Source of the DNA: a virus | Taxonomy: Duplodnaviria > Caudoviricetes | Length of the DNA: 64,000 nucleotides | Direction: 5' to 3' (one strand) | IMG/VR virus record: IMGVR_UViG_3300031524_000008 | Span: 614 to 64,613 of that record | Shown here: in pieces, positions 1 to 64,000 of the stretch | Layout: each line of letters opens with the position of its first letter | Numbering within the stretch: the stretch's first letter is position 1 | Made by a program: the position numbers and the translations under genes | The notes under the pieces: model-generated | Told to the model about the DNA's origin: nothing | The model's input: the letters and a program-made list of their open reading frames with translations, nothing else | Databases searched by the model: none

Positions 1-111
1 GGTCTAAATCGAGCAAACTTTTGATGATTGGTTCCATGACGTTTACTTTATTGTTTTTTTATTCAATGTCAAGAGGTTTTTAAATTCCCCGTTTTCAAAC
101 CGAGACGAGAT

Positions 112-309
112 TTACAAGTCAAGCACTCGTTCCGTTTTTCTTATCAGTGTCTCTTTCTGAACGTAGCACTTCTTTATATCTGCCTCAGCACGAAGCATTT
201 TTGCAGTGGCTCGCGCTTGCTTTAAGGTCGGCTGGACACACGCATAATCAGGGCCATGTTTGCGAGTAGCGATGACTCGAAAATCGACGCGAAGGATTTT
301 CTTTTTCAT
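112..309 (-). CDS. hypothetical protein
   Basis: ORF in tightly packed minus-strand run. Confidence 0.6.
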   Translation of the reverse strand: MKKKILRVDFRVIATRKHGPDYACVQPTLKQARATAKMLRAEADIKKCYVQKETLIRKTERVLDL

Positions 310-704
310 TACTTAGTAATGTTATATTCGTGTAGGAAGGGAGGCACAACAAGGTCGGTTTCCTCTTGCCCAAAGTAATTCTTACTTATCGTTACTTGGC
401 TATCTTGCCAATTCGGTGTAGGAGTGCCGCTAACTTCAAAAATGCGAGGGGTCACACCCTTCATCTTTAGAACTTCCAAATGTTCCTCAGAAGTTTCTAG
501 GTGATACCACTGATAACCTGACTGCAAGGGCTCTGTACATATTGGCGTTTCCCAACAGAATGCAAACAACCAAATTACTAATGCGCCAATCATAAGAAGC
601 ATAACGGACTTCCCTTTAGTGCGGGTGTTAAATTTTCCCCAGCGAATTAAATTAATCAGTACGCCTAGCCAAACGAATATTGCGATAGTGATAGTGGTGT
701 GCAT
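309..704 (-). CDS. hypothetical membrane protein
   Basis: two N-terminal hydrophobic segments; abuts neighbours. Confidence 0.65.
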   Translation of the reverse strand: MHTTITIAIFVWLGVLINLIRWGKFNTRTKGKSVMLLMIGALVIWLFAFCWETPICTEPLQSGYQWYHLETSEEHLEVLKMKGVTPRIFEVSGTPTPNWQDSQVTISKNYFGQEETDLVVPPFLHEYNITK

Positions 705-710
705 ATTATT

Positions 711-1598
711 TTACTTGTTGATTTTTTCGATACGCTTGCTCTCTTCACCCCACTCGATAAGCGGGCATTCACGAGTGTAGAGCATTCCAACGGTTTCCTT
801 AATAAATCCGAACACATTACCGACGCACTCAAGGATTTTGTTCGCTACACAATCCTCCGATATGTCTTCCTCATACTTGCTAGGCTTTTCAGGGATAGAG
901 GACCACTTTAGTTTTACTTTACCAAACAGGGTACTCAACAAGGAGACTACGATAGCAGCAGCCAACGATAAACCTAATAGTTCTCCACATCCTATTACAA
1001 CACCCCACGTAATCTGTCGGATAAATAACCACGAAACCCTTAATACTACATATCCCACAGCGAGCGCAAGCAAGAATAGGATAGGCTTAACGATAAATCC
1101 GCTAAGATAGGCGAACTTCTTGATAGAGGCTTGGAGTTTAGCCTGACGCTGGAGCTTCTTCTCTTCACGCTCGATAGCTCGGTCGCGCTTTACGATTAAA
1201 GATTTGGCGATGTCTTCCCAATTAGGAGTTACTGCTATCCACGCTCTAACATCATCGGCCATATATGAATTGAAGTTAATAAGCTCACTTTCAGAGGGTT
1301 TCGGATTGCTGTTCAATTTTTCGTAGTAGGCTATAATATACCTGTCCCTAGGACGCTCCACCTTTTTTGCTTTCTGCGGGGACGAAACGGGCCAGCACGA
1401 TACGACGAGATTTGTAAGGAATTCAAAAAACTTCCCAACCAAAACCAACGGTGAGATAAAAATGCACAACCATGTAAACCAGAAAAACGGACAGTAGCCG
1501 ACGAACGTTGGAGTCCTCTTGCCAAAGCTCCATTTTTGGACATTGCACATCCAGCCATTTTTGTTGATTTGCTTGCGGTATTTTCTTTCTGTATTCAT
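711..1598 (-). CDS. hypothetical membrane protein
   Basis: 295 aa, hydrophobic segments and coiled coil; sigma70-like TTGACA upstream. Confidence 0.75.
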   Translation of the reverse strand: MNTERKYRKQINKNGWMCNVQKWSFGKRTPTFVGYCPFFWFTWLCIFISPLVLVGKFFEFLTNLVVSCWPVSSPQKAKKVERPRDRYIIAYYEKLNSNPKPSESELINFNSYMADDVRAWIAVTPNWEDIAKSLIVKRDRAIEREEKKLQRQAKLQASIKKFAYLSGFIVKPILFLLALAVGYVVLRVSWLFIRQITWGVVIGCGELLGLSLAAAIVVSLLSTLFGKVKLKWSSIPEKPSKYEEDISEDCVANKILECVGNVFGFIKETVGMLYTRECPLIEWGEESKRIEKINK

Positions 1599-1638
1599 AG
1601 GTATGGGTTTATTCTGAGGTTGTTTTTTGAAATGTCAA

Positions 1639-2247
1639 TTACTTTTGTTGAAAATAGCTGCTCTGTTTGCCACGAATACCTCGATAAGACATATTTGCGT
1701 CACTGTACGCACTCCATACGTCGTTATCGTAAAATTCGCTAATAGCTTTTACAAAGAACGGTATGTCTCTTTCTGCTGAAAGCGGACGAAAATGATTCAC
1801 GTCAACGCCGACATTGATGGAGTTCAATTGGAACTTCCATGCTCCATGAATATGTCCTACTAAATTAAAATAATCCCTACGAGCCAAGCTTGGATAATGA
1901 ACCAAATAGAAAGGATTAATAGACACACCGGGGCACGGATTCAAACCTTCACCATCGGGTACGATTGTTTCAAAGTAAGGCGCTAAGTCGTTATCTGAAA
2001 ATACCCTATCGTGATTACCACGAATAAGAATCTTGCGTCCGTTAAACTCCTTCACGAACGGCAACCAATGCGGAGCCTTTTGATAACAAACATCGCCTAC
2101 AACATAAACTAGGTCATCAGGCGATACTAAAGCGTTATGGTTTGTTTTGAGTACGTCGCCCATTTCCTCGGGCGTCCCAAAAGGGCGTTGCATAATCTCG
2201 AAGCGGTCTTCCCCCAAATGCCAGTCAGCAGTAATCCATGTTTGCAT
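1639..2247 (-). CDS. calcineurin-like metallophosphoesterase
   Basis: DWH, GD, GNHD, GHIH motifs. Confidence 0.9.
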   Translation of the reverse strand: MQTWITADWHLGEDRFEIMQRPFGTPEEMGDVLKTNHNALVSPDDLVYVVGDVCYQKAPHWLPFVKEFNGRKILIRGNHDRVFSDNDLAPYFETIVPDGEGLNPCPGVSINPFYLVHYPSLARRDYFNLVGHIHGAWKFQLNSINVGVDVNHFRPLSAERDIPFFVKAISEFYDNDVWSAYSDANMSYRGIRGKQSSYFQQK

Positions 2248-2287
2248 ATGACGTATATTTTGAGGTTATTTTTCGGAAAGTCAACGA

Positions 2288-3982
2288 TTATTTCATACTC
2301 AGGTTGTAAACAGAGTCGCCGTTGACAACATAAATTTTGTTTCCCCACGAGTAAAGGGACTGGTTGCTGGTAAGAGGGGACTCTAAAATCGTCTTTACTG
2401 CCGAGTTGTCGTAGAAAAGTTCAATCGAATCGCCATTAGCGGCGACACAAAGCCCTTTGTCCAGCACTGTAAAATTAACATCCTGCACAACAACATTTGA
2501 TTCTACCCGAATCGCGTACGTCGAAACAGATTTATCAAAAATGAGAGTCTGCCGCTCATAAACGCCCTTATCTTCTGCGATTACGATAGCAACCCCATTC
2601 ATGTATTTCGCGTCAACAATACGCTTTCCATCCAATTCAGGAACGTGGATAGTTTTAGAGGCTCCGACCTTATAAGGAATCGCTATGCGGCATGTGCCGA
2701 GCATATCTTGAACGACCATTCCATCGAATATCTTATGGGTATCAATGATGTTTGCGACGATTTGTTTTGAGACTACAACTTTAGCACCGAGATTAGAAAA
2801 CGTCATTTCAACCAAGCTACCATGAATAACAACATAAAGTCTTCGGTTAGCTATAAAGTATCCATTTGTACTTATTACAGCGGATTCGGTGCCTTTAAAG
2901 TTAATATACGATAGCTTACCAGTCAAACTATTAAAGGACAAAGAGTATGGCAAATCCCCTTGAACGGGAATAAAATCGTGTTGAATACGCTTCTCTGTAT
3001 AACCTGTCGCTGGCGTTAATGAGGCTATTTTCTTAGAACCAATATGGATTCCTGTTGCGCAATAAGCGCAGATAGAACCATCTATATCACGAATCGCGCC
3101 AATAATCCCGCCATATTGGCGGAATAAGGTTAATTCAAATTTTGCATTCGACGCAATAATTTTTGTTTGTACTGGTCCAGTAGTAATAACAACTTGGTCG
3201 GGGTCAGGTGGAGCAATACGTTCGCCATACTCAAATACCTTCTCGAACCATTTTAAATGTCCCTTTGGGATTACGGACCAGTCCTGACAGTTAGGAGGCA
3301 GCGAGGACTTCTTATTAAACACGCTTACGCCCGCATCCATCATTGCTTGCCAATCACGACCGAAATCAGGATGGCGACCTTTATAAGGGTGTGTACCCAT
3401 GTATAGCTCGAACATTACAATCGCCCAACTATACCAGTCGCTTGATTCTGTAAACTTATTACCAGATACTTTAGGGTCGCGAATCGAATCCATTATAGCT
3501 GTAGCTTTGTAAGATGGCGTTTGCCAAGAATCCGTATCAATATGATAATATTCATCAAAGGTTGCGTTGGTCAAAAAATTGAAGGGGTTATAATCTACCA
3601 CTAAAAACTTCTGAGAGTGAATAGTTTTCAATGTATCTTGCGCCCGTTTAACTAGGTCGGCAATATTTTGCGAAGATATACCGTTCTTATCTCTAAACCC
3701 TTTCGTAAAAAGTCTACAAAGGTATTCTGTTTTCGAAACGAAGGGCATAGAGAACCCTATTGGTTGCCCTTTTATGTCATAAATTACATCTGAGGGCGTA
3801 AGAACATTAGGTAATTTTAGTTGGCTTAATTCCTGAATTTTACCCACAGGAATCATTTTAGATGGGTCGTGGTAAATTTTATAGGCGGTCAAATGCTTCT
3901 TAAAAACCTGAGCTTCACCGCCCTGAGCGAGGTAGTCGTTCTGGTGTAATTCGATTTTTTGATTATTTATCAGTATTTTCAC
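2288..3982 (-). CDS. Ser/Thr protein kinase (TerY-P triad / YegI-like)
   Basis: AQGGEAQV Gly loop, AYKIY Lys, DYNPFN catalytic loop, IDTDSW; beta-rich C-terminus. Confidence 0.8.
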   Translation of the reverse strand: MKILINNQKIELHQNDYLAQGGEAQVFKKHLTAYKIYHDPSKMIPVGKIQELSQLKLPNVLTPSDVIYDIKGQPIGFSMPFVSKTEYLCRLFTKGFRDKNGISSQNIADLVKRAQDTLKTIHSQKFLVVDYNPFNFLTNATFDEYYHIDTDSWQTPSYKATAIMDSIRDPKVSGNKFTESSDWYSWAIVMFELYMGTHPYKGRHPDFGRDWQAMMDAGVSVFNKKSSLPPNCQDWSVIPKGHLKWFEKVFEYGERIAPPDPDQVVITTGPVQTKIIASNAKFELTLFRQYGGIIGAIRDIDGSICAYCATGIHIGSKKIASLTPATGYTEKRIQHDFIPVQGDLPYSLSFNSLTGKLSYINFKGTESAVISTNGYFIANRRLYVVIHGSLVEMTFSNLGAKVVVSKQIVANIIDTHKIFDGMVVQDMLGTCRIAIPYKVGASKTIHVPELDGKRIVDAKYMNGVAIVIAEDKGVYERQTLIFDKSVSTYAIRVESNVVVQDVNFTVLDKGLCVAANGDSIELFYDNSAVKTILESPLTSNQSLYSWGNKIYVVNGDSVYNLSMK

Positions 3983-4031
3983 TCGGTTCGGTGTTCTAAG
4001 AAATAAACTTCGAGTTTTAAATTCTTCGCGC

Positions 4032-4253
4032 TTATAGCGTACAAATTACTCGTGGGTGTTTAACCTCTGGTGCAGATATAACTCCAGCAATAGAGTCGCA
4101 TTTAATACATGCCATAGGTGCTGGCAATGGTGCTGCCATCCTCGCAAGTCTTTTTGCTTTAATCGGAGAGTTGGCAGCTACTAAAAATACAGAGAACATT
4201 TCCCCTCGTCCATATTGTACTCTAACACGATATATAGAAAAGTATTTAGTCAT
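4032..4253 (-). CDS. hypothetical protein
   Basis: ORF in operon. Confidence 0.55.
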   Translation of the reverse strand: MTKYFSIYRVRVQYGRGEMFSVFLVAANSPIKAKRLARMAAPLPAPMACIKCDSIAGVISAPEVKHPRVICTL

Positions 4254-4644
4254 TATATTTTATAAATTCCTTTTCTAATATAGCTCGTTTAATAGCTGTT
4301 TCTAATCCTCCACAACTAAACATAGGAGGACTTACTTTTCCACTAACTATATCTCGGGCTTGAGGCATAAAACTTTCAATCCAGTCTTCCGAGCATAAAT
4401 TATAAGACTCTAAATCAGAAGAAGTAACAACAATATCGGGATTGATTTCCCATTTACGACCGCCGCATACGAAAGGGTTGTTTCTATTTATAAAAGCTTG
4501 ATATACCTCCGAATCATCGACCTTCGACTTAACTAGGTCGCACATTATACGGTCCCGTCCCAAAGTATAATAGACGACACAATGTTTGCAGTGAATACAA
4601 AGTCGTTTCTCTACCTCGGATTTGGATACGTAGGAATTAGGCAT
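4246..4644 (-). CDS. hypothetical Cys-rich protein
   Basis: CxxCxxC motif, translationally coupled. Confidence 0.6.
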   Translation of the reverse strand: MPNSYVSKSEVEKRLCIHCKHCVVYYTLGRDRIMCDLVKSKVDDSEVYQAFINRNNPFVCGGRKWEINPDIVVTSSDLESYNLCSEDWIESFMPQARDIVSGKVSPPMFSCGGLETAIKRAILEKEFIKYND

Positions 4645-5465
4645 TATACAAAAGAGATTGCCGCTGCTGAAATGTCGTCAAAGTGGGTATTGCCTTTAGC
4701 TTTGGTATCTTTGCGGAACCGCATCATACGGCGCTGTACAAAGTCTCCAGTCAAAGATTTAAAACTTGTAAATTCTTTCTCAACGCTCAAAGGAGCATCC
4801 GTGGTTCCAACAGTAAAACTATCTAATCCATCACTAGACACAAGAACAAAATCTATATCAGGGTTCGAATATTCCTGATAGAAGCTCTCCTTCGCATCAA
4901 AAGATTCGCCGCCAGCTATTCCCCCAGCGTCGTTTTCACCAGCAAGGATTTCAGTATAGCTTCTAACGATACCAAGATTTGTTCCGAATTCTTTTATGTA
5001 TTCATCAACGCGTCCGTCTCCTATACGATACGCTAAATAGAACGGTGCGCCACTTGGATAGTTGACGCTGTAGTGGTTAGTCGCGTAACCGCGCTTAACA
5101 AAAATATGTCCATCGCCCCACATATGAAGCCTTAGTATATCTTCTTTTTTTGAATATACAGCAGCAACCAACGTTGCGTTCAAACTCCTAAGCGACAAGC
5201 CTAGCTCACGCCCAACGGTTTTTATTTTACTGATTGTGAATTCTTCAATAAAATCGTTCGTAGGCTTACCCCCAACAGATACTATTGAATCGGTCGCTTT
5301 AACAAAAGCTTCCGCTACGATACGAGCGCCTACATCGCTCTTGGGAGAATCTGAACATCCGTCCGATACTACAGCATACACGATATTGTCCGTCTCGCCA
5401 CTTATACTGTAATCTTGGCAGATTTCGTGCTTGTGACCCTGTTCGAAGTAACAGTCGGTATTCAT
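4644..5465 (-). CDS. PP2C-family protein phosphatase
   Basis: CQD, VSDGCS, GDG, SSDG, DDIS motifs. Confidence 0.88.
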   Translation of the reverse strand: MNTDCYFEQGHKHEICQDYSISGETDNIVYAVVSDGCSDSPKSDVGARIVAEAFVKATDSIVSVGGKPTNDFIEEFTISKIKTVGRELGLSLRSLNATLVAAVYSKKEDILRLHMWGDGHIFVKRGYATNHYSVNYPSGAPFYLAYRIGDGRVDEYIKEFGTNLGIVRSYTEILAGENDAGGIAGGESFDAKESFYQEYSNPDIDFVLVSSDGLDSFTVGTTDAPLSVEKEFTSFKSLTGDFVQRRMMRFRKDTKAKGNTHFDDISAAAISFV

Positions 5466-5797
5466 TTGTTGTAATCGTCGCCCGATTCTTTCTTTTTCTC
5501 GAAAGTCCAGTTCGCTTCGTAACTCTCGTTGTATCCCGGCTTGTTATACTCTACATCCCATCCTGCTGCCCGATAGATAGGCTCAACATCCATCCAATGT
5601 TCATCAAAAATACGACGACGAATATTTTGTTCCACCATTTTTGATTCGATGGCTGCAATAATTTCGTCCTGTCCGAAACGCGATGAATGACCTGTCCAAT
5701 GCTTGGCAATAGTCTCATTGAAAGCCTCGAACACCTGCTCAGGGGTTACTCTTTCTTTTAGAGAGACGACTTCGGAAGGTTTAATTGGTCCGCTCAT
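5462..5797 (-). CDS. hypothetical phage protein
   Basis: ATGA overlap with neighbours. Confidence 0.7.
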   Translation of the reverse strand: MSGPIKPSEVVSLKERVTPEQVFEAFNETIAKHWTGHSSRFGQDEIIAAIESKMVEQNIRRRIFDEHWMDVEPIYRAAGWDVEYNKPGYNESYEANWTFEKKKESGDDYNK

Positions 5798-6186
5798 AGT
5801 TTCCTTAGAGTATCAGAAATTTTCCGACATGCAAGACCCATTTCTTCCCAATGAGTATTGCGAGGCAATGAAGCGTTCCAGTCGAAGCCGCCCTTACGAA
5901 TCGTATCTAAAAGAGCGCGAGCGTCTTCCTTAACGGCCTCAAGTTCTGACGTAAGAAACAACGTTTTCTCGTAACTATCACGTACGATAGTACACGCATC
6001 ATCAAACGGATTTGCGCTTTTTTCAAGAAGCTTTTTAGCAGTCTCTAAGTCTTCCAAAATCTCTTCCGGCTTGACCGCAGTATTAATTTTTTTGGCGTAG
6101 TATGCCTTACGGAACTCTTCGAAGGCAAACTCGCTGTGGAAGTGCGTCCCCTTCCACAACTTAAATAAATAAGATTCAGGAATCAT
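5794..6186 (-). CDS. hypothetical protein
   Basis: ATGA overlaps. Confidence 0.65.
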   Translation of the reverse strand: MIPESYLFKLWKGTHFHSEFAFEEFRKAYYAKKINTAVKPEEILEDLETAKKLLEKSANPFDDACTIVRDSYEKTLFLTSELEAVKEDARALLDTIRKGGFDWNASLPRNTHWEEMGLACRKISDTLRKL

Positions 6187-6365
6187 TTTTCTCCTTTCGA
6201 CATCAGGCTATGAACCGCAGAAGTAATATTTCCCCGAATCACGGTCGCGTCTTGTATAGACTTAACGGTAATATAATGTTCATCATCTAACACCTTACAT
6301 CCACTATCCTCGACAAGGACTTCTCCATTGTCGTTATAAAGGGTTGCTTTAACAATGAGTTTCAC
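6183..6365 (-). CDS. hypothetical protein
   Basis: ATGA overlap. Confidence 0.55.
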   Translation of the reverse strand: MKLIVKATLYNDNGEVLVEDSGCKVLDDEHYITVKSIQDATVIRGNITSAVHSLMSKGEK

Positions 6366-6369
6366 AATA

Positions 6370-7107
6370 TTAAAAAGAAAGATTCTTACTCAAACCACCC
6401 GTTCCAAGCGCTTGACTACTGGAAGAGACACTTCGGCTAATGAAACCGCCCATCTTCGCCAGACTATTAGGAGTCGCATCACCAATCCATACGAACTGGT
6501 CAAGAGCAGCTTCATTCTTGAAATTGTCAAGGTATGTCTGCACGCGAGCGTTATCTCCAACCCCGATAAGAATTGTCTTTAAGGACTCAAGCTTTTCGGA
6601 TACCTTTACAGCGGTAATAGCGCTTTTGATTTTAGCGGGCGTACCAGTACGGGAACCTTGGTTGTCTCCGTCTGTAATCCAAATTGCCAACGCGTTAACA
6701 CGGTATTCCATGTTATCTAATTGGGTCGCGTATTGACCAATGGACTCGATACTCTCCAATCCCATATCATAAAGAACAGTACAACCGCCAGTATGAATCT
6801 TGTAATTAGCAATGTCAACGTCAGCCAATGGAATATAACCATGGATTTCAACGATGTCGCTCGCGAAGGTGCTAACACGAAGCAGGATGCGGTCAACATT
6901 AGGACTCTTTTGGAGAGCTTCGACAGCAGTTTTAACCGCTTTTTCAAGGTCATCTTCGAATCCTTGAACAGAAGAAGATGCGTCGATTTTGATGTCAACG
7001 ATTGTATATTCGCTGCCGGTTAGGTCTTCGGGGCGCTTTGCAGAGAATCCGAAGTTAGAGATAGTTTGCTGAACGATTGTGTCCGGTTGATTTAGAAGTT
7101 TAGGCAT
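6370..7107 (-). CDS. von Willebrand factor A domain protein (TerY-like)
   Basis: MIDAS DASSS, GCT, ITDG, IGVG. Confidence 0.85.
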   Translation of the reverse strand: MPKLLNQPDTIVQQTISNFGFSAKRPEDLTGSEYTIVDIKIDASSSVQGFEDDLEKAVKTAVEALQKSPNVDRILLRVSTFASDIVEIHGYIPLADVDIANYKIHTGGCTVLYDMGLESIESIGQYATQLDNMEYRVNALAIWITDGDNQGSRTGTPAKIKSAITAVKVSEKLESLKTILIGVGDNARVQTYLDNFKNEAALDQFVWIGDATPNSLAKMGGFISRSVSSSSQALGTGGLSKNLSF

Positions 7108-7144
7108 AGTATTAGTTTATTAGTTTTTTATATTCCGTCAAGAG

Positions 7145-7351
7145 TTATTCGATGAATCCCCAACTGCGTAGTTCCATTTCTTGTTCTTCTTTAGAAGCTC
7201 GTTGCTTATTTTCTCCAAGGTTATAGTACGTACCAACATAGCCATATCTGTCGCCAGTTTCCTTATTGAAAACTTCTGCCCGCCAATACTCTCCCAATGC
7301 ATCGGTCTTCCACTCGATAGTACCGAGCGTACATTCATTTTTGTTAGCCAT
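7145..7351 (-). CDS. hypothetical protein
   Basis: ORF in operon. Confidence 0.55.
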   Translation of the reverse strand: MANKNECTLGTIEWKTDALGEYWRAEVFNKETGDRYGYVGTYYNLGENKQRASKEEQEMELRSWGFIE

Positions 7352-7357
7352 ATGTTT

Positions 7358-7537
7358 TTAGTTTATTGGTTGGAAGTTTTCGTTAGTTAGTATTTCGGGT
7401 TTCGGGTTTCGGAAACACCATGGCAGACGTTCCTTTGTCCTGATAACTACGTAAGGAGTTATGATAAAATGTGGGGCACGCATTGACTTACGGCGATATG
7501 GAACACCAAATTTATTGTATCCGTATTCGTAATTCAT
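7358..7537 (-). CDS. hypothetical protein (start at ATG 7537)
   Basis: ATG follows the duplicated pncA stop. Confidence 0.5.
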   Translation of the reverse strand: MNYEYGYNKFGVPYRRKSMRAPHFIITPYVVIRTKERLPWCFRNPKPEILTNENFQPIN

Positions 7538-7832
7538 ATTAAAAGTCCGTGGTTTTTGCAATACGCATTCCCTTTGGCATCGAAAAGATTTCGTATAGTG
7601 TCATTTTAATTTTAGGTGAATTGATTGAATCATATGAGACGCAAAGGAATCGGGTTCAACCGAAAATTCTGTAGGGTTCATTCCAAACGGTATAGAATAT
7701 TTTTCAAGTTCGTCTGCTAGAACTTTCAATTGACAATATTCTGCTTGGCTATCGCCTTCAATTATTAATCCTTTATCACCGGGCCAGAATCTCATATTAA
7801 AAATCCGTGGTTTTTGCAATGCGCATGCCCTT
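7534..7832. repeat. 41-bp direct repeat (7534-7574 and 7792-7832) duplicating the pncA 3' end
   Basis: tcatattaaaa(g/a)tccgtggtttttgcaat(a/g)cgcat(t/g)ccctt, 3 mismatches. Confidence 0.9.
7601..7795 (-). CDS. hypothetical protein (start at ATG 7795)
   Basis: lies between the two repeat copies. Confidence 0.55.
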   Translation of the reverse strand: MRFWPGDKGLIIEGDSQAEYCQLKVLADELEKYSIPFGMNPTEFSVEPDSFASHMIQSIHLKLK

Positions 7833-8609
7833 GGCGACAAGCTCTTTAACGAACGAGTCGGCCATATCAGCAAACATAGTGCTCCCCGGAAGGTCGCCTA
7901 CGGGACTCGAAGCGTCCTCAAGAAGAACGAACTTCTTAACGTGCTCGTCACCAAACTCTGCGGCGATGTCGCGAACAGAATTAGCAACGCAGTGACTCAA
8001 CGCCTCACCAGCAATCCAAATTTCATCAGCGGTTTGAAGACGATTAATAAAGCTCGTGTTCAAATCGGTGCTGGGGTCTTCGGGGTCGATGACATCAGCC
8101 TTGACGACCGAATAGTGCTCTGTAAAAGGATTACTGCCTTTAGTAACATAATCCACCATCGCGAACTGGTCCTGCCACTCACGAAGCGCGGGCTGGAGAA
8201 TTGGGTGGATACGATGACCGTCCGTACCAATAAGGCAATGCGGGGGCCAAATAACGAGAACATAACGCTGCCCTGCCGCGAGAGCGTTAACGTATGCGAC
8301 TTGGCGAGTCTGCCAAGCGGGATTGAATGCACGCCACTTAGGAGCGGTGCCCGTAACGTCCGCTACGGTAATCATGGTGAAAGGGTCAGGGTGCTTACCT
8401 GCTGCGTCCACCCAACAAATAGGGTGCGCGATGTGGACAGGTTGGTGAGAATCGAGAGTGACGCGAATATCGTCAATACGGTCCTTGTTACGGCTGATTA
8501 GCTTCGCAAGACGTTCGAGGTCTTTCTCGGCTCCTCCTACGTAGAGAGCACCTTTAGGGTCGCAGAAGTCGAACTGCGGGTCAATAATGAGCAACTGAAT
8601 ATTTTTCAT
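7797..8609 (-). CDS. pncA: nicotinamidase / isochorismatase-family cysteine hydrolase
   Basis: IIDPQFDF, LDSH, WPPHC, KG, ALSHCV catalytic Cys. Confidence 0.85.
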   Translation of the reverse strand: MKNIQLLIIDPQFDFCDPKGALYVGGAEKDLERLAKLISRNKDRIDDIRVTLDSHQPVHIAHPICWVDAAGKHPDPFTMITVADVTGTAPKWRAFNPAWQTRQVAYVNALAAGQRYVLVIWPPHCLIGTDGHRIHPILQPALREWQDQFAMVDYVTKGSNPFTEHYSVVKADVIDPEDPSTDLNTSFINRLQTADEIWIAGEALSHCVANSVRDIAAEFGDEHVKKFVLLEDASSPVGDLPGSTMFADMADSFVKELVAKGMRIAKTTDF

Positions 8610-8678
8610 ATACGCTTATTTTTAGTGGTTTTTTGAACTTTGTCCAGACAAAAATCGTTTTGCGGTGTAAAATTGTTT

Positions 8679-9497
8679 ATGCAACGCAAATACTATCAAT
8701 GGACGGACGACGAACTAAGTTTACTAACGCGGCTGTATCCGACAGCCGATAAACGGTTTCTAATTGCAAACCTACGAAATCGCAAATGGTCCGCAATACA
8801 GAAAAAGGCACAAAAGCTTGAACTCGCTCGTGAGATTGAGAAGTATAATGATATGTCTGAACTTTTGAAAGAAACTGTAGAGGCATATTATTGGTTGGGA
8901 TTTTTGATGGCAGACGGAAGTTTTACGAAGAACAGGATTTCTTTAGCTATATCAGGCGATGATTTAGACCATCTTAAACGCTTTAGAGAATTTGTCAAGT
9001 CCACAAATACGCTTTCCAAAGTCGGCAACAATTACTACCGCCTCAAATGTACTGACGGCTCAATCGTTAGAGCGCTTCGAGAAAAATTTAATATACATAA
9101 TAATAAAACGCACAACCCCTGTACGCTTTCAGGAATATCAAATCCAGATTTAATGTTTGCTCTATTCATTGGGTTCTTCGACGGGGATGGAAGTCTTTAT
9201 AAGAATAAAAAATGGAATAGTTTTTCTTTATATATAGTAGGCCATCCTGCGTGGCTCGAAAACTTTCAAAGCTTCGGAGAGTTTCTACAACAATACCTAT
9301 CAAAATCTCTTAAATGTCGTCACTGCTGGATAGCTAATAAAACCACATCTGTTCCTCAGAACCCCGAAAAGAAAACTTATAGGCTAGCCCATTTTTCGAT
9401 TACAAATCGCCAGTTCATCGAGGCAATCAAGCGGCGTGCTGACGAATTGGGACTTCCTTATCTCCAGAGAAAATTAGGGGTTCTACAAGAGCGCTAA
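8679..9497 (+). CDS. LAGLIDADG homing endonuclease, free-standing and inverted
   Basis: YWLGFLMADGS and FIGFFDGDGS; GTGTAA-N8-ATG start at 8679. Confidence 0.88.
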   Translation: MQRKYYQWTDDELSLLTRLYPTADKRFLIANLRNRKWSAIQKKAQKLELAREIEKYNDMSELLKETVEAYYWLGFLMADGSFTKNRISLAISGDDLDHLKRFREFVKSTNTLSKVGNNYYRLKCTDGSIVRALREKFNIHNNKTHNPCTLSGISNPDLMFALFIGFFDGDGSLYKNKKWNSFSLYIVGHPAWLENFQSFGEFLQQYLSKSLKCRHCWIANKTTSVPQNPEKKTYRLAHFSITNRQFIEAIKRRADELGLPYLQRKLGVLQER

Positions 9498-9507
9498 AAA
9501 AGATTCC

Positions 9508-10419
9508 TTAAAGCATAAATTCTGTCCCGAATCTCCGTAACAACGGTAAATGTTCAGGAGCTATATCTTCAATAGTTAGTTCATGTGGCTTAAACCATTT
9601 AGCTTCCGCTATATCGTCTTGAGCTATCACGGTGCCGCTTTTGTATTTAGCGTGAAAGAATAGAGTCTTGATTTTATCTGTATCATCCCTATATCTCCAA
9701 TCATCAATAAGAAAACTTCCTAGATATTTCGGTTCATAAATTTCTATTCCTAGTTCTTCTTTAACCTCACGGATTGCATCTTCTTCGAAACAGATAGATT
9801 CTGGTTCTGAAAACCCTCCACAGAATCTCCATACCTTTGAATCCGGTTTGCGGACCATCAGCATATCGAAATTATCGTTCGTAATTGCAGTATCAACAGT
9901 CGCCCATGTCTTAGGGTATTGGTCATAAGCACCAGAGATACGTCCAGCACGGAAGTCATCGCTAAAATTCTTTCGATTCAGAACGCGCTCACGCATTTCG
10001 GTGCCTGTTTCAGTAATGCGTGACTCCAAAGCCTCCGCATGAAATGCCCCTTTATAAGACTTTACAAAAGAATCCCGCGAGCCATATAGGATTGTGTTAT
10101 TCTGATACGCATCAGGAATAGCTTCTTGAATAGCTTTGTCCAGATTGCGGTTCCAAGTTTCATCGTTGCCAACGTCCATCAGCGGCACAACCCTCAAATC
10201 TGCATGAGGATATTCCTCCTGAATCATTTGTCGCCGCATTTCAAATGTCAATGCATTCTTACGAGCGAGACGCTTAGGAGAACATCCAAGCACGACGAGT
10301 ACCATCTGATGTTTATCGAATACCCTATTGAACAAATCTAAGTGCCCCGCTGTCATGCGATGTACCTGAAATCTTCCGACTATAACTCCGTATGTATTTA
10401 GGTTTGTCATTGAGTGCAT
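9508..10419 (-). CDS. bifunctional NMN adenylyltransferase / ADP-ribose pyrophosphatase (NadM-Nudix)
   Basis: VGRFQVH...GH nucleotidyltransferase motif; Nudix box GG...AIREVKEELG. Confidence 0.88.
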   Translation of the reverse strand: MHSMTNLNTYGVIVGRFQVHRMTAGHLDLFNRVFDKHQMVLVVLGCSPKRLARKNALTFEMRRQMIQEEYPHADLRVVPLMDVGNDETWNRNLDKAIQEAIPDAYQNNTILYGSRDSFVKSYKGAFHAEALESRITETGTEMRERVLNRKNFSDDFRAGRISGAYDQYPKTWATVDTAITNDNFDMLMVRKPDSKVWRFCGGFSEPESICFEEDAIREVKEELGIEIYEPKYLGSFLIDDWRYRDDTDKIKTLFFHAKYKSGTVIAQDDIAEAKWFKPHELTIEDIAPEHLPLLRRFGTEFML

Positions 10420-11219
10420 ATTAATTCGACCGAATCTACTAAAAATCCCTCTGGTAAAAATTCAGGATTCAACTTTAAGAACGCTACACGATAAATTTCC
10501 TTAATGCCTTGAACGCCACCGTTCTCTATAATATACCTTGCGCCCCATTCAGCTTTTGCCGCCTTAACGGATTTCTTTTGCGCTGCACGCAATTCCATAA
10601 TTAATTCCTTGAGTCTCTTAAAGGAATCTGGAGGCGTTGATAAAGATTGAAGAAAAGCTCCGTATAATCCCAACTCTTCTGATGTCAACGACTCTATAAC
10701 TGCTTGAGTAATAAGGTTTTGAGCGTTTAAAACATTAGCTAATTTAAAAAGTAGTTTATTTTTATCGTGGTGCCTGACTTGGGCCTCACGTACTGCTGCT
10801 TGAAGACCTTTCTCATAAAATGGGCGGCAGGTTTTCTCGGCTTCTAAGTGATGCTTCTCGCACAATAGGACACACCATTGGCGTGTATGGTCTTTATCTT
10901 CCTTCGGGAAGAATCGCTTAACCGCAACAGGTATTACGTGATGAACGGTAAGATTCTCCTTCGTCGCACACATTACACATTGCGTAGGAAGAACTGTTTG
11001 AAGAAACTTATTCGAGGAATTTTTCTTCGGCTCGAATGTCAATTGGATACGCTCATTGTAAACTCCATCGGGACCAAGCGAATTAGCCAAACCCCTATCC
11101 AAATACCATTTCGCCCTTCTGGACGAAATGGTAGTTAGAGGATTTAGATTCGGGTCGAGGAGAAGTATGTTTGCATAGTATTCTCCAACGAAGGACTGCA
11201 ATGAAGTTTTTGCGGCCAT
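10407..11219 (-). CDS. HNH-like nuclease resembling the EXD2 C-terminal domain
   Basis: RRAKWYLDRG, FEP, CVMC, HHVIP...FP...KDH, LLCEKHH. Confidence 0.7.
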   Translation of the reverse strand: MAAKTSLQSFVGEYYANILLLDPNLNPLTTISSRRAKWYLDRGLANSLGPDGVYNERIQLTFEPKKNSSNKFLQTVLPTQCVMCATKENLTVHHVIPVAVKRFFPKEDKDHTRQWCVLLCEKHHLEAEKTCRPFYEKGLQAAVREAQVRHHDKNKLLFKLANVLNAQNLITQAVIESLTSEELGLYGAFLQSLSTPPDSFKRLKELIMELRAAQKKSVKAAKAEWGARYIIENGGVQGIKEIYRVAFLKLNPEFLPEGFLVDSVELICTQ

Positions 11220-11845
11220 TACCGACTTACGGTGGACCGAGAAAAGACATCGCTATTAACAGCGACCTTATATAATGCGGTAGGAAGGATGTCAGCAATT
11301 TCCTTACAGGTGATGCTGTATCCCTTGAGACGGCTCTGAATCTGCTTTAGAGTCGGACAGATACCGTCAGCAAGCTTATTGTTAACGTAGCTTATTACCT
11401 TGCTGGCAATTTCGGTGCAAAACGGAGGAGCGCTGACCTGTGCGGTATAGGTTGTAGGAACAGGAGTCGCAACGGGAGTCGCAACGGGAGTCGCAACGGG
11501 AGTCGCAACGGGAGTCGCAACGGGAGTCGCAACGGGAGTCGCGGAGTAGGAAGAATCAGCGGTTTTCGGGCGATACAGAGCGTAGCCACGAGAATTGTCA
11601 CGCTCGTAATTCGGAACGCTGCCGAAAGAAGCTCGCACGTATCCCCGGACAGTATTGTGGTCGATACGATAAGTATTCGGAATACCATCAACATCCACTC
11701 TGGAAAGGTCAATAATTCCCAATTCCCCTGAATTTACGAGGGTACGAAGTTCCCGCGTAACATCATGTGCGGAAAATTCTTTTTGTGCGGTGGTGAAAGC
11801 CTGTACGGTGACGGCTACGGCGGCTGCTAATGGTAGTTGTTTCAT
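11219..11845 (-). CDS. hypothetical protein with (ATPV)n linker
   Basis: two small domains joined by a tandem-repeat linker. Confidence 0.75.
   Translation of the reverse strand: MKQLPLAAAVAVTVQAFTTAQKEFSAHDVTRELRTLVNSGELGIIDLSRVDVDGIPNTYRIDHNTVRGYVRASFGSVPNYERDNSRGYALYRPKTADSSYSATPVATPVATPVATPVATPVATPVATPVPTTYTAQVSAPPFCTEIASKVISYVNNKLADGICPTLKQIQSRLKGYSITCKEIADILPTALYKVAVNSDVFSRSTVSR
11463..11542. repeat. perfect 12-bp tandem repeat GGAGTCGCAACG, 6 copies plus a partial copy
   Basis: read directly. Confidence 0.95.
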
Positions 11846-11889
11846 ATGTAGTTTCAGTTTAAGTTTATTTTTCGGAGAGTCAAGAGTTT

Positions 11890-13152
11890 TTATTCAAACT
11901 CCACAAGATATTTAAGGTCGAAGCGGTCGTTGTTATAAACAATAATCTCATCATTACGAACCCCCGACTTACCAGACTTCGCCCATGTCGAATCGAAGCC
12001 ACTCTTCGGAAGGTGCTCATAAGAACCTGCTGGCACGTAATATTTACCAAGCGAAACAGGGCATAAGAACATAAAACAATTCTTTTCAGTTTTGCCGTCC
12101 CAATAGCCATAACTATAGTTAAGGCTCTTGGTGCTATCAATCGCAAAGTAAACGCCATTTCCAAACATTTTACCAGCAATTCGCGCTGTGCTAGGAGGAG
12201 AAACTTTCAAACCTGACTTGAGAATACTCAAAAGGTTCGCTTGTTTAGTTCCGTGCCATAGCTCCATTTCAGTACCAACCTTGCGACCGATTTCGTAGGC
12301 TTTCTGTTGGCTTTCAATCTGCACCAAATAGATTTCCTTTACGCGCAAATGACTGCAAACGTGTTGGTCTTTACGAGTGTCACGATACTTCTTCTCAATA
12401 CGCGCCCGCTCACGAGGGTCTTCCAGCAAGCCAAGCTTGACCGAGAAAACTTTTTCGGCCACGCTCTTAGGAGCGGCAGCATTGGCGGCTGGAGTTTGCA
12501 TTGCTTGATACGACGCTTCCAAAGAGTCTAAAATATCATTTTGCTTCTGAATAGATTGAATATCAGGAATGAACGTACGAACTTCCAAACGTTTCATACC
12601 AATATTCTGAGGAACGATACTAAGAAATTTACTTACCTTCGTAATGCAGTCAGCGCCATAGTCGTGCTTCTGGACATAGCCAGTAAGGTCAGCGAGAATA
12701 TCACGAGCCTCAGTGATACCATCCAAAGTAACAACACCTAACGGAGTCGTAAACAAACCAGACGAACTATTGAAAGAAATCTGCGTAGCTTTAGTAATTT
12801 GATGGACGTTCGCTTCGACCAGACGCTTAATAAGCTTCGTCAAAAGCGGGGACGAGGTTTGGATTTGTTCCAAGGCTAGTTGGTGCAAATCTTGCTTGCC
12901 GGGAGTGACGACTTGTACTCCGCTCGTTGCAACGGTACGAAGGTCTGTGTAGCCCTTTTTACGCTTTGAAGCCACGAGCTTGTCGAAGTCATGTTTGCCA
13001 CTTCCCCTACAAGTGTTGGAAACGGTTGTGACGCCGACCCTGCCATTCTCGCTCGTAATGGAACCATCATCATGCAAGAACCCCGTCCAATGTTTATTGT
13101 GATTGGAGCTAATATCTGCCATGATTAGGCGCACTGTTTCAATGATAGGCAT
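11890..13152 (-). CDS. poly(ADP-ribose) polymerase with WGR-like, regulatory and catalytic domains
   Basis: LWHGT, GKMFGNGVYFA, DEIIVY (H-Y-E triad); NHNKHW...NGRVG; ATG 13152 follows a TTGACA promoter. Confidence 0.9.
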   Translation of the reverse strand: MPIIETVRLIMADISSNHNKHWTGFLHDDGSITSENGRVGVTTVSNTCRGSGKHDFDKLVASKRKKGYTDLRTVATSGVQVVTPGKQDLHQLALEQIQTSSPLLTKLIKRLVEANVHQITKATQISFNSSSGLFTTPLGVVTLDGITEARDILADLTGYVQKHDYGADCITKVSKFLSIVPQNIGMKRLEVRTFIPDIQSIQKQNDILDSLEASYQAMQTPAANAAAPKSVAEKVFSVKLGLLEDPRERARIEKKYRDTRKDQHVCSHLRVKEIYLVQIESQQKAYEIGRKVGTEMELWHGTKQANLLSILKSGLKVSPPSTARIAGKMFGNGVYFAIDSTKSLNYSYGYWDGKTEKNCFMFLCPVSLGKYYVPAGSYEHLPKSGFDSTWAKSGKSGVRNDEIIVYNNDRFDLKYLVEFE

Positions 13153-13371
13153 GAGAGTAGTTTTAGCAGAATTTTGAGTTGTGTCAACAAATATTATGCC
13201 GGATATGAAATCGCGTGCATCGCCTTCCACTGAGTAATCATAGCGAATGCGAACTCTTCCAACGATACGCTGCCATCAAGTATGTGACTGCGGAGTTGAG
13301 GATTACGCCTCATATTGCCATCAATGATTTGTTTAATATCTTGTTCGAGCGATTGTGTTTTATTCATATTT

Positions 13372-13797
13372 TTAGAAGTTGTGTTCGCAATTAGGATTCA
13401 AACACGTATATCCTTTTTCCTCCGTCCATGAAATACGATGTAAACACTTAGCGCACACAATGTCAGGATGATACATCAACTCAGTCTTCATTTTACCATG
13501 CCATAGCGAACGATATTCTTCGGCAGCGATTCTCAAGCGCTCTACTTCTGCTTGTACACTTTCCCAAGCTTGGCGACTTACAGAGTTTTTTGCTATAACG
13601 CGCTCTTGTTCTAATTCTTCCAGTAGTTTAAAATATTCGTCGCGGTAGAAGTTCTTATTGCTGAGTAACGTGATTATTTCACCAGTAAGACGCGTACCGT
13701 CATCCTTTACTTCTCCCTCTAGTAACCCCTTATAAAGGGCTTGGCTGAGTTGGCGTATACGTGCCAATTCTTTTTCAGGATTAATTTCCATTTTCAA
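13372..13797 (-). CDS. hypothetical protein, C-terminal zinc ribbon
   Basis: CxxC...CxNxxC. Confidence 0.65.
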   Translation of the reverse strand: MKMEINPEKELARIRQLSQALYKGLLEGEVKDDGTRLTGEIITLLSNKNFYRDEYFKLLEELEQERVIAKNSVSRQAWESVQAEVERLRIAAEEYRSLWHGKMKTELMYHPDIVCAKCLHRISWTEEKGYTCLNPNCEHNF

Positions 13798-14143
13798 TTT
13801 TCTTTAACACTTGACACGATTCAACTTCATAACCTTTAAAGAAGTCTTCGTCCAAACGAACACCATTACTCTCAATCTTTTTATAAATTGCTGTAGGAAT
13901 CATAATTTCAGAAGGTATTCCTGCTGGTCGTGAATATTCGTGAGGGACACCTTTACCACGATTACGTTTTAATACAACGGTCCAATAGTGCTTGATGTAA
14001 GCTTGGCAATCTTCTAAAGATTTATGCAGCGTTGCACCATCAGGGCGCATACCCCACCCTTCTTCTGACTCTTCCCAATACTGTATGATTGCTTTTTGCA
14101 TGTTACTTTTCATTAAAGTGCTTCTTTGCGTATAAACGGTCAC
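13781..14143 (-). CDS. hypothetical phage protein
   Basis: WEESEEGWGMRPDG motif; coupled ORF. Confidence 0.7.
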   Translation of the reverse strand: MTVYTQRSTLMKSNMQKAIIQYWEESEEGWGMRPDGATLHKSLEDCQAYIKHYWTVVLKRNRGKGVPHEYSRPAGIPSEIMIPTAIYKKIESNGVRLDEDFFKGYEVESCQVLKKIENGN

Positions 14144-14538
14144 GGTATGAAGAAGATTTTTTTAACTCCGTACCAATATTCAGCGGCATCCATACGAATC
14201 GCATTTGGCGCAGCGCCTTTGTGACAAATAATTGCGGCTAAATGGTCAACAGAAAGATTACGAAAAGGAACCCATTTTAACGGCTTATTACCACTTTTAC
14301 CGTACGTTCCCCACAAAAGCTTTTCGCGAATTTCTTTTAGTGTATTTGAGGATGTTAAGGAATAATCAACGATTTTATTATACGGCAAAAGAAATGAAGC
14401 GCGTAAATAATCAGTTCCCCCGTCGATAAAATGTTCCTCGCTTCCTACAGTGAATGCAACAAAATCGTGACGATTTGCAGAAACGTAATAGGTGCGTTGC
14501 GATGGTACGTAAACGGCATTTTGAATGATGTCTGACAT
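14140..14538 (-). CDS. hypothetical phage protein
   Basis: SxxRHDF, IDGGTDYLR, WGTYGKSG; ATG follows a promoter. Confidence 0.7.
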   Translation of the reverse strand: MSDIIQNAVYVPSQRTYYVSANRHDFVAFTVGSEEHFIDGGTDYLRASFLLPYNKIVDYSLTSSNTLKEIREKLLWGTYGKSGNKPLKWVPFRNLSVDHLAAIICHKGAAPNAIRMDAAEYWYGVKKIFFIP

Positions 14539-14614
14539 GATTATGAGTGTATATACTTTTATAAATCTGTCAACAAAAAAAGGCGTCCCCAAAGAGGACA
14601 CCTTTTTCTGCGTG

Positions 14615-15274
14615 CTAGCCGATAAACCAACGCCAATCTTGCTGACGAATCTCGGTAATGAGCGCGGAGATTGGAACGGGCATCGGAGCCTTGGGTTGAC
14701 GAATTAACTTCAATCCAACTTCCTCATTGAGGCGGTTGCCTTTATCGTGGTTGATTCCTGCTTCGCACGTAACCATGTTCGTCCAAACGTCAGGCGAACC
14801 AGCGCGACCTTCGCGCTTCCATACGTCTCTAGGAATAATATGGTCAACGGTAGCGGTATCGCGTGTTAACTTCTTTCCTGAGTATTGACACACAAGACCG
14901 TCTCGCTCGTGAATTGCTGAATTTGAAAGACGCTTCTGCTTCTTAGGCATACGCGTACAGTTTACAGCGACTACAACAGTAGGAGCGCGAATCACCTTTC
15001 CGTGGGCACACTTGATAACATTATCAAAGGGACGAATAGGAAGTTCCATCCACTCCTTTAGAGAAACCGCACGCATATTCTGCGGGCGCTCAAAAGTGTA
15101 AACATCATCTTCTAGCTGAGGATATTCGATGTCAACAGCTTGTGCGGCCATATCAGCGCCGTTTTCGGTGCTATGCATAGCGCAGATAGCCTGCTTAACA
15201 GACTTGTATCCAATCACTTGCCACGCTTTGTTCAAGCAGAGGACGATAGGTTTATCGAGAACGGATTCTTGCAT
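14615..15274 (-). CDS. HNH endonuclease (McrA-like)
   Basis: ERDGLVCQYSG, TVDHIIP, WTNMVTC...NHDKGN. Confidence 0.88.
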   Translation of the reverse strand: MQESVLDKPIVLCLNKAWQVIGYKSVKQAICAMHSTENGADMAAQAVDIEYPQLEDDVYTFERPQNMRAVSLKEWMELPIRPFDNVIKCAHGKVIRAPTVVVAVNCTRMPKKQKRLSNSAIHERDGLVCQYSGKKLTRDTATVDHIIPRDVWKREGRAGSPDVWTNMVTCEAGINHDKGNRLNEEVGLKLIRQPKAPMPVPISALITEIRQQDWRWFIG

Positions 15275-15331
15275 ATTTTTGTGTTTCTATGTGTCCATAT
15301 TAGCGGCCTTTCTTTCTGTGTCAATGGTTTT

Positions 15332-15724
15332 TTATCTAAATCTCCATGCCGCATAACAATACGGACGCCAGAATTCATTTTCAACCATATCAAAACGTCC
15401 TGAAAAACGCTCTACCCATTTATCGGATTCGTTTAGAATCTGAATCAATCCGTATTTTTTACAAAAATCCCTTACCTGTTTTTCAACGCGATACTCTCGA
15501 AGGATGCTTAACGAAAAATAGGGTTTTCGAGTTTCAATCATTACGTGAAAACATTCGTGCAGCAAAGAATGAAGCATCGCCGCTTTTTTATTTCTTTTAA
15601 TAAGGATAGGCAAGATATTATCACCTACCATTCCTCCCCATTGAGAAGCGCTAATGTCCCTTTTTATGTAAATAGGACATTGATTTTTCCACCCTATTAG
15701 GCTTAAAAGTTCTTTAGCGTTCAT
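15332..15724 (-). CDS. putative zinc metallopeptidase (HExxH)
   Basis: LLHECFH plus downstream Glu. Confidence 0.55.
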   Translation of the reverse strand: MNAKELLSLIGWKNQCPIYIKRDISASQWGGMVGDNILPILIKRNKKAAMLHSLLHECFHVMIETRKPYFSLSILREYRVEKQVRDFCKKYGLIQILNESDKWVERFSGRFDMVENEFWRPYCYAAWRFR

Positions 15725-15761
15725 TATTTATCTTCACTTATACAAGCATACTAATGGGTTT

Positions 15762-16328
15762 TTATTTTTGTCTGAACTTGGGCGCGAATGTCGGCAGATG
15801 TTCACCTACCAAAATTGCATCCGCTTTAGGGAATACGTCGATTTTGTTTTTTATGTTGCTTGCTTGGCAGGTCCATAAGCCTAAAGCCTTCATAATGTCA
15901 AATCGAAACTCGTAATTTCCGAAATCCATCATCATACCATTCCATAGTTGCCTACGGTTACAAACACATTTTAACGAATCGTCAAGACCTATAAACTCTT
16001 CGAAACAGTCCTCTTCGTTCAACTCTATTAAACATTTGGAAGCGTATTCCTTCGGAGGTATTCTATTAACAACTAAACAATAATCTGCGCCCGCATCAAA
16101 GCTAGATTTTAATTTTGTATCCGTAAGATGATAGCCCTTCGCAAGGATTGGCTTCGTAGTAAGTTTACGAGCTTGCTTTAAAAGATGCGTACTTCCACCC
16201 CACCGACTATCGACATGAATAGAAATCCAGTCGCCATATTCATTAGCGATTTCAAATAGTTCGTCCCAAGACTTCTTAGACTCGAAACCGTAGGGAGATA
16301 GAGTTTTTACTTCTGCAATAAATATCAT
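15762..16328 (-). CDS. indole-3-glycerol-phosphate synthase (TrpC)-like TIM barrel
   Basis: IAEVKTLSP, ISIH, PILAK, AGAD, NRR, ADAILVGE. Confidence 0.7.
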   Translation of the reverse strand: MIFIAEVKTLSPYGFESKKSWDELFEIANEYGDWISIHVDSRWGGSTHLLKQARKLTTKPILAKGYHLTDTKLKSSFDAGADYCLVVNRIPPKEYASKCLIELNEEDCFEEFIGLDDSLKCVCNRRQLWNGMMMDFGNYEFRFDIMKALGLWTCQASNIKNKIDVFPKADAILVGEHLPTFAPKFRQK

Positions 16329-16330
16329 AC

Positions 16331-16945
16331 TTAGATGTAGGGGTTAGCCATGATAGATTCCATTGTCCCCGTTGGCATGTCATCAAGAGTCTTTACAAAG
16401 CCACGTAACAATCTAAATGAATTAGGTATATACTCGTCTGGAATATCGTCGGTGTTTGCAATAAGGACTTTCGCTATTTTAGCTGCATCAGCAGCGACCT
16501 TATGCGTTCGCTTCATATGAATATCGTGGCTCTTTGGCGTCCACGGTTTACCTAACCAGTCGTTGACAAGAATCTTTGAAAATAATTGAAACGTCATTAT
16601 AAATTCTTCTTCATCGTCCGACCCAAACCATGTATCATCACCGTTATTAACACTATATGTTAATAAAGAAAACCTTTTGTCTGCGGGCGTCCGCGCACCA
16701 AATAATGGATGAAGAGAAGTTACATTAACAGAGTGCTTCAAAAGAATATCCGTGCTTGGTTTCTGAACGCTGCAAACATTAACTAGATGCTTACCAGAGT
16801 TTTTCTGCCCCACTTCATCATAAGCTGAAATAGGCACCGCTAAGATAACAGAACCAGCATCATCTACAACATTGAATCCATAGTTAGGAAGCTCCCGCTT
16901 TAAGAAGCTGCCAAATGAACCGTCGCCTACTATCTGGATTTTCAT
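16331..16945 (-). CDS. prephenate/arogenate dehydrogenase (TyrA)-like
   Basis: IVGDGSFG, ILAVP, VCSVQ, HPLFG, HD..M. Confidence 0.75.
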   Translation of the reverse strand: MKIQIVGDGSFGSFLKRELPNYGFNVVDDAGSVILAVPISAYDEVGQKNSGKHLVNVCSVQKPSTDILLKHSVNVTSLHPLFGARTPADKRFSLLTYSVNNGDDTWFGSDDEEEFIMTFQLFSKILVNDWLGKPWTPKSHDIHMKRTHKVAADAAKIAKVLIANTDDIPDEYIPNSFRLLRGFVKTLDDMPTGTMESIMANPYI

Positions 16946-16947
16946 AA

Positions 16948-17265
16948 TTATTTCTTGGCGCGGAAGATTACTTTTTGTGCAATCTCGTACGCAAACACCA
17001 TATCCTGATTATAATGAGTAATCGTGAAGTCCACGATTCTATTAATCTGAGCCTCGGTACATGCAATTCTTACTGGAATCATACGTTCAGCGACCAATTC
17101 TTTATTCTCTGGATTTATCCACTGGCCGCGAGCGACTCCCATAAGCGTGAGGCCACCGGAAATTTTTCGCACCACTTTGTCCCATTCTTGATGGTGCCTT
17201 TTCCTGACAGGCTTTCCGTTTCTTACGCAGGGGACGAGTATTTCCCACAGAGTTGTCTTTTTCAT
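16948..17265 (-). CDS. hypothetical protein
   Basis: GGLT...GQW motif; likely start MKKTT. Confidence 0.65.
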   Translation of the reverse strand: MKKTTLWEILVPCVRNGKPVRKRHHQEWDKVVRKISGGLTLMGVARGQWINPENKELVAERMIPVRIACTEAQINRIVDFTITHYNQDMVFAYEIAQKVIFRAKK

Positions 17266-17527
17266 ATCTCTTATTAACGCGAGCGTGTTCTTCTGGTGTA
17301 AACTGTTCCTCGAAAACACGATATACTTCTTTCATCGCGTTGTCTATTTTAGTTTGATAGCGTGCTATATTTATGATTGTTTCGATTGCATTAGCTCCGG
17401 GTTTATAATCGGCGGGAGGAAGAAAACCAATAGTATCCCAATGAAGACGCGTTAGCCTAGCTTTCTCGTTATCAACGCAATAACGAATCAGCATTAAGGA
17501 ATCAGATGAAAGAGTTTTAATGCCCAT
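17102..17527 (-). CDS. hypothetical protein (3' part overlaps next gene)
   Basis: start coupled to the upstream stop. Confidence 0.55.
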   Translation of the reverse strand: MGIKTLSSDSLMLIRYCVDNEKARLTRLHWDTIGFLPPADYKPGANAIETIINIARYQTKIDNAMKEVYRVFEEQFTPEEHARVNKRYEKDNSVGNTRPLRKKRKACQEKAPSRMGQSGAKNFRWPHAYGSRSRPVDKSRE

Positions 17528-17988
17528 TATTTATCTTCTACTTGTACAAGCATTTCAATAAAATTTTGCATGATTTCTTCGGCGGTTTCGGCATAACAAT
17601 GCTGATTCAACCTAAGCCTGCATACTCCCCCTCGGCTGCTGTAAGTATATTCATAAACATCAAAAAGCATACCTTTAGAAAAAGTATATTCAAGTTTTGA
17701 GCCAAATGATATTTTAAATTCTGCATGTCCGTACGAATAGCATGGGGATTTACCTGCCACGGAGCCTCTATAAATAGATTGAAATTCCCTTAATAATTTA
17801 TGAAGAGGCTCGAATTCAGTTTCTTTTTTTCTATTGTGTTTCTCTATTAAAATTTGTTGTTTTAGCCTTTTCGATTCAAGCTTATTACGCATCGTTTCCA
17901 AGGATTCCGGTATGGAAACAAAAGGAATACGAATCTCTTCGGGTTCAGGTTTTGAAAATAGGAATTTAAACATAATTTGAAAATACAA
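17527..17988 (-). CDS. hypothetical protein
   Basis: ORF follows a TTGAC promoter. Confidence 0.6.
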   Translation of the reverse strand: MYFQIMFKFLFSKPEPEEIRIPFVSIPESLETMRNKLESKRLKQQILIEKHNRKKETEFEPLHKLLREFQSIYRGSVAGKSPCYSYGHAEFKISFGSKLEYTFSKGMLFDVYEYTYSSRGGVCRLRLNQHCYAETAEEIMQNFIEMLVQVEDK

Positions 17989-18011
17989 TGTTTTCCTCGG
18001 GAGTCAAGCTT

Positions 18012-18470
18012 TTATTGCTCCCAAGGGAAGACCTTGAAGGGTACGGGTTTAGTTTTGATTGGCGAAACGTTCTTGAGATTTCCAATAGTAATATGGAATG
18101 GGCAACGAGGACGAGGAGGCAAGCCAAGCTCTACGCGAATTTCTTCAAGACGAGGGCATTTCACCACAAGCCAAAAATAAATATCGCTGCTACGAATCTC
18201 CGGGTCATACTCAAAAGGAATCACTTCCCCTTGATATTTTCGCCAAACAGATTCGTTCTTAGGGCGCTCGTATTTGCATACGGTGACGTGAGCTTGCCAG
18301 ATTGGGGTGTTCAAATTAACACGCAATTCACGCCGCACCCAAGCTTGATAATATTGAATTATCGAGTCGGGCGCGGTCAGCTTGCACGCCCACGAAACTT
18401 CCTTGCGAGCCTTGAAATTAGCCCGCATAGGAGTTGGGTTGTAGATGAGTTTTCCGGTTGCGTTGAACAT
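18012..18470 (-). CDS. 2H phosphoesterase (two HxT motifs)
   Basis: AHVTV and FHITI about 65 aa apart in 152 aa. Confidence 0.75.
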   Translation of the reverse strand: MFNATGKLIYNPTPMRANFKARKEVSWACKLTAPDSIIQYYQAWVRRELRVNLNTPIWQAHVTVCKYERPKNESVWRKYQGEVIPFEYDPEIRSSDIYFWLVVKCPRLEEIRVELGLPPRPRCPFHITIGNLKNVSPIKTKPVPFKVFPWEQ

Positions 18471-18772
18471 CCCTCGACTGTAGAGGTTTTTATAGGGAAG
18501 TCAAGGGATTTTCTTATGGTATACTCGTCCATGTTCGTCTGCTCGACCCACCCCTTATCCTCAAGCTCCATTAGACCCTCTTGCACACCGTACAAGCGGT
18601 CGGGTTGGTCTTCACGCTCTGCTGCCAATCCAGTATTTTCCATACAGCGGCCAACGAATTTGAAAGCGTCCGAAATATCAATATACTGTCCGTCGTCATT
18701 AGAGTACATAGCTAGTACCATCTTAGCATTCTCGGAAAGGGTATCGTACTCTTCTTGGGTCGCTTTAATCAT
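18377..18772 (-). CDS. hypothetical protein
   Basis: ORF in operon. Confidence 0.6.
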   Translation of the reverse strand: MIKATQEEYDTLSENAKMVLAMYSNDDGQYIDISDAFKFVGRCMENTGLAAEREDQPDRLYGVQEGLMELEDKGWVEQTNMDEYTIRKSLDFPIKTSTVEGCSTQPENSSTTQLLCGLISRLARKFRGRAS

Positions 18773-18783
18773 AAGACGTAGAT

Positions 18784-19071
18784 TTATTTTTCCTGATAGT
18801 AAATATCACAATAGAATACCAAGTCGCAGTAATCTATCTTTGCAGGCGGAACTTCGGGAATATTTAGGTCATATATTTCGCCCTTATACTTTTCATAGCT
18901 CTCATAAGAATGACGCAGTACATGACGATAAACAGTCACGTTCTTGTCTCGCGACCACTCTACGATAGCATTTAAAACATCATTACAACCATCTGTTGGC
19001 GCACCACTTAAAAGCCAATATCCGTGCGGTATTTTCTCGGCACGTTTAATTTCGATTGTGTCTTTATTCAT
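18784..19071 (-). CDS. hypothetical protein
   Basis: ATGA overlap. Confidence 0.6.
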   Translation of the reverse strand: MNKDTIEIKRAEKIPHGYWLLSGAPTDGCNDVLNAIVEWSRDKNVTVYRHVLRHSYESYEKYKGEIYDLNIPEVPPAKIDYCDLVFYCDIYYQEK

Positions 19072-19457
19072 TTCTTGCTCCTGAATTCAGCATAATTCTT
19101 CAACAACCCATTAATATTGTCTGCTCCGCATGGGTTCTTCGTGTGGCATTGCCACTTAGGAGGGTCTAAATCATGGTCTATACAATACTCTATAAGCCAC
19201 TTCGCGCAACACATTCCTGTTTTTTCAGTAATGTTGTCATAATTGAATTGTGTATAGTTTGACTTTGCGCCTTCTTGATAATGCTCGTCAGCAAGGTCAT
19301 GGTCAAACGAAATAAACTCAGGAAGGCCCATCGCTTCAATGGTACTTACGAAATCTTCGAAATTGCGTGCGACCACCCACATACCCTCGGGGAATGTTAC
19401 CCAAGTAGTTTTGTCCATGGGACGTTCATCATCTAAGAAAATATTGTATGATAACAT
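19068..19457 (-). CDS. cyclic-phosphate-processing receiver-like domain protein
   Basis: FLDDER, ISFDHDL, TG..CAKWL, HTKNPCG. Confidence 0.8.
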   Translation of the reverse strand: MLSYNIFLDDERPMDKTTWVTFPEGMWVVARNFEDFVSTIEAMGLPEFISFDHDLADEHYQEGAKSNYTQFNYDNITEKTGMCCAKWLIEYCIDHDLDPPKWQCHTKNPCGADNINGLLKNYAEFRSKK

Positions 19458-19458
19458 A

Positions 19459-20130
19459 TTATTGAATTTTACTCCTAAGTAAAGCAACCTTCGAAGGGTC
19501 CAGATTAAAACAATCGGAACTTATACCTGTCGCAACTAAGAAATCATCAACCCATGGTAGGTACTGCTCAATATTGTCAGGCGTAATACCACTTGCGATT
19601 CCAATATGAGCGCGTAAGAATGCACCTTCGTAAATTTTTTTAATCTTATCTAACTCCGCAGCAATGCCTGTTCCATCGCCACTAGTCGTAACGACATCCA
19701 TGAAATGCGCAGCTATATTTGCGCCCTGTAATAGATTTTTAACAGGCTTTTGGTACTTGAATGCGAAGCCTCCAAAATATTCTCCGCGCCATCCTGAGTT
19801 GATACGAACACGGTCATATAATTCCGCTCGTAGAGAATCGAATGTTCCGTCTTCGTTCTCTTCAATTCCGCCATCGTCGCACCATAAACCCTGTACCCAT
19901 GCAGGAACTTTAGTGAAAGCTTTTCCTGTCGGCAGGTCGAGCATATTGATACCTATCCAAAGGTCGGGATATTTCTGGTGTACCGCTTCCGCAATTTCTA
20001 AAAGCGTCGTAAACTTACGAGTATGATGAATAAGAAAAACACCATCAGCTTTCGCATCAACGGAAATTTGTATATTCTTCATAACTTGAAGAACGTCTTG
20101 AATATGAATTACTACGAAGAATCTTTTCAT
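19459..20130 (-). CDS. BtpA/SgcQ-like TIM-barrel protein
   Basis: VVIH, ADGVFLI, IGIN, FKYQ, TSGDGTG, ASGITPDN, FLVATG. Confidence 0.75.
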   Translation of the reverse strand: MKRFFVVIHIQDVLQVMKNIQISVDAKADGVFLIHHTRKFTTLLEIAEAVHQKYPDLWIGINMLDLPTGKAFTKVPAWVQGLWCDDGGIEENEDGTFDSLRAELYDRVRINSGWRGEYFGGFAFKYQKPVKNLLQGANIAAHFMDVVTTSGDGTGIAAELDKIKKIYEGAFLRAHIGIASGITPDNIEQYLPWVDDFLVATGISSDCFNLDPSKVALLRSKIQ

Positions 20131-20819
20131 GGGTTATATATGTATCCCCTATCTTCTCCATCCTCAATCAGACGGATGCTGCAATTCTTGGGATTTGGTT
20201 CTTTTTCAAACCATTCAGGAGATAGGTGCAACCATTGCATTACAAATGCCCTAATACTCAAACCATGGGCGACCACCACGATTGTATTAATATCATGCTT
20301 CTTAGCGTCACGGTGAAACGTGCCGAAACACTGATGGACTCGTAATGCTACATCGAAGCGACTCTCACCCAATGGCATACGCGCCCAAAACCTACCCTCG
20401 AAGTCTTCCTGCTTTTTGTAATGAGCGTACTCATTTGGGTATTTATGTTGGATTTCACTAAGCTGACCTTCGTGAGACATACCATCGAACAATCCAAACT
20501 GTTGCTCAACCAGATGAATGTTCTCGCGGACATCATTAATACGGCTACATTTTGAACGTATTAGCTCGGCGGTTTGACGGGCTCGCTTATATGGGCTAAC
20601 CCACATACGAATATGGTCATAGCTATTTATAAAATCTCTTGGATGGTACGGGTCATAGTTACCCCTAATCATAAAGAAGTCACGAAGAAACCGACCCGCT
20701 TCAAACGCTTGGTCTTCTCCCTTACAAGATAGACCGATAGCATGGTCCGCAGTTGTAGTGTGAACCAGTTTGTTCTGGTTAGCTTCGGACTCGCCGTGAC
20801 GTACTAATAGGATTTTCAT
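20127..20819 (-). CDS. histidine phosphatase (phosphoglycerate mutase family)
   Basis: LVRHGES, SPYKRARQT, GES, VAHG. Confidence 0.92.
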   Translation of the reverse strand: MKILLVRHGESEANQNKLVHTTTADHAIGLSCKGEDQAFEAGRFLRDFFMIRGNYDPYHPRDFINSYDHIRMWVSPYKRARQTAELIRSKCSRINDVRENIHLVEQQFGLFDGMSHEGQLSEIQHKYPNEYAHYKKQEDFEGRFWARMPLGESRFDVALRVHQCFGTFHRDAKKHDINTIVVVAHGLSIRAFVMQWLHLSPEWFEKEPNPKNCSIRLIEDGEDRGYIYNP

Positions 20820-22060
20820 ATGAGGTTGTATCCTCCGGTCTTCTTTTCCAACTCGAAGTTACGGTCGATGAAATTGATAACCTCCTGCGGGTCTATATCG
20901 CGATTGAACACGATGTTAGGACCGTGCCTATCAAGATAGACAGCTTTCAAGTTACCAAACTGCGCCAAGCCGCTTGAGGTATTCTTACCGCACTCGTGGC
21001 TACCGCACTCCACTTCGCGCTGTGAGCGAATAGGAATTGCATCAGGAGCGTCAGACTTGAGCGGAGAATGGAAGTGTACGATACAATCCATACCTTCATG
21101 CTCTCTAAATACTCTGCGTTGCGACTGCCCACCAACAGAAGGCTTCGCGCCATAAGCAATAACAGTATCGGGACCATCGGTTACGACCTTTACAAGGCCA
21201 ACCTTATCCAAATCATTAAAGTTACTCTTACGGATACTGGTAAGGAATGTATTATCGTTTACCTTGACAGCGAAGTGTCCGACCGTAGAGTTATTGAATG
21301 GCTTGTAAGCCCTTCGTGAGATACAATAATCGACTACGTTACGAAGTGACGAAGGTACTTCTGGAGAATTCCAAGGCACTGCTTCGCCAGCGACAACGGT
21401 TGACTGTGTAAACGTCAAGTGGCTACGGAGCCACGCCATTTCAACAAGGCCAGCCAAAACTTCATCTCTGTCTTGAGTTTCATGGTATGCTGCTTCCTCG
21501 GGGGTAATGACCATGTTCCAGCATGTTTTTACGTCGTTGACCAACACAAGGTTAGAGCTAGAAGTTTTAAGAAGCTTCAACCCTTTTAGGTACATTTCTT
21601 CCCTACTAGCACCACTGGTGGTCTTGAAAGATACGAGGAAAATATCTTTGCGGGTCTTACGGATACTATTTACGACCTTCGCGGTGGGGCGCAAATCCAT
21701 AAGATAATTGCTATCAGAACCCAATCGAGGTTCATATTTACCGCTGTTACTTATCCCAAGAGTTCCTTCGAAATCCACCATAGCTACGTTAAAGAAAACA
21801 ATCTTCGTGAGAGGATTGGCGATAACTTCTTTCACACGTTCCGCAACGTTATCATTTGTCACGAGCTTGGAACTGGCATCTGCCATTTTGGTTAAATGCA
21901 AAACAGCGGTCAAATTTCTGTATTTGACCTCTGACTCAAAAAGGTTGACAATACTCCTTGCCGTGCTTCCGAACGCTGGTGCGGCCAGAGCAAGGTGCGT
22001 ACGAACATATGAGAATGTACCGCCTCCGAAAATGTGGACCTGTTTGTTGAGCTTATTCAT
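20816..22060 (-). CDS. CoaB-like (PPC synthetase) domain fused to a class II aldolase/adducin domain
   Basis: GGGT, AMVDF, PTAKV, LVSFK, LVND; C-terminal FLTS, KPS, IVHFH, HG. Confidence 0.65.
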   Translation of the reverse strand: MNKLNKQVHIFGGGTFSYVRTHLALAAPAFGSTARSIVNLFESEVKYRNLTAVLHLTKMADASSKLVTNDNVAERVKEVIANPLTKIVFFNVAMVDFEGTLGISNSGKYEPRLGSDSNYLMDLRPTAKVVNSIRKTRKDIFLVSFKTTSGASREEMYLKGLKLLKTSSSNLVLVNDVKTCWNMVITPEEAAYHETQDRDEVLAGLVEMAWLRSHLTFTQSTVVAGEAVPWNSPEVPSSLRNVVDYCISRRAYKPFNNSTVGHFAVKVNDNTFLTSIRKSNFNDLDKVGLVKVVTDGPDTVIAYGAKPSVGGQSQRRVFREHEGMDCIVHFHSPLKSDAPDAIPIRSQREVECGSHECGKNTSSGLAQFGNLKAVYLDRHGPNIVFNRDIDPQEVINFIDRNFELEKKTGGYNLI

Positions 22061-22554
22061 CTGTGATATATTGTGAATTCCACTTTAGGACACTTTTTTA
22101 ATTCTGCAAGCAAAAACGGTTGCAAAAGTTCTTTGTATCCAGCTTCCGAATCAGCGGGCCAGTAATCACCCCACTGCGTAAACTCCGCTCCTCTCCCTCC
22201 ATTCTTAGAGCCGATACGTGGAAGTGCCACGCTATGAACAGGTAGCCGACCATCCGTTATAGAATTTATCAGATTCCGTATGGAAATCTTAGCCCACGGC
22301 AAACGAATCCGATGGCGAAAATTGTTTTTTACAGCTAAATTTGCTAGGTAATATTCGCCCTCTTTGTAAATCCAACAGTCACCAACCGCTATTTCTCCTT
22401 CGTTACAAAGCCTTTTGTACTCTTTGTACATTTGTGGATGCCTGTTCTTAAATTCTAAAGCAATACCCGCGCCCATCGCGCCAACACAATTAATTGTATT
22501 AACATAGCAATCATGTTGGTGTTCGAACATATCTCCGTTAACAAATCTGACCAT
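22057..22554 (-). CDS. macro domain ADP-ribosylhydrolase (Poa1p/DarG-like)
   Basis: GDMF, NTINCVGAMGAGIA, ALPRIG. Confidence 0.88.
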   Translation of the reverse strand: MVRFVNGDMFEHQHDCYVNTINCVGAMGAGIALEFKNRHPQMYKEYKRLCNEGEIAVGDCWIYKEGEYYLANLAVKNNFRHRIRLPWAKISIRNLINSITDGRLPVHSVALPRIGSKNGGRGAEFTQWGDYWPADSEAGYKELLQPFLLAELKKCPKVEFTIYHR

Positions 22555-23032
22555 GTTTCCTCCCGTATGATGCTTTCAGAGCGGCGACGATATGAGGCTT
22601 CGGCAGACCTGTTTCGTAAAAGTCTTTAGGCAGCTTCGCTCCGTATATTTCGTGCAAAGCTAAAGCGATAGAGGGGCTGCGAGAAACGCCTGCGCTACAG
22701 TGAACGACAAACCTATCAACGCCAATCGCTATACAATTATCAACGAAACTGATAATTTCATCAGCGTCCGCATCACTAATTGCTTTCACAGTCTTTCCGC
22801 GTACCGCTCCATAGAGTTCCTCATCTGGATATGTAAAACTCTTCTCTTCCTCCATAAACATACAACGTAGAAAAGGAATTTTACGATATTCAATATTGAG
22901 ATGTTCGAGCTTCAAAGGAAGCCCATCGAACCAAGCATAACAAGAAATAATTGCAGACGTATCTGAAATAACGCTGCTGAACGCAGGGTCTTCAAGTACG
23001 TATCTAGGTAATGCGATGGTTTTTAAACTCAT
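22538..23032 (-). CDS. protein tyrosine / dual-specificity phosphatase
   Basis: VHCSAGVSRS (CX5R). Confidence 0.88.
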   Translation of the reverse strand: MSLKTIALPRYVLEDPAFSSVISDTSAIISCYAWFDGLPLKLEHLNIEYRKIPFLRCMFMEEEKSFTYPDEELYGAVRGKTVKAISDADADEIISFVDNCIAIGVDRFVVHCSAGVSRSPSIALALHEIYGAKLPKDFYETGLPKPHIVAALKASYGRKHGQIC

Positions 23033-23035
23033 AAG

Positions 23036-23415
23036 GTGTTAGTTCTTTTAAATCAGCAGCCGTAGCCGCGTTCCTGCTTTATCCCTACATTTGACTGAAC
23101 TTCTTTCGAAGCCCGCAGTTTGCCAACACTGCCGCCTCAACCCGATTCGCATTTAGGACGATTACTATTGAATCTGTTTGAGTTGAACCTAACTTGTAGT
23201 ATTAGCGAGCATCCCGGTTTATCCACTGTAACGTATTACAGCAACCTCTACGTCAGCTTTGTTAATGACTGATTTCGGCCCGTTTGCATTTATGCTCTCC
23301 TATCGTCTCGTCTGGTTACGCGAACTTTCTCACCTTACAGGGCTCTCAGTTTCGTACGGACAACTGGTAACTGCAATGCGCGTAGAGTCGCTTACTGATT
23401 TAAAAGAACTATCAC
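23036..23415 (-). ncRNA. rnpB: RNase P RNA (bacterial type, divergent)
   Basis: long P1 terminal stem; P2 CUCUACG/UGUAGGG; P3; GAGAAAGUUCGCGU pairs with GAACGCGGCUA (P4 with bulged U); P18 GGGCUUC-GAAA-GAAGUUC followed by AGUCAAAUG. Confidence 0.82.
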
Positions 23416-23708
23416 TACTTTACAATGGTTTCTAAATTTGTCAACAGATTTTTTAATTCATCCATCGTCATAGGCTTTTCGAACGCTGGCTCACCATCTT
23501 CAATCCTCTGCACCGTTCTGTCCAATTCGCTATTGAGAAATTTCAGCATCCACTTGCGGTCAAACGTTTTATCGACCATTCCTTTTACCAGAAAACCTAG
23601 CAATTCAGGCTCGACGCCACAATTTTCTATGGTCAGTTTGCGTTTCTTCATCGCTCCCTTAAAATCGTTCAAGAGGATGTTGGAGATTGGTTTAGCGTAG
23701 CTATTCAT
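23415..23708 (-). CDS. small protein resembling the GatB/YqeY helical domain
   Basis: ISNILLNDF...LTIENCGVEPELLGFLV matches my recollection of GatB ANW..GEL...IEE..ITPE.LAELI. Confidence 0.5.
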   Translation of the reverse strand: MNSYAKPISNILLNDFKGAMKKRKLTIENCGVEPELLGFLVKGMVDKTFDRKWMLKFLNSELDRTVQRIEDGEPAFEKPMTMDELKNLLTNLETIVK

Positions 23709-24033
23709 CAAGTTCTTTTCTAGCCGCTTCCTCAGCTTTGGCACGAGTAGAACCTATTAAAGCATACAGGTCATTAGGGTAAAATCCTTCATCTACCGGC
23801 TTGTTACGATGAAAATCCTCAGCTTTATCATGGTGTTTTGGACAAAGTGTTATCCCGTTTTCCTTAACGTAACCTCCTCCAAATATTTCATTTCGGTCTG
23901 TAATATGGTGAACTTCCAAATTTTGGCATTCAGTAATAGGCACCATACAAATTTTACATTTGTGTCCATCACGTTCGTAAACGTGTTTACGAAATCTTTC
24001 TCTGATTTGTCGCTTTGATAATTTCCACGCCAT
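23701..24033 (-). CDS. HNH endonuclease
   Basis: ERDGHKCKIC, LEVHHI, NGITLCPKHH. Confidence 0.88.
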   Translation of the reverse strand: MAWKLSKRQIRERFRKHVYERDGHKCKICMVPITECQNLEVHHITDRNEIFGGGYVKENGITLCPKHHDKAEDFHRNKPVDEGFYPNDLYALIGSTRAKAEEAARKELDE

Positions 24034-24035
24034 AT

Positions 24036-24110
24036 TGGTGCTTCGTTAGGAATTCGAATCCTAATTCTGAGTTTTAGAGACTCGTGTATTACCGATTATA
24101 CGAACGAAGC
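24036..24110 (-). tRNA. amber suppressor tRNA (CUA)
   Basis: cloverleaf, loop CU-CUA-AA, GG D-loop, UUCGA T-loop, encoded CCA. Confidence 0.85.
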
Positions 24111-24111
24111 A

Positions 24112-24552
24112 TTAACTTCTGCAAGTTTTACAGGTATTTTTATTTTTGTCAAGGTAAACTTTTTCGACAAAAGCGTACGTACCTTCAATCAACTGTAACC
24201 CCTTAATCATCCCAAACGGAAACCAGCGCCACGAATTATGTTTGTGCTTTTCAATCCACTGAGGCTCCTCGCCGGGATGTAATTCTAAATGAAACAAAAC
24301 ACAACTCTCGCAATCCGTATCGTAGATGTTATTGCCAAGTTCATTAAGGCGAGCGGGATGCGGCGTAAGACCAGTCTCTTCTTTCAATTCTCGCAAAGCA
24401 ATTTGCAGATGCGTTTCCTCTGGAGAATCCTCGCGACCACCGGGATACTGCCAATAACCACTAAACATTTCAGTATTCGTGCGCTGAGACAAACAAAATA
24501 GACCTCCTCGGGTGAGGATTACAGCGGCAGTTTTTCCTAGGCGGCGTTTCAT
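24112..24552 (-). CDS. Nudix hydrolase
   Basis: PGG...ALRELKEETGL. Confidence 0.9.
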   Translation of the reverse strand: MKRRLGKTAAVILTRGGLFCLSQRTNTEMFSGYWQYPGGREDSPEETHLQIALRELKEETGLTPHPARLNELGNNIYDTDCESCVLFHLELHPGEEPQWIEKHKHNSWRWFPFGMIKGLQLIEGTYAFVEKVYLDKNKNTCKTCRS

Positions 24553-24590
24553 TTTCTCGACTGTACTATTTTTTATCCGAACGTCAAGCG

Positions 24591-25025
24591 TTAATATTTT
24601 AGATTTAAATTAATATTGTCAAAACGTAATTTGAAATACAGCCACGCATTCGCAAGCATATCCATAAAATACGATATAGCGGCGATTGTCCATACTCCGT
24701 GCGATAAAGCGTCAACAGACAGCATACTAAATATCATTAGGTTGCCAAGAGCGAAAGCTAAACCTGCCATATACTTCTTGAATAAGATATTCAACACACC
24801 TAATACTGTCATACTTAGTGCTATTAGGCCAAAAGATATTCTATAGTTGCCATTAAGCATCAAAGCTATTGGGTTGTCCCCATAGAATCTAAGATGAAAA
24901 AATAAAATACCAATGCTCAAAAGCAACATTTTAATCGTATAAAAAGCTCTTAGAGAGTAATACGGACTTTTTACAAAGATATTATACAGTTTTGTGCTCA
25001 TTAGCTTTTTGGGAATAGACTTCAT
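24591..25025 (-). CDS. 4-TM membrane protein
   Basis: four hydrophobic helices. Confidence 0.7.
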   Translation of the reverse strand: MKSIPKKLMSTKLYNIFVKSPYYSLRAFYTIKMLLLSIGILFFHLRFYGDNPIALMLNGNYRISFGLIALSMTVLGVLNILFKKYMAGLAFALGNLMIFSMLSVDALSHGVWTIAAISYFMDMLANAWLYFKLRFDNINLNLKY

Positions 25026-25695
25026 TAATGTCTGTTGAAGTACCTATCCATTGTACTATTCTACCTTGACTATCGAATCTTGGCAATACTCTTATTAAAA
25101 ACCAACGATATTCTCCATCTGAAACTTTTTTAAACCTCGTAACAGTATCAAAAGGAAGACCTTTACTGATTGAGTTTCTCCATTCCGAAGTAATCTTAGG
25201 AACATCATCAGGATAAACAGCTTTAACCCATCCGTCGCCGCGAGCTTGGTCAACATTAATACCAGTATAGTCAAACCATCTTTGATTACAGTAATCAATA
25301 TCTCCAGAGGGGCTAGCTGTCCAAACAATTTGGGGCATATAATCAGCTAAAAACTTGTAATGAACGAGATACTCCTCGTTCTCTTTACGAAGACGCTCTA
25401 GCATCTTTTCTTTTTCAGCAATGAGTGTACGATGTTTTTCAATCTCATTTTTATATTCATCTTCTTTACGCTCAAGTTCATGCCTTATTTCCTCACGATA
25501 GTCAGAACTTTCTTTCATAAACGCAGAGAAATCATCGACGCGTTGTTTCTTACGGCTAACTAATAAACTACCAATTACAGTAACAATAGCTGTTACGGCT
25601 GAATATGCAAATGTATGCCAATCCTCGGGATTTGATTGCCGCGCCGATTCCGAAAGGCTAGAAGCTGCTTCTGCTAAAATATTAATATGCAACAT
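24982..25695 (-). CDS. TM + coiled coil + PAS/PAC domain protein
   Basis: LADYMPQIVW...YCNQRWFDYTG...GW..AVYPDD...DGEYRWF...WIGTSTDI. Confidence 0.85.
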   Translation of the reverse strand: MLHINILAEAASSLSESARQSNPEDWHTFAYSAVTAIVTVIGSLLVSRKKQRVDDFSAFMKESSDYREEIRHELERKEDEYKNEIEKHRTLIAEKEKMLERLRKENEEYLVHYKFLADYMPQIVWTASPSGDIDYCNQRWFDYTGINVDQARGDGWVKAVYPDDVPKITSEWRNSISKGLPFDTVTRFKKVSDGEYRWFLIRVLPRFDSQGRIVQWIGTSTDINEVYSQKANEHKTV

Positions 25696-25696
25696 A

Positions 25697-26089
25697 TTAT
25701 CTTAAAAGCATCTTATCGTATGGTATTCGAAATGTTAACCAACAAACTACGAACATTTCAAATAAGAAGTTTGTAGCGTCCATGTATTGACCTGACGCGA
25801 CATGAGTAAAACCTAGATACCCATAAAGAAAAACATTTAAAGCAGCAAAATAAAAGCTTGCCCAAAAGCTCTCAATAAGAACAGAGATTAGACCAAGAAA
25901 CCCTAAAATTAAAAAGCAAAAAGGCCAAACTCCTTGAGATAAGAAATTTAATGTAGGGTTGGGTACGAGGACTCCGAATAGGAGTTGTATCCCCCACATA
26001 ATCGTACGTAGCGCGTAAATTAATTGTACGCACGCTGGGCCACTTTCAAGAAGAGTGTGGCGTAGGGATTTCAAAATGGTCAAGCGCAT
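25697..26089 (-). CDS. 4-TM membrane protein
   Basis: four hydrophobic helices; GTGTAA-N8-ATG. Confidence 0.7.
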   Translation of the reverse strand: MRLTILKSLRHTLLESGPACVQLIYALRTIMWGIQLLFGVLVPNPTLNFLSQGVWPFCFLILGFLGLISVLIESFWASFYFAALNVFLYGYLGFTHVASGQYMDATNFLFEMFVVCWLTFRIPYDKMLLR

Positions 26090-26130
26090 ACCAACTTTTA
26101 CACTTATACCACTAAGAAATTTGAATTTTA

Positions 26131-26514
26131 TTACTTTTCTATAAATGAGCTATCGTCAAACACCGAAGATTTTTCGTCTTCGTTTTTTGTAGCTACGTCT
26201 TCTGATTCAGGTTTATAAATGTCGAAACCCATAAGTTGACGCTGACCTTCTTCATTAGGTTCAGAAGTCATAATACAAATACGATGGCCTAAAGCCGCCT
26301 CTATGACACCATTAATTAATCCAATTAAACCCAATGTATATTCTTCCTTACCATCGACATCTTGGGTTATTACTTGAATAGTGGGGTGATTAGCAAGGTC
26401 TTCATTGCAGGTGGTATAGACATTAAATAATGTCCAAATTGCTTTGGGGTCCGCTTTGAATGCAGCGTTAAGGGATTCTATGGCGTTACGTACTTGTTCT
26501 TCGGGATTATTCAT
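26131..26514 (-). CDS. hypothetical phage protein
   Basis: CNEDLANHPTIQV, GLIGLING. Confidence 0.7.
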   Translation of the reverse strand: MNNPEEQVRNAIESLNAAFKADPKAIWTLFNVYTTCNEDLANHPTIQVITQDVDGKEEYTLGLIGLINGVIEAALGHRICIMTSEPNEEGQRQLMGFDIYKPESEDVATKNEDEKSSVFDDSSFIEK

Positions 26515-26526
26515 AAATTAAAAATA

Positions 26527-26659
26527 GAACTTAGAGTGAAAGGACAGCTTTACGTTGCCATCGCACTGTTTCGGCTCGTTCAGTTAAATCAATAACCTAC
26601 TTATCTCACCGAATAAGCGTCATATCTATAGGACGCTGTATCTGTTGCACTCTAAGTTC
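26527..26659 (-). ncRNA. putative structured ncRNA, unknown class
   Basis: 12-bp terminal inverted repeat GAACTTAGAGTG plus internal hairpins. Confidence 0.55.
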
Positions 26660-26684
26660 ATGGGCGGCTATAGCCGCAAATTGT

Positions 26685-27098
26685 TTACCCGTTGTTTACA
26701 CCGCTAGGTATAGAAACGGGAGCTACTCCTGATGGCTGATTAATTGTTTCCGCTGTCTGCTTATTACGCGCTTCTACTAAAGCAATTACTTCGGGTGGCG
26801 AAGTAGCTTCTGCACCATTAAGGGACAATAAAGCTTGTTCTTGAAGGATGTTTGGTGCTGCTCCAATTTTAGTTGCTGCGGGCAACGAGGCTTGTTTCTT
26901 TAGTTTCTCGAACTCAGCTTCCAATTCTTGAATAAACGTTTCTTTGGGAGCGGTAGGCTCATTCTTAACAGCTTCATACCGAGTACGCTGGTGAATGACT
27001 TCTTGTTCGAGCTTTTCGAGTTCTAGCGCTAACGAGTGTGCTGCGCTCTTGACTTCACTTAGGAAGCCTTGTACTTTTTGTGTTAGAGGTAGTGACAT
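26685..27098 (-). CDS. hypothetical coiled-coil protein
   Basis: 137-aa ORF. Confidence 0.65.
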   Translation of the reverse strand: MSLPLTQKVQGFLSEVKSAAHSLALELEKLEQEVIHQRTRYEAVKNEPTAPKETFIQELEAEFEKLKKQASLPAATKIGAAPNILQEQALLSLNGAEATSPPEVIALVEARNKQTAETINQPSGVAPVSIPSGVNNG

Positions 27099-27139
27099 AT
27101 GATTGGGTATTCAATGCATTCTACGCTCTATTTTCAGTA

Positions 27140-27322
27140 TTATCCATTTTTTATGCCAACACTGCTATATGAATTTAAAAAAGAATCTTCCTGAATAGGA
27201 AAGATATTTTGAACGCGACGTAACAGAGAGTGCCACTCTTTGCGTTCTTTCTCAATATAAGTAGTATAAGATTGGGGCTCTATTTCCCGTTTTCTTATAA
27301 AAGCCTTCATTATGGTACTCAT
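27140..27322 (-). CDS. hypothetical protein
   Basis: short ORF. Confidence 0.45.
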   Translation of the reverse strand: MSTIMKAFIRKREIEPQSYTTYIEKERKEWHSLLRRVQNIFPIQEDSFLNSYSSVGIKNG

Positions 27323-27398
27323 ATGTGTAGATAGGCATTATTACACTACGCTAAAAAACATGAGAACATGATTCTACTTCAAGGTGTTAGTTTTAAAA

Positions 27399-27475
27399 TG
27401 GAGCCGATATGGGAACTTGCATCCAACATTATCTCGTTTACGAAACGAGCGCATCACTATTTATGCTTTATCGGC
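27399..27475 (-). tRNA. tRNA-Thr(CGU)
   Basis: cloverleaf, loop UUCGUAA. Confidence 0.85.
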
Positions 27476-27508
27476 AAGTGCGCCCCATTGCCATACGCAC
27501 GGTTAAAA

Positions 27509-27673
27509 TTAAATTCTTGGTCCTCTACCTACTACCAATGATACTAGGAACAATACCAAAAACACTACGAACAACAGTTTTGCAATTGATGCTGCGGCTC
27601 CAGCGATTCCTACGAGTCCTAGAAGTCCAGCTAACAAAGCTATAATCAAGAATGTGAGTGCCCAACTTAACAT
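27509..27673 (-). CDS. DUF1328/YtjA-like small membrane protein (54 aa, not in ORF track)
   Basis: [46 protein letters not shown]; SD AAAGGTGG. Confidence 0.85.
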
Positions 27674-27700
27674 AATAATCACCACCTTTCTTACTAACTT

Positions 27701-27886
27701 TTACACTAGTTTGGGAAGGCTATCAAGTTCTTTTCTCCACTCATCTATCTTGCGATAACACGCAGATACATCTAGTTCTGCATCACCGTTCGATTTAGAA
27801 GACAATTTATCCTGAATAGCTTTCTCAAACCTTGCGATATTGTCCTCAAGGTATTTGCGCTGTTTTTCAAGTTTCTTTAATTTCAT
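27701..27886 (-). CDS. hypothetical coiled-coil protein
   Basis: ATG directly follows tRNA CCA. Confidence 0.55.
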   Translation of the reverse strand: MKLKKLEKQRKYLEDNIARFEKAIQDKLSSKSNGDAELDVSACYRKIDEWRKELDSLPKLV

Positions 27887-27887
27887 A

Positions 27888-27962
27888 TGGTAGGCACGGA
27901 GGGATTCGCGCCCTCGACTCACGAGTTAGAAGCTCGGTATGATTTCTGCTTCACCACGCGCC
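27888..27962 (-). tRNA. tRNA-Arg(UCU)
   Basis: loop CUUCUAA. Confidence 0.88.
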
Positions 27963-28025
27963 TAAATTCGATATTTTACCACGCCTCGATTTACACTGCG
28001 TTTCAGCATTGTGAGGGCGCGTTTT

Positions 28026-28099
28026 TGGATGCGGATATTGGTTTCGCGCCAATTCTACTTCTTTCAGAGAGAAGGTTGCTACTATTACAACAATCCGCA
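28026..28099 (-). tRNA. tRNA-Gln(CUG)
   Basis: loop CUCUGAA, U1-A72. Confidence 0.88.
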
Positions 28100-28104
28100 G
28101 TATT

Positions 28105-28179
28105 TGGTATCCATACGGGGAATCGCGCCCCGACTAAAAGTTTAGGAAACTTTTGTGCTATCTGTTACACTATACGGAT
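28105..28179 (-). tRNA. tRNA-Arg(CCU)
   Basis: loop UUCCUAA. Confidence 0.88.
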
Positions 28180-28180
28180 A

Positions 28181-28340
28181 AAATTTACGGAGAATCGCGC
28201 TTTCTTGATATTCGAATTCGGCTCCATACCCGAGGGATGCTGCCCTCTTCCCGCCTCTATGGTTTCTTGACCTATGTGCAGTAAGTCTCAGCGATTCGGA
28301 AACCGGCATCGACGGCCTAGACCTTTTCCGTAAAATTTTT
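28181..28340 (-). ncRNA. putative structured ncRNA, unknown class
   Basis: terminal inverted repeat aaatttacggagaa / ttttccgtaaaattt. Confidence 0.45.
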
Positions 28341-28649
28341 TAATGCTTTAATAGCACTTTCACCTTCGTAAAATCTAGCGTAAGTAAAGTAAGATAGTTC
28401 TTTTACCATCCCAATTACTCCATCGCCTTCTTCTCTAGTATCGACTCTAACAAAGTAAATAACTACTGCTTCTCGGTCGGTATATGGAGAGTTAGTATGT
28501 TTGAACCAAAAGAAATGAAGACCTTCTAATTCTTCGATGGCTTTATCGAAGTCGTACCACTTTGTAACTAATACAGCGGTATTATCAAATTCAAACTCTC
28601 GAACTTTAGTATCGACAAAATTTCCAATCAGAGACTTGTGCCATTTCAT
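28317..28649 (-). CDS. hypothetical protein
   Basis: ORF follows a TTGAC promoter. Confidence 0.65.
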   Translation of the reverse strand: MKWHKSLIGNFVDTKVREFEFDNTAVLVTKWYDFDKAIEELEGLHFFWFKHTNSPYTDREAVVIYFVRVDTREEGDGVIGMVKELSYFTYARFYEGESAIKALKNFTEKV

Positions 28650-28689
28650 ATGTAGATTCTACATTGATTAATGGTCGCGTCAACTAAAT

Positions 28690-28764
28690 TGGTAGCCCGT
28701 TAGGGTTACGCTCCCTATTCAACAGGTTGAAAGCCTGTGGTCCTAACTATTAGACGAACGAGCC
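28690..28764 (-). tRNA. tRNA-Glu(UUC)
   Basis: loop CUUUCAA. Confidence 0.88.
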
Positions 28765-29180
28765 GTCTCATGCTTATCTCTATAATAATTTGGGTCGAAG
28801 TCCTTTAATTCATCAAACAAACTATACGCGCTACCGCAAAGTTTGCCGGTTTCGTGAAGGTATTGCCAGTTGATTTCAGAAAATCCAGCCGCCAGAGAAG
28901 CTTGAATGTATCTTTTTAAGAATCGTACTTTAGATACAGCCTTGTTTTCCTCAGTGGTAAGATACGATTCGTAATGGTGTTTGGTTTCAGACCATTCAGG
29001 ATAATCCTTCATACATTCATCGCATCCGCCGCCGTTGCAGGAAACGTTCTTACATGCTGGACACTTTATACAAACTGTCTCGCACAATTCACAGTACGAC
29101 AAAGGATATTTACCCTTCCACATTTGACGGACGCCAAAAATATTGTCCATAGTTTGGTTAAGGGTGTCAGGATTTAACAT
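28743..29180 (-). CDS. hypothetical Cys-rich zinc-binding protein
   Basis: several CxxC. Confidence 0.7.
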   Translation of the reverse strand: MLNPDTLNQTMDNIFGVRQMWKGKYPLSYCELCETVCIKCPACKNVSCNGGGCDECMKDYPEWSETKHHYESYLTTEENKAVSKVRFLKRYIQASLAAGFSEINWQYLHETGKLCGSAYSLFDELKDFDPNYYRDKHETARSSNS

Positions 29181-29452
29181 TATTTTAATTCAAAATGGTT
29201 AGGCTCGTCGGTATGAAGTATTCTTAAACAAATATTATCTAAGAAAAAGACATCATACCTTATCAGTTTTTGAAATCTTGTTAAGCTATCTTCATACCAG
29301 TTCGGACGTTTTTCTTTTATTGGAGAAGGACTCCAACAAACATTGGTTAATCTAGCGTAGTTTTCTGGACCTAATACCATTGCTACAGGGTCGCACTTAA
29401 AGGCTTTGCGATAACCTACCATAGCCTGATTTAGAGTATCGAGGTCGAACAT
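29180..29452 (-). CDS. hypothetical protein
   Basis: coupled ORF. Confidence 0.6.
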   Translation of the reverse strand: MFDLDTLNQAMVGYRKAFKCDPVAMVLGPENYARLTNVCWSPSPIKEKRPNWYEDSLTRFQKLIRYDVFFLDNICLRILHTDEPNHFELK

Positions 29453-29976
29453 TATGACTTCTTACTGAAATTTGCAATTCCTGTAGCCACCGACATGCCG
29501 CTACAATACATTTGACTCGTGGACAAAAACTCGTTCTTCCATGACCAGTCGTTCATAACGAACTTCGAAAAATCGTCTTCCGATAATTCAAATAGGTCGT
29601 TTGCGCTTAATTTAACCATTTGAATTGCGCGGTTGTAGTCGTCTTCGTGGCTTTCTGGAAATGGAATGTTAAAATTAAACAAAGCGTACTGTTGTTTGGA
29701 ACTAAAGACTACGGGTTTAACGCTCTCTTCTAAGTTTGTTACACTTTCGAGGGTAGTTTGTAGCTCTTCCTTAACAAGAGGTAATACTGTCTTGATACGC
29801 TCTGAAAGAGTCTTCTTTACGCTCTTATAGTATCCTTTAAGGGCATTTGCAAGTAAGTCGTCGTGCGCTTTCTTATTATCAAGAAGAGCTTTTAAAAGGT
29901 CTTCGCGCTTGACCTTTACACGTTGAAAGGTTGAAAATGTTTTAAGGGCTTCGATGTCAGATAATGATGTAGGCAT
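29452..29976 (-). CDS. hypothetical phage protein
   Basis: P.SH..DY.RAI.M...F..FVMNDWSWK. Confidence 0.75.
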   Translation of the reverse strand: MPTSLSDIEALKTFSTFQRVKVKREDLLKALLDNKKAHDDLLANALKGYYKSVKKTLSERIKTVLPLVKEELQTTLESVTNLEESVKPVVFSSKQQYALFNFNIPFPESHEDDYNRAIQMVKLSANDLFELSEDDFSKFVMNDWSWKNEFLSTSQMYCSGMSVATGIANFSKKS

Positions 29977-30022
29977 ATCCTGATATTAGGAAGACTTGAA
30001 TCATTCGTCAACTAAAAAGAAA

Positions 30023-30113
30023 TGGCGGTTCGAGAAGGTAACGCTCCCTATACCGTATTTCAGGTATCAACTGTTTAGCAAACAGTGTTCAACACTTGTT
30101 GAAGACACGAACC
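30023..30113 (-). tRNA. tRNA-Ser(GCU)
   Basis: loop UUGCUAA, long V arm, G73. Confidence 0.85.
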
Positions 30114-30116
30114 AAA

Positions 30117-30207
30117 TGGCGGTGAGCAGAGAACTCGCATCCCAAGCCTGTTTTAGAGGCTCCAGCTAGTTTCCAGCTAGCGTCCATACTTAATGGATTT
30201 ACTCACC
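30117..30207 (-). tRNA. tRNA-Ser(GGA)
   Basis: loop CUGGAAA, long V arm. Confidence 0.85.
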
Positions 30208-30210
30208 AAA

Positions 30211-30302
30211 TGGAGGATAGCTGACGATTTGCACGCCAAACCTGTTTTAGAGGTTCGTTTGGTTTTCGAAACCAACCTCGCGCCTTGACGAGTTAACTAT
30301 CC
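30211..30302 (-). tRNA. tRNA-Ser(CGA)
   Basis: loop UUCGAAA, long V arm. Confidence 0.85.
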
Positions 30303-30305
30303 AAT

Positions 30306-30394
30306 TGGCGGATAACGTAGGTGTCGCTCCCAAAGCCATTGCTGGCTCCCATCGCTTTCAAGGCGAGTCCGAAGGCTGCTTCGGTTCATCATCC
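30306..30394 (-). tRNA. tRNA-Ser(UGA)
   Basis: loop CUUGAAA, long V arm. Confidence 0.85.
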
Positions 30395-30399
30395 AAAAA

Positions 30400-30527
30400 T
30401 GGGAAAACGAACGCAACTAATGCTACCTACTTAAACGTCGGTCTCTTCTGCGCAATCTTCACGCTCATGGACACTGGTTTGTTTTCGGTTTGGACTAGCG
30501 ATACCTTTACGGCTGCGTTCGTTCCCT
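30400..30527 (-). ncRNA. putative structured ncRNA ending in CCA
   Basis: terminal stem GGGAACGAACGCA / UGCGUUCGUUUUCCCA. Confidence 0.55.
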
Positions 30528-30532
30528 AAAAA

Positions 30533-30847
30533 TTATTCGGTAAATGTGATACCGTACTTCCGACCCGCCTTCTTGATACGAGACTTAACCTTCCCTAGGT
30601 CAGATGAAGAGTATTCGCTAGCATTCTTATCTTTGTTAATATAACTCCATGCTGCTCGCACTCGTTCAGCGTTATCAATCGGATACTTGAAATTTGCGGG
30701 GTCTGCGTATTGAGACTTGTTCTTTGGGTATCCTTCTGGAGGAGAGTCGTGTCCAAAGGCGCTCTTACGAGGAAGTTGACCGTTAGAAATCTGATGTTCA
30801 ACGATTAAATCGGAAAGGTCGATTATTTGGTCAGTGTTTGGTCGCAT
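30533..30847 (-). CDS. DUF6582-like protein
   Basis: YADPANFKYPID...VRAAWSYIN; GTGTAA-N9-ATG. Confidence 0.75.
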   Translation of the reverse strand: MRPNTDQIIDLSDLIVEHQISNGQLPRKSAFGHDSPPEGYPKNKSQYADPANFKYPIDNAERVRAAWSYINKDKNASEYSSSDLGKVKSRIKKAGRKYGITFTE

Positions 30848-30890
30848 ATATCTTCTTTACACTAAAAGGTTGCCTAGTTACTGAATTCTT

Positions 30891-31181
30891 TTACTTCGGA
30901 ACCCCTATCATGCCAAGGGCGTTCTTGTTTAGTGCGGAATCGTTTTCCGCACCGTAAACAATTTTCCATGACCAGTCGTTCATAACGTACTTCGAAAGGT
31001 CGTTTGCACTCAATTCCGTTCCCTCTACAATTTCACACGAATCAAATGAACCGTCAACAAAACTAATCTCGGCACGATTTTTGTCGTGAATAAAAATTGA
31101 AGACATCCCCATTTCTTCTTTAGTTATAAAATCTACAATTTGTTGTCTAGTAAATCTAATCATGGATTCATTTTGCACCAC
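30891..31181 (-). CDS. hypothetical protein
   Basis: shares SK.VMNDWSWK with 29452..29976. Confidence 0.55.
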   Translation of the reverse strand: MVQNESMIRFTRQQIVDFITKEEMGMSSIFIHDKNRAEISFVDGSFDSCEIVEGTELSANDLSKYVMNDWSWKIVYGAENDSALNKNALGMIGVPK

Positions 31182-31193
31182 TTGACGTATGAA

Positions 31194-31364
31194 TCAAGCT
31201 ATTTTTTTGTAGATTTGACGGACTTTTTCGATGTCTTTTCGCGTCATTTCAACAGGATTAACAACAGAACTAATAGCAAACAATGCTGCTTCGGCGGTTA
31301 GTTCTTTTTCGTTCCATGATTTAATAGCATTACGAACGAATTCCACCACTTCTTTATTTTTCAT
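31194..31364 (-). CDS. hypothetical protein
   Basis: ATG follows tRNA-Leu CCA. Confidence 0.55.
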   Translation of the reverse strand: MKNKEVVEFVRNAIKSWNEKELTAEAALFAISSVVNPVEMTRKDIEKVRQIYKKIA

Positions 31365-31365
31365 A

Positions 31366-31456
31366 TGGTCCGGTAGGTGAGATTCGCACTCACGTTGTTT
31401 ACCATAAAGGTAAGGCGTTTTGAGTGCCTCGCGTCTCGCTGCTGCGCCACAACCGG
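31366..31456 (-). tRNA. tRNA-Leu(CAA)
   Basis: loop CUCAAAA, long V arm. Confidence 0.87.
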
Positions 31457-31460
31457 AAAA

Positions 31461-31551
31461 TGGTCCTGAAAGTGGGGATTGCACCCACGATGTTTACCGC
31501 TAGGGTAATGCGTTTTAAGTGCATCGCGTCTCGCTACTGCGCCATTTCAGG
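31461..31551 (-). tRNA. tRNA-Leu(UAA)
   Basis: loop CUUAAAA, long V arm. Confidence 0.87.
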
Positions 31552-31553
31552 AT

Positions 31554-31627
31554 TGGTGCCCATGCCGAGCATCGCACTCGGTCCCACAAGTTCTAAGCTT
31601 GTGCGCTCTCTCTTGGCGTACATGGGC
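31554..31627 (-). tRNA. tRNA with UAG (Leu) anticodon and short variable loop
   Basis: loop CUUAGAA, 74 nt. Confidence 0.75.
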
Positions 31628-31632
31628 TAAAG

Positions 31633-31732
31633 TAGAAATCGTAGGAGTCGAACCTACATTACCGAATCTTGTCCACCACGCTAAGTAATATTTCAAATCG
31701 GAACATCCTTTCGGAGCCTTAGCGAAGACTTC
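31633..31732 (-). ncRNA. tRNA-like RNA (T-arm GUAGG-UUCGACU-CCUAC, no CCA)
   Basis: T-arm plus acceptor-like stem; noncanonical body. Confidence 0.5.
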
Positions 31733-31733
31733 A

Positions 31734-31804
31734 TGGAGCCGCTGTCGGGTATTGCGCCCGCTAGACAAGTTTACAAAACTCGGCTTCCTCTTAGGAACAA
31801 CGGC
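31734..31804 (-). tRNA. tRNA-Thr(UGU), short D arm
   Basis: loop UUUGUAA. Confidence 0.8.
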
Positions 31805-31810
31805 ATTAAA

Positions 31811-32026
31811 TTAAGTAATAGGACCAGCTAATCCTGCTGGCGCTGCTGGCATTCCAGTCGAGGGACCGGGGCAATTACCAGCGGAAGGAGAAATAGCGGG
31901 TGTAGGTAACGCTGAAAGTGTGACGGGCGTTCCAATAATCATTGGGTTGCCGCAATACTGGCACTTATCTTCGTGCTTTTTATGTTTTCCTTTGTGTCCG
32001 CAGGTTGGGCAATATTGATGTGTCAT
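31811..32026 (-). CDS. small zinc-ribbon protein with Pro/Ala-rich tail
   Basis: CPTCG...CQYCG; GTGTAA-N8-ATG. Confidence 0.65.
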   Translation of the reverse strand: MTHQYCPTCGHKGKHKKHEDKCQYCGNPMIIGTPVTLSALPTPAISPSAGNCPGPSTGMPAAPAGLAGPIT

Positions 32027-32045
32027 ATTCTCTATTACACAAAAA

Positions 32046-32119
32046 TGGTAGGCACATCGGGATTCGCGCCCGAGATTTCACTTTCGTAGAGTGATGTGAT
32101 GTCTGCTTCACTATGCGCC
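32046..32119 (-). tRNA. tRNA-Arg(ACG)
   Basis: loop CUACGAA. Confidence 0.88.
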
Positions 32120-32339
32120 TAAATTACCTCTCCGTAGGACTCAGCAAGCTATAATTGCCCGCAGCAAACAGATTAGTAAAAAAATTTGAAAGCTTGCTTT
32201 TACGCCAAAGAGAAACCAAGCCTTACCAGTTACGGGGTGCCGGTTAGTTTCGGTGTTGTTCCGCTCAAGTATGGACGAGAAACGGCACCTAGTCTCACTT
32301 TTTAAGGAATTGCTGCCTCTAAGCCAACCCACTTTCAAA

Positions 32340-32422
32340 TGGAGGACGAAGCTGGGAGTCGCACCCATTACGTTATACATCGTTGCGACCAAGTATAACG
32401 GGACACTAGTACCAACCCGCCC
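32340..32422 (-). ncRNA. tRNA-like RNA with extended anticodon-position hairpin
   Basis: CCA end, T-arm, CGUUAUAC/GUAUAACG stem. Confidence 0.5.
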
Positions 32423-32496
32423 ATTAAATGCTGCCACAGCTTGTATAGCTAAGACTACAAGCATAACTTCCCCTTAGTTAGGGCGTGTGGACTGCA

Positions 32497-32571
32497 TGGT
32501 ATCCCATGTCGGTATTGCTCCGACTACTCAGCTTTGGAAGAGCCGCGTGTATCTGTCAACACTTATGAGAC
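32497..32571 (-). tRNA. tRNA-Gly(UCC)
   Basis: loop CUUCCAA. Confidence 0.82.
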
Positions 32572-32575
32572 AAAA

Positions 32576-32651
32576 AGGAGCAGCGCGTAGGGAGTTGCAC
32601 CCTAACATACAGGTTGGAACCCGTCATGCTATCTATTACATCACACACTGC
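32576..32651 (-). tRNA. Gly-like tRNA with 6-nt anticodon loop, CCU end
   Basis: loop UUCCAA, U73. Confidence 0.6.
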
Positions 32652-32654
32652 AAA

Positions 32655-32728
32655 TGGAGCGGCATGTCGGTACTGGCCCGACTTTTTCTGCTTGGAAGGC
32701 AGAGACATTACCTTTATGTTAATGCCGC
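32655..32728 (-). tRNA. tRNA-Gly(UCC)
   Basis: loop CUUCCAA, U73. Confidence 0.82.
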
Positions 32729-32873
32729 AAATGCGGTGCATCCAAATCTATCATGAACAATCGACTCACTAATCTTCTTTTTCTAACCGTTTTGAATGCA
32801 CCGCGTAAAAGAGCTAGGTTGTAAGTTGCAGTACGTCAAGCGCACTTTACATTGCTTACACTACCATCGCTCT

Positions 32874-32950
32874 TGGCTCCTACCCTACGTAACGCTCGTA
32901 GCTGGTCCCGTTTAACAGACGGTCGGTTCGCACTTGCCACCCCGATAGGA
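32874..32950 (-). tRNA. tRNA-Asn(GUU)
   Basis: loop CUGUUAA, G73. Confidence 0.82.
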
Positions 32951-33111
32951 ATATTCAAATTAGGTCCATTCAACCCCTATAGCATCACACTCCTTAGTAA
33001 GGGGAGTAGCGCTTTCGCTGACGGCAGGTTGAACATAGGTGTACATCCTCACGCCCGTTACAAGCGGGCGCTAGTTCCACAGTGTTGCCTTCTATTTATC
33101 CTAACTTGAAA

Positions 33112-33185
33112 TGGTCGAAGCTGGTGGTTACGCTCCACCGTTTGAAGAGTGTCATTCTTCCGTCCTACTATTGGACGAAGCCTCG
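33112..33185 (-). tRNA. tRNA-Val(GAC)
   Basis: loop AUGACAC. Confidence 0.85.
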
Positions 33186-33290
33186 ATTTGCTATCAGCTA
33201 AACCGCCTCCCCTTACAATCGGGTATTTAAGTTCCCCTTTAGCTAGGGATATTTATCGGAAGTAACGCCGCTTTTTTATAACGTGATAAC

Positions 33291-33367
33291 TGGAGCCATT
33301 GATGGGGTTTACTACCCAATTTTCACCGCTACGTGGCGGCGTGCTTTATGAATTAAACTACAATGGC
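33291..33367 (-). tRNA. Thr-like tRNA with 6-nt loop (CA-CGU-A)
   Basis: GCC acceptor and U73 as in the other Thr tRNAs here. Confidence 0.6.
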
Positions 33368-33371
33368 AAAA

Positions 33372-33456
33372 TGGTCGCCGTCACCGCTTTCACGGTATCT
33401 CCGTTCTCCCACGAACGGTGTTTTTATGCGTGTACAAACGCTTAAACTATCAGGCG
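33372..33456 (-). tRNA. Pro-like tRNA with aberrant loop (GU-GGG-A) and D-loop hairpin
   Basis: C1-G72, A73, CCA. Confidence 0.55.
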
Positions 33457-33460
33457 AAAA

Positions 33461-33533
33461 TGGTCGTCATGCACGGAGTTATACCGTGACAGCTACTAGC
33501 TTTGTAGCCTAGTTTCTCTGACGAAACCAGATG
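33461..33533 (-). ncRNA. degenerate tRNA-like element
   Basis: CCA, T-like arm, GCUAC/GUAGC hairpin. Confidence 0.4.
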
Positions 33534-33537
33534 AAAT

Positions 33538-33612
33538 TGGCCGCTAGTCAGGCGTTTGCATCCTGTTCGTCCCGTCTTCAGCGGGCGGCTTTACGATATA
33601 AGCAAACTAGCG
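33538..33612 (-). tRNA. tRNA-Phe(GAA)
   Basis: loop CUGAAGA. Confidence 0.8.
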
Positions 33613-33621
33613 TTATGTTTT

Positions 33622-33696
33622 TGGTGGACCGTTCCGGTACTGCACCGAGTTCTCAAGGCTAAGAGCCTAGAGCATCACTTTTTATGCTTACAGTCC
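33622..33696 (-). tRNA. tRNA-Lys(CUU)
   Basis: loop CUCUUAG. Confidence 0.82.
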
Positions 33697-33786
33697 ATCA
33701 GTGAAATAATATGCCGTGACGGGAATTTATCCTTGTCGTCCATATTACGACCGTAATCGTGCCAGACACGCAATCCTTCACTAAAT

Positions 33787-33861
33787 TGGAGCCACATAAC
33801 GGTACTGCCCCGTTTTCACAGTCTTACCAAGACCGTATAATAGCTTTTATACGAATGCGGC
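33787..33861 (-). tRNA. tRNA-Thr(GGU)
   Basis: loop UUGGUAA. Confidence 0.85.
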
Positions 33862-33877
33862 TAATTAACTAACTTTT

Positions 33878-33970
33878 TGGTACTTCCGCTCGGACTTGCA
33901 CCGAGACCGGGCACTCATCTAGTGCGACTCAGTTTATAAAACTGACTGTGCTGCTTTACACCACGGAAGC
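33878..33970 (-). tRNA. tRNA with UAU (Ile) anticodon and long variable arm
   Basis: loop UUUAUAA; V arm GCACU/AGUGC. Confidence 0.78.
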
Positions 33971-33981
33971 GTTTTTGAAAT

Positions 33982-34071
33982 TGGTGCATCGTGCAGGCTT
34001 CGCTCCTGCGGTGGCTGTTAGGCGTCGGTTTAAAAGACCGCTTCATTCGGCTGGGCTATGAGAAACGATGC
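33982..34071 (-). tRNA. tRNA with UUU (Lys) anticodon and long variable region
   Basis: loop CUUUUAA; ~15-nt V region. Confidence 0.75.
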
Positions 34072-34074
34072 AAA

Positions 34075-34161
34075 TGGTGTATTCGGTGGGACTCGCACCC
34101 ACGGTGGATTTTACTCGTCAGGTTAAGAGCCTGTTCCAATCGCTACTCTGGACACGAATAC
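34075..34161 (-). tRNA. tRNA with CUU (Lys) anticodon and long variable region
   Basis: loop CUCUUAA; ~15-nt V region. Confidence 0.75.
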
Positions 34162-34251
34162 AAATCAAAGATAGGTTTTAACTATGCCGTTTATCCCTAC
34201 ATAAGCGTTACGCCAATAGGCAAATCTTGTCGTAATCGGATTACTTTGAAA

Positions 34252-34326
34252 TGGTGCAACCGTAGGGTATCGCGCCCTCTTCACGAAGTTAAAAGCCTCG
34301 CGCTCATCTACTAAAGCTTCGGATGC
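34252..34326 (-). tRNA. tRNA-Lys(UUU)
   Basis: loop CUUUUAA. Confidence 0.85.
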
Positions 34327-34333
34327 ATAAAAA

Positions 34334-34408
34334 TGGTACTTCGGATAGGATTTGCACCTATATATCACGGACATCAACCGTGCGCCCTGCTAGTTAGACG
34401 ACCGAAGC
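34334..34408 (-). tRNA. tRNA-Ile(GAU)
   Basis: loop UUGAUGU. Confidence 0.8.
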
Positions 34409-34459
34409 ATATCGTAGAAGACTCAGCTAGTTGTAATTACCAGCAGTATCTACGAAAAA

Positions 34460-34533
34460 TGGTGGGCTTACGGAGAGTTGCGCTCCGATTAAACGTTTCA
34501 CAAACGCTTTCCTTACTCTTAGGATATAAGCCC
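34460..34533 (-). tRNA. tRNA-His(GUG)
   Basis: loop UUGUGAA, encoded G-1. Confidence 0.82.
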
Positions 34534-34749
34534 CATATGTTTATCGCAACCAACGCATAATTCCGATTTATGCGTTAGAGCGAATAAAACTGCGGACAGA
34601 CTCAATTTTTCTTTTGTCTCCGTTAGCGTATTCAATTAAAGCTTTCGCGGTATTTGAATTCGTGCCAAAGGAAGTAATAGGAACGGCATTTGGTCTGTCG
34701 GCAATTAATGCGTCCCAAAGTTGTGCGAATCTTGTGTATTTCATAAAAT

Positions 34750-34906
34750 TTAAATCGTCGCGACCCGATTCTCTCCAACTGACGAAGGTTAGAGAAATTC
34801 GTTCTATTTTTCAGCCTCGTTCCTTTCGGACGTATCTTGTTAGATACACCATTCGGTTCCGCTGACCTTTCGAACTCGGCTTGTGCCGTTGCTTCTCGCG
34901 TTTAAA
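34750..34906 (-). ncRNA. putative structured ncRNA, unknown class
   Basis: terminal stem UUUAAA-CGCGA / UCGCG..UUUAAA, internal GAAA hairpins. Confidence 0.45.
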
Positions 34907-35010
34907 GCAATATTCTTAGTAGTTAAGGAAGTTGTTTAAGCGAGGATTTTACTCCATCGTAAACACCTTGATTATATTTTACACTTACTGTTTAGTAAGT
35001 CAATAATTAA

Positions 35011-35087
35011 TGGCCTGTACGGTCGGATTCGAACCGACAATCTCCAAGGCGTAATCGCTAGGTGTTTTACCGTTCAACCACGTACAT
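35011..35087 (-). tRNA. tRNA-like RNA with ~9-nt anticodon loop
   Basis: canonical D and T arms; loop CGAUUACGC. Confidence 0.6.
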
Positions 35088-35094
35088 GACAAAT

Positions 35095-35169
35095 TGGAGG
35101 CGGGTATCGGAATTGCACCGATGTATAATGGGTTTGCAAGCCACGGCCTTACTACTTGGCTAACCCGCC
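35095..35169 (-). tRNA. tRNA-Cys(GCA)
   Basis: loop UUGCAAA, U73. Confidence 0.85.
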
Positions 35170-35247
35170 ATTAAGCAGCCAACTTCACGGAGTTGGTGGC
35201 GTCCGTACAATCGGGCGCTGGTCGCATTGCGTCCTCTGCTCTAACGA

Positions 35248-35321
35248 TGGTATCGCATGAGGGTTACGCTCCCTCTTATGCAAGTTGAGAACCTGCTGTC
35301 CTACTATTAGACGAATGCGAC
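35248..35321 (-). tRNA. tRNA-Glu(CUC)
   Basis: loop UUCUCAA. Confidence 0.87.
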
Positions 35322-35326
35322 ATAAA

Positions 35327-35402
35327 TGGCACCGATGACAGGACTCGCACCTGCTTTTGTACAGCTTGAAAGGCTGTTGAGTTGCTCTTACTCATCACCG
35401 GC
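35327..35402 (-). tRNA. tRNA-Glu(UUC)
   Basis: loop CUUUCAA. Confidence 0.82.
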
Positions 35403-35410
35403 ATTGAATT

Positions 35411-35492
35411 TGGTAGGCGTGACAGGATTCGCACCCGCATGTCTTTCGACGGCTGCTTCTAAGGCAACTGTGTATACATTCCACCACACACC
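35411..35492 (-). tRNA. tRNA-Leu(UAG)
   Basis: loop CUUAGAA, V arm. Confidence 0.87.
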
Positions 35493-35496
35493 TAAA

Positions 35497-35575
35497 TGGC
35501 TCCTGCTCGTGGTAACGCTCCACGCTAAATCTTGGTTAACAGCCAAGCGGTTGTCACTATGACGCCTCAACAGGA
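35497..35575 (-). tRNA. tRNA-Asn(GUU)
   Basis: loop CUGUUAA. Confidence 0.82.
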
Positions 35576-35581
35576 ATAAAA

Positions 35582-35654
35582 TGGCTCGCACTGCTGCATC
35601 CGTAGTGCAGCTACTTCCCCTAACGCGGGGATGTTTTAGATAAACTAAGTGCGA
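35582..35654 (-). tRNA. Asn-like tRNA with 6-nt loop (GC-GUU-A)
   Basis: U1-A72, G73, perfect stems. Confidence 0.6.
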
Positions 35655-35659
35655 ATAAA

Positions 35660-35733
35660 TGGTCGGAAATGAAGGTTACGCTCCCTCGTTTTGTCGGTGT
35701 AAACGACCCGTTCTACTATTGAACTAATCTCCG
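35660..35733 (-). tRNA. tRNA-Val(UAC)
   Basis: loop UUUACAC. Confidence 0.85.
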
Positions 35734-35774
35734 TAATTGCGTTGGGCCATCCAGCCAACGCTGCCGTCCCTAAC

Positions 35775-35849
35775 TGGTTGTCCCACAAGGTAACGCTCCC
35801 TGTTCTCTCGGTTCAAAGCCGAGGGTAATAACTTCTATACGATAGGACA
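35775..35849 (-). tRNA. tRNA-Gln(UUG)
   Basis: loop CUUUGAA. Confidence 0.87.
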
Positions 35850-35857
35850 GTAAATAA

Positions 35858-35933
35858 TGGTGTCTCGACAGGGAATTGCACCCCGAATTCTAGTTTCGAA
35901 GACTAGCGTGATGGTCTGTTTCACTACCAAGAC
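35858..35933 (-). tRNA. tRNA-Arg(UCG)
   Basis: loop CUUCGAA. Confidence 0.87.
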
Positions 35934-36264
35934 ATTTGCGCGTTTACGGGCGCACCCGATTCTGACAACCTAGAATATCAGACGATTTTTAGGAGGCGGA
36001 TACAAGGTGACTTGTACCCTCGACCAAGGATTTATCTAGTAAAAATGTGTTCGAATATAAGGAGTTGCACCCATGTATCTGCGTCTTCTGGACTTATCAC
36101 TGGATAATAGAGAGACGCACGTAACTTTATCAACGTCCGATTTTCACTATTGACTAACCCATAGTTGATTATGAGTTTTCGCTCTTAGCGGCATTCATCA
36201 AATTACCAATGGTAAATGCGGTCGGCACAGAATTGTATTGTCTTACTCTATGATACTATCAAAC

Positions 36265-36382
36265 TGGTCACGACGATTGGATTTGCACCAATAGTGTTCT
36301 GCTACTCCATATTACCGCAGCTTTATGCATCTTGGATGGCTTCGAAGGCCAACGCCTTTCTCTATCTTTTGGCTACATCGTG
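36265..36382 (-). tRNA. tRNA with UCG anticodon and ~43-nt variable region
   Basis: 118 nt, all four arms intact. Confidence 0.65.
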
Positions 36383-36384
36383 AT

Positions 36385-36460
36385 TGGATGTCTCACTAGG
36401 ATTCGCACCTAGACTGAATGGTTCAAGGCCACTAGTGCTGAACTGTTACACTATGAGACA
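36385..36460 (-). tRNA. tRNA-Gln(UUG)
   Basis: loop CCUUGAA (C33). Confidence 0.82.
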
Positions 36461-36466
36461 ATCAAA

Positions 36467-36544
36467 TGGTCGAGCGTGTCGGATTCGCACCGCGACTCAA
36501 GCTTTTTTCGAAAGCCCGTATGTTACTGTTACAACACACGCTCG
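36467..36544 (-). tRNA. tRNA-like RNA with extended anticodon stem
   Basis: CGGGCUU-UCGAAAA-AAGCUUG. Confidence 0.6.
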
Positions 36545-36550
36545 ATTAAA

Positions 36551-36635
36551 TGGTGCGCCGAGAAAGAATTTGCACTTTCACAGCTAATAGCGGGAGTTTT
36601 ACAGACTCTTGGGTTCACTCGTACCCAGCCGACGC
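36551..36635 (-). tRNA. tRNA-Tyr(GUA)
   Basis: loop CUGUAAA, V arm. Confidence 0.82.
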
Positions 36636-36703
36636 AACTAACCCTGACTGGTGCGCGGCGAGAATCAACTCGACAGAGACGCGTTCAGGGTTTTGGTTAA
36701 TTA

Positions 36704-37132
36704 TTAATAAATGATGACGTTCATATACTCAGGCTCAACCTTAGCAAGTCGGTGTGCCATGCTCGTTGTAGTATAAACATCGAAGACGTAAGCTTTTCCG
36801 TGACTTGCTTTCTTTGCTGTCACTGCTCGTCCCCTGTCCTGAATTAAGAAATGCTCACTTGGCAACACATACTTCAAAGAAGGTATGTCAATGTGAGTCT
36901 CAAATGGAAAATCGGGATGGCCCGCAACTGTCACGCCCATATGAGCGCGGCGAACTTGAGGGTCAGCTACTCGTGAACCCCACTTGTCTTCACCTACATG
37001 GTAGTAGGTAATTCGAGCTACGATTGTTCTCGGCTTATTGTATCCGAACTTGTGACGAGAAAACCAACTGGATGCTGGACTACTACAAGTTAGGAATAAC
37101 ATAGTTAATACGATTGCTATTACTTTTTTCAT
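36704..37132 (-). CDS. secreted 3D-domain (lytic transglycosylase-like) protein
   Basis: signal peptide; ITYY, GVTVA, QDRG.AV, FDVY. Confidence 0.7.
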   Translation of the reverse strand: MKKVIAIVLTMLFLTCSSPASSWFSRHKFGYNKPRTIVARITYYHVGEDKWGSRVADPQVRRAHMGVTVAGHPDFPFETHIDIPSLKYVLPSEHFLIQDRGRAVTAKKASHGKAYVFDVYTTTSMAHRLAKVEPEYMNVIIY

Positions 37133-37191
37133 TGCTTTCCTTTCATTTTTTGGGTGATTGGAGAGCAGTCCGACATACTAACTCTCTGAGA

Positions 37192-37323
37192 TGGTGAGTT
37201 TGATAGGATTTGCACCTATAAGGCAACTCTCGACGCTTCAATTCGTCCGTTTGCCACCAGTCTAGGGAAGCTTGAAGGACTTCCTTTGTAACCAGCGCGT
37301 CTGCTAATTTCGCCACAACGCTC
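37192..37323 (-). tRNA. Leu-like tRNA with 22-nt anticodon-loop insertion and enlarged V arm
   Basis: Leu-type D arm; UA-CAA-[22 nt hairpin]-AG. Confidence 0.6.
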
Positions 37324-37327
37324 AACA

Positions 37328-37403
37328 TGGCGGATAGGACGGGTATCGCGCCCGCTTAAACTTGATTGACAATCAAGTATTGATACTTTTCAAACTCCTA
37401 TCC
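37328..37403 (-). tRNA. tRNA-Asp(GUC)
   Basis: loop UUGUCAA, G73. Confidence 0.82.
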
Positions 37404-37408
37404 AAAAT

Positions 37409-37565
37409 TGGTGGGCAAGGAAGGATTTTAACCCCCGGTGTTCGATTAGCTGTTGATAGCGCCAGCAGGAGGTTTATTCATGCTTATTTCTCCTGTCGCC
37501 ACCACATACTAATTTCTATTCCAGCTTAGATGCTGGTGTCTTTCGTCTCTCTTGACTACTCACCC
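37409..37565 (-). ncRNA. 157-nt tRNA-like RNA with ~80-nt variable domain
   Basis: acceptor, D arm, CCAGC-AUCUAA-GCUGG, T-like arm, CCA. Confidence 0.65.
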
Positions 37566-37665
37566 AAAAGCTATATCGGGCTAACCCGTTACATGGTCAC
37601 TAGGAGTAAAGCCGCTATTGAAAGACGGACAATGTACCCTTGCGGGCCGTTTCTCTTTGATGTAA

Positions 37666-37739
37666 TGGCGGGAGTAAGGGGTTACGCTCCCCTGCTAAAT
37701 GCTCGACAGGCACTCGTGCTACTATTACACCACACTCCC
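37666..37739 (-). tRNA. tRNA-Asp(GUC)
   Basis: loop CUGUCGA. Confidence 0.87.
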
Positions 37740-37763
37740 ATTTTCATAAACAGTTCTTTTTTA

Positions 37764-37838
37764 TGGTTGCAGCATGACGAGTCTCACGTCAGCCTCTCCC
37801 ATGAACGCGGGAGTGTACTAATTTTATACTATACTGCG
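37764..37838 (-). tRNA. initiator-like (C1.A72) tRNA with 6/8-nt anticodon loop
   Basis: CUCCC-GCGUUCAU-GGGAG. Confidence 0.55.
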
Positions 37839-37914
37839 TGGTTTCAGAAGTTGGAGTCGAACCAACTATCTCAACGGTTATGAGCCGCGAATGAATTCCG
37901 TTTCACTCTTCTGA
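37839..37914 (-). tRNA. tRNA-Met(CAU), probably initiator
   Basis: loop CUCAUAA, GG D-loop and UUCGA T-loop. Confidence 0.8.
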
Positions 37915-37989
37915 TGGTCAGATACCCGAAGGTTGCATTCGGTATTTCCTACACCCCAAGTAGGCGGATTACTGTCTTCCTCGTATCTG
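37915..37989 (-). tRNA. tRNA-Pro(GGG)
   Basis: loop UUGGGGU. Confidence 0.85.
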
Positions 37990-37993
37990 ATTT

Positions 37994-38090
37994 TGGTTAC
38001 AGGGGCCGGTAACGCTCCGACTACCTCTTGGTTATCTCGTTGGCCTGAAAAAGCCATGAGCCAAGCAAGCTACTTTTGCTCCACCCTGCG
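37994..38090 (-). tRNA. tRNA-fMet(CAU) with 22-nt intron-like insertion
   Basis: C1.A72; CU-CAU-[GGCUUUUUCAGGCCAACGAGAU]-AA. Confidence 0.75.
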
Positions 38091-38095
38091 ATAAA

Positions 38096-38169
38096 TGGTC
38101 GGGAATGATGGTAACGCTCCATCGCCACACCGCCCCAAACGGCGCGTCCTACTATTAGACTAATTCCCG
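38096..38169 (-). tRNA. tRNA-Pro(UGG)
   Basis: loop UUUGGGG. Confidence 0.87.
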
Positions 38170-38174
38170 AAAAA

Positions 38175-38249
38175 TGGTCGCTACAGAGGCGTTTGCATCC
38201 TCTTTCTAGGCTTATGAAACCTGAGTCCTACTACATGAACGATGCAGCG
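38175..38249 (-). tRNA. tRNA-Met or Ile2 (CAU)
   Basis: loop UUCAUAA. Confidence 0.8.
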
Positions 38250-38302
38250 ATAAAAAACACTCACCAAATTACGCTTTACTAAGAGGCGTGGCGAGTTTGA
38301 TA

Positions 38303-38377
38303 TGGTGCTCGTAGGGAGATTCGCACTCCCACTGTCAACGTTCTCAACGTTGCTTCTCTGCGTTGGAATATACGAGC
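38303..38377 (-). tRNA. tRNA with GAG (Leu) anticodon and short variable loop
   Basis: loop UUGAGAA, 75 nt. Confidence 0.78.
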
Positions 38378-38381
38378 AAAA

Positions 38382-38455
38382 TGGTGGCACCGACTGGAAT
38401 CGTCCAGTATTTCCCGCAATTCTAGGCGGGACGTTCTACATTGAACTACGGTGCA
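38382..38455 (-). tRNA. tRNA-like RNA with 8-nt loop and shortened T-loop
   Basis: CCCGC-CUAGAAUU-GCGGG. Confidence 0.55.
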
Positions 38456-38501
38456 TCTTTCCAAGCGTGGGGCATAGTATAGTCGCTCAAAACACACGCT
38501 A

Positions 38502-38885
38502 TTAACACAAAATTCTGTCATCTAACCTCTTATACCTAAATAAGTGCGTTAGAGTATAAGCTATAAAGAAAACGTCAGTTATTCTTCCCGCCCAATCCGC
38601 TGATTGATTATCTTTTAAATACAGTCCAATAATCAAAAAATTCGAAATTAACAATATTGCAATTGATACAGCAATGCTAACTTTGTAGGATTTGTACCTA
38701 CAATTAATAAGGCCCGCCGCTCCTACGACAAGGAGGAAAAGCTGCCAGCCTATTGTATTTCTCAAATCTGGAAAATACATAATGGACCGATGATGAAGAT
38801 GCAATGCCAACGTAAATAGCGCAATAACAAACATTTTAGTAGATAGGAAGGCGTATACCGTCCTCGCTGATAGATTCATTTTCAT
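38502..38885 (-). CDS. 4-TM membrane protein
   Basis: same architecture as 24591 and 25697; GTGTAA-N9-ATG. Confidence 0.7.
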   Translation of the reverse strand: MKMNLSARTVYAFLSTKMFVIALFTLALHLHHRSIMYFPDLRNTIGWQLFLLVVGAAGLINCRYKSYKVSIAVSIAILLISNFLIIGLYLKDNQSADWAGRITDVFFIAYTLTHLFRYKRLDDRILC

Positions 38886-38907
38886 ATATCTACTTTACAC
38901 GTTATTT

Positions 38908-38964
38908 TGGTGGACCGTGAGGCGCTTGCAAGGATTCGTCGCCCCCTATGGTACATGACGGCCC
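38908..38964 (-). ncRNA. 57-nt mini tRNA-Ala-like RNA
   Basis: GGGCCGU/ACGGUCC acceptor with G3.U70, A73, CCA. Confidence 0.55.
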
Positions 38965-39023
38965 ACGTAAATTTTAATTTAGCAAACATAATCTGCCAAG
39001 CTGATTTTAAACAGGAAGTAAAA

Positions 39024-39098
39024 TGGTTGGCATAGAGAATTTTGCAATCTCGACCTATCGCTTATCAAGCGAGTGCTCTGCTTCTGAGCTACATGCCA
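39024..39098 (-). tRNA. tRNA-Ile(GAU)
   Basis: loop UUGAUAA. Confidence 0.87.
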
Positions 39099-39553
39099 AT
39101 CTTGAATTGCTTGAGTAGGTCTATTACTTGTTGCTTCGAAAAGCCATTCTTGCCTAAGTTAACAAAGACGCATACGAATTCAACATTCCCCTTAATATAT
39201 CCTTTTGAAGAGTCGATACGGTCAAGTGATGCGGTATTTGGTTGTGCTCTCTTATTAGGATGCGGCAAAACTAGCTCTACGTCAGTATAAGCACATTTAC
39301 CATTTTGGATTTGCCAAATAGATTCCAAATATTCTTTAGTTATAGAGCATTCTTTAGGTCTGGAACGAGCGTTTTTTCGGGCAAAAAGAAGTATTGATTT
39401 GAATGGGTCAAATGATAACGCTCTATCTGCACCCGCGCATTTTTCATCACAGAACATTGATGCTTTCCCTAGACGGAGACGGCGGTTATACTCTTTGATT
39501 TCCTTATCAAAGGGCTTACCGCATGTTGCGCAAACTAAAGTAATCGTTCTCAT
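39089..39553 (-). CDS. His-Me finger (HNH-like) endonuclease within the tRNA array
   Basis: CATC, FCDEKC, QNGKCAYT, SLDRIDSSKGYIKGNV. Confidence 0.8.
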   Translation of the reverse strand: MRTITLVCATCGKPFDKEIKEYNRRLRLGKASMFCDEKCAGADRALSFDPFKSILLFARKNARSRPKECSITKEYLESIWQIQNGKCAYTDVELVLPHPNKRAQPNTASLDRIDSSKGYIKGNVEFVCVFVNLGKNGFSKQQVIDLLKQFKIGM

Positions 39554-39593
39554 GCTCGCTTTTACACGCAGCGGTGGAGAACGGGAACAAAAT

Positions 39594-39669
39594 TGGTGGA
39601 CCTACTCGGTAACGCTCCGAGTCTTTCGCATTGCAAGTGCGATGTGCTATCTTTTATCACTATAAGCCC
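39594..39669 (-). tRNA. tRNA-Ala(UGC)
   Basis: loop CUUGCAA, G3.U70. Confidence 0.88.
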
Positions 39670-39775
39670 AATTAAACTACTAACATAATCTCTACGGCTG
39701 GCTGCGACGATTGTAGTCACCAAAAGCCTACACTATGTTGTAGTTCGAGTTGCCGAAGTATCTAATCGCGGCAAA

Positions 39776-39964
39776 TTACCAATGATGCCATAGCGGGGCA
39801 GAGCCGCCACTAATAACATCGAGAGCAAAACTGAGCAATTCAAAAAGTGCCAACAGGAAGAAAATCCCGCCGACAAGATACTTTGCCCATTGAATTGTTA
39901 TGTATGTCCACGCAACCCATGCAATGAGTGCGAACAACGCTGTATAGAATAGTAATATAATCAT
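39776..39964 (-). CDS. small 2-TM membrane protein
   Basis: GTGTAA-N8-ATG at 39964; hydrophobic. Confidence 0.65.
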   Translation of the reverse strand: MIILLFYTALFALIAWVAWTYITIQWAKYLVGGIFFLLALFELLSFALDVISGGSAPLWHHW

Positions 39965-39983
39965 ACTACTCTTTACACCCAAA

Positions 39984-40052
39984 TGGCTCGATAGTTCAGA
40001 ATACCGCACTGCTTCGGATATTATCGCCTTCTCAGGCCATCTGTCCCATCGA
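39984..40052 (-). ncRNA. degenerate tRNA-like element
   Basis: acceptor-like stem, T-like arm, CCA. Confidence 0.35.
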
Positions 40053-40070
40053 GAGGGCAGACGAATTAAA

Positions 40071-40144
40071 TGGCACGCATCCAAGGACTTGCACCCTGAC
40101 GAATGGTTTTGGAGACCATCATGCTTCTGTTACACCAGACGCGT
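40071..40144 (-). tRNA. tRNA-Trp(CCA)
   Basis: loop CUCCAAA, G73. Confidence 0.88.
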
Positions 40145-40146
40145 AT

Positions 40147-40225
40147 TGGCTCAATGTCGAGGGTTCGAACCTCGTTCCCCCCGCTTTTTACAGCCGGGAA
40201 TTTTAACCAGTTAAACTAACAAAGA
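40147..40225 (-). tRNA. tRNA-like RNA with enlarged anticodon loop
   Basis: canonical GG and UUCGA; loop ~GCUGUAAAAAG; weak acceptor. Confidence 0.55.
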
Positions 40226-40302
40226 TGGTCGCCACCGGACGTTATTCTCGTCTTTCTTCGGCCTTCATGTGGCCGCTGTTCTAATATGTTGAACTAATGG
40301 CG
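40226..40302 (-). tRNA. tRNA-like RNA, loop ACAUGAA (no U33)
   Basis: cloverleaf with atypical T-loop, CCA. Confidence 0.55.
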
Positions 40303-40304
40303 AT

Positions 40305-40378
40305 TGGGGCAAAGGGTGGGATTTTAACCCACGTTTCCGCTTTTAAGGGCGACGTTCTGAACGCTAAACTACCTTCGC
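40305..40378 (-). tRNA. tRNA-like RNA with 8-nt loop CCUUAAAA
   Basis: cloverleaf, C73, CCA. Confidence 0.55.
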
Positions 40379-40390
40379 ATGGTACTAAAA

Positions 40391-40465
40391 TGGAGCGGGT
40401 AGGGGAATTCGCATCCCCACGCAAGCGTTGGCAACGCCCGATGCTAGCTATTACATCATACCCGC
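40391..40465 (-). tRNA. tRNA-Gly(GCC)
   Basis: loop UUGCCAA, U73. Confidence 0.88.
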
Positions 40466-40466
40466 A

Positions 40467-40531
40467 TGGCGCTTCGGTTTACCGAATTCTCTCTCATACA
40501 GTTGAGAGCGTTTTAGTTATTAAACTAGCGC
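40467..40531 (-). ncRNA. miniature tRNA-like RNA
   Basis: short acceptor, D arm, CUCUCA-ACUGUA-UGAGAG, 4-nt T-loop, CCA. Confidence 0.5.
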
Positions 40532-40779
40532 AAAAATTGGGGATAGCACACGTTTGACGGCGTGCTATCCTTTCCAAAAACTAACACCTATTCAGAGTTC
40601 CGCGCCACTCTAGGTGGTTTGGTAAGCCGGATTGCTCTTTTCGAGGGTGTTGACCGGACATTTGTTCCATTCAGGCTGGAACTCTAAAAGCGCCTTCTGA
40701 GTTTCTTTCGACGGCCTCCCTCTTCGGGTCGGTGTTCCATCGTTTCCACTATATGTTCTAAAAAATCTGTTTTGCGACT

Positions 40780-40815
40780 AAAAAACCCGCTGTCTTTTTC
40801 TGAGAGCAAGCGGGT
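40780..40815 (-). terminator. intrinsic terminator of the putative attenuator upstream of the tRNA array
   Basis: ACCCGCU...AGCGGGU followed by a U run. Confidence 0.8.
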
Positions 40816-40845
40816 CGTCGTCTTTCCTATCTGGCTTGCTACTCT

Positions 40846-40971
40846 CTAATCTGCTGTATCTCCCGGCTTTTCCTCAGAGGTCAGATAGGCAGACCATCTT
40901 TGGGCGTCACACCCGCCTATTTCGAGGCTCGGCTGACTATATGTAAAGTTTCTATTTAAAATCGGTTTCAT
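40846..40971 (-). CDS. putative 41-aa attenuation leader peptide
   Basis: MKPILNRNFTYSQPSLEIGGCDAQRWSAYLTSEEKPGDTAD*, starts just after the promoter; stop abuts the antiterminator strand. Confidence 0.6.
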   Translation of the reverse strand: MKPILNRNFTYSQPSLEIGGCDAQRWSAYLTSEEKPGDTAD

Positions 40972-40982
40972 CGTTATACTAT

Positions 40983-41069
40983 ATCTTACACTCTGTTTCG
41001 TCTTTTGTCAACTTTTTCTGTAAGATTTTCTTTGTTTCTTCACTCTACCTCAGTTTTTTTCGTTGTCAA
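40983..41069 (-). promoter_or_regulatory. tandem sigma70-type promoters for the tRNA operon
   Basis: TTGACA(41011)-N17-TAAGAT and a second TTGACA(41069)...TAGAGT. Confidence 0.75.
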
Positions 41070-41126
41070 CAGAGTTTTTCGTTTTCTTTTTGGTTTCGAT
41101 TCACTCTGTTTGTTTCTAAGGTTCCT

Positions 41127-41675
41127 CTATCCTACTGCATTTTGGTCTTTCGTCAACAGCTTTTTCAAAAATTCTTCAAGTCTTGCGGAATCTTCTCGGT
41201 TGTGGGGGTTAAAAGTTGCTAAATCGAAGCGAGGAATTGCTTTTGTGCCAGCGATTCTCCATCCGTGACCTGTTCCCCCAAAGCCTTGTTTTGAATGATT
41301 CAGAAAAGCAATACACGCATTAGCCCTAGAGAGAATTCCGGCATTTCTGTTCATCATCTGCTTTGCGCCTTTTGAAAGCTGGTCGTAAACAGGATGATGG
41401 GCACGAGCTATGAACTCCCACTCGGGATTGTCCTGCCACGTAACCAAATTCTTTTCGACAATCAGTTCTTCGTTATATGTCTTCCAAGGAAGATAAAGAA
41501 TCACATGGGATGGACTAACACGATTTCCGCCACGGGCAAAGGCGGCGTCAGAACCTAAAGCGTTTCCCGTCGCAATATAACCTCCTGATAAAACGATGAC
41601 CTCGCCTATTTTTTCCATAATAGCAGCAGTCCATAAGGAAATATCACGAGAACCTATACATGCAATTCTTACCAT
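41127..41675 (-). CDS. DprA/SLOG-family protein
   Basis: ACIGSR, TGNALGSDAAF, RN, GGTG. Confidence 0.75.
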   Translation of the reverse strand: MVRIACIGSRDISLWTAAIMEKIGEVIVLSGGYIATGNALGSDAAFARGGNRVSPSHVILYLPWKTYNEELIVEKNLVTWQDNPEWEFIARAHHPVYDQLSKGAKQMMNRNAGILSRANACIAFLNHSKQGFGGTGHGWRIAGTKAIPRFDLATFNPHNREDSARLEEFLKKLLTKDQNAVG

Positions 41676-41677
41676 AA

Positions 41678-42343
41678 TTAATGCCCTGATAAAGTATTCT
41701 TATCGTGATGGTCTATTACAACAGTTTGCTTTCCCCTCATAATCTCCATTACATCCTGAAATGACACGGGGCCACCAAAGTTGTCGATGCCGCAATCGAG
41801 AGCTTTATCATCAAGAGCTTTTGGATTACGCCCTTCATCGTTACCGTGACTATGGCCGCTCAACGCAATAGAGCCGTGCTGCATTTCATCCCAAATACGA
41901 AATGGAAAGTGCGAAGCAACATAAGGCACACCATCAATGCGTCCAAGTACATAGTCGCCCAAAAACATTACTTTATTACCATACGCTAAAGGATATACCT
42001 CAACTAACGCGCTTCCATACTGTCGAAGGACTTCACTCTTATATACGGCTTTCACGCCGCTATTATGGTTTCCCCATAGTAAATAGATGTACCCATTTAG
42101 CTCTGAAAGTAATTGCTTAAAGCGCGAACCATCAGGGTCGTTGAATACAAAATCACCAAGACAAAGAACGTTATCGTCCTTTCCTACAAGGTTATTCCAA
42201 TTCTTTTTTACACCCTCGTCATGCGATTGAATATCTGAGTAGCCCCGAGGCTTCCACAAGAATTCGCGGTCATGGTGAAAGTGTGTGTCTGACACAATCC
42301 ATAATGGGGTTTTTTTAGTATTAAAATTTACGTGTTGTGACAT
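41678..42343 (-). CDS. calcineurin-like metallophosphoesterase
   Basis: SDTHF, LGD, GNHN, GHSHG. Confidence 0.9.
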   Translation of the reverse strand: MSQHVNFNTKKTPLWIVSDTHFHHDREFLWKPRGYSDIQSHDEGVKKNWNNLVGKDDNVLCLGDFVFNDPDGSRFKQLLSELNGYIYLLWGNHNSGVKAVYKSEVLRQYGSALVEVYPLAYGNKVMFLGDYVLGRIDGVPYVASHFPFRIWDEMQHGSIALSGHSHGNDEGRNPKALDDKALDCGIDNFGGPVSFQDVMEIMRGKQTVVIDHHDKNTLSGH

Positions 42344-42344
42344 A

Positions 42345-42794
42345 TTATTCTACATTGCATACGAATCCAAACTCACCAACGGTAGGAATTACGAAATTGT
42401 TAAATTGCTTTTCAATTACATCTTCGGGTACTTGACGCACTCGACCCTTATTTCTCAATTTAAGAACGTCTAATGGCACTCGAAAAACATACGCTGCTGT
42501 TTCTGCGTCACATCGTTTTGCTATGTCTAGGAAATCTTTTCGCGCTTTCAAATGATAATTGCAAGCGTCTATTAAAACAGATTTACCCTGTTTCAACAGA
42601 TGCTCGGTAACTGCATATACTGTTTGAAAAACCTTTCCGCTAACGGTTTGGTCGCCTTCACCATTACCAACGATTGCGCGAAACTCATCAGTGGAAAGAC
42701 GTACGACCGAAGGGTTAAGTGAGACATAATCTTTCGAAAAGCGAGTCTTGCCAGATGCAACGCATCCGACCATAAGTATTAATGTTGGTTTCAT
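42345..42794 (-). CDS. polynucleotide kinase-like P-loop kinase (AAA_33)
   Basis: GCVASGKT, STDEFR, IDA, RN..R...VPEDVI. Confidence 0.85.
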   Translation of the reverse strand: MKPTLILMVGCVASGKTRFSKDYVSLNPSVVRLSTDEFRAIVGNGEGDQTVSGKVFQTVYAVTEHLLKQGKSVLIDACNYHLKARKDFLDIAKRCDAETAAYVFRVPLDVLKLRNKGRVRQVPEDVIEKQFNNFVIPTVGEFGFVCNVE

Positions 42795-42825
42795 TTCGTT
42801 TATATTATGCGATTTTCAAATAATG

Positions 42826-44013
42826 TCAATCACTTTCATCTTTATCCGCAGCGCCACCGAATGAGCGATTGCAGTCGAACTGAGCATAATTTGGTCGGCC
42901 AGTCGCGAACGTTTTCTCAATTCCATCCACGGTTTCCGTCAACTTTCCAGTGTATCCGTAAAAGAAAATCGTGGCAGTCTTACCAACATAATTTTCAGGA
43001 TGTACCCAAATATCCTTCGCCTGTTCAAACGTTCCCTTGATATTAGCCTTGAAAGTACGCCCGTCTTTCATCAAACACACAACTTTGCCAGCGGTGCCAG
43101 CGCGATTTCCGATACCTTCTTCAACCCCGACGATTTTAAATTCTTCGTCGTCAGTAGGCTTTACCTTCAAAAGATTCGATGAGCGTTTGTTCTCATAGGG
43201 AGCGCCCAAAATACGAACGATAGAACCTTCTTCCCCAGCGTTAATATCATCAGCGAACATCCTCATTACATCCTCGTGAGTATTCGCAACACGCGTAAAG
43301 ACCTGACAGTAATATGGGTTGGAAGAGAAATTCTTTTTGATTGCAGCGGAACGTGCGCGATAGTTAGTTTCCTTCTCAACACCATCATACCCATATCCAT
43401 CATAAATATAAAACCGTACCAGCTTCTCGCTTTTATCAAGGTCAGCTTGCGTGATATGAACGGTCTTACGAATTAGCTTCATTACTTCATTAAGCTTCTG
43501 ACCAAAATTAGGAGCGTATAGTTCTCCATCAATCACCGCATCGGGCCATAAAGCAAAAAACGATTTCATAGACTCAAAAATATGAGGCACAGAAATATAA
43601 CGTTCACCCTTACGGGAAAACAAACCATGGCGCGTAGCAACACAACGGCCACCGTTGAATTTTAGTTGGACGCCAACCGGATATACCACTTTATCCAAGC
43701 GTTCGAGATACTTTTTTGCAAGCATCGGCTGTACGAACTGAACATTGTCAATATCCGCGATGTTTTCGAAGTAGCCACCTGATTTGAGTTGTTTATCATA
43801 TCGTGCTTGAGCCTCTTTCATTGCTTGGTCTTCGGGAGACGTTTCGTTGCCGCGACCGATGTTCTTTCCTGCACAAACTGTGGGTTTTGCACGAACAGAT
43901 TGACCGTTTTGTTGCCCCGAAACGGTAAAAAAACTATTTCCATCTACAAAAATTTGCCATTCTTGTACCGCGTTTGTTGATGTCCGAGAATAAAGTTTAG
44001 GAAATGTGTGCAT
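42826..44013 (-). CDS. ATP-dependent DNA ligase
   Basis: PMLA, KFNGGR, IDGELY, YIYD, EGSIVR, KRSSNLLKVK, OB fold. Confidence 0.9.
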   Translation of the reverse strand: MHTFPKLYSRTSTNAVQEWQIFVDGNSFFTVSGQQNGQSVRAKPTVCAGKNIGRGNETSPEDQAMKEAQARYDKQLKSGGYFENIADIDNVQFVQPMLAKKYLERLDKVVYPVGVQLKFNGGRCVATRHGLFSRKGERYISVPHIFESMKSFFALWPDAVIDGELYAPNFGQKLNEVMKLIRKTVHITQADLDKSEKLVRFYIYDGYGYDGVEKETNYRARSAAIKKNFSSNPYYCQVFTRVANTHEDVMRMFADDINAGEEGSIVRILGAPYENKRSSNLLKVKPTDDEEFKIVGVEEGIGNRAGTAGKVVCLMKDGRTFKANIKGTFEQAKDIWVHPENYVGKTATIFFYGYTGKLTETVDGIEKTFATGRPNYAQFDCNRSFGGAADKDESD

Positions 44014-44043
44014 GAGACTACTTTAAGGAGTATTTTACAAAAG

Positions 44044-44265
44044 TCAAGTATTTTTTAAGGATGCAAGTCCTGTAGTCCACCATGCGCCGTCTTTGAATCT
44101 TAGGTACGTAAACATACCGTTTTTAGCTTCCAAGTAAGCTAATGTCAAATCGTCTGGCTCAATTCTTTTAACTGTAAAAGATGTAAGCGAAAGTTCTCCG
44201 TTATCTTTAACGGCTATATCTATTTCTTCTCCTAGCGTTATTGTATCTTGTATTTTCGAACTCAT
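44044..44265 (-). CDS. hypothetical protein
   Basis: ATGA overlap. Confidence 0.55.
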   Translation of the reverse strand: MSSKIQDTITLGEEIDIAVKDNGELSLTSFTVKRIEPDDLTLAYLEAKNGMFTYLRFKDGAWWTTGLASLKNT

Positions 44266-44783
44266 AAAATTTGATGTTTTATAAATAAATCTCTAACATT
44301 CATTGTTATTTTACCAAGATAATTAGTACCTATTCCGTCACATATACCCCATGTAGTATCCCTCCAAGAGTTCGTCTCTTCTAGGTAACGCGCTCCGGTT
44401 TCAAGCAGCTTTGCGCGTAAGTCGCGATGTCGAAAAAATTTGTCGAACACAACCGCTAGCATTACATCCTTACGTACTCCTTTAATTTCCCAATCGTCGC
44501 GCATTTTAACGCTCTTTCCCCATTTTTTTACTTCTCTTGCTGGCATCGCAGCTACAATCTCATACTGTTTTTCATACCATTCTTTATAATCGTCTTCATC
44601 ATCAGGAATCACAGGAATCAACTTTGCAAATTGAAATGCGTTCTCGGTACGTCTAAACCATCTACCACCATAATAAACAGAAGCATCATAAAAATTAGAC
44701 AAAAAACGATACGGCCCGAAGAACCCACAAACTTCGTGCTCAGTGTGTCTGGCATATGAAGGTATTTCGGTATCGTAGTTCAT
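44262..44783 (-). CDS. NADAR (YbiA-like) protein
   Basis: FLSNFY, ENAFQFAK, KF, LLETG, DTTWG, NYLGK. Confidence 0.9.
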   Translation of the reverse strand: MNYDTEIPSYARHTEHEVCGFFGPYRFLSNFYDASVYYGGRWFRRTENAFQFAKLIPVIPDDEDDYKEWYEKQYEIVAAMPAREVKKWGKSVKMRDDWEIKGVRKDVMLAVVFDKFFRHRDLRAKLLETGARYLEETNSWRDTTWGICDGIGTNYLGKITMNVRDLFIKHQIL

Positions 44784-44784
44784 A

Positions 44785-45429
44785 TTATTTTTTATGGAAT
44801 GCCAATATTCTATCTAACCACTCATTCCATTGTTCTATAGATAGGTTGCTTTTAGCTTTATTGCATAATCCACACGCTGGTACACAATTTTCGCGGATGT
44901 ATCCAACCTCGTTATTTATTCTATCTATTCCATTATAGATATATGGACCGTTCGCATCACAAGAATTCATACTTTGGTAGGGTTTAACTCCACAATAACA
45001 GCATCGGGAACTTGTAATAGTTCTAACGTCTTCATCTATGAGAGTAAACAATAGATTTCTCCTTTTTGCGGCGGCTTTATATTGTCTGACTAATCTTGCG
45101 AAAGAAGCTTCTCCAAATGGCTTTCGCAAACTCGCACCAAAATCAAAATGGTCCGGGTACATTTTATTGAATGTTCCGCATCCAGAAATTTCGGGGTGCT
45201 TTCTTTTATTCCTGTTTATTGTTTCTTTGTTTAATTCGTAGTATTTTAAGTTTTTTGCATCGCGGGCTTCTTTGTGTGATATATAGTATTCATTCACCCG
45301 CTGTTTATTACAAGCTTTACAAACCGAACACAACCCGTCTTTCTTCTGTTTGTCTTTATGAAACCTTTTTATAGACTGTTTTTTATCACACTTACTACAT
45401 TTTTTTGATTGCTGATTTCGGGATTTCAT
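44785..45429 (-). CDS. HNH-like homing endonuclease
   Basis: CSKC..CKAC; NGIDRINNEVGY..NCVPACGLCN.AK. Confidence 0.82.
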   Translation of the reverse strand: MKSRNQQSKKCSKCDKKQSIKRFHKDKQKKDGLCSVCKACNKQRVNEYYISHKEARDAKNLKYYELNKETINRNKRKHPEISGCGTFNKMYPDHFDFGASLRKPFGEASFARLVRQYKAAAKRRNLLFTLIDEDVRTITSSRCCYCGVKPYQSMNSCDANGPYIYNGIDRINNEVGYIRENCVPACGLCNKAKSNLSIEQWNEWLDRILAFHKK

Positions 45430-46072
45430 CGTGTTCTATAGTTTTTTTGAAGGAAAGGTTTCCTGCTGTATGATACACAATTATACCTTCTGCGGGGAAA
45501 TTATTTTCTACCACGCCACCATTATGAATTGCCACGCTACCAAAACAAACGAGTGCGTCTAAAACTCTTTTGATTTGTACCGTATCGAACATGCCTTCGT
45601 AAAGGATGGGGACAACCCTACAGCACGCAGGCGCATATTCTTGCTTTTCCTTTAGAGGAGAGACTACGCCGTTGACGACAAATAGTGGACTTTCCGCTCC
45701 ACCGAGCATGACGGGAGACCAATCAAAATAAGCGTGCGGGCGCGTATCTACCCAACGACCCACGTTGAATAGCGAGAAATGCTTTTCCTTTTGACCGTAT
45801 CCACGTTGAATACCTGCGCCCCACCACTCACCATAATGACGACCGACTCCTAGGGCCATAAGTTCATCCTTATTAGCGTAGGCCCAGCGAGCAAAGCCAT
45901 AGTTGTCTTGCTCGGGCGTAATCCAACGAGTACGACTACCAACCAAAAACTCTCCTTCGTCTGTGATTACAATAGACGCGTTCGTACCGTCGATTTTTTC
46001 AGTCAACGACATTTTCCTCGACAGACGAGGCATCTTTGGGAATTCGACGAATTCATTATTTGCAATATTCAT
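45395..46072 (-). CDS. RNA ligase (Rnl2-like adenylyltransferase domain)
   Basis: FPKMPR, TEKIDGTNA, SRTR, GEWWG, VPILY, EGIIV. Confidence 0.8.
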   Translation of the reverse strand: MNIANNEFVEFPKMPRLSRKMSLTEKIDGTNASIVITDEGEFLVGSRTRWITPEQDNYGFARWAYANKDELMALGVGRHYGEWWGAGIQRGYGQKEKHFSLFNVGRWVDTRPHAYFDWSPVMLGGAESPLFVVNGVVSPLKEKQEYAPACCRVVPILYEGMFDTVQIKRVLDALVCFGSVAIHNGGVVENNFPAEGIIVYHTAGNLSFKKTIEHDEIPKSAIKKM

Positions 46073-46095
46073 GGTTCCCATTCTAGGCGGATTTT

Positions 46096-47241
46096 CTATT
46101 CCGTCAAGAACTTCCTCTCGCCCTTTAATCGAAGCCTCGACTTCTTCGTATCCAGTTCCTCCCAAAAGAGTTGCGCGTCCGTAGCAGAACTCATGCCACC
46201 CACGTACTCAAATGAATAGCAGAAGCGGTTTGACACAAGCCATTTTTTGTCACGAGTATCCAGCTTTCTAACTTTTCGGCTATGAGAGGTTTCTACCCAT
46301 TTCTCACTTTTGAGACGATACGCTATCATCGCAGGATGAATAGTCTTTGAGTAATACGTTCCTCCTCCAGCCCTAACCATGGAGCCAATATAATCAGAAA
46401 CTTTCACTCCAATCCCTAATCCTTGAAAGTCTGGCAATACAACAGTACGAGATTCGCGCCAGCAATCCTTTTTATAAGCATTAGGATGAGCGAGGGCGGC
46501 AGAGAAAGCTACGGGATTATCATTCCACGTAACTAAAAAACATCGCGCCCCTTTATTTATGTCAGCACTTAGATAGTGATAGTGTTTAAAAAGTTCCCAC
46601 GCTTCATATTTGCTTCGGAATACTTTAAGTGAAATTTCAGGTCGTCGAAGACTCCCACGCGGTAAAACGTGAGTCAGTCCCTCTGTAGGATTGTAAACCC
46701 AATCCGGTTGTAAAAATTCAATAATATCAGCGTGACAAGAAGCGACGACAACTTTCTTGTTAGTATTACGCACGTACTTTTGTAAAGCGTTCGAAGCGGA
46801 CTTAGCAACATTCCTATCTACTACCGAGGTAAATTCATCAATTAAAATAATCTCGCTCTCCTCTGACATCGCTCTAGCTACATTACATCGAAACTGCTCC
46901 CCATTACTTAATGCCTTGAAAGGACGAAGCCAAGCGGGTACATTCCCAAATCCTACAGCACAAAATAACTCTGTTGCCTTTTCTGGAGTTATGTAATCGA
47001 AGTTACTTATTACTGCTAATTCATCCCACACATACTCAGGAATTTTACCAAAAGTTTTCAGCAAGGTACTCTTACCGCTACCGCTTGGACCGTATATAAG
47101 TCCTATGTTCCAATTTTCAGGAGGAGTAATGTTATTAGTTATAATTGAAACACTTTCCTCGACATGGGGAACGTCAAACATCTGTTCTGCGACGGCTGTA
47201 TAATCGTCGTGAACAATAGGATATTTTAAAACAATATCCAT
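46096..47241 (-). CDS. ABC-type ATPase fused to a GNAT acetyltransferase
   Basis: GPSGSGKS, LSNGEQFR, IDEF; HYL, RTVVLPDFQGLGIG. Confidence 0.85.
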   Translation of the reverse strand: MDIVLKYPIVHDDYTAVAEQMFDVPHVEESVSIITNNITPPENWNIGLIYGPSGSGKSTLLKTFGKIPEYVWDELAVISNFDYITPEKATELFCAVGFGNVPAWLRPFKALSNGEQFRCNVARAMSEESEIILIDEFTSVVDRNVAKSASNALQKYVRNTNKKVVVASCHADIIEFLQPDWVYNPTEGLTHVLPRGSLRRPEISLKVFRSKYEAWELFKHYHYLSADINKGARCFLVTWNDNPVAFSAALAHPNAYKKDCWRESRTVVLPDFQGLGIGVKVSDYIGSMVRAGGGTYYSKTIHPAMIAYRLKSEKWVETSHSRKVRKLDTRDKKWLVSNRFCYSFEYVGGMSSATDAQLFWEELDTKKSRLRLKGERKFLTE

Positions 47242-47675
47242 TAGGAATACATTCCAAAAAACTCTAGCTCATTATTACACCGAATGCACCCTCTAGCCTC
47301 CCCACGCCTGCCACATAAAGGACCAATTGTATCTTCTCGGCGGTAAGACATTTGCCCCTCAATCCACCCCTCACAATAACGGCAATAGTAGTATCTTTCT
47401 CCGTCAGAAATTATGTTCCTATCAGAAAATTCGTGAGAGGTTCGTGAATCCTTACCAATAGGCTTTTCTTTTAAGAATTTAATACGCGGGTCGATAAATC
47501 GCCCTTCGACTAATCGGGGACCGGGATAAAGTATATCCTGTTCAGCTTCTAACCAAATTTCTTCATCAATACCAGAAGGGCGTCCTTTTTCAAGCCAGAT
47601 TTCTTCTGCTCTCCGACGAATGGCTAATGTCGTTAGAACGTCCACAATCATTTCATTACAAACTTTCATTTTCAT
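47241..47675 (-). CDS. DUF2934-like domain plus zinc ribbon
   Basis: IRRRAEEIW...GRPSG...WLEAE; two CxxC. Confidence 0.65.
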   Translation of the reverse strand: MKMKVCNEMIVDVLTTLAIRRRAEEIWLEKGRPSGIDEEIWLEAEQDILYPGPRLVEGRFIDPRIKFLKEKPIGKDSRTSHEFSDRNIISDGERYYYCRYCEGWIEGQMSYRREDTIGPLCGRRGEARGCIRCNNELEFFGMYS

Positions 47676-48187
47676 TATTTTAAAGGTTTAAAAGGGTCTT
47701 CTAACAGTAAATCTACAAACTCTTTAATCTTTTTGCAAGTTTTACCGTTCGGAGGTATTTTGTATTTATCTAAAGCGTGGTCTTTAATCCACTCTCGTAA
47801 ATTGCTTCCAAATTCAATGGAACGCGCACGCCAATCACAAACCATTTCCGCCAGAAACAATTCGGGTACATTCTCTATACCATGCCAATACTCCGGGTGG
47901 TGAGCGTTTACTTGCTGGTGATGGGCGATAGCGAACTTTAGAAGTTCAGAGTCTTTATCTTGAGTTAGCCCCAAGAATTCAACTCCACGGAGCTTCGAGT
48001 TATCATGCTCGCGCCCGTTACGTATCAAGTCAACCCCCAATTCAATCTCTCCTTCCTTAATTAACCTTCGGCCTAATAGCTCGCATCCCTCCCTTACGTT
48101 ATCTTGATGACGCAACACTGTTTCTACCCTTTCCAGAACTTCTTCTGGAGAGAGCGACGTTAATTCGAGTATGGCTGATTTAGGCAT
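47675..48187 (-). CDS. HD-like (DUF5662) protein
   Basis: HDNSK, HH..NAHHPEY, EMVCDW. Confidence 0.78.
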   Translation of the reverse strand: MPKSAILELTSLSPEEVLERVETVLRHQDNVREGCELLGRRLIKEGEIELGVDLIRNGREHDNSKLRGVEFLGLTQDKDSELLKFAIAHHQQVNAHHPEYWHGIENVPELFLAEMVCDWRARSIEFGSNLREWIKDHALDKYKIPPNGKTCKKIKEFVDLLLEDPFKPLK

Positions 48188-48265
48188 TTGATTTTGGAAG
48201 TGTATGTAATACCTGCGGTACTTTCATACGCATTATACGACCGGGTTGTGTGCGGCAGTCGTCAA

Positions 48266-49468
48266 TCATTTTTTTAGAACTTGGTAATATAGTTTTTTAA
48301 CAGCATCACGACTCAACTGCTTTCCATCCAAAATAGAGAAGACATAAGAAGCGCGGTTAGTTTGTCCATATGCTTCAAATATCTTCTTAGCTTGTGCGGC
48401 ACGTCCTTTTTGGAAACCGTACTGTATAGCGAGATGTTTGATGCTTTCAGCAAATGCTTGCATACCCGCGATGATACGCTCAACTTCTTTGGTAGCGTCA
48501 GCCACCTTAGAAGCGTCATTACGCGACTGCTCGGCAATTTCGTAGTCGATATTTTCGAGAACGTAATCGTAGAATTCTGAGAAAGACTTACAATCAAGGG
48601 TTATCCACAAATCAAGAACCTTGTCGAAAGACGACAATTCAGACTTTAACTTGTGAAGTGCAAGATACCATGCGGACTTGACCTTACGAATATGCTGTCC
48701 ACGACCGAAGTACACGCAGAATCCTTCGAATCCACGAGCTAACTCTGGAACAGCTTGTGCGCCAGTAGTAGATTGATACTCTTGTGGAGCGTTGAATTCG
48801 CGAGTCTTCGCGTAGTCTAGCGCTTGGATTGCAGCAAACATTTCATCAAAAGTATTGAACTTGAAACGACGTGGACGCTTAACTCCAAGGTTAACCGCAC
48901 GAGAGTCTAGCTCGTCTTGAGAACGTAAACTATAATCGTTGTGGTCGATAACCGCAGTCAAATATAACTCGGGTTCGTCACCATAGCTGATGACAATTTT
49001 GTTAGTAGGAGAAACCCATTCGAAAACCAAAGATTCTCGTGAAGTTTCTATTTCGCCGGGAAGAGAAGTAAAAACGCGAGGATACTTTTGCTTCAAGATT
49101 TCGATTTCGAAACCGTTTTCAAGCTTGGATGCGTCCACAGTTCCACGAGTACGTATGATATACTCACCCTTATATTTGGAAACGATAAGGGTTGAACCAT
49201 CGACTTTTTCCATAAGTTCGACGCCCTTCATGGATGACGGGGTTGGAACAATATCGCTCCTCTCATCAAAGTTAAAAAATTTCTTAAACGACAATGATAT
49301 AGGCGACCAATCTGAGAGACGCCATATTGAAGACCTATATATTAGGGTTTCTTTTGTCCATTTAGCTCCTATATTTTTAGGATGAATTAGAACACATGCG
49401 TCACCCGCGAACACACAGGGCTTAAAATCAAATTCCTCAGTATTAATTTTGGATATATCGGCTGTCAT
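48266..49468 (-). CDS. RNA ligase (T4 Rnl1-like)
   Basis: KFFN, EKVDGS, TRG, FEWVSP.NKIV..Y, EGF, KVKS.WY. Confidence 0.85.
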   Translation of the reverse strand: MTADISKINTEEFDFKPCVFAGDACVLIHPKNIGAKWTKETLIYRSSIWRLSDWSPISLSFKKFFNFDERSDIVPTPSSMKGVELMEKVDGSTLIVSKYKGEYIIRTRGTVDASKLENGFEIEILKQKYPRVFTSLPGEIETSRESLVFEWVSPTNKIVISYGDEPELYLTAVIDHNDYSLRSQDELDSRAVNLGVKRPRRFKFNTFDEMFAAIQALDYAKTREFNAPQEYQSTTGAQAVPELARGFEGFCVYFGRGQHIRKVKSAWYLALHKLKSELSSFDKVLDLWITLDCKSFSEFYDYVLENIDYEIAEQSRNDASKVADATKEVERIIAGMQAFAESIKHLAIQYGFQKGRAAQAKKIFEAYGQTNRASYVFSILDGKQLSRDAVKKLYYQVLKK

Positions 49469-50030
49469 GGATAATAAACCTTGCTCGGTTTCCGTTTGGT
49501 AATTTATCGCTTTTTGAAATGTTTACTGATTTTGGTAATGGTTGCAGGTTAGAATAATGGTAGCATTTTTTGATTTGTTCGTCGTCAGAAAAATTAAATG
49601 CTTTACAAGGAATTATGTGGTCAACCTGCCAATAGGTTCCATAGTTTTCCCAATTCATTTCTTTTGTAAATTGTTTTTCTAAATAAATTTTAATCTCATC
49701 TAAGGTACATCCTAGATAATCTTTGGTTTTTGATTTTTTTATTTGACCTTTTAAACATCTTCGCAGTAATGAACGAAAACTCATAATTAAACGGTTTTGG
49801 GGAGTTCTCGTTCTATGATAGTAATTATTACAATATCCGCTATCGACTTGTTTTTTGTTATATTCTGCTTCTTTTACTTGGCAATGAGTTATATTTCGTG
49901 CTCTTCGTGCTCTTCGTATTGAGTTAACACATTTTCGACATTGGCCCATTTTGCCATCGACGTTGCGCTTCTCATTTTTGAATTCTTTTAAGTTTTTAGC
50001 TTGTCCACAAGAACTACATTTTTTTGTCAT
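49443..50030 (-). CDS. HNH homing endonuclease
   Basis: LGC, MNWENYG, VDHIIP, HYSNLQPL; GTGTAA-N8-ATG. Confidence 0.85.
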   Translation of the reverse strand: MTKKCSSCGQAKNLKEFKNEKRNVDGKMGQCRKCVNSIRRARRARNITHCQVKEAEYNKKQVDSGYCNNYYHRTRTPQNRLIMSFRSLLRRCLKGQIKKSKTKDYLGCTLDEIKIYLEKQFTKEMNWENYGTYWQVDHIIPCKAFNFSDDEQIKKCYHYSNLQPLPKSVNISKSDKLPNGNRARFIIHDSRYIQN

Positions 50031-50166
50031 ACTAAAATTTACACCGTCTGTTTACAATTGGGACGAATAAAGATGATTAATATATTTAAAGTCGAACTCT
50101 TCGGCAGACGGTATTTGTACCTTAATCATGTATCGACGTTAATGCTTTTTAACGTTTTGTCAATAA

Positions 50167-50457
50167 TTATTCGCAGGCGCATCCAGAAGTCTCGATGACG
50201 GTCTCACCGTGATTCAAAATTTGCAAAATCGAACGAATACTTGAAAGCGAGACAATATTATACACAAAAATCGCAAGCATTCCCTGCCAATACTCAAGCG
50301 GCGAGATTCGATAGTGTGATATTTGTGGTACGATTTGGTTCCATGAAAACGTCAAAAGAACTCCAATAAACGCTGAAATTACTATCGTAGCCAGCACGAT
50401 TCTGAAAATTATGGAAAGTGAAGAAGGCTCCGTGGGGTATTCTGATTCTTGTGTCAT
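50167..50457 (-). CDS. 2-TM membrane protein
   Basis: hydrophobic helices. Confidence 0.6.
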   Translation of the reverse strand: MTQESEYPTEPSSLSIIFRIVLATIVISAFIGVLLTFSWNQIVPQISHYRISPLEYWQGMLAIFVYNIVSLSSIRSILQILNHGETVIETSGCACE

Positions 50458-50499
50458 ATTTTGGTACTTTACACTGATATTGTAAGGGTGTCAATGCTT

Positions 50500-50790
50500 A
50501 AAATTTGTCTTGCTTTAGAGAACCAAAGTATGATATTAAACGTAGTATTTAATGAATTTTAGTTCATTGTCTTTACCTCGCTACGCTCGGTAAGTATATA
50601 ACGTTTATCTACGCTTCGCTCCGATAACCGTTATATACTTTAAATTCTTTTATTCTTTTGCGAAGCTATATAATAACATCGTACGTTATATAACGTTCTA
50701 TGGTATAGAGAGTATTACGTATTTTTAGCCTTGTCAAGCTAAATTTTAAAAAACAATGTGTTAAAAAACTCGTTGACATAGGTATAAGAA
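50500..50790. other. divergent strand-switch region with palindromes (candidate origin)
   Basis: AAGTATATAACG/CGTTATATACTT inverted repeat, CGCT(A/T)CGCTC loops, divergent TTGAC promoters. Confidence 0.45.
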
Positions 50791-51138
50791 ATGCTAGAAT
50801 GCTGGAATATGAATACATCAAATACCTCAACTCGTCGTCCCGGTCGTCCTGTAAAGCCTGTGACTTGGCCCTCTGGGACTTTCACCATCAATACCCTCAA
50901 GGAAAAGCAGGGTGTGCAGCTTTCACGCGTCAGTCTCCAATTGAAAATTAAGAAGGCTATCGACGAAAAACAACTCGAAGTCGTAGGGACTGAAAAGGGC
51001 GACACAAAGATGGGACGCCCCTCAGTGGTCTATCAGGTCGTTAATATCAAGCCTTCCACGCTGGTACAAGCCGTTGCGGACATTGCTAACAACAATGTTG
51101 ACATTGTTGACGACACCGATGATACAGACGGATTCTAA
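50791..51138 (+). CDS. putative winged-helix DNA-binding protein
   Basis: GRP motifs, wHTH-like pattern, acidic tail; TTGACA-N17-TAGAAT upstream. Confidence 0.6.
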   Translation: MLECWNMNTSNTSTRRPGRPVKPVTWPSGTFTINTLKEKQGVQLSRVSLQLKIKKAIDEKQLEVVGTEKGDTKMGRPSVVYQVVNIKPSTLVQAVADIANNNVDIVDDTDDTDGF

Positions 51139-51674
51139 TGGGAATTCTCAATAAATGTAAAGTCTATACTGTCGGTGGTATGCAATATACCGATGGTAGA
51201 GACTGGAGAAACAAAGTCAAGGCCGAATTATGCCCTAGAGGTATAACGGTCTTTGACCCATATCATAAACCATTTTTAAATGAAGTTAAAGAGGATGAAG
51301 AAGCTCGTGCCGCCTTAAAGGAATGGATGGATAATGAGGAGTACGATAGAGTGGCAGATAGAATGAAAGCAGTTCGTAACGACGATTTACGTATTTGCGA
51401 CCTTAGTGATTTTATCATTATGTACATTGACCCGCGATTAGCATCATGGGGAAGTGCAGAGGAATTTTTTACCGTTAATCGTATGAAAAAGCCTATTTTT
51501 CTAGCTATAGAAGGAGGTAAGACTAAATGCCCGCTTTGGATTATGGGTACTATTCCCCATAAATACATCTACTCAAGCGTAGAAGAAATTATAGAATGTG
51601 TGAAAAGAATAGACGATGGCACGCAAGTCATGGACAATTATCGGTGGAGGCTATTAAAGCTTCAATACCGATAA
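51138..51674 (+). CDS. nucleoside 2-deoxyribosyltransferase-like protein
   Basis: VYTVGGM, WR, FDP, DL..SD, GSAEE. Confidence 0.75.
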   Translation: MGILNKCKVYTVGGMQYTDGRDWRNKVKAELCPRGITVFDPYHKPFLNEVKEDEEARAALKEWMDNEEYDRVADRMKAVRNDDLRICDLSDFIIMYIDPRLASWGSAEEFFTVNRMKKPIFLAIEGGKTKCPLWIMGTIPHKYIYSSVEEIIECVKRIDDGTQVMDNYRWRLLKLQYR

Positions 51675-51676
51675 TT

Positions 51677-51913
51677 ATGCAAAACATCAAACTAACAATA
51701 AACTACAACGCCGATTCTAATGTGGAAATCCAGCAGTGGCCGCTGGTTAAATGTAATACTGAGGAGAGCGATAGGGTAAGCGTCGAGCTTAATGGTATTA
51801 GCTACAGCCTCGTACTAGATAAAGAAAATCCTAGAGTAGAGGTTTGGGATATAGATAATAATGGTGAAATAGAGAAAATTAAGGCTCATTTTAAGCTCCC
51901 CGCTAAGTCTTAA
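51677..51913 (+). CDS. hypothetical protein
   Basis: ATG follows the upstream stop. Confidence 0.55.
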   Translation: MQNIKLTINYNADSNVEIQQWPLVKCNTEESDRVSVELNGISYSLVLDKENPRVEVWDIDNNGEIEKIKAHFKLPAKS

Positions 51914-51956
51914 ATTTTTACTTGATTTAGATACCAATACTAACTACAGTTAGTAG

Positions 51957-52643
51957 ATGTCACCTTTAAACAAAACTTTAGTAGCAATATCAGGCGTGGC
52001 TCGCGCGGGTAAAGACGCTTTTTGTAATATCTTATGCAATGAGTTAAACGCTCAGGGGATTCCTTCGAAGAGGTATGCTTTAGCTGATGAATTAAAGCGC
52101 AAAATCCGACAGCCTCTTTTAGAGTTATCAGGTGTTGATATTTTAAACTGCACACCTAAAGATAAAGAACTCGTTAGAGATTACTTAGTAGCTGTAGGAA
52201 AGATTAAAAGGTATCAAACCGAAGGGACTTACTGGACATCCCTACTAGAGCAGGATATTAAGAGCGACAGACATATCGTTGTGCCTGTCGTAACCGATAT
52301 AAGGTACGATGTTTTTCCAAATGATGAAATTTGGTGGGCTCAAACTAAGATGAACGGCGTTTTAGTTCATTTAAGTCGTTACGAAATTTTGTCAGAAGAT
52401 GATATGTGGGACTGGGACCATCATCACAATACGGGCATAAACCAAGACCCCGTAACAAAAGAATGGCGTAACTGGATTCAAGCGCCTAACGAAGACGAGA
52501 AAAACAATAATCCTAAATTAAAAAATAAAGCCGATTACGTCCTAGAATGGAGCACAACTAAAAATCCTGAGCGTTTGCATGAGCATTGCCTGCCGTATGT
52601 ATTAAAGTTCATTTCCTATTTGAAAGAAAATAGACTAACATAA
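51957..52643 (+). CDS. deoxynucleoside monophosphate kinase-like
   Basis: ISGVARAGKD, ALADELK, TDIRY..NE. Confidence 0.75.
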   Translation: MSPLNKTLVAISGVARAGKDAFCNILCNELNAQGIPSKRYALADELKRKIRQPLLELSGVDILNCTPKDKELVRDYLVAVGKIKRYQTEGTYWTSLLEQDIKSDRHIVVPVVTDIRYDVFPNDEIWWAQTKMNGVLVHLSRYEILSEDDMWDWDHHHNTGINQDPVTKEWRNWIQAPNEDEKNNNPKLKNKADYVLEWSTTKNPERLHEHCLPYVLKFISYLKENRLT

Positions 52644-53245
52644 TGGAAGACCTACCCGATGATGTACTAATTCGGAATGTGCAGGAAAATAATTGTTCTG
52701 CGAGTTTAGAGATTTTAGTTAAGCGCCATGCTGGTATGTTTAACGTGATGGCTAAGAGGTACGGTAACATGAATATTGGAAGTTCCGGTATCTCGGTCGA
52801 AGATTTTAAAGATAACCAACACTTTATCGTTTATAAGGCTGCTAAGAATTTTGACCCGACAAGACAAACAAAATTTGTTACTTGGCTAGGAAATCAAGTT
52901 CGTTACTATTGTTTGAATACAATAAATAAAGAATCTAAGTATTATGGCAGCGAACCCGAAAAAATAGAATACTTAATGGACGCCGCCTCACAAGATGGGC
53001 TCGATAATGAAAAAATTTTATCTGAGGCTCAGTACGTATTGGATATTCTTGAACAAATCAAGGACAAGCGTATTAAGAAAATATTTCAGCTTAGATACTT
53101 CTCCGAGGATAAAAAGAAAAGAAGTTACAATTTTATAGCGAAAAAGCTTGGAATGTCCACTCAAGGTATTATAGACTTGCATGATAACTTCATTAAGTTC
53201 ATGCGCCGAAAGATAGAATCAACGGCTAACATGGACGAAATTTAA
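52643..53245 (+). CDS. phage sigma70-family RNA polymerase sigma factor
   Basis: KAAKNFDPTRQTKFVTW (region 2); LRYF...IAKKLGMS (region 4 HTH). Confidence 0.85.
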   Translation: MEDLPDDVLIRNVQENNCSASLEILVKRHAGMFNVMAKRYGNMNIGSSGISVEDFKDNQHFIVYKAAKNFDPTRQTKFVTWLGNQVRYYCLNTINKESKYYGSEPEKIEYLMDAASQDGLDNEKILSEAQYVLDILEQIKDKRIKKIFQLRYFSEDKKKRSYNFIAKKLGMSTQGIIDLHDNFIKFMRRKIESTANMDEI

Positions 53246-53289
53246 TTGACAAAACAGAATACAACCCAAACAATCAACACACACTAAAT

Positions 53290-53628
53290 ATGGCTGAAAA
53301 AACATACGTAAAGGGCATCGTCCTAAAAAACAAAGACACTTCATTCGGTAGCGTTTTGAAGGTATCACTCAAACTTGATGATTTCGGAGCATTCGTCAAG
53401 GCTAACAAGAAAGCTAATGGATGGATTAACTTCGACATTCTTCCCCGTAAGGAAACCTCAGAAAAGGGAGAAACGCATTATGCGGTGCTCGATACTTGGG
53501 AGCCTACTAACGGTGGGGTAGACAGTAAGCCCGCTTCCAAACCTCAAAGCAAACCTCAAAGCAAGCCTGTTGCAAAGAAGAAGCTGGAAGCAGACGAATT
53601 TCCTTCCGAAGACGACATTCCTTTTTAA
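53290..53628 (+). CDS. putative single-stranded DNA-binding protein
   Basis: C-terminal EDDIPF tail after a low-complexity linker. Confidence 0.6.
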   Translation: MAEKTYVKGIVLKNKDTSFGSVLKVSLKLDDFGAFVKANKKANGWINFDILPRKETSEKGETHYAVLDTWEPTNGGVDSKPASKPQSKPQSKPVAKKKLEADEFPSEDDIPF

Positions 53629-53631
53629 AAA

Positions 53632-53874
53632 ATGGAAACCTTAATACCATCAACTATTATTGGCGACGGAGGCCATCCTGAAAACCGTGTTAAGAGTTAT
53701 TTTTCTACGAAGTTCGTAGACACGGAAAAGCTATCACCTGATACAAGTAAGATGGTAAAACAATTTCTAGCAAAAAGAAATGGCGCTGTGAATGCCCCGC
53801 GTTACATTAGTCGTAATACCTCGTGCCCCTGTGGAAGCGGCAAACGTTTCAAGCGATGCTGTCAATTTAAATAA
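53632..53874 (+). CDS. SEC-C motif protein
   Basis: RNTSCPCGSGKRFKRCC. Confidence 0.8.
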   Translation: METLIPSTIIGDGGHPENRVKSYFSTKFVDTEKLSPDTSKMVKQFLAKRNGAVNAPRYISRNTSCPCGSGKRFKRCCQFK

Positions 53875-54962
53875 TGAATATCAACGCCGACCTACAATTT
53901 AATTCACTGTCGTTTGGTTTTTGCTCTTACAATATCCTTCAAGAGTTGTATAAGAGGAATATCAATCCAAACTTATTTAGCGCCCAAGTCGATTTATCAG
54001 CATATGATAAAGCTGAGGAAGACTTTAAGTTTTATCTTACCAGTTGCGCAAATAAGTCACGTCGTTACTTTTCACGTAAAAACCATTGTTTCAAACTTTG
54101 GCATATTAGTGGTTCCGAAGCTTCTGTCAGCGACAAAACAAGTTTAATGACTTTCTATGAGTTGGACTCTCCCACCGAGACAGAAATCAATATCCTTAAT
54201 AATCAGTATAAGGTATTAGTTACTTCTAAAGAAACAAAAACTGTTTTTGAAGATTATGGAACCAATGTGCCAGTTGTCTATTGTCCGCTCGGCTTTGACA
54301 ATCAAAACTTTTATAAGACTAACAAATCTTACTATCCACCGGATGTAACTGTCTTTGGTATTTTTGGTAAATTCGAGAAGCGTAAACACCACGAAAAAGC
54401 TATAAAAGCATGGTTAAAAAGATTCGCTGGCGATAAAAGATATGTACTTCATACCCATATCTATAATCCCTTTTTTAAGCCAGAAGATAACCAACAAATT
54501 ATTGGTAAAATATTAGAAGGTCGTCCAAAGCCTTTTAATGTTAATATTCTTCCGTTTATGAATACGCTAAACGAGTTGAATGATTGCTTTAACGCTATTA
54601 ATATCGTTATAGATATGTCTGGTGGAGAAGGGTTCTCGCTGCCGTCTTTCCATTGTCTAGGGCTAGGGAAGCATGCTATTATCCATAATTGTTCTGCGAT
54701 GAAGGATTGGGCTACATCTAAAAATGCAGTTCTTATTAATCCTACCGGCAAGGAAGAGATTTATGATGGATTATTCTTTAATAAAGGTCAGCCTTTCAAT
54801 CAGGGGAATATCTATACATGGGATGAGGATGCCTTCATAGCTGGATGCGAAGAAGCTATATATAGAAAAACAGCAAACCCCGTTAATGAAGAGGGCTTGA
54901 AGATACAGGAAGATTTTACTTGGAAAAAGACAGTCGATACAATTCTGGAGACGGTAAAATAA
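53874..54962 (+). CDS. glycosyltransferase family 4
   Basis: GKFEKRK, EGFSLP, FTW. Confidence 0.85.
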   Translation: MNINADLQFNSLSFGFCSYNILQELYKRNINPNLFSAQVDLSAYDKAEEDFKFYLTSCANKSRRYFSRKNHCFKLWHISGSEASVSDKTSLMTFYELDSPTETEINILNNQYKVLVTSKETKTVFEDYGTNVPVVYCPLGFDNQNFYKTNKSYYPPDVTVFGIFGKFEKRKHHEKAIKAWLKRFAGDKRYVLHTHIYNPFFKPEDNQQIIGKILEGRPKPFNVNILPFMNTLNELNDCFNAINIVIDMSGGEGFSLPSFHCLGLGKHAIIHNCSAMKDWATSKNAVLINPTGKEEIYDGLFFNKGQPFNQGNIYTWDEDAFIAGCEEAIYRKTANPVNEEGLKIQEDFTWKKTVDTILETVK

Positions 54963-54989
54963 TAATGTTACCTTATCAAACGTAGAATA

Positions 54990-55217
54990 ATGCAGTTAAT
55001 TTATACCTTAGTTTTAAACGATAGCAAAGATACTCTAGTCGTATCAGAAGACGGTTCCATCAAACGAGAGGGGGAACCCAATTCCAGAATGATATGTCAT
55101 TTATTTAATATCGAAGGTACAGAGCAGGATATTAGGCGCAAGCTTACCAGAACTATAGACCAATTATTTGAGGCGGCGGCAATAAAACGTAAGGAACAAA
55201 AAAATGAAAAATCCTAA
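54990..55217 (+). CDS. hypothetical protein
   Basis: ORF in operon. Confidence 0.55.
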   Translation: MQLIYTLVLNDSKDTLVVSEDGSIKREGEPNSRMICHLFNIEGTEQDIRRKLTRTIDQLFEAAAIKRKEQKNEKS

Positions 55218-55512
55218 TATAACATCTAAGACTAGTATCACTGAACTAACATGCGCAGCTAAAAATAGCGGTCTTGGAGACGCTATTCAAAACTACAAAA
55301 TCAATAACGAAAAGATGAAAGCAATCATCGAGGAACTTAGGAGTAGGCTTTCTAACGTGTTGAGATTTGGTGAGAAAGGTGATAGCTTAAAAGCTGCCTC
55401 ATCAAAAATTTCCTCTTCTTCTACATTCGTGCGCGACCTTGATGAAGCTAATGAAGAGCTAGCTGGTCACATTAATGATATTTCTGGAATCATTGATGGA
55501 CTAGATATGTAA
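55204..55512 (+). CDS. hypothetical coiled-coil protein
   Basis: ORF in operon. Confidence 0.6.
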   Translation: MKNPNITSKTSITELTCAAKNSGLGDAIQNYKINNEKMKAIIEELRSRLSNVLRFGEKGDSLKAASSKISSSSTFVRDLDEANEELAGHINDISGIIDGLDM

Positions 55513-55573
55513 TGGCGTTTCGAATCAGATAAAGTAAAGAAAATATTTCCCGCGATGGGATGCTCGTGTAAAT

Positions 55574-56341
55574 ATGAACATGGAAGGAATCCTACAAGAA
55601 TATAATAACGGTTCAAAAATAATTGATTTAGCTCGCAAATATCATAAGAGGCAGAGCTTTGTAAGCTCCCTTCTTAAATCTAAAGGCGTAAAAATACGAA
55701 CAAGCCGTCACGTAGACTGGCTAAATTATGAACTGGACCATGAATTCTTTTCTAAAATTAATACTCCACAGAAAGCTTATTTGCTCGGTATTATGTGGAG
55801 CGACGGTTGTGTGGCGTCTATATCTAATACCATATCTTTAATATGTAACGATTTAGATTTAATTAACTTTTTCAGAAAACAGATAAGATGCACAAAGAAA
55901 ATATATCGAAACCCCAACCATTCGAAAGCGAAGACATTCTCTTTTTGCAGTCCTAGAATGAAAGAAGATTTGTTAAGATTAGGATGTGTCCCGAGAAAGT
56001 CTCTCATCTTGAAATACCCCGTCTTGCCTAAAGCATTAGAAAAATATTTTTTGTTAGGACTGTTCGACGGCGATGGATGCGTCACCCAAAGCCGCCAACA
56101 GTTGCAAGCTTACTTTTTGGGAACTATAGATGTTTGCAAAAACATACAACGTTTTTTAACTAAAAATAAAATCCAAACCAACAGGCTACAAAAAAATGGA
56201 AAGATTTGGAGACTAAGAATAACAGGAGACGAAAACCTAAAAAGTTTATATTCTATGTTTTATACGTCTCCCCCGTTTTTCTTACAAAGAAAAAAGAAGG
56301 CATTCGAAAATTATGGGAATTTACATTTATCAACATCCTAA
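55574..56341 (+). CDS. LAGLIDADG homing endonuclease
   Basis: YLLGIMWSDGC and FLLGLFDGDGC. Confidence 0.88.
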   Translation: MNMEGILQEYNNGSKIIDLARKYHKRQSFVSSLLKSKGVKIRTSRHVDWLNYELDHEFFSKINTPQKAYLLGIMWSDGCVASISNTISLICNDLDLINFFRKQIRCTKKIYRNPNHSKAKTFSFCSPRMKEDLLRLGCVPRKSLILKYPVLPKALEKYFLLGLFDGDGCVTQSRQQLQAYFLGTIDVCKNIQRFLTKNKIQTNRLQKNGKIWRLRITGDENLKSLYSMFYTSPPFFLQRKKKAFENYGNLHLSTS

Positions 56342-56681
56342 TACGAAAGAAACTAAAGAGGTCATTCAAAGAATGTCAGAAGACCACGTTTATGTGGATG
56401 CGAAAGGCGTAAAGTGGAACCGTATATTCACCGTACCTCAAGCTGTTGTTGATGGACGTATAAATCCTTTTAGCGAAGCGGATTTTATAAAGAAAACATC
56501 GAACGGTAAAAATCAAAAAGTCGGAGACTTATGGGATAGGTCAAAGGAACTTTCAGAAAAGCGTGCTGCAAAAAATGGGGGCGTTGACCCAGTGAAAGAA
56601 AAGTATCTCAAAGACTACTCTAAAAAAAGAAAAGGTAAGCCTCACCCGTCTCAAATAACGGACAAGACCTACACGATTTAA
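56313..56681 (+). CDS. FmdB-like small protein
   Basis: MGIYIYQ N-terminus. Confidence 0.55.
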   Translation: MGIYIYQHPNTKETKEVIQRMSEDHVYVDAKGVKWNRIFTVPQAVVDGRINPFSEADFIKKTSNGKNQKVGDLWDRSKELSEKRAAKNGGVDPVKEKYLKDYSKKRKGKPHPSQITDKTYTI

Positions 56682-56755
56682 TTTTGAGTAATTCCAAAAT
56701 TCTTTTTACAGCGAATTTTCTTGTGCGCTGCACTTAAAAGTTGTAAATTAGACGC

Positions 56756-57247
56756 ATGGAAATCAAAGTCAAAAAACTCAACCCTTTAGCTATTCTGCCG
56801 ACAAAAAATGATGGTGACGCAGGATACGATTTGTACGCCACCGAAGACTACATTCTTCAACCTTTAGAAAGAAAACTTTTTAAAACTGGCCTAGCTATCT
56901 CTATACCAGAAGGTTACTACGGACGCATCGCTCCGCGTTCAGGCATGGCTTACAAAAGTGGTATTGACGTTCTTGCGGGAGTTATTGATTCAACCTATCG
57001 GAACGATGTTGGGATTATTCTTATTAATCTCAATGCATATAACTCACAAAGCCGCGACCAGTCAATATTCGAGCGTCTTTCAGCGCAAATGACTGAGCAA
57101 GTTTTTGCCTCACCTTATACGGTAAAATATGGAGATAGAATCGCTCAACTTATCATTGAAAAATATCACGACGCCGAGTTCATAGAAGTTACTAATTTAG
57201 ATACGACAGTACGTAATTTGAATGGTTTCGGTTCAACGGGCCAATAA
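56756..57247 (+). CDS. dut: dUTPase
   Basis: AGYDL, PRSG, GVIDSTYR, DRIAQL, GFGSTG. Confidence 0.95.
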   Translation: MEIKVKKLNPLAILPTKNDGDAGYDLYATEDYILQPLERKLFKTGLAISIPEGYYGRIAPRSGMAYKSGIDVLAGVIDSTYRNDVGIILINLNAYNSQSRDQSIFERLSAQMTEQVFASPYTVKYGDRIAQLIIEKYHDAEFIEVTNLDTTVRNLNGFGSTGQ

Positions 57248-57249
57248 AT

Positions 57250-59211
57250 ATGTCAAAATTCAAACTCACTGATTCCTTTTTGGAGAAATACAAAAAGGTC
57301 AAGCCCCCTTTCGGTTTTAACGGTTTAGGAGAACTGGTATATATGCGTACCTATTCTCGTGTCAAAGAAGACGGACAGAATGAAGTTTGGTGGGAAACTG
57401 TAGCTCGTGTTGTTGAAGGTACTTTTAACATGCAAAAGCGATGGATTGAGAGCCGTAATTTAGGTTGGAGTCCTCGTAAAGCTCAAATTTCAGCCCATGA
57501 AATGTACGATAGAATCTTCAATATGAAGTTCTTACCTCCGGGTCGTGGATTATGGGCAATGGGGAGTCCGTTAACAGAAGAACGAGGATTGTATGCAGCA
57601 TTAAATAATTGCGCATATGTAAGTACGGAAACTATTAAAGAAGACCTTTCTAAGCCATTTTGTTTTTTAATGGATGCCTCAATGGTTGGAGTGGGTGTAG
57701 GATTTGACGTAAGGGGTGAAGGACAAATATTAATTAAAGGTCCAAATCTTTCTGTAAGCGAAACATATGTTATTCCTGATACCCGAGAGGGGTGGGTAGA
57801 AGCTACGCGCAAGTTGCTCGATTCTTATTTTACTGGAAGCGCTGATGTTCTACTGGATTATAGTCAAATTCGTGGACCCGGATTACCTATCAAAGGATTT
57901 GGGGGACTTTCAAGTGGTCCTGAGCCATTAATAGAATGTCATTTAGCCCTCCGCTCAACACTAGATAAAATCATAGGCAACACCATAACTATTACAGCTA
58001 TTGTTGATATTATGAATCTTATTGGTAAGTGCGTCGTAGCTGGCAATGTGCGCCGTACCGCTGAAATTGTTTTTGGTAGTTATTTGAAAGCTGAATATCT
58101 TGATTTGAAGAATTATGGCGTTAATCCTCATCGCGCGGAGTACGGATGGACCTCAAATAATAGTATCTTTGCTGACATCGGAATGGATTATACGGAATCC
58201 GCAAAGCGTACAGCAATTAACGGTGAACCGGGATATGCATGGTTGGAGAATATGAAGAAGTATTCTCGCATGAATAACGGCCCTGATAACAAAGACCATC
58301 GTGTACGTGGCGGAAATCCCTGTCTTGAGCAATCCCTTGAATCTTATGAGCTATGCTGCTTAGTTGAAACTTTCCCAAACAACCACGAAAGCATTGAGGA
58401 TTACCTAATTACCTTGAAGTACGCTTATTTGTACGCAAAAACAGTGACATTAGGAGAAACGCACTGGCCTGATACCAACAGGGTTATGTTACGTAATCGA
58501 CGCATCGGTTGCTCCATGAGCGGTGTTGCTCAATTTATTACATATAAAGGTCTCGACACACTAAAAGAATGGTGTACAAAAGGCTACAGCGCTTTGGAGC
58601 GTTATGACGAAGTTTATTCGGATTGGCTTGCTATCCCTAAAAGCATTAAGAAAACCTCCATTAAACCCAGCGGCACAGTTTCATTACTTGCTGGTGCCAC
58701 ACCCGGATGTCATTATCCTGAGAGCGAGTGGTATATTCGTAGAATGCGTTTGTCTATCCATAGCGACCTCCTTGAACCTTTCAGAAAGGCTGGATATAAG
58801 ATTGAGCCTTGTGTAGGGTCTGAGTCCACAACGGTCGTTGTCGAGATTCCTGTCCATGTAGGAAATATCCGTACCATCGACCAAGTTAGTATGTGGGAAC
58901 AGTTGTCTCTTGCTGCATTCTTACAAAAGTATTGGGCTGATAATCAGGTATCTTGTACAGTCACCTTTCAACCGGAAGAAGCTTCTCAAATCAAACCCGC
59001 TTTGGAATATTTCCAGTATCAGTTAAAGGGTATCTCTTTTCTACCAAAAACCGATAAGGGAGCGTATCCTCAAATGCCTTACGAAGAAATTACGCAACAA
59101 GAGTTCGATTTGATGTCTCAAAATATCAAACCTTTAAATATCAAACGTATTAAAAACGAGGAAGCGGAAGTCGAAAAGTTTTGTAATAATGATTCGTGCG
59201 TTTTAAAGTAG
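57250..59211 (+). CDS. nrdJ: class II (B12-dependent) ribonucleoside-triphosphate reductase
   Basis: RTYSR, PPGRGLW, NNCA, GNVRR, NPCLEQ, KPSGT, C-terminal C....C. Confidence 0.93.
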   Translation: MSKFKLTDSFLEKYKKVKPPFGFNGLGELVYMRTYSRVKEDGQNEVWWETVARVVEGTFNMQKRWIESRNLGWSPRKAQISAHEMYDRIFNMKFLPPGRGLWAMGSPLTEERGLYAALNNCAYVSTETIKEDLSKPFCFLMDASMVGVGVGFDVRGEGQILIKGPNLSVSETYVIPDTREGWVEATRKLLDSYFTGSADVLLDYSQIRGPGLPIKGFGGLSSGPEPLIECHLALRSTLDKIIGNTITITAIVDIMNLIGKCVVAGNVRRTAEIVFGSYLKAEYLDLKNYGVNPHRAEYGWTSNNSIFADIGMDYTESAKRTAINGEPGYAWLENMKKYSRMNNGPDNKDHRVRGGNPCLEQSLESYELCCLVETFPNNHESIEDYLITLKYAYLYAKTVTLGETHWPDTNRVMLRNRRIGCSMSGVAQFITYKGLDTLKEWCTKGYSALERYDEVYSDWLAIPKSIKKTSIKPSGTVSLLAGATPGCHYPESEWYIRRMRLSIHSDLLEPFRKAGYKIEPCVGSESTTVVVEIPVHVGNIRTIDQVSMWEQLSLAAFLQKYWADNQVSCTVTFQPEEASQIKPALEYFQYQLKGISFLPKTDKGAYPQMPYEEITQQEFDLMSQNIKPLNIKRIKNEEAEVEKFCNNDSCVLK

Positions 59212-59246
59212 TTGACATTTCTTTAAAGGTTTAAGAATATCCTTGT

Positions 59247-59633
59247 ATGACACCAACATACGAAGGATTAAAATTAGATATTATTTCGGGCACAGCTTAT
59301 CTCGCCATGAGATATGACGGATGTAACCATGGCAGATTTATCTTCTTAAATACCGCAGGACAGCTAGACGATTTTGTGGACGCAGTGTTTCAAGAAGCCT
59401 CACAAGAACATCTTGCATTCAACAAAACTTCTAAATTGAACCCTATAACTGATGGAAGTGTATTTGCTTTTAATACACCTAAGCTCATGCACGCCCTAGA
59501 AACTGATGATAGAAGTGAGCGATTGGCATACGCTTTGATTATTAGAAGTTTCCCTTGCGGTAAAATTGTTTTTGAAAAAGTCCCCGTTGACCACTATCAG
59601 TTAAGATATCTATCAGCATATAAGTCCGTTTAA
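59247..59633 (+). CDS. hypothetical protein
   Basis: ORF follows a TTGACA promoter. Confidence 0.65.
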   Translation: MTPTYEGLKLDIISGTAYLAMRYDGCNHGRFIFLNTAGQLDDFVDAVFQEASQEHLAFNKTSKLNPITDGSVFAFNTPKLMHALETDDRSERLAYALIIRSFPCGKIVFEKVPVDHYQLRYLSAYKSV

Positions 59634-59638
59634 TAATT

Positions 59639-60121
59639 ATGAAACCTTACATTCATGCAGTTAGTTCAGCCACAAAATTCGGTGGTAAACTTGAAGATTA
59701 TTTAAAAATCCATGATTGGTTTGACCAGACAAAAAGCCATCTTGGAGATAACCGACATAGGGCCATACTGCATAGCTCATTCGGAATCTTTCTAGCTGAA
59801 CAGGTATTCGGTCACAATATCGTTAACTCGGACTGTAAGCAAGTTTCAGTACGCGATATTGGAGAGCAACACGTAATCGAAGATATGGGTGCCATTCCCA
59901 CCGTTTCAGATTATCTTTCTGAACTACCTTACCAAGACTGGATGCACGGTAAAGGATTACCTCCCTCGTATAGAAAAGTCGAAGAGTACGAGAAGGCTAC
60001 AAAAGCGAAAGAAAACATAATCTCAAAACCAAAGGTCTATCACGCTACCCCTGCTAAAGATGATGGTTCTAATATTCTTAGAATTCCTCCTATTCCTAAA
60101 AGTCCTACGTTATATGACTAA
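59639..60121 (+). CDS. DUF6915-like protein
   Basis: HA.SS..KFGG..EDY..IHDWFD...RHRA..H...EQHV.ED. Confidence 0.75.
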   Translation: MKPYIHAVSSATKFGGKLEDYLKIHDWFDQTKSHLGDNRHRAILHSSFGIFLAEQVFGHNIVNSDCKQVSVRDIGEQHVIEDMGAIPTVSDYLSELPYQDWMHGKGLPPSYRKVEEYEKATKAKENIISKPKVYHATPAKDDGSNILRIPPIPKSPTLYD

Positions 60122-61004
60122 AGTTCTAATAATTGGTGGGCACGGATTAGGAGATTGCCTTCTAGCTTTACAATGTGCTAAGGTAGTAGAAAGTAGGGGA
60201 ATAAAACCCACGGTGTATATATCTGCACGAAAAGAAATATTCGATGCCCTATATGATGTCTTCTATAAGACTCCTATGACACGAATTGATGAATCTTATT
60301 CAGAAAATAATCTAGTTCTTCGTAGTGTCTCAAAGATGAAAGAGCTATCAGAGGGATTTGACGAGGTATATTACGTAATTCCCGACTTACTTTTTAACAA
60401 TAAGTACGCTTTTAATTTTGATAAATATTGTACGAATCCTCAGTCGATTCGTAGTCTGCGTTTGTTAGATTCATATGTACCTAAAAAGAATATAGTATAT
60501 CTTGGATTAATGACAACTACTAGGGGGTATATGTATTATAATCCTGTTGGACTCGCTATTAATCTAGCGAAGGAGTTAGCGAATTACGAGATATATTTTC
60601 CCGTAGTGGATAAGTGGGCGTCGCAAGATATTGAAAAAGTCGAAATACCTAAAGATATTCCTTCGAATCTAATCATCGACAAAAACCCTATTTTTTCAGA
60701 ATCGTTGTTGATGTTAATGCAGTCAACATATTTTATAGGAACCGATAACGGTCCAAGTCATATTGCTTATCACGCTGGTATTAATCGTATTCTTCTTGAC
60801 CCTCAATATGGACGCTTACCATGGATTGCAAGATGGCGCGAGGATTATTCGGAGTCCGTGCCAATTAATACTTCTATAGGTATCATAACACATATTGCTA
60901 AATGTAACCTAAAAGTTATCCAATCCACTCTCATTCCCCGAATGGAATGCGCAAATATAAGCCTGTACGATTGGGAACGGCAACTTTTACTAAAGGAGCG
61001 GTAA
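60114..61004 (+). CDS. glycosyltransferase family 9-like
   Basis: GLGD; FIGTDNGPSHIA. Confidence 0.8.
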   Translation: MTKVLIIGGHGLGDCLLALQCAKVVESRGIKPTVYISARKEIFDALYDVFYKTPMTRIDESYSENNLVLRSVSKMKELSEGFDEVYYVIPDLLFNNKYAFNFDKYCTNPQSIRSLRLLDSYVPKKNIVYLGLMTTTRGYMYYNPVGLAINLAKELANYEIYFPVVDKWASQDIEKVEIPKDIPSNLIIDKNPIFSESLLMLMQSTYFIGTDNGPSHIAYHAGINRILLDPQYGRLPWIARWREDYSESVPINTSIGIITHIAKCNLKVIQSTLIPRMECANISLYDWERQLLLKER

Positions 61005-62041
61005 TGATTCATTTTTTTGATACCGACCCACGTAAGGATTCGCCCGATTATAGAGAGTCTCATGGTAGTTTTGGAGAGTTAATCTTAAACTATAACGATG
61101 AACTTAAAAAGTTGGGGTACTACAGCGAATTAGACAAATGCGAGTATGTAGGGCGCTGTGGAAGCTTGGACCCAAATTTTGTATTTGATGGAAAAAAGAC
61201 TTTTTATATTAACGTATGGGAAACAGCGAATGCTTTACCTTGGTATTTAGTTAATAACGCTAAATCCGTAAACCAACGTATTTTCGGGCTTAGTGACCAG
61301 ATTACGAAACTTTGGAGAAAATACGGATTCGAATGTGAAACAATTTACGGAGGATGTAATACAGACTTTTGGAAGCCAACGATTCCGAAAAGCAAAGATA
61401 AATTTGTTTTTCTTCATGTCAACCACGCTAACGTCCGAAGTGGATTAGACCTGACATTACAAGCTTTTTCAAGAGCGTTCCGTGGTAATGATGATGTAGT
61501 ATTAATAGTTAAAGACTCTTCCTACGATGCAAAGCTAGGTTCAGTAATCAGTAAATTAAATGACACAGGTTTAAATATTGAGTACGTTCCCAAAATGATG
61601 TCGTCGCCCGAGTTAAGAGATTTGTATAGTAGCTCTCACGTTTGCTTGAATGTTATACGTTGTACGAGTTTTGGATTACCGCTTTTAGAGTCTTCCGCTT
61701 GCGGTTGTCTATGCGTAACCGGAGACGTTGAGCCTACTAATGAGATTATTACTCCTGATTTTGGCGTACTCATACCATCGAACGGCCTGCTTTCTATTCC
61801 TGTTACCGCTCCACAGCTTGAAAAGAACTATGGGCTTAAAAACTATTATGGTAACTTCGATTATTCAGAGGAGCCGATGTTCTATGATTTCGATATTGAT
61901 GTTTATGCCAAAAAATTACAGGATATTTATTTGAGTTATTCGAGTGTTTATGCTAAAATTGATACCAGAACGCCAATCATCGAAAGATGGGGCTGGGACA
62001 AACCTATAAAGAAACTAGTAAATATTTTAAGTAATGAATAA
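61004..62041 (+). CDS. glycosyltransferase family 4
   Basis: WET, FLHV, SFGLPLLES.ACG. Confidence 0.82.
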   Translation: MIHFFDTDPRKDSPDYRESHGSFGELILNYNDELKKLGYYSELDKCEYVGRCGSLDPNFVFDGKKTFYINVWETANALPWYLVNNAKSVNQRIFGLSDQITKLWRKYGFECETIYGGCNTDFWKPTIPKSKDKFVFLHVNHANVRSGLDLTLQAFSRAFRGNDDVVLIVKDSSYDAKLGSVISKLNDTGLNIEYVPKMMSSPELRDLYSSSHVCLNVIRCTSFGLPLLESSACGCLCVTGDVEPTNEIITPDFGVLIPSNGLLSIPVTAPQLEKNYGLKNYYGNFDYSEEPMFYDFDIDVYAKKLQDIYLSYSSVYAKIDTRTPIIERWGWDKPIKKLVNILSNE

Positions 62042-63215
62042 CTTTGACTGGCCCTTAAATCAAAACAACTTCACTCCCGCCGATAGGGTGAGGATTTCAG
62101 AGTTTTTTCTAAACGAAAACAAACGCTGGACGCAAGATGAAGAAGTAAAGAATTTCGAGCGTAAAATGGGCGATAAGGTTGAGTCAAATGCTATATTTGT
62201 TTCTAGTGGTTCCGCAGCGAATACTTTATTAGCTTATTATGCTAAAGATAAAATATTATCCAAAAATAGCGCTCGAAATATTGTAGTGCTGCCTAGTGTT
62301 ACATGGCAAACTTCTTGTTCGCCATGGATTCGCGAAGGATTCGAGCCGAAGTTCATAGACGTTACTTTAAGTGATTTTTCTATGGACCTTACTAGTTTAG
62401 AATGTTTTCTTGGACAAGAACACCAGCGAGTAGCAGTAGTATTTATTACGTCTCTTCTTGGATTCGTGCCGTCCATTGAAAGGATTCTTTATTTAAAATC
62501 TGCCTATCCTGAAGTTAGATTTATGTTAGATAATTGTGAAAATACTTTTGGTTCTTATAACAATAAGAACATTTCTTCTTATCTAACATCTACAACGAGC
62601 ACATATTTTGGGCACCAGCTTCAAAGTATTGAAGGGGGGTTTATATTTACCCGCTCTCAAGAAGAGTATGACTACTTCATTATGGCTCGTAACCACGGAA
62701 TGACACGCGGCCTAAGAGACCCTTCAAAATACGAAAATAAGTCCGTAAGTCCATTATTCGATTTTGCGTTGCTAGGAAATAATTTTAGGAATAGTGACGT
62801 TAATGCTTTTATAGGACAGATAGACTTGGAAAGATGGGAAGAATACAGAAATCAACGCATTGATATTTACAATTACTTTCGTAATTCTTTGAAGTCTGAT
62901 TATTTATTTCCTTTAGAGACTAGTTTTAAAGAACATGTGGCGTTCGCATTACCTATAATCGCTCATCGTACGCTCGGTTCAAACTCAGGTCTGCGTATCC
63001 ATAAAGTCGCTGAGTTTTGCAAAGAAAACAAAATCGAAACACGGCCTATCGTTTCAGGGAACCTTTTAAGACAAACACCTTATAAAAAGTATGGCTTATT
63101 TTCTGACTTTGCGAACGCTGAATGGTTACATAAGAATGGTTTGTATGTAGGACTATATCCAAACTTGGATGTAAATAAGGTAGCGGACCTAGTTGAATTT
63201 TTAAACAAGCTTTAA
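62034..63215 (+). CDS. DegT/DnrJ-family PLP enzyme, ColD-like dehydratase
   Basis: SSGSAAN, DNCE, STYFGHQLQSIEGG (His in place of Lys), RNHG, ETRP..GN. Confidence 0.82.
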   Translation: MNNFDWPLNQNNFTPADRVRISEFFLNENKRWTQDEEVKNFERKMGDKVESNAIFVSSGSAANTLLAYYAKDKILSKNSARNIVVLPSVTWQTSCSPWIREGFEPKFIDVTLSDFSMDLTSLECFLGQEHQRVAVVFITSLLGFVPSIERILYLKSAYPEVRFMLDNCENTFGSYNNKNISSYLTSTTSTYFGHQLQSIEGGFIFTRSQEEYDYFIMARNHGMTRGLRDPSKYENKSVSPLFDFALLGNNFRNSDVNAFIGQIDLERWEEYRNQRIDIYNYFRNSLKSDYLFPLETSFKEHVAFALPIIAHRTLGSNSGLRIHKVAEFCKENKIETRPIVSGNLLRQTPYKKYGLFSDFANAEWLHKNGLYVGLYPNLDVNKVADLVEFLNKL

Positions 63216-63216
63216 T

Positions 63217-63924
63217 ATGGAAAATCCCAAAATAACACTCACAATGACAACATGCCGAAGACTCCATCTGTTCGAAAGGACAGTTAGAAGTTTCGCGCAA
63301 CATTGTTTAGATTTAGATTTAATAACAGATATTGTCTGTGTCGATGATAACTCTCCGTTAGAGGAGTGTAAAATTATGTATAAGTTACTTGTTTTACTTT
63401 TCCCAAATAGAAAGATTTCTTTGATTTCTAAAAATTACAAAGATAGAGGATTGGGCCGCAGTTTAAATATGATTTTCGAAAATGTTAAAACAAAATACGC
63501 GTTTCATTTAGAAGACGATTGGGAATTCATAAAAGACGGTCATTTTATTAAAGATGCATTAAATATTATTCAAGATAGTGATAACATTAAAAGCGTTCTT
63601 GTAAATAGCGTACATGACCTTCCCGTAGGCTGTACAAAAAACGGTTTCAAATATAATATGTTAGAATTGGGAGCTAAAGTAAATAACGGTGACGTAATAT
63701 GGGCATGGGGATATAGTTTCAGACCGGCGTTATTAGATTTAGAACATATTAGAAGTGAAATAAAAGGATTCAAAATGAGTGACATCGAAATGCTATTTGG
63801 TCAAGAATACTATTATAAAGGAATGAGGCAAGTAACTCTCACTGATGGTGAGTACGCTAGACATATCGGAGTCCCCGAAAATAATGAGCGTTCTGCATTT
63901 GATTTAAACTGGACACCAAGATAA
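63217..63924 (+). CDS. glycosyltransferase family 2
   Basis: TTCRR, VDDNS, HLEDDW, HIG. Confidence 0.82.
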   Translation: MENPKITLTMTTCRRLHLFERTVRSFAQHCLDLDLITDIVCVDDNSPLEECKIMYKLLVLLFPNRKISLISKNYKDRGLGRSLNMIFENVKTKYAFHLEDDWEFIKDGHFIKDALNIIQDSDNIKSVLVNSVHDLPVGCTKNGFKYNMLELGAKVNNGDVIWAWGYSFRPALLDLEHIRSEIKGFKMSDIEMLFGQEYYYKGMRQVTLTDGEYARHIGVPENNERSAFDLNWTPR

Positions 63925-64000
63925 TGAAAATAGGATTAATTATTTGCGCATATAACTGTCAGGATACCATCGAAGAATGTCTACGCCCTTGGGTGGAATT
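63924..64000 (+). CDS. glycosyltransferase family 2 (truncated by window end)
   Basis: MKIGLIICAYNCQDTIEECL. Confidence 0.65.
   Translation, partial: MKIGLIICAYNCQDTIEECLRPWVE

What the first reader, a model, noticed from the sequence alone, without database searches (positions are those of the whole stretch)
40780..41069. Leader-peptide attenuator gating the phage tRNA array
Seen on the minus strand: TTGACA-N17-TAAGAT promoter, a 41-codon ORF using 18 amino acids and 32 different codons, its TAG directly followed by AGAGUAGCAAGC, which can pair with GCUUGCUCUC in the 5' arm of a strong intrinsic terminator located before the first tRNA. A third helix CCUAUCUG/CAGAUAGG is also possible. Known: in trp/his attenuation a ribosome at the stop masks the antiterminator and upstream stalling allows readthrough. 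Inference: the leader samples many codons rather than one amino acid, so loss of almost any host tRNA induces the array. Caveat: 32 of 41 distinct codons is near random expectation, so the structural layout is the main evidence.
Basis: partly seen in the sequence, partly recalled or inferred. Interest (0 to 1): 0.9.

Follow-up and report, generated by a model that had tools for sequence, protein, structure and literature searches.

The report
Possible ribosome-sensing terminator before phage tRNAs
Between three strong promoters and a phage's large tRNA gene array sit a 41-codon reading frame and a transcription stop signal whose RNA can fold in two exclusive ways, so it may switch tRNA production on when ribosomes stall; this rests on one sequence and folding models only.

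Summary
The antiterminator pairing alone is no better than chance: 26% of 1000 composition-matched shuffles pair as well. Fold z-scores are weak, -1.0 to -1.8.

The whole layout is rarer. A modelled ribosome lowers terminator probability only with its A site at codons 25-35. It does not do so at the stop codon or when absent. Of 298 shuffles, 3 reproduce this under loose criteria and 0 at native level.

No promoter lies between this terminator and the first tRNAs, so the array start depends on read-through.

Against:
- There is no codon enrichment.
- Coding potential is weak.
- The peptide has no homologue.
- The start codon lies 11 nt after the -10, where this phage's leaderless genes have 6-8.
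- No relative close enough to compare could be fetched.

My odds are about 0.4 for a translation-coupled attenuator, with an ordinary small gene or a leaky terminator as rivals. The scan has noted similar claims on other phage DNA (unchecked AI notes).

The parts
41129..41156 (-). Promoter-like site P1 (TTGACG-16-TAGGAT). Its -10 hexamer overlaps the TAG stop of the DprA-like gene.
41042..41069 (-). Promoter-like site P2 (TTGACA-16-TAGAGT). No ATG follows it.
40983..41011 (-). The ATG lies 11 nt after the -10.
40846..40971 (-). 41-codon ORF plus TAG stop, the candidate leader peptide. The model stall window is codons 25-35, about 40899-40867.
40874..40889 (-). Segment 1. It lies inside the ORF and pairs with segment 2 (anti-antiterminator hairpin, -16.7 kcal/mol).
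40826..40849 (-). Segment 2. It covers the stop codon and the 20 nt after it. Bases 40844-40834 form the 5' strand of the antiterminator, and 40833-40826 close the 1:2 hairpin.
40780..40815 (-). Intrinsic terminator T1. The hairpin is 40815-40785 (-12.9 kcal/mol) and is followed by six U. Its 5' arm (40815-40802) is also the 3' strand of the antiterminator.
   Evidence: an RNA contig ends at 40790 with 14 non-templated A
40466..40779 (-). Spacer plus strongly structured RNA region (z -3.42) between T1 and the first tRNA. The 'second terminator' hairpin at 40570-40541 is an internal arm of this fold, and its U-run starts 4 nt after the stem.
40391..40465 (-). tRNA-Gly (GCC), the first ARAGORN tRNA of the array. 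Two odd-loop tRNAs and tRNA-Trp follow it.

Best explanation
T1 is a leader terminator (attenuator). It limits how much transcription from the tandem promoters P1-P3 runs on into the structured RNA and tRNA array.

The most likely control is the position of a ribosome in the 41-codon ORF:
1. Without a ribosome, or with one that has reached codon 36 or the stop codon, segment 2 is either paired to segment 1 or covered. The terminator then forms and the RNA ends at about 40780-40790.
2. If the leading ribosome is held at about codons 25-35, it covers segment 1.
3. Segment 2 is then free to pair with the 5' arm of the terminator, and RNA polymerase reads through into the array.

Shown: the elements, their alternative pairings and energies, and the lack of another promoter before the first tRNAs.

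Inferred: that the ORF is translated, that folding follows the model, and that read-through is regulated at all.

The sensed signal would be slow decoding of a mixed set of ten different codons (Arg, Trp, Ser, Ala, Tyr, Leu, Thr, Glu, Lys), not shortage of one amino acid.
For: 1. All elements are present at the stated places.
2. Terminator and antiterminator hairpins are nearly isoenergetic, -12.9 against -12.6 kcal/mol.
3. Ribosome-mask scan. P(terminator core) is 0.60-0.62 with no ribosome and at codons 1-24 and 36-42. It is 0.035-0.29 at codons 25-35, where P(antiterminator) is 0.28-0.80. Across eight combinations of four footprint settings and two temperatures (37 or 15 C), low-terminator codons all fall within 24-35, apart from the stop codon in one combination (-12..+15 mask at 15 C).
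4. Nascent-chain series: the 1:2 hairpin forms first, the equilibrium flips to the antiterminator once segment 3 is out, and it flips back once segment 4 is out.
5. Shuffle controls. A drop in terminator probability as large as the native one occurred in 4 of 215 shuffles. ORF plus full logic occurred in 3 of 298 shuffles under loose criteria and 0 of 298 at native level.
6. No promoter-like site lies between 40980 and 40160, by the consensus scan or by a matrix built from 13 of this phage's own promoters. The Gly to Trp tRNA block therefore depends on read-through of T1.
7. Here the promoters lie upstream of the terminator. Elsewhere in the phage the order is terminator then promoter (14581/14573, 30018/30011).
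8. The start region is A/U-rich and unpaired in the MFE. The phage's genes in general lack SD motifs, found at only 10 of 83, so the missing SD is not an argument against translation.
9. One metatranscriptome contig covers 40926-40790 and then carries 14 non-templated A. This fits RNA that ended at T1, but it is a single contig of depth 2.
Against: 1. There is no enrichment of any codon: 32 distinct codons in 41, and 10 distinct codons among the 11 of the stall window. The array covers most amino acids, so a codon 'mirror' cannot be tested.
2. The antiterminator complementarity alone is matched by 26% of shuffles. Fold z-scores are only -1.0 to -1.8.
3. The ATG is 11 nt after the -10. In 15 of the 17 sites with an ATG 5-11 nt after the -10 the distance is 6-8 nt. 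A leader of 3-6 nt cuts leaderless initiation several-fold in Caulobacter reporters (PMC8459731, passages read).
4. Coding potential is low. The log-likelihood is 2.5, against a mean of 8.4 (sd 3.7) for real 41-codon windows, and 32% of 186 small ATG ORFs score as high per codon.
5. The peptide has no true homologue. Only the peptide itself turned up in the word-indexed search. The 5 other hits in 1.84 billion representatives are long proteins of 458-1409 aa matched in 3-11 stretches at 33-43% identity. Only the top hit was aligned pairwise; there a 37%-identical match recurs in each Ig_7 repeat.
6. There is no comparative support. No DNA match was found in 50,697 phage records. Distant relatives with the neighbour gene place tRNAs directly behind their own promoters.
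7. No similar module follows the four other promoter sites examined inside the array.
8. The shuffle criteria were chosen after seeing the data. The control on natural terminators could not be run.
Confidence: 0.4

Rival explanations
1. Ordinary small transcription unit. P3 (helped by P1 and P2) expresses a short product and T1 is simply its terminator. The product is either the 41-residue peptide or a roughly 200-nt non-coding RNA. The array is fed by passive leak through T1. The alternative pairings are incidental.
For: - The phage is built from short units with a promoter directly before an ATG: 17 of 31 promoter-like sites have one. Tiny ORFs follow some promoters, for example 25 codons at 50163.
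- The stop codon lies 30 nt before the hairpin, a usual gene-end distance. Termination is reported to be repressed only when the terminator is a few bp from the stop (PMC4824070, abstract read).
- An ORF of this length starting so near the 5' end is itself unlikely by chance: 4 of 298 shuffles reach 41 codons.
- An RNA contig ends at T1.
Against: - Among shuffles that have an ORF, the switch-like layout is found in only 3 of 123.
- Coding potential is weak and there is no homologue.
- Three tandem promoters for one tiny product is unusual.
- The first tRNA block would have no promoter of its own.
- Rfam finds no known RNA family in the leader.
Confidence: 0.3
2. Constitutive partial terminator. 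P1-P3 drive the array and T1 merely lowers the flux by a fixed fraction. The ORF and the alternative helices are chance features of an A/G-rich leader.
For: - Fold z-scores are not significant.
- The purine-rich leader pairs with the pyrimidine-rich terminator arm in 26% of shuffles.
- There is no regulatory codon pattern.
- The ATG spacing is off the phage norm.
Against: - The combined ORF plus switch layout occurs in 0-3 of 298 shuffles.
- An ORF of 41 or more codons occurs in 4 of 298 shuffles.
- The stop codon sits exactly at the 5' edge of the antiterminator strand.
Confidence: 0.2
3. Amber read-through. The phage's own tRNA with anticodon CUA (24036-24110) reads the leader's TAG. Ribosomes then translate on through T1 for 53 more codons, to the next in-frame TAG at 40686-40684. 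This prevents the hairpin from forming and gives positive feedback on array transcription.
For: - A tRNA with anticodon CUA is present.
- The frame stays open from 40845 to 40687, and both stops are TAG.
- Terminators in the latter part of a coding region are reported to be repressed (PMC4824070, abstract).
Against: - An open extension of 53 or more codons follows 7.8% of 321 ORFs in this genome.
- None of the 13 long genes ending in TAG has an extension of 53 codons or more (longest 44), and TAG ends 10 of 83 predicted genes, so there is no sign of general recoding.
- A homology search of the extension could not be made.
Confidence: 0.05

Closest known systems
Leader-peptide transcription attenuators of amino-acid operons (trp, his, leu, phe; multivalent thr and ilvGMEDA). 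Recalled textbook knowledge; pheL paper PMC3082878 seen only in the search listing.
   Same: A promoter-proximal short ORF, four RNA segments giving 1:2, 2:3 and 3:4 helices, and an intrinsic terminator. The stop codon lies at the edge of segment 2. In the model, termination occurs with no ribosome or with a ribosome at the stop codon, and read-through occurs with a ribosome on segment 1.
   Different: - There is no run of regulatory codons.
- The leader is 41 codons, longer than is usual.
- The regulated genes are tRNAs and structured RNAs, not biosynthetic enzymes.
- The host system appears SD-free and largely leaderless.
- No conservation is shown.
Anabaena trn operon, a long tRNA array that is silent in standard culture and activated under translational stress, with the repressor TrcR (PMC8421152 and PMC10272220; title and start of abstract seen in the listing).
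   Same: A large accessory tRNA array whose expression is proposed to respond to impaired translation.
   Different: Control there is by a transcriptional repressor protein, by the title of PMC10272220, not by a leader terminator. It is a cellular megaplasmid, not a phage.
Ribosome-stalling attenuators of macrolide resistance operons such as mef/mel (PMC4335068; search listing only).
   Same: A leader ORF and a terminator. Ribosome stalling, not amino-acid shortage as such, gives read-through.
   Different: There the stall is caused by a drug acting on a specific nascent peptide. No such peptide signal can be recognised here.
T-box riboswitches (Rfam RF00230; name recalled).
   Same: Terminator/antiterminator leaders that sense the tRNA state.
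   Different: No Rfam family other than tRNA matched within 40466-41200 at E up to 1. No specifier or T-box motif was looked for by hand.

Membership tests
Leader-peptide (ribosome-mediated) transcription attenuator | Short ORF close to the transcription start, upstream of the regulated genes | tested here: met
   41-codon ORF at 40971-40846. It starts 11 nt after the -10 of P3.
Leader-peptide (ribosome-mediated) transcription attenuator | The ORF is translated | not testable with these tools
   Indirect signs are mixed. The start region is unpaired and A/U-rich, and SD motifs are absent phage-wide. But the ATG spacing is off the norm and coding potential is weak.
Leader-peptide (ribosome-mediated) transcription attenuator | Intrinsic terminator between the ORF and the regulated genes | tested here: met
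   Hairpin 40815-40785 (-12.9 kcal/mol) plus U6. An RNA contig ends at 40790 (weak).
Leader-peptide (ribosome-mediated) transcription attenuator | Antiterminator helix mutually exclusive with the terminator | tested here: met
   10-bp helix 40844-40834 with 40811-40802, -12.6 kcal/mol. It dominates once segment 3 is out and segment 4 is not. Alone it is not beyond chance (26% of shuffles).
Leader-peptide (ribosome-mediated) transcription attenuator | Anti-antiterminator (1:2) with segment 1 inside the ORF and the stop codon near segment 2 | tested here: met
   Hairpin 40889-40826, -16.7 kcal/mol. The stop codon at 40848-40846 lies at the edge of segment 2.
Leader-peptide (ribosome-mediated) transcription attenuator | Regulatory codons enriched in the stall window | tested here: not met
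   Codons 25-35 hold 10 different codons for 9 amino acids. The whole ORF has 32 distinct codons in 41.
Leader-peptide (ribosome-mediated) transcription attenuator | ORF, stop position and alternative helices conserved or covarying in relatives | tested here: inconclusive
   No relative with a comparable leader could be obtained. The peptide has no homologue. Distant phages lack it.
Rho-independent (intrinsic) terminator | G+C-rich hairpin directly followed by a U-run | tested here: met
   The consensus scan did not list it.
Known Rfam leader or riboswitch families, including T-box | Covariance-model match | tested here: not met
   No non-tRNA match within 40466-41200 at E up to 1.

The most novel reading that the evidence does not exclude
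A phage uses a trp-style leader-peptide attenuator to gate its own tRNA and structured-RNA array. It is read on an SD-free, near-leaderless transcript and carries a mixed-codon stall window. The phage would therefore raise tRNA output when decoding in the infected cell slows, for example after host anticodon nucleases cut tRNAs. The RNA ligase and kinase genes just upstream fit that theme. A bolder addition: the phage's amber-suppressor tRNA reads the leader's TAG and drives ribosomes through the terminator, giving positive feedback.
Probability: 0.35. Interest if true: 0.75.

Novelty: new variant of a known kind. Interest (0 to 1): 0.5.

Why it matters
How phages regulate their tRNA arrays is largely unknown. 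The listings (15 of 183 and 12 of 146 papers shown; titles and abstract starts only) named no account of leader-peptide attenuation of tRNA genes.

If real, this would tie phage tRNA supply directly to the decoding state of the infected cell. It would link that supply to counter-defence against tRNA-cleaving host systems. It would also extend a classic amino-acid-sensing mechanism to a sensor of general decoding speed.

The case is directly testable with reporter fusions and 3'-end mapping. As it stands it is one sequence with model-based support only, and it is weaker than cases where leader codons match the array.

Tried and rejected
- DNA similarity of 40470-41130 to 50,697 phage records gave no match.
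- An exact-pattern scan of viral contigs for T1 gave 0 matches.
- The neighbour gene (DprA-like, 41675-41127) has protein relatives at 86% and 67% identity (P0001, P0002).
- Scans of viral and metagenome contigs returned only relatives of 57% identity or less: 7 and 29 loci.
- Of 17 loci checked for tRNAs, 4 have any (L011, L012, L015, L016).
- L011 and L016 show tRNAs directly behind their own promoters, with no ORF plus terminator leader. They are too distant to count against conservation.
- A pattern from the window's tRNA-Gly found one 417-kb phage (G003). It lacks the DprA-like gene. The leader before its first array tRNA has a promoter but no mini-ORF or U-run terminator. It is unrelated and so uninformative.
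- G001 and G002 hold only 1 and 5 tRNAs.
- A codon 'mirror' of the downstream tRNAs was tested after earlier notes on other phages suggested it. It is not testable here, because the leader uses 18 amino acids and the array covers most.
- The 'second terminator' at 40570-40541 was rejected as a terminator. It is an arm of a larger significant fold, and its U-run is 4 nt from the stem.
- A possible weak promoter just after T1 (a -10-like hexamer 7 nt before an ATG at 40743) was rejected. It did not score in either promoter scan.
- TAG recoding of the phage was rejected.
- The representative-library hits to long multi-stretch proteins (the top one an Ig_7 repeat protein) were rejected as summed weak matches.
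- RNA runs: depth and gaps of contigs were not used as evidence. No RNA contig was seen across 40438-40705, which proves nothing.
- Supplementary files of papers were not consulted.

Full report
SETTING. The window is almost all of a 64,613-base single-contig virus record. DNA runs that hold it are labelled peat metagenome. Genes from about 50.5 kb down to 0.3 kb lie on the minus strand.

Upstream of the finding, Pfam matches four genes:
- a T4 Rnl1-type RNA ligase (48266-49468)
- NADAR (44262-44783)
- an ATP-dependent DNA ligase (42826-44013)
- an AAA_33 kinase (42345-42794)

Two further ORFs follow. One of 221 residues (41678-42343) has no Pfam match. The other (41127-41675) also has no Pfam match here, but its relatives are annotated DprA-like.

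Downstream lies a tRNA-rich region. ARAGORN finds 24 tRNA genes, all on the minus strand, from 40465 to 24036. Rfam adds more.

THE OBSERVATION.
- The named promoter is at 41011-40983. It is the last of three tandem promoter-like sites (41156, 41069, 41011).
- The ORF runs 40971-40846, with 41 sense codons, 32 distinct codons, 18 amino acids and a TAG stop.
- The segment right after TAG (40845-40834) can pair with 40811-40802 inside the terminator's 5' arm.
- The third helix pairs 40889-40882 with 40833-40826.
- The terminator hairpin (40815-40785, then six U) is -12.9 kcal/mol and the antiterminator hairpin is -12.6.

There are two corrections. The terminator is moderate rather than strong. 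The first tRNA is 315 nt further on, behind a region that folds far better than its shuffles (z -3.42; 1 of 100 shuffles as good). The hairpin at 40570-40541, which a consensus scan calls terminator-like, is an arm of that fold. Its U-run starts 4 nt after the stem, so I do not count it as a second terminator.

IS IT MORE THAN CHANCE? Taken piece by piece, it is not.
- The 209-nt transcript has z -1.02 (29 of 200 shuffles fold as well).
- The 91-nt terminator region has z -1.76 (9 of 200).
- The 1:2 hairpin has z -0.96 (39 of 200).
- A duplex with the terminator arm as stable as the antiterminator arises in 26.1% of 1000 dinucleotide shuffles of the upstream 60 nt. Only 3.75% of 1066 natural 60-nt windows of the phage reach it. 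The leader is purine-rich and the arm is pyrimidine-rich.

Taken as a whole, it is rarer. I masked a 28-nt ribosome footprint at each codon and computed the probability of the 7 core terminator pairs.
- The probability is 0.61 with no ribosome.
- It is 0.60-0.62 with the A site at codons 1-24 and at 36 to the stop codon.
- It falls to 0.035-0.29 at codons 25-35, where the antiterminator reaches 0.28-0.80.

Low-terminator codons stay within 24-35 across eight combinations of four footprint settings and two temperatures, 37 or 15 C. With a mask reaching +15, the value at the stop codon falls to 0.58 at 37 C and 0.30 at 15 C.

A series of nascent lengths shows three stages. The 1:2 hairpin forms first. 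The equilibrium flips to the antiterminator when segment 3 is out (P 0.87-0.96). It returns to 1:2 plus terminator when segment 4 is out (P 0.92).

Shuffling the leader while keeping T1 gave these counts:
- A drop in terminator probability as large as the native one in 4 of 215 shuffles. A looser switch criterion was met in 26 of 215.
- An ATG ORF of 15 or more codons ending before T1 in 123 of 298 shuffles.
- The full logic (termination without a ribosome and at the stop codon, read-through at 3 or more consecutive codons) in 3 of 298.
- The full logic at native level (both probabilities at least 0.8) in 0 of 298.
- An ORF of 41 or more codons in 4 of 298.

These criteria were framed after seeing the data. 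Shuffles are also not natural sequence.

CONTEXT THAT BEARS ON FUNCTION. First, no promoter-like site lies between 40980 and 40160. That holds for the consensus scan and for a matrix built from 13 of the phage's own promoters, on which P1-P3 score 11.0-11.8. The first tRNA block is Gly, two odd-loop tRNAs and Trp. It therefore seems to depend on transcripts that pass T1.

Second, elsewhere in the phage the order is terminator then promoter then ATG (14581/14573, 30018/30011). Here three promoters come before the terminator.

Third, the phage has a striking expression grammar.
- Only 10 of 83 ORFs have an SD-like motif.
- 17 of 31 TTGAC-N16-18-TAnnnT sites have an ATG 5-11 nt after the -10, against 10.9% at random positions.
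- The distances are 6 nt (8 sites), 7 (5), 8 (2), 10 (1) and 11 (1).

This is the signature of leaderless mRNAs, described for Deinococcus-Thermus in PMC12340547 (abstract). The candidate ORF is the outlier at 11 nt. P3 transcripts would therefore carry a leader of 3-6 nt. In Caulobacter reporters each added 5' base roughly halves leaderless initiation (PMC8459731, passages). Transcripts from P1 and P2 would have long, A-rich, unpaired leaders instead. The missing SD is therefore neutral, and the spacing is a mild argument against efficient translation.

THE ORF AS A GENE.
- The codon log-likelihood is 2.5. Real 41-codon windows average 8.4 (sd 3.7), and 6.9% of them score as low or lower. Per codon, 32% of 186 small ATG ORFs score as high.
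- The word-indexed protein search found only the peptide itself.
- The exhaustive search of 1.84 billion representatives found the peptide itself plus 5 long proteins of 458-1409 aa, matched in 3-11 stretches at 33-43% identity. Only the top hit was aligned pairwise. There a single 37%-identical match recurs in each Ig_7 repeat and is summed. I do not take these hits as homologues.

A leader peptide needs no conserved protein sequence, so this fits an attenuator or a chance frame better than a functional small protein.

RNA EVIDENCE. Four metatranscriptome runs hold 7-8% of the words of 39500-43500. In one of the three that I laid, a 151-nt contig of depth 2 covers 40926-40790. It then carries 14 A that the DNA does not encode. 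Its end lies inside the 3' arm of T1. This fits RNA that ended at T1, was trimmed and was polyadenylated. It is one low-depth contig from one run, so it is a weak hint. It does not separate the explanations.

COMPARISON WITH RELATIVES.
- The 86% and 67% identical neighbour-gene relatives exist as proteins, but their contigs were not obtainable.
- The collections returned only relatives of 57% identity or less.
- Two of those, L011 and L016, have tRNAs next to the DprA-like gene, each directly behind a promoter and without a leader terminator.
- An unrelated 417-kb phage with 52 tRNA matches has no such module before its array.
- Within the window, the four other promoter sites in the array are not followed by a mini-ORF plus terminator.

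WHAT I CONCLUDE. I hold with fair confidence, about 0.6-0.7, that T1 is a leader terminator that gates transcription from P1-P3 into the array. That it is governed by ribosome position in the 41-codon frame I put at about 0.4. The geometry and energetics fit the classic model closely and are rare among shuffles. Translation is unproven, there is no codon signature, and there is no conservation.

In the model only about 11 of 41 codons matter, so the element would report slow decoding of a mixed set of codons at one place. It would not report the loss of almost any tRNA.

The rivals are an ordinary small transcription unit (0.3), a constitutive leaky terminator with a chance frame (0.2) and amber read-through (0.05). 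For the last, the phage's CUA tRNA would read the leader's TAG into a 53-codon open extension that runs through T1. Such extensions follow 7.8% of 321 ORFs, and there is no sign of TAG recoding.

KNOWN RELATIVES OF THE IDEA. It works like the trp/his/ilv leader-peptide attenuators (recalled) but fails their codon-enrichment criterion. The Anabaena trn array is activated under translational stress but has a repressor protein (PMC8421152 and PMC10272220, listing). The listings showed no paper on leader-peptide control of phage tRNA genes. I read titles and abstract starts only.

Earlier notes of this scan make the same kind of claim on other phages, there with leader codons that match the array. 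Those are unchecked AI notes and I did not count them as support.

Noticed in passing
whole window, e.g. 44047, 42829, 30011, 14573, 50773: Leaderless-style gene grammar. 17 of 31 TTGAC-N16-18-TAnnnT sites have an ATG 5-11 nt after the -10 (13 of them at 6-7 nt; chance about 11%). Only 10 of 83 ORFs have an SD-like motif. This points to a host and phage that initiate mostly without SD.
   Followed up: partly
40466-40779 (-): The 314 nt between T1 and tRNA-Gly fold far better than shuffles (-93.6 kcal/mol, z -3.42). A long closing stem abuts the tRNA. This is an unclassified structured RNA with no Rfam match.
   Followed up: partly
24036-24110 (-) and 40684-40848 (-): A tRNA with anticodon CUA (amber suppressor type; ARAGORN labels it Pyl) lies at the far end of the array. 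The leader ORF's TAG is followed by 53 open in-frame codons through the terminator, to another TAG. Such an extension occurs after 7.8% of 321 ORFs.
   Followed up: partly
40790 (-): One metatranscriptome contig (depth 2) ends inside the 3' arm of T1 and carries 14 non-templated A. This suggests a polyadenylated RNA 3' end.
   Followed up: no
14581/14573 and 30018/30011 (-): Hairpin plus T-run immediately followed by a promoter and a leaderless ATG. This is a recurrent terminator-promoter junction.
   Followed up: no
42345-49468 (-): RNA-repair-type genes lie upstream of the array: RNA_lig_T4_1 (48266-49468), AAA_33 kinase (42345-42794), ATP-dependent DNA ligase (42826-44013) and NADAR (44262-44783).
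   Followed up: partly
38259-38295 (-): Rfam abiF RNA match just under threshold (34 bits against a gathering score of 37; E 0.0077), between two tRNAs.
   Followed up: no
23036-23415 (-): No RNase P RNA (or any non-tRNA family) matched here at E up to 1 in the Rfam scan of 23000-43000. This bears on another first-stage note that reads this stretch as RNase P RNA.
   Followed up: no
50163-50060 (-): A promoter-like site with an ATG 6 nt after its -10 opens a 25-codon ORF between two genes. It is another promoter-proximal mini-ORF, here without a terminator.
   Followed up: no
39743-40369: RNA and DNA contigs from the peat runs differ from the window at 2-5% of positions in the tRNA region, so strain variants exist that could serve for a covariation test.
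   Followed up: no
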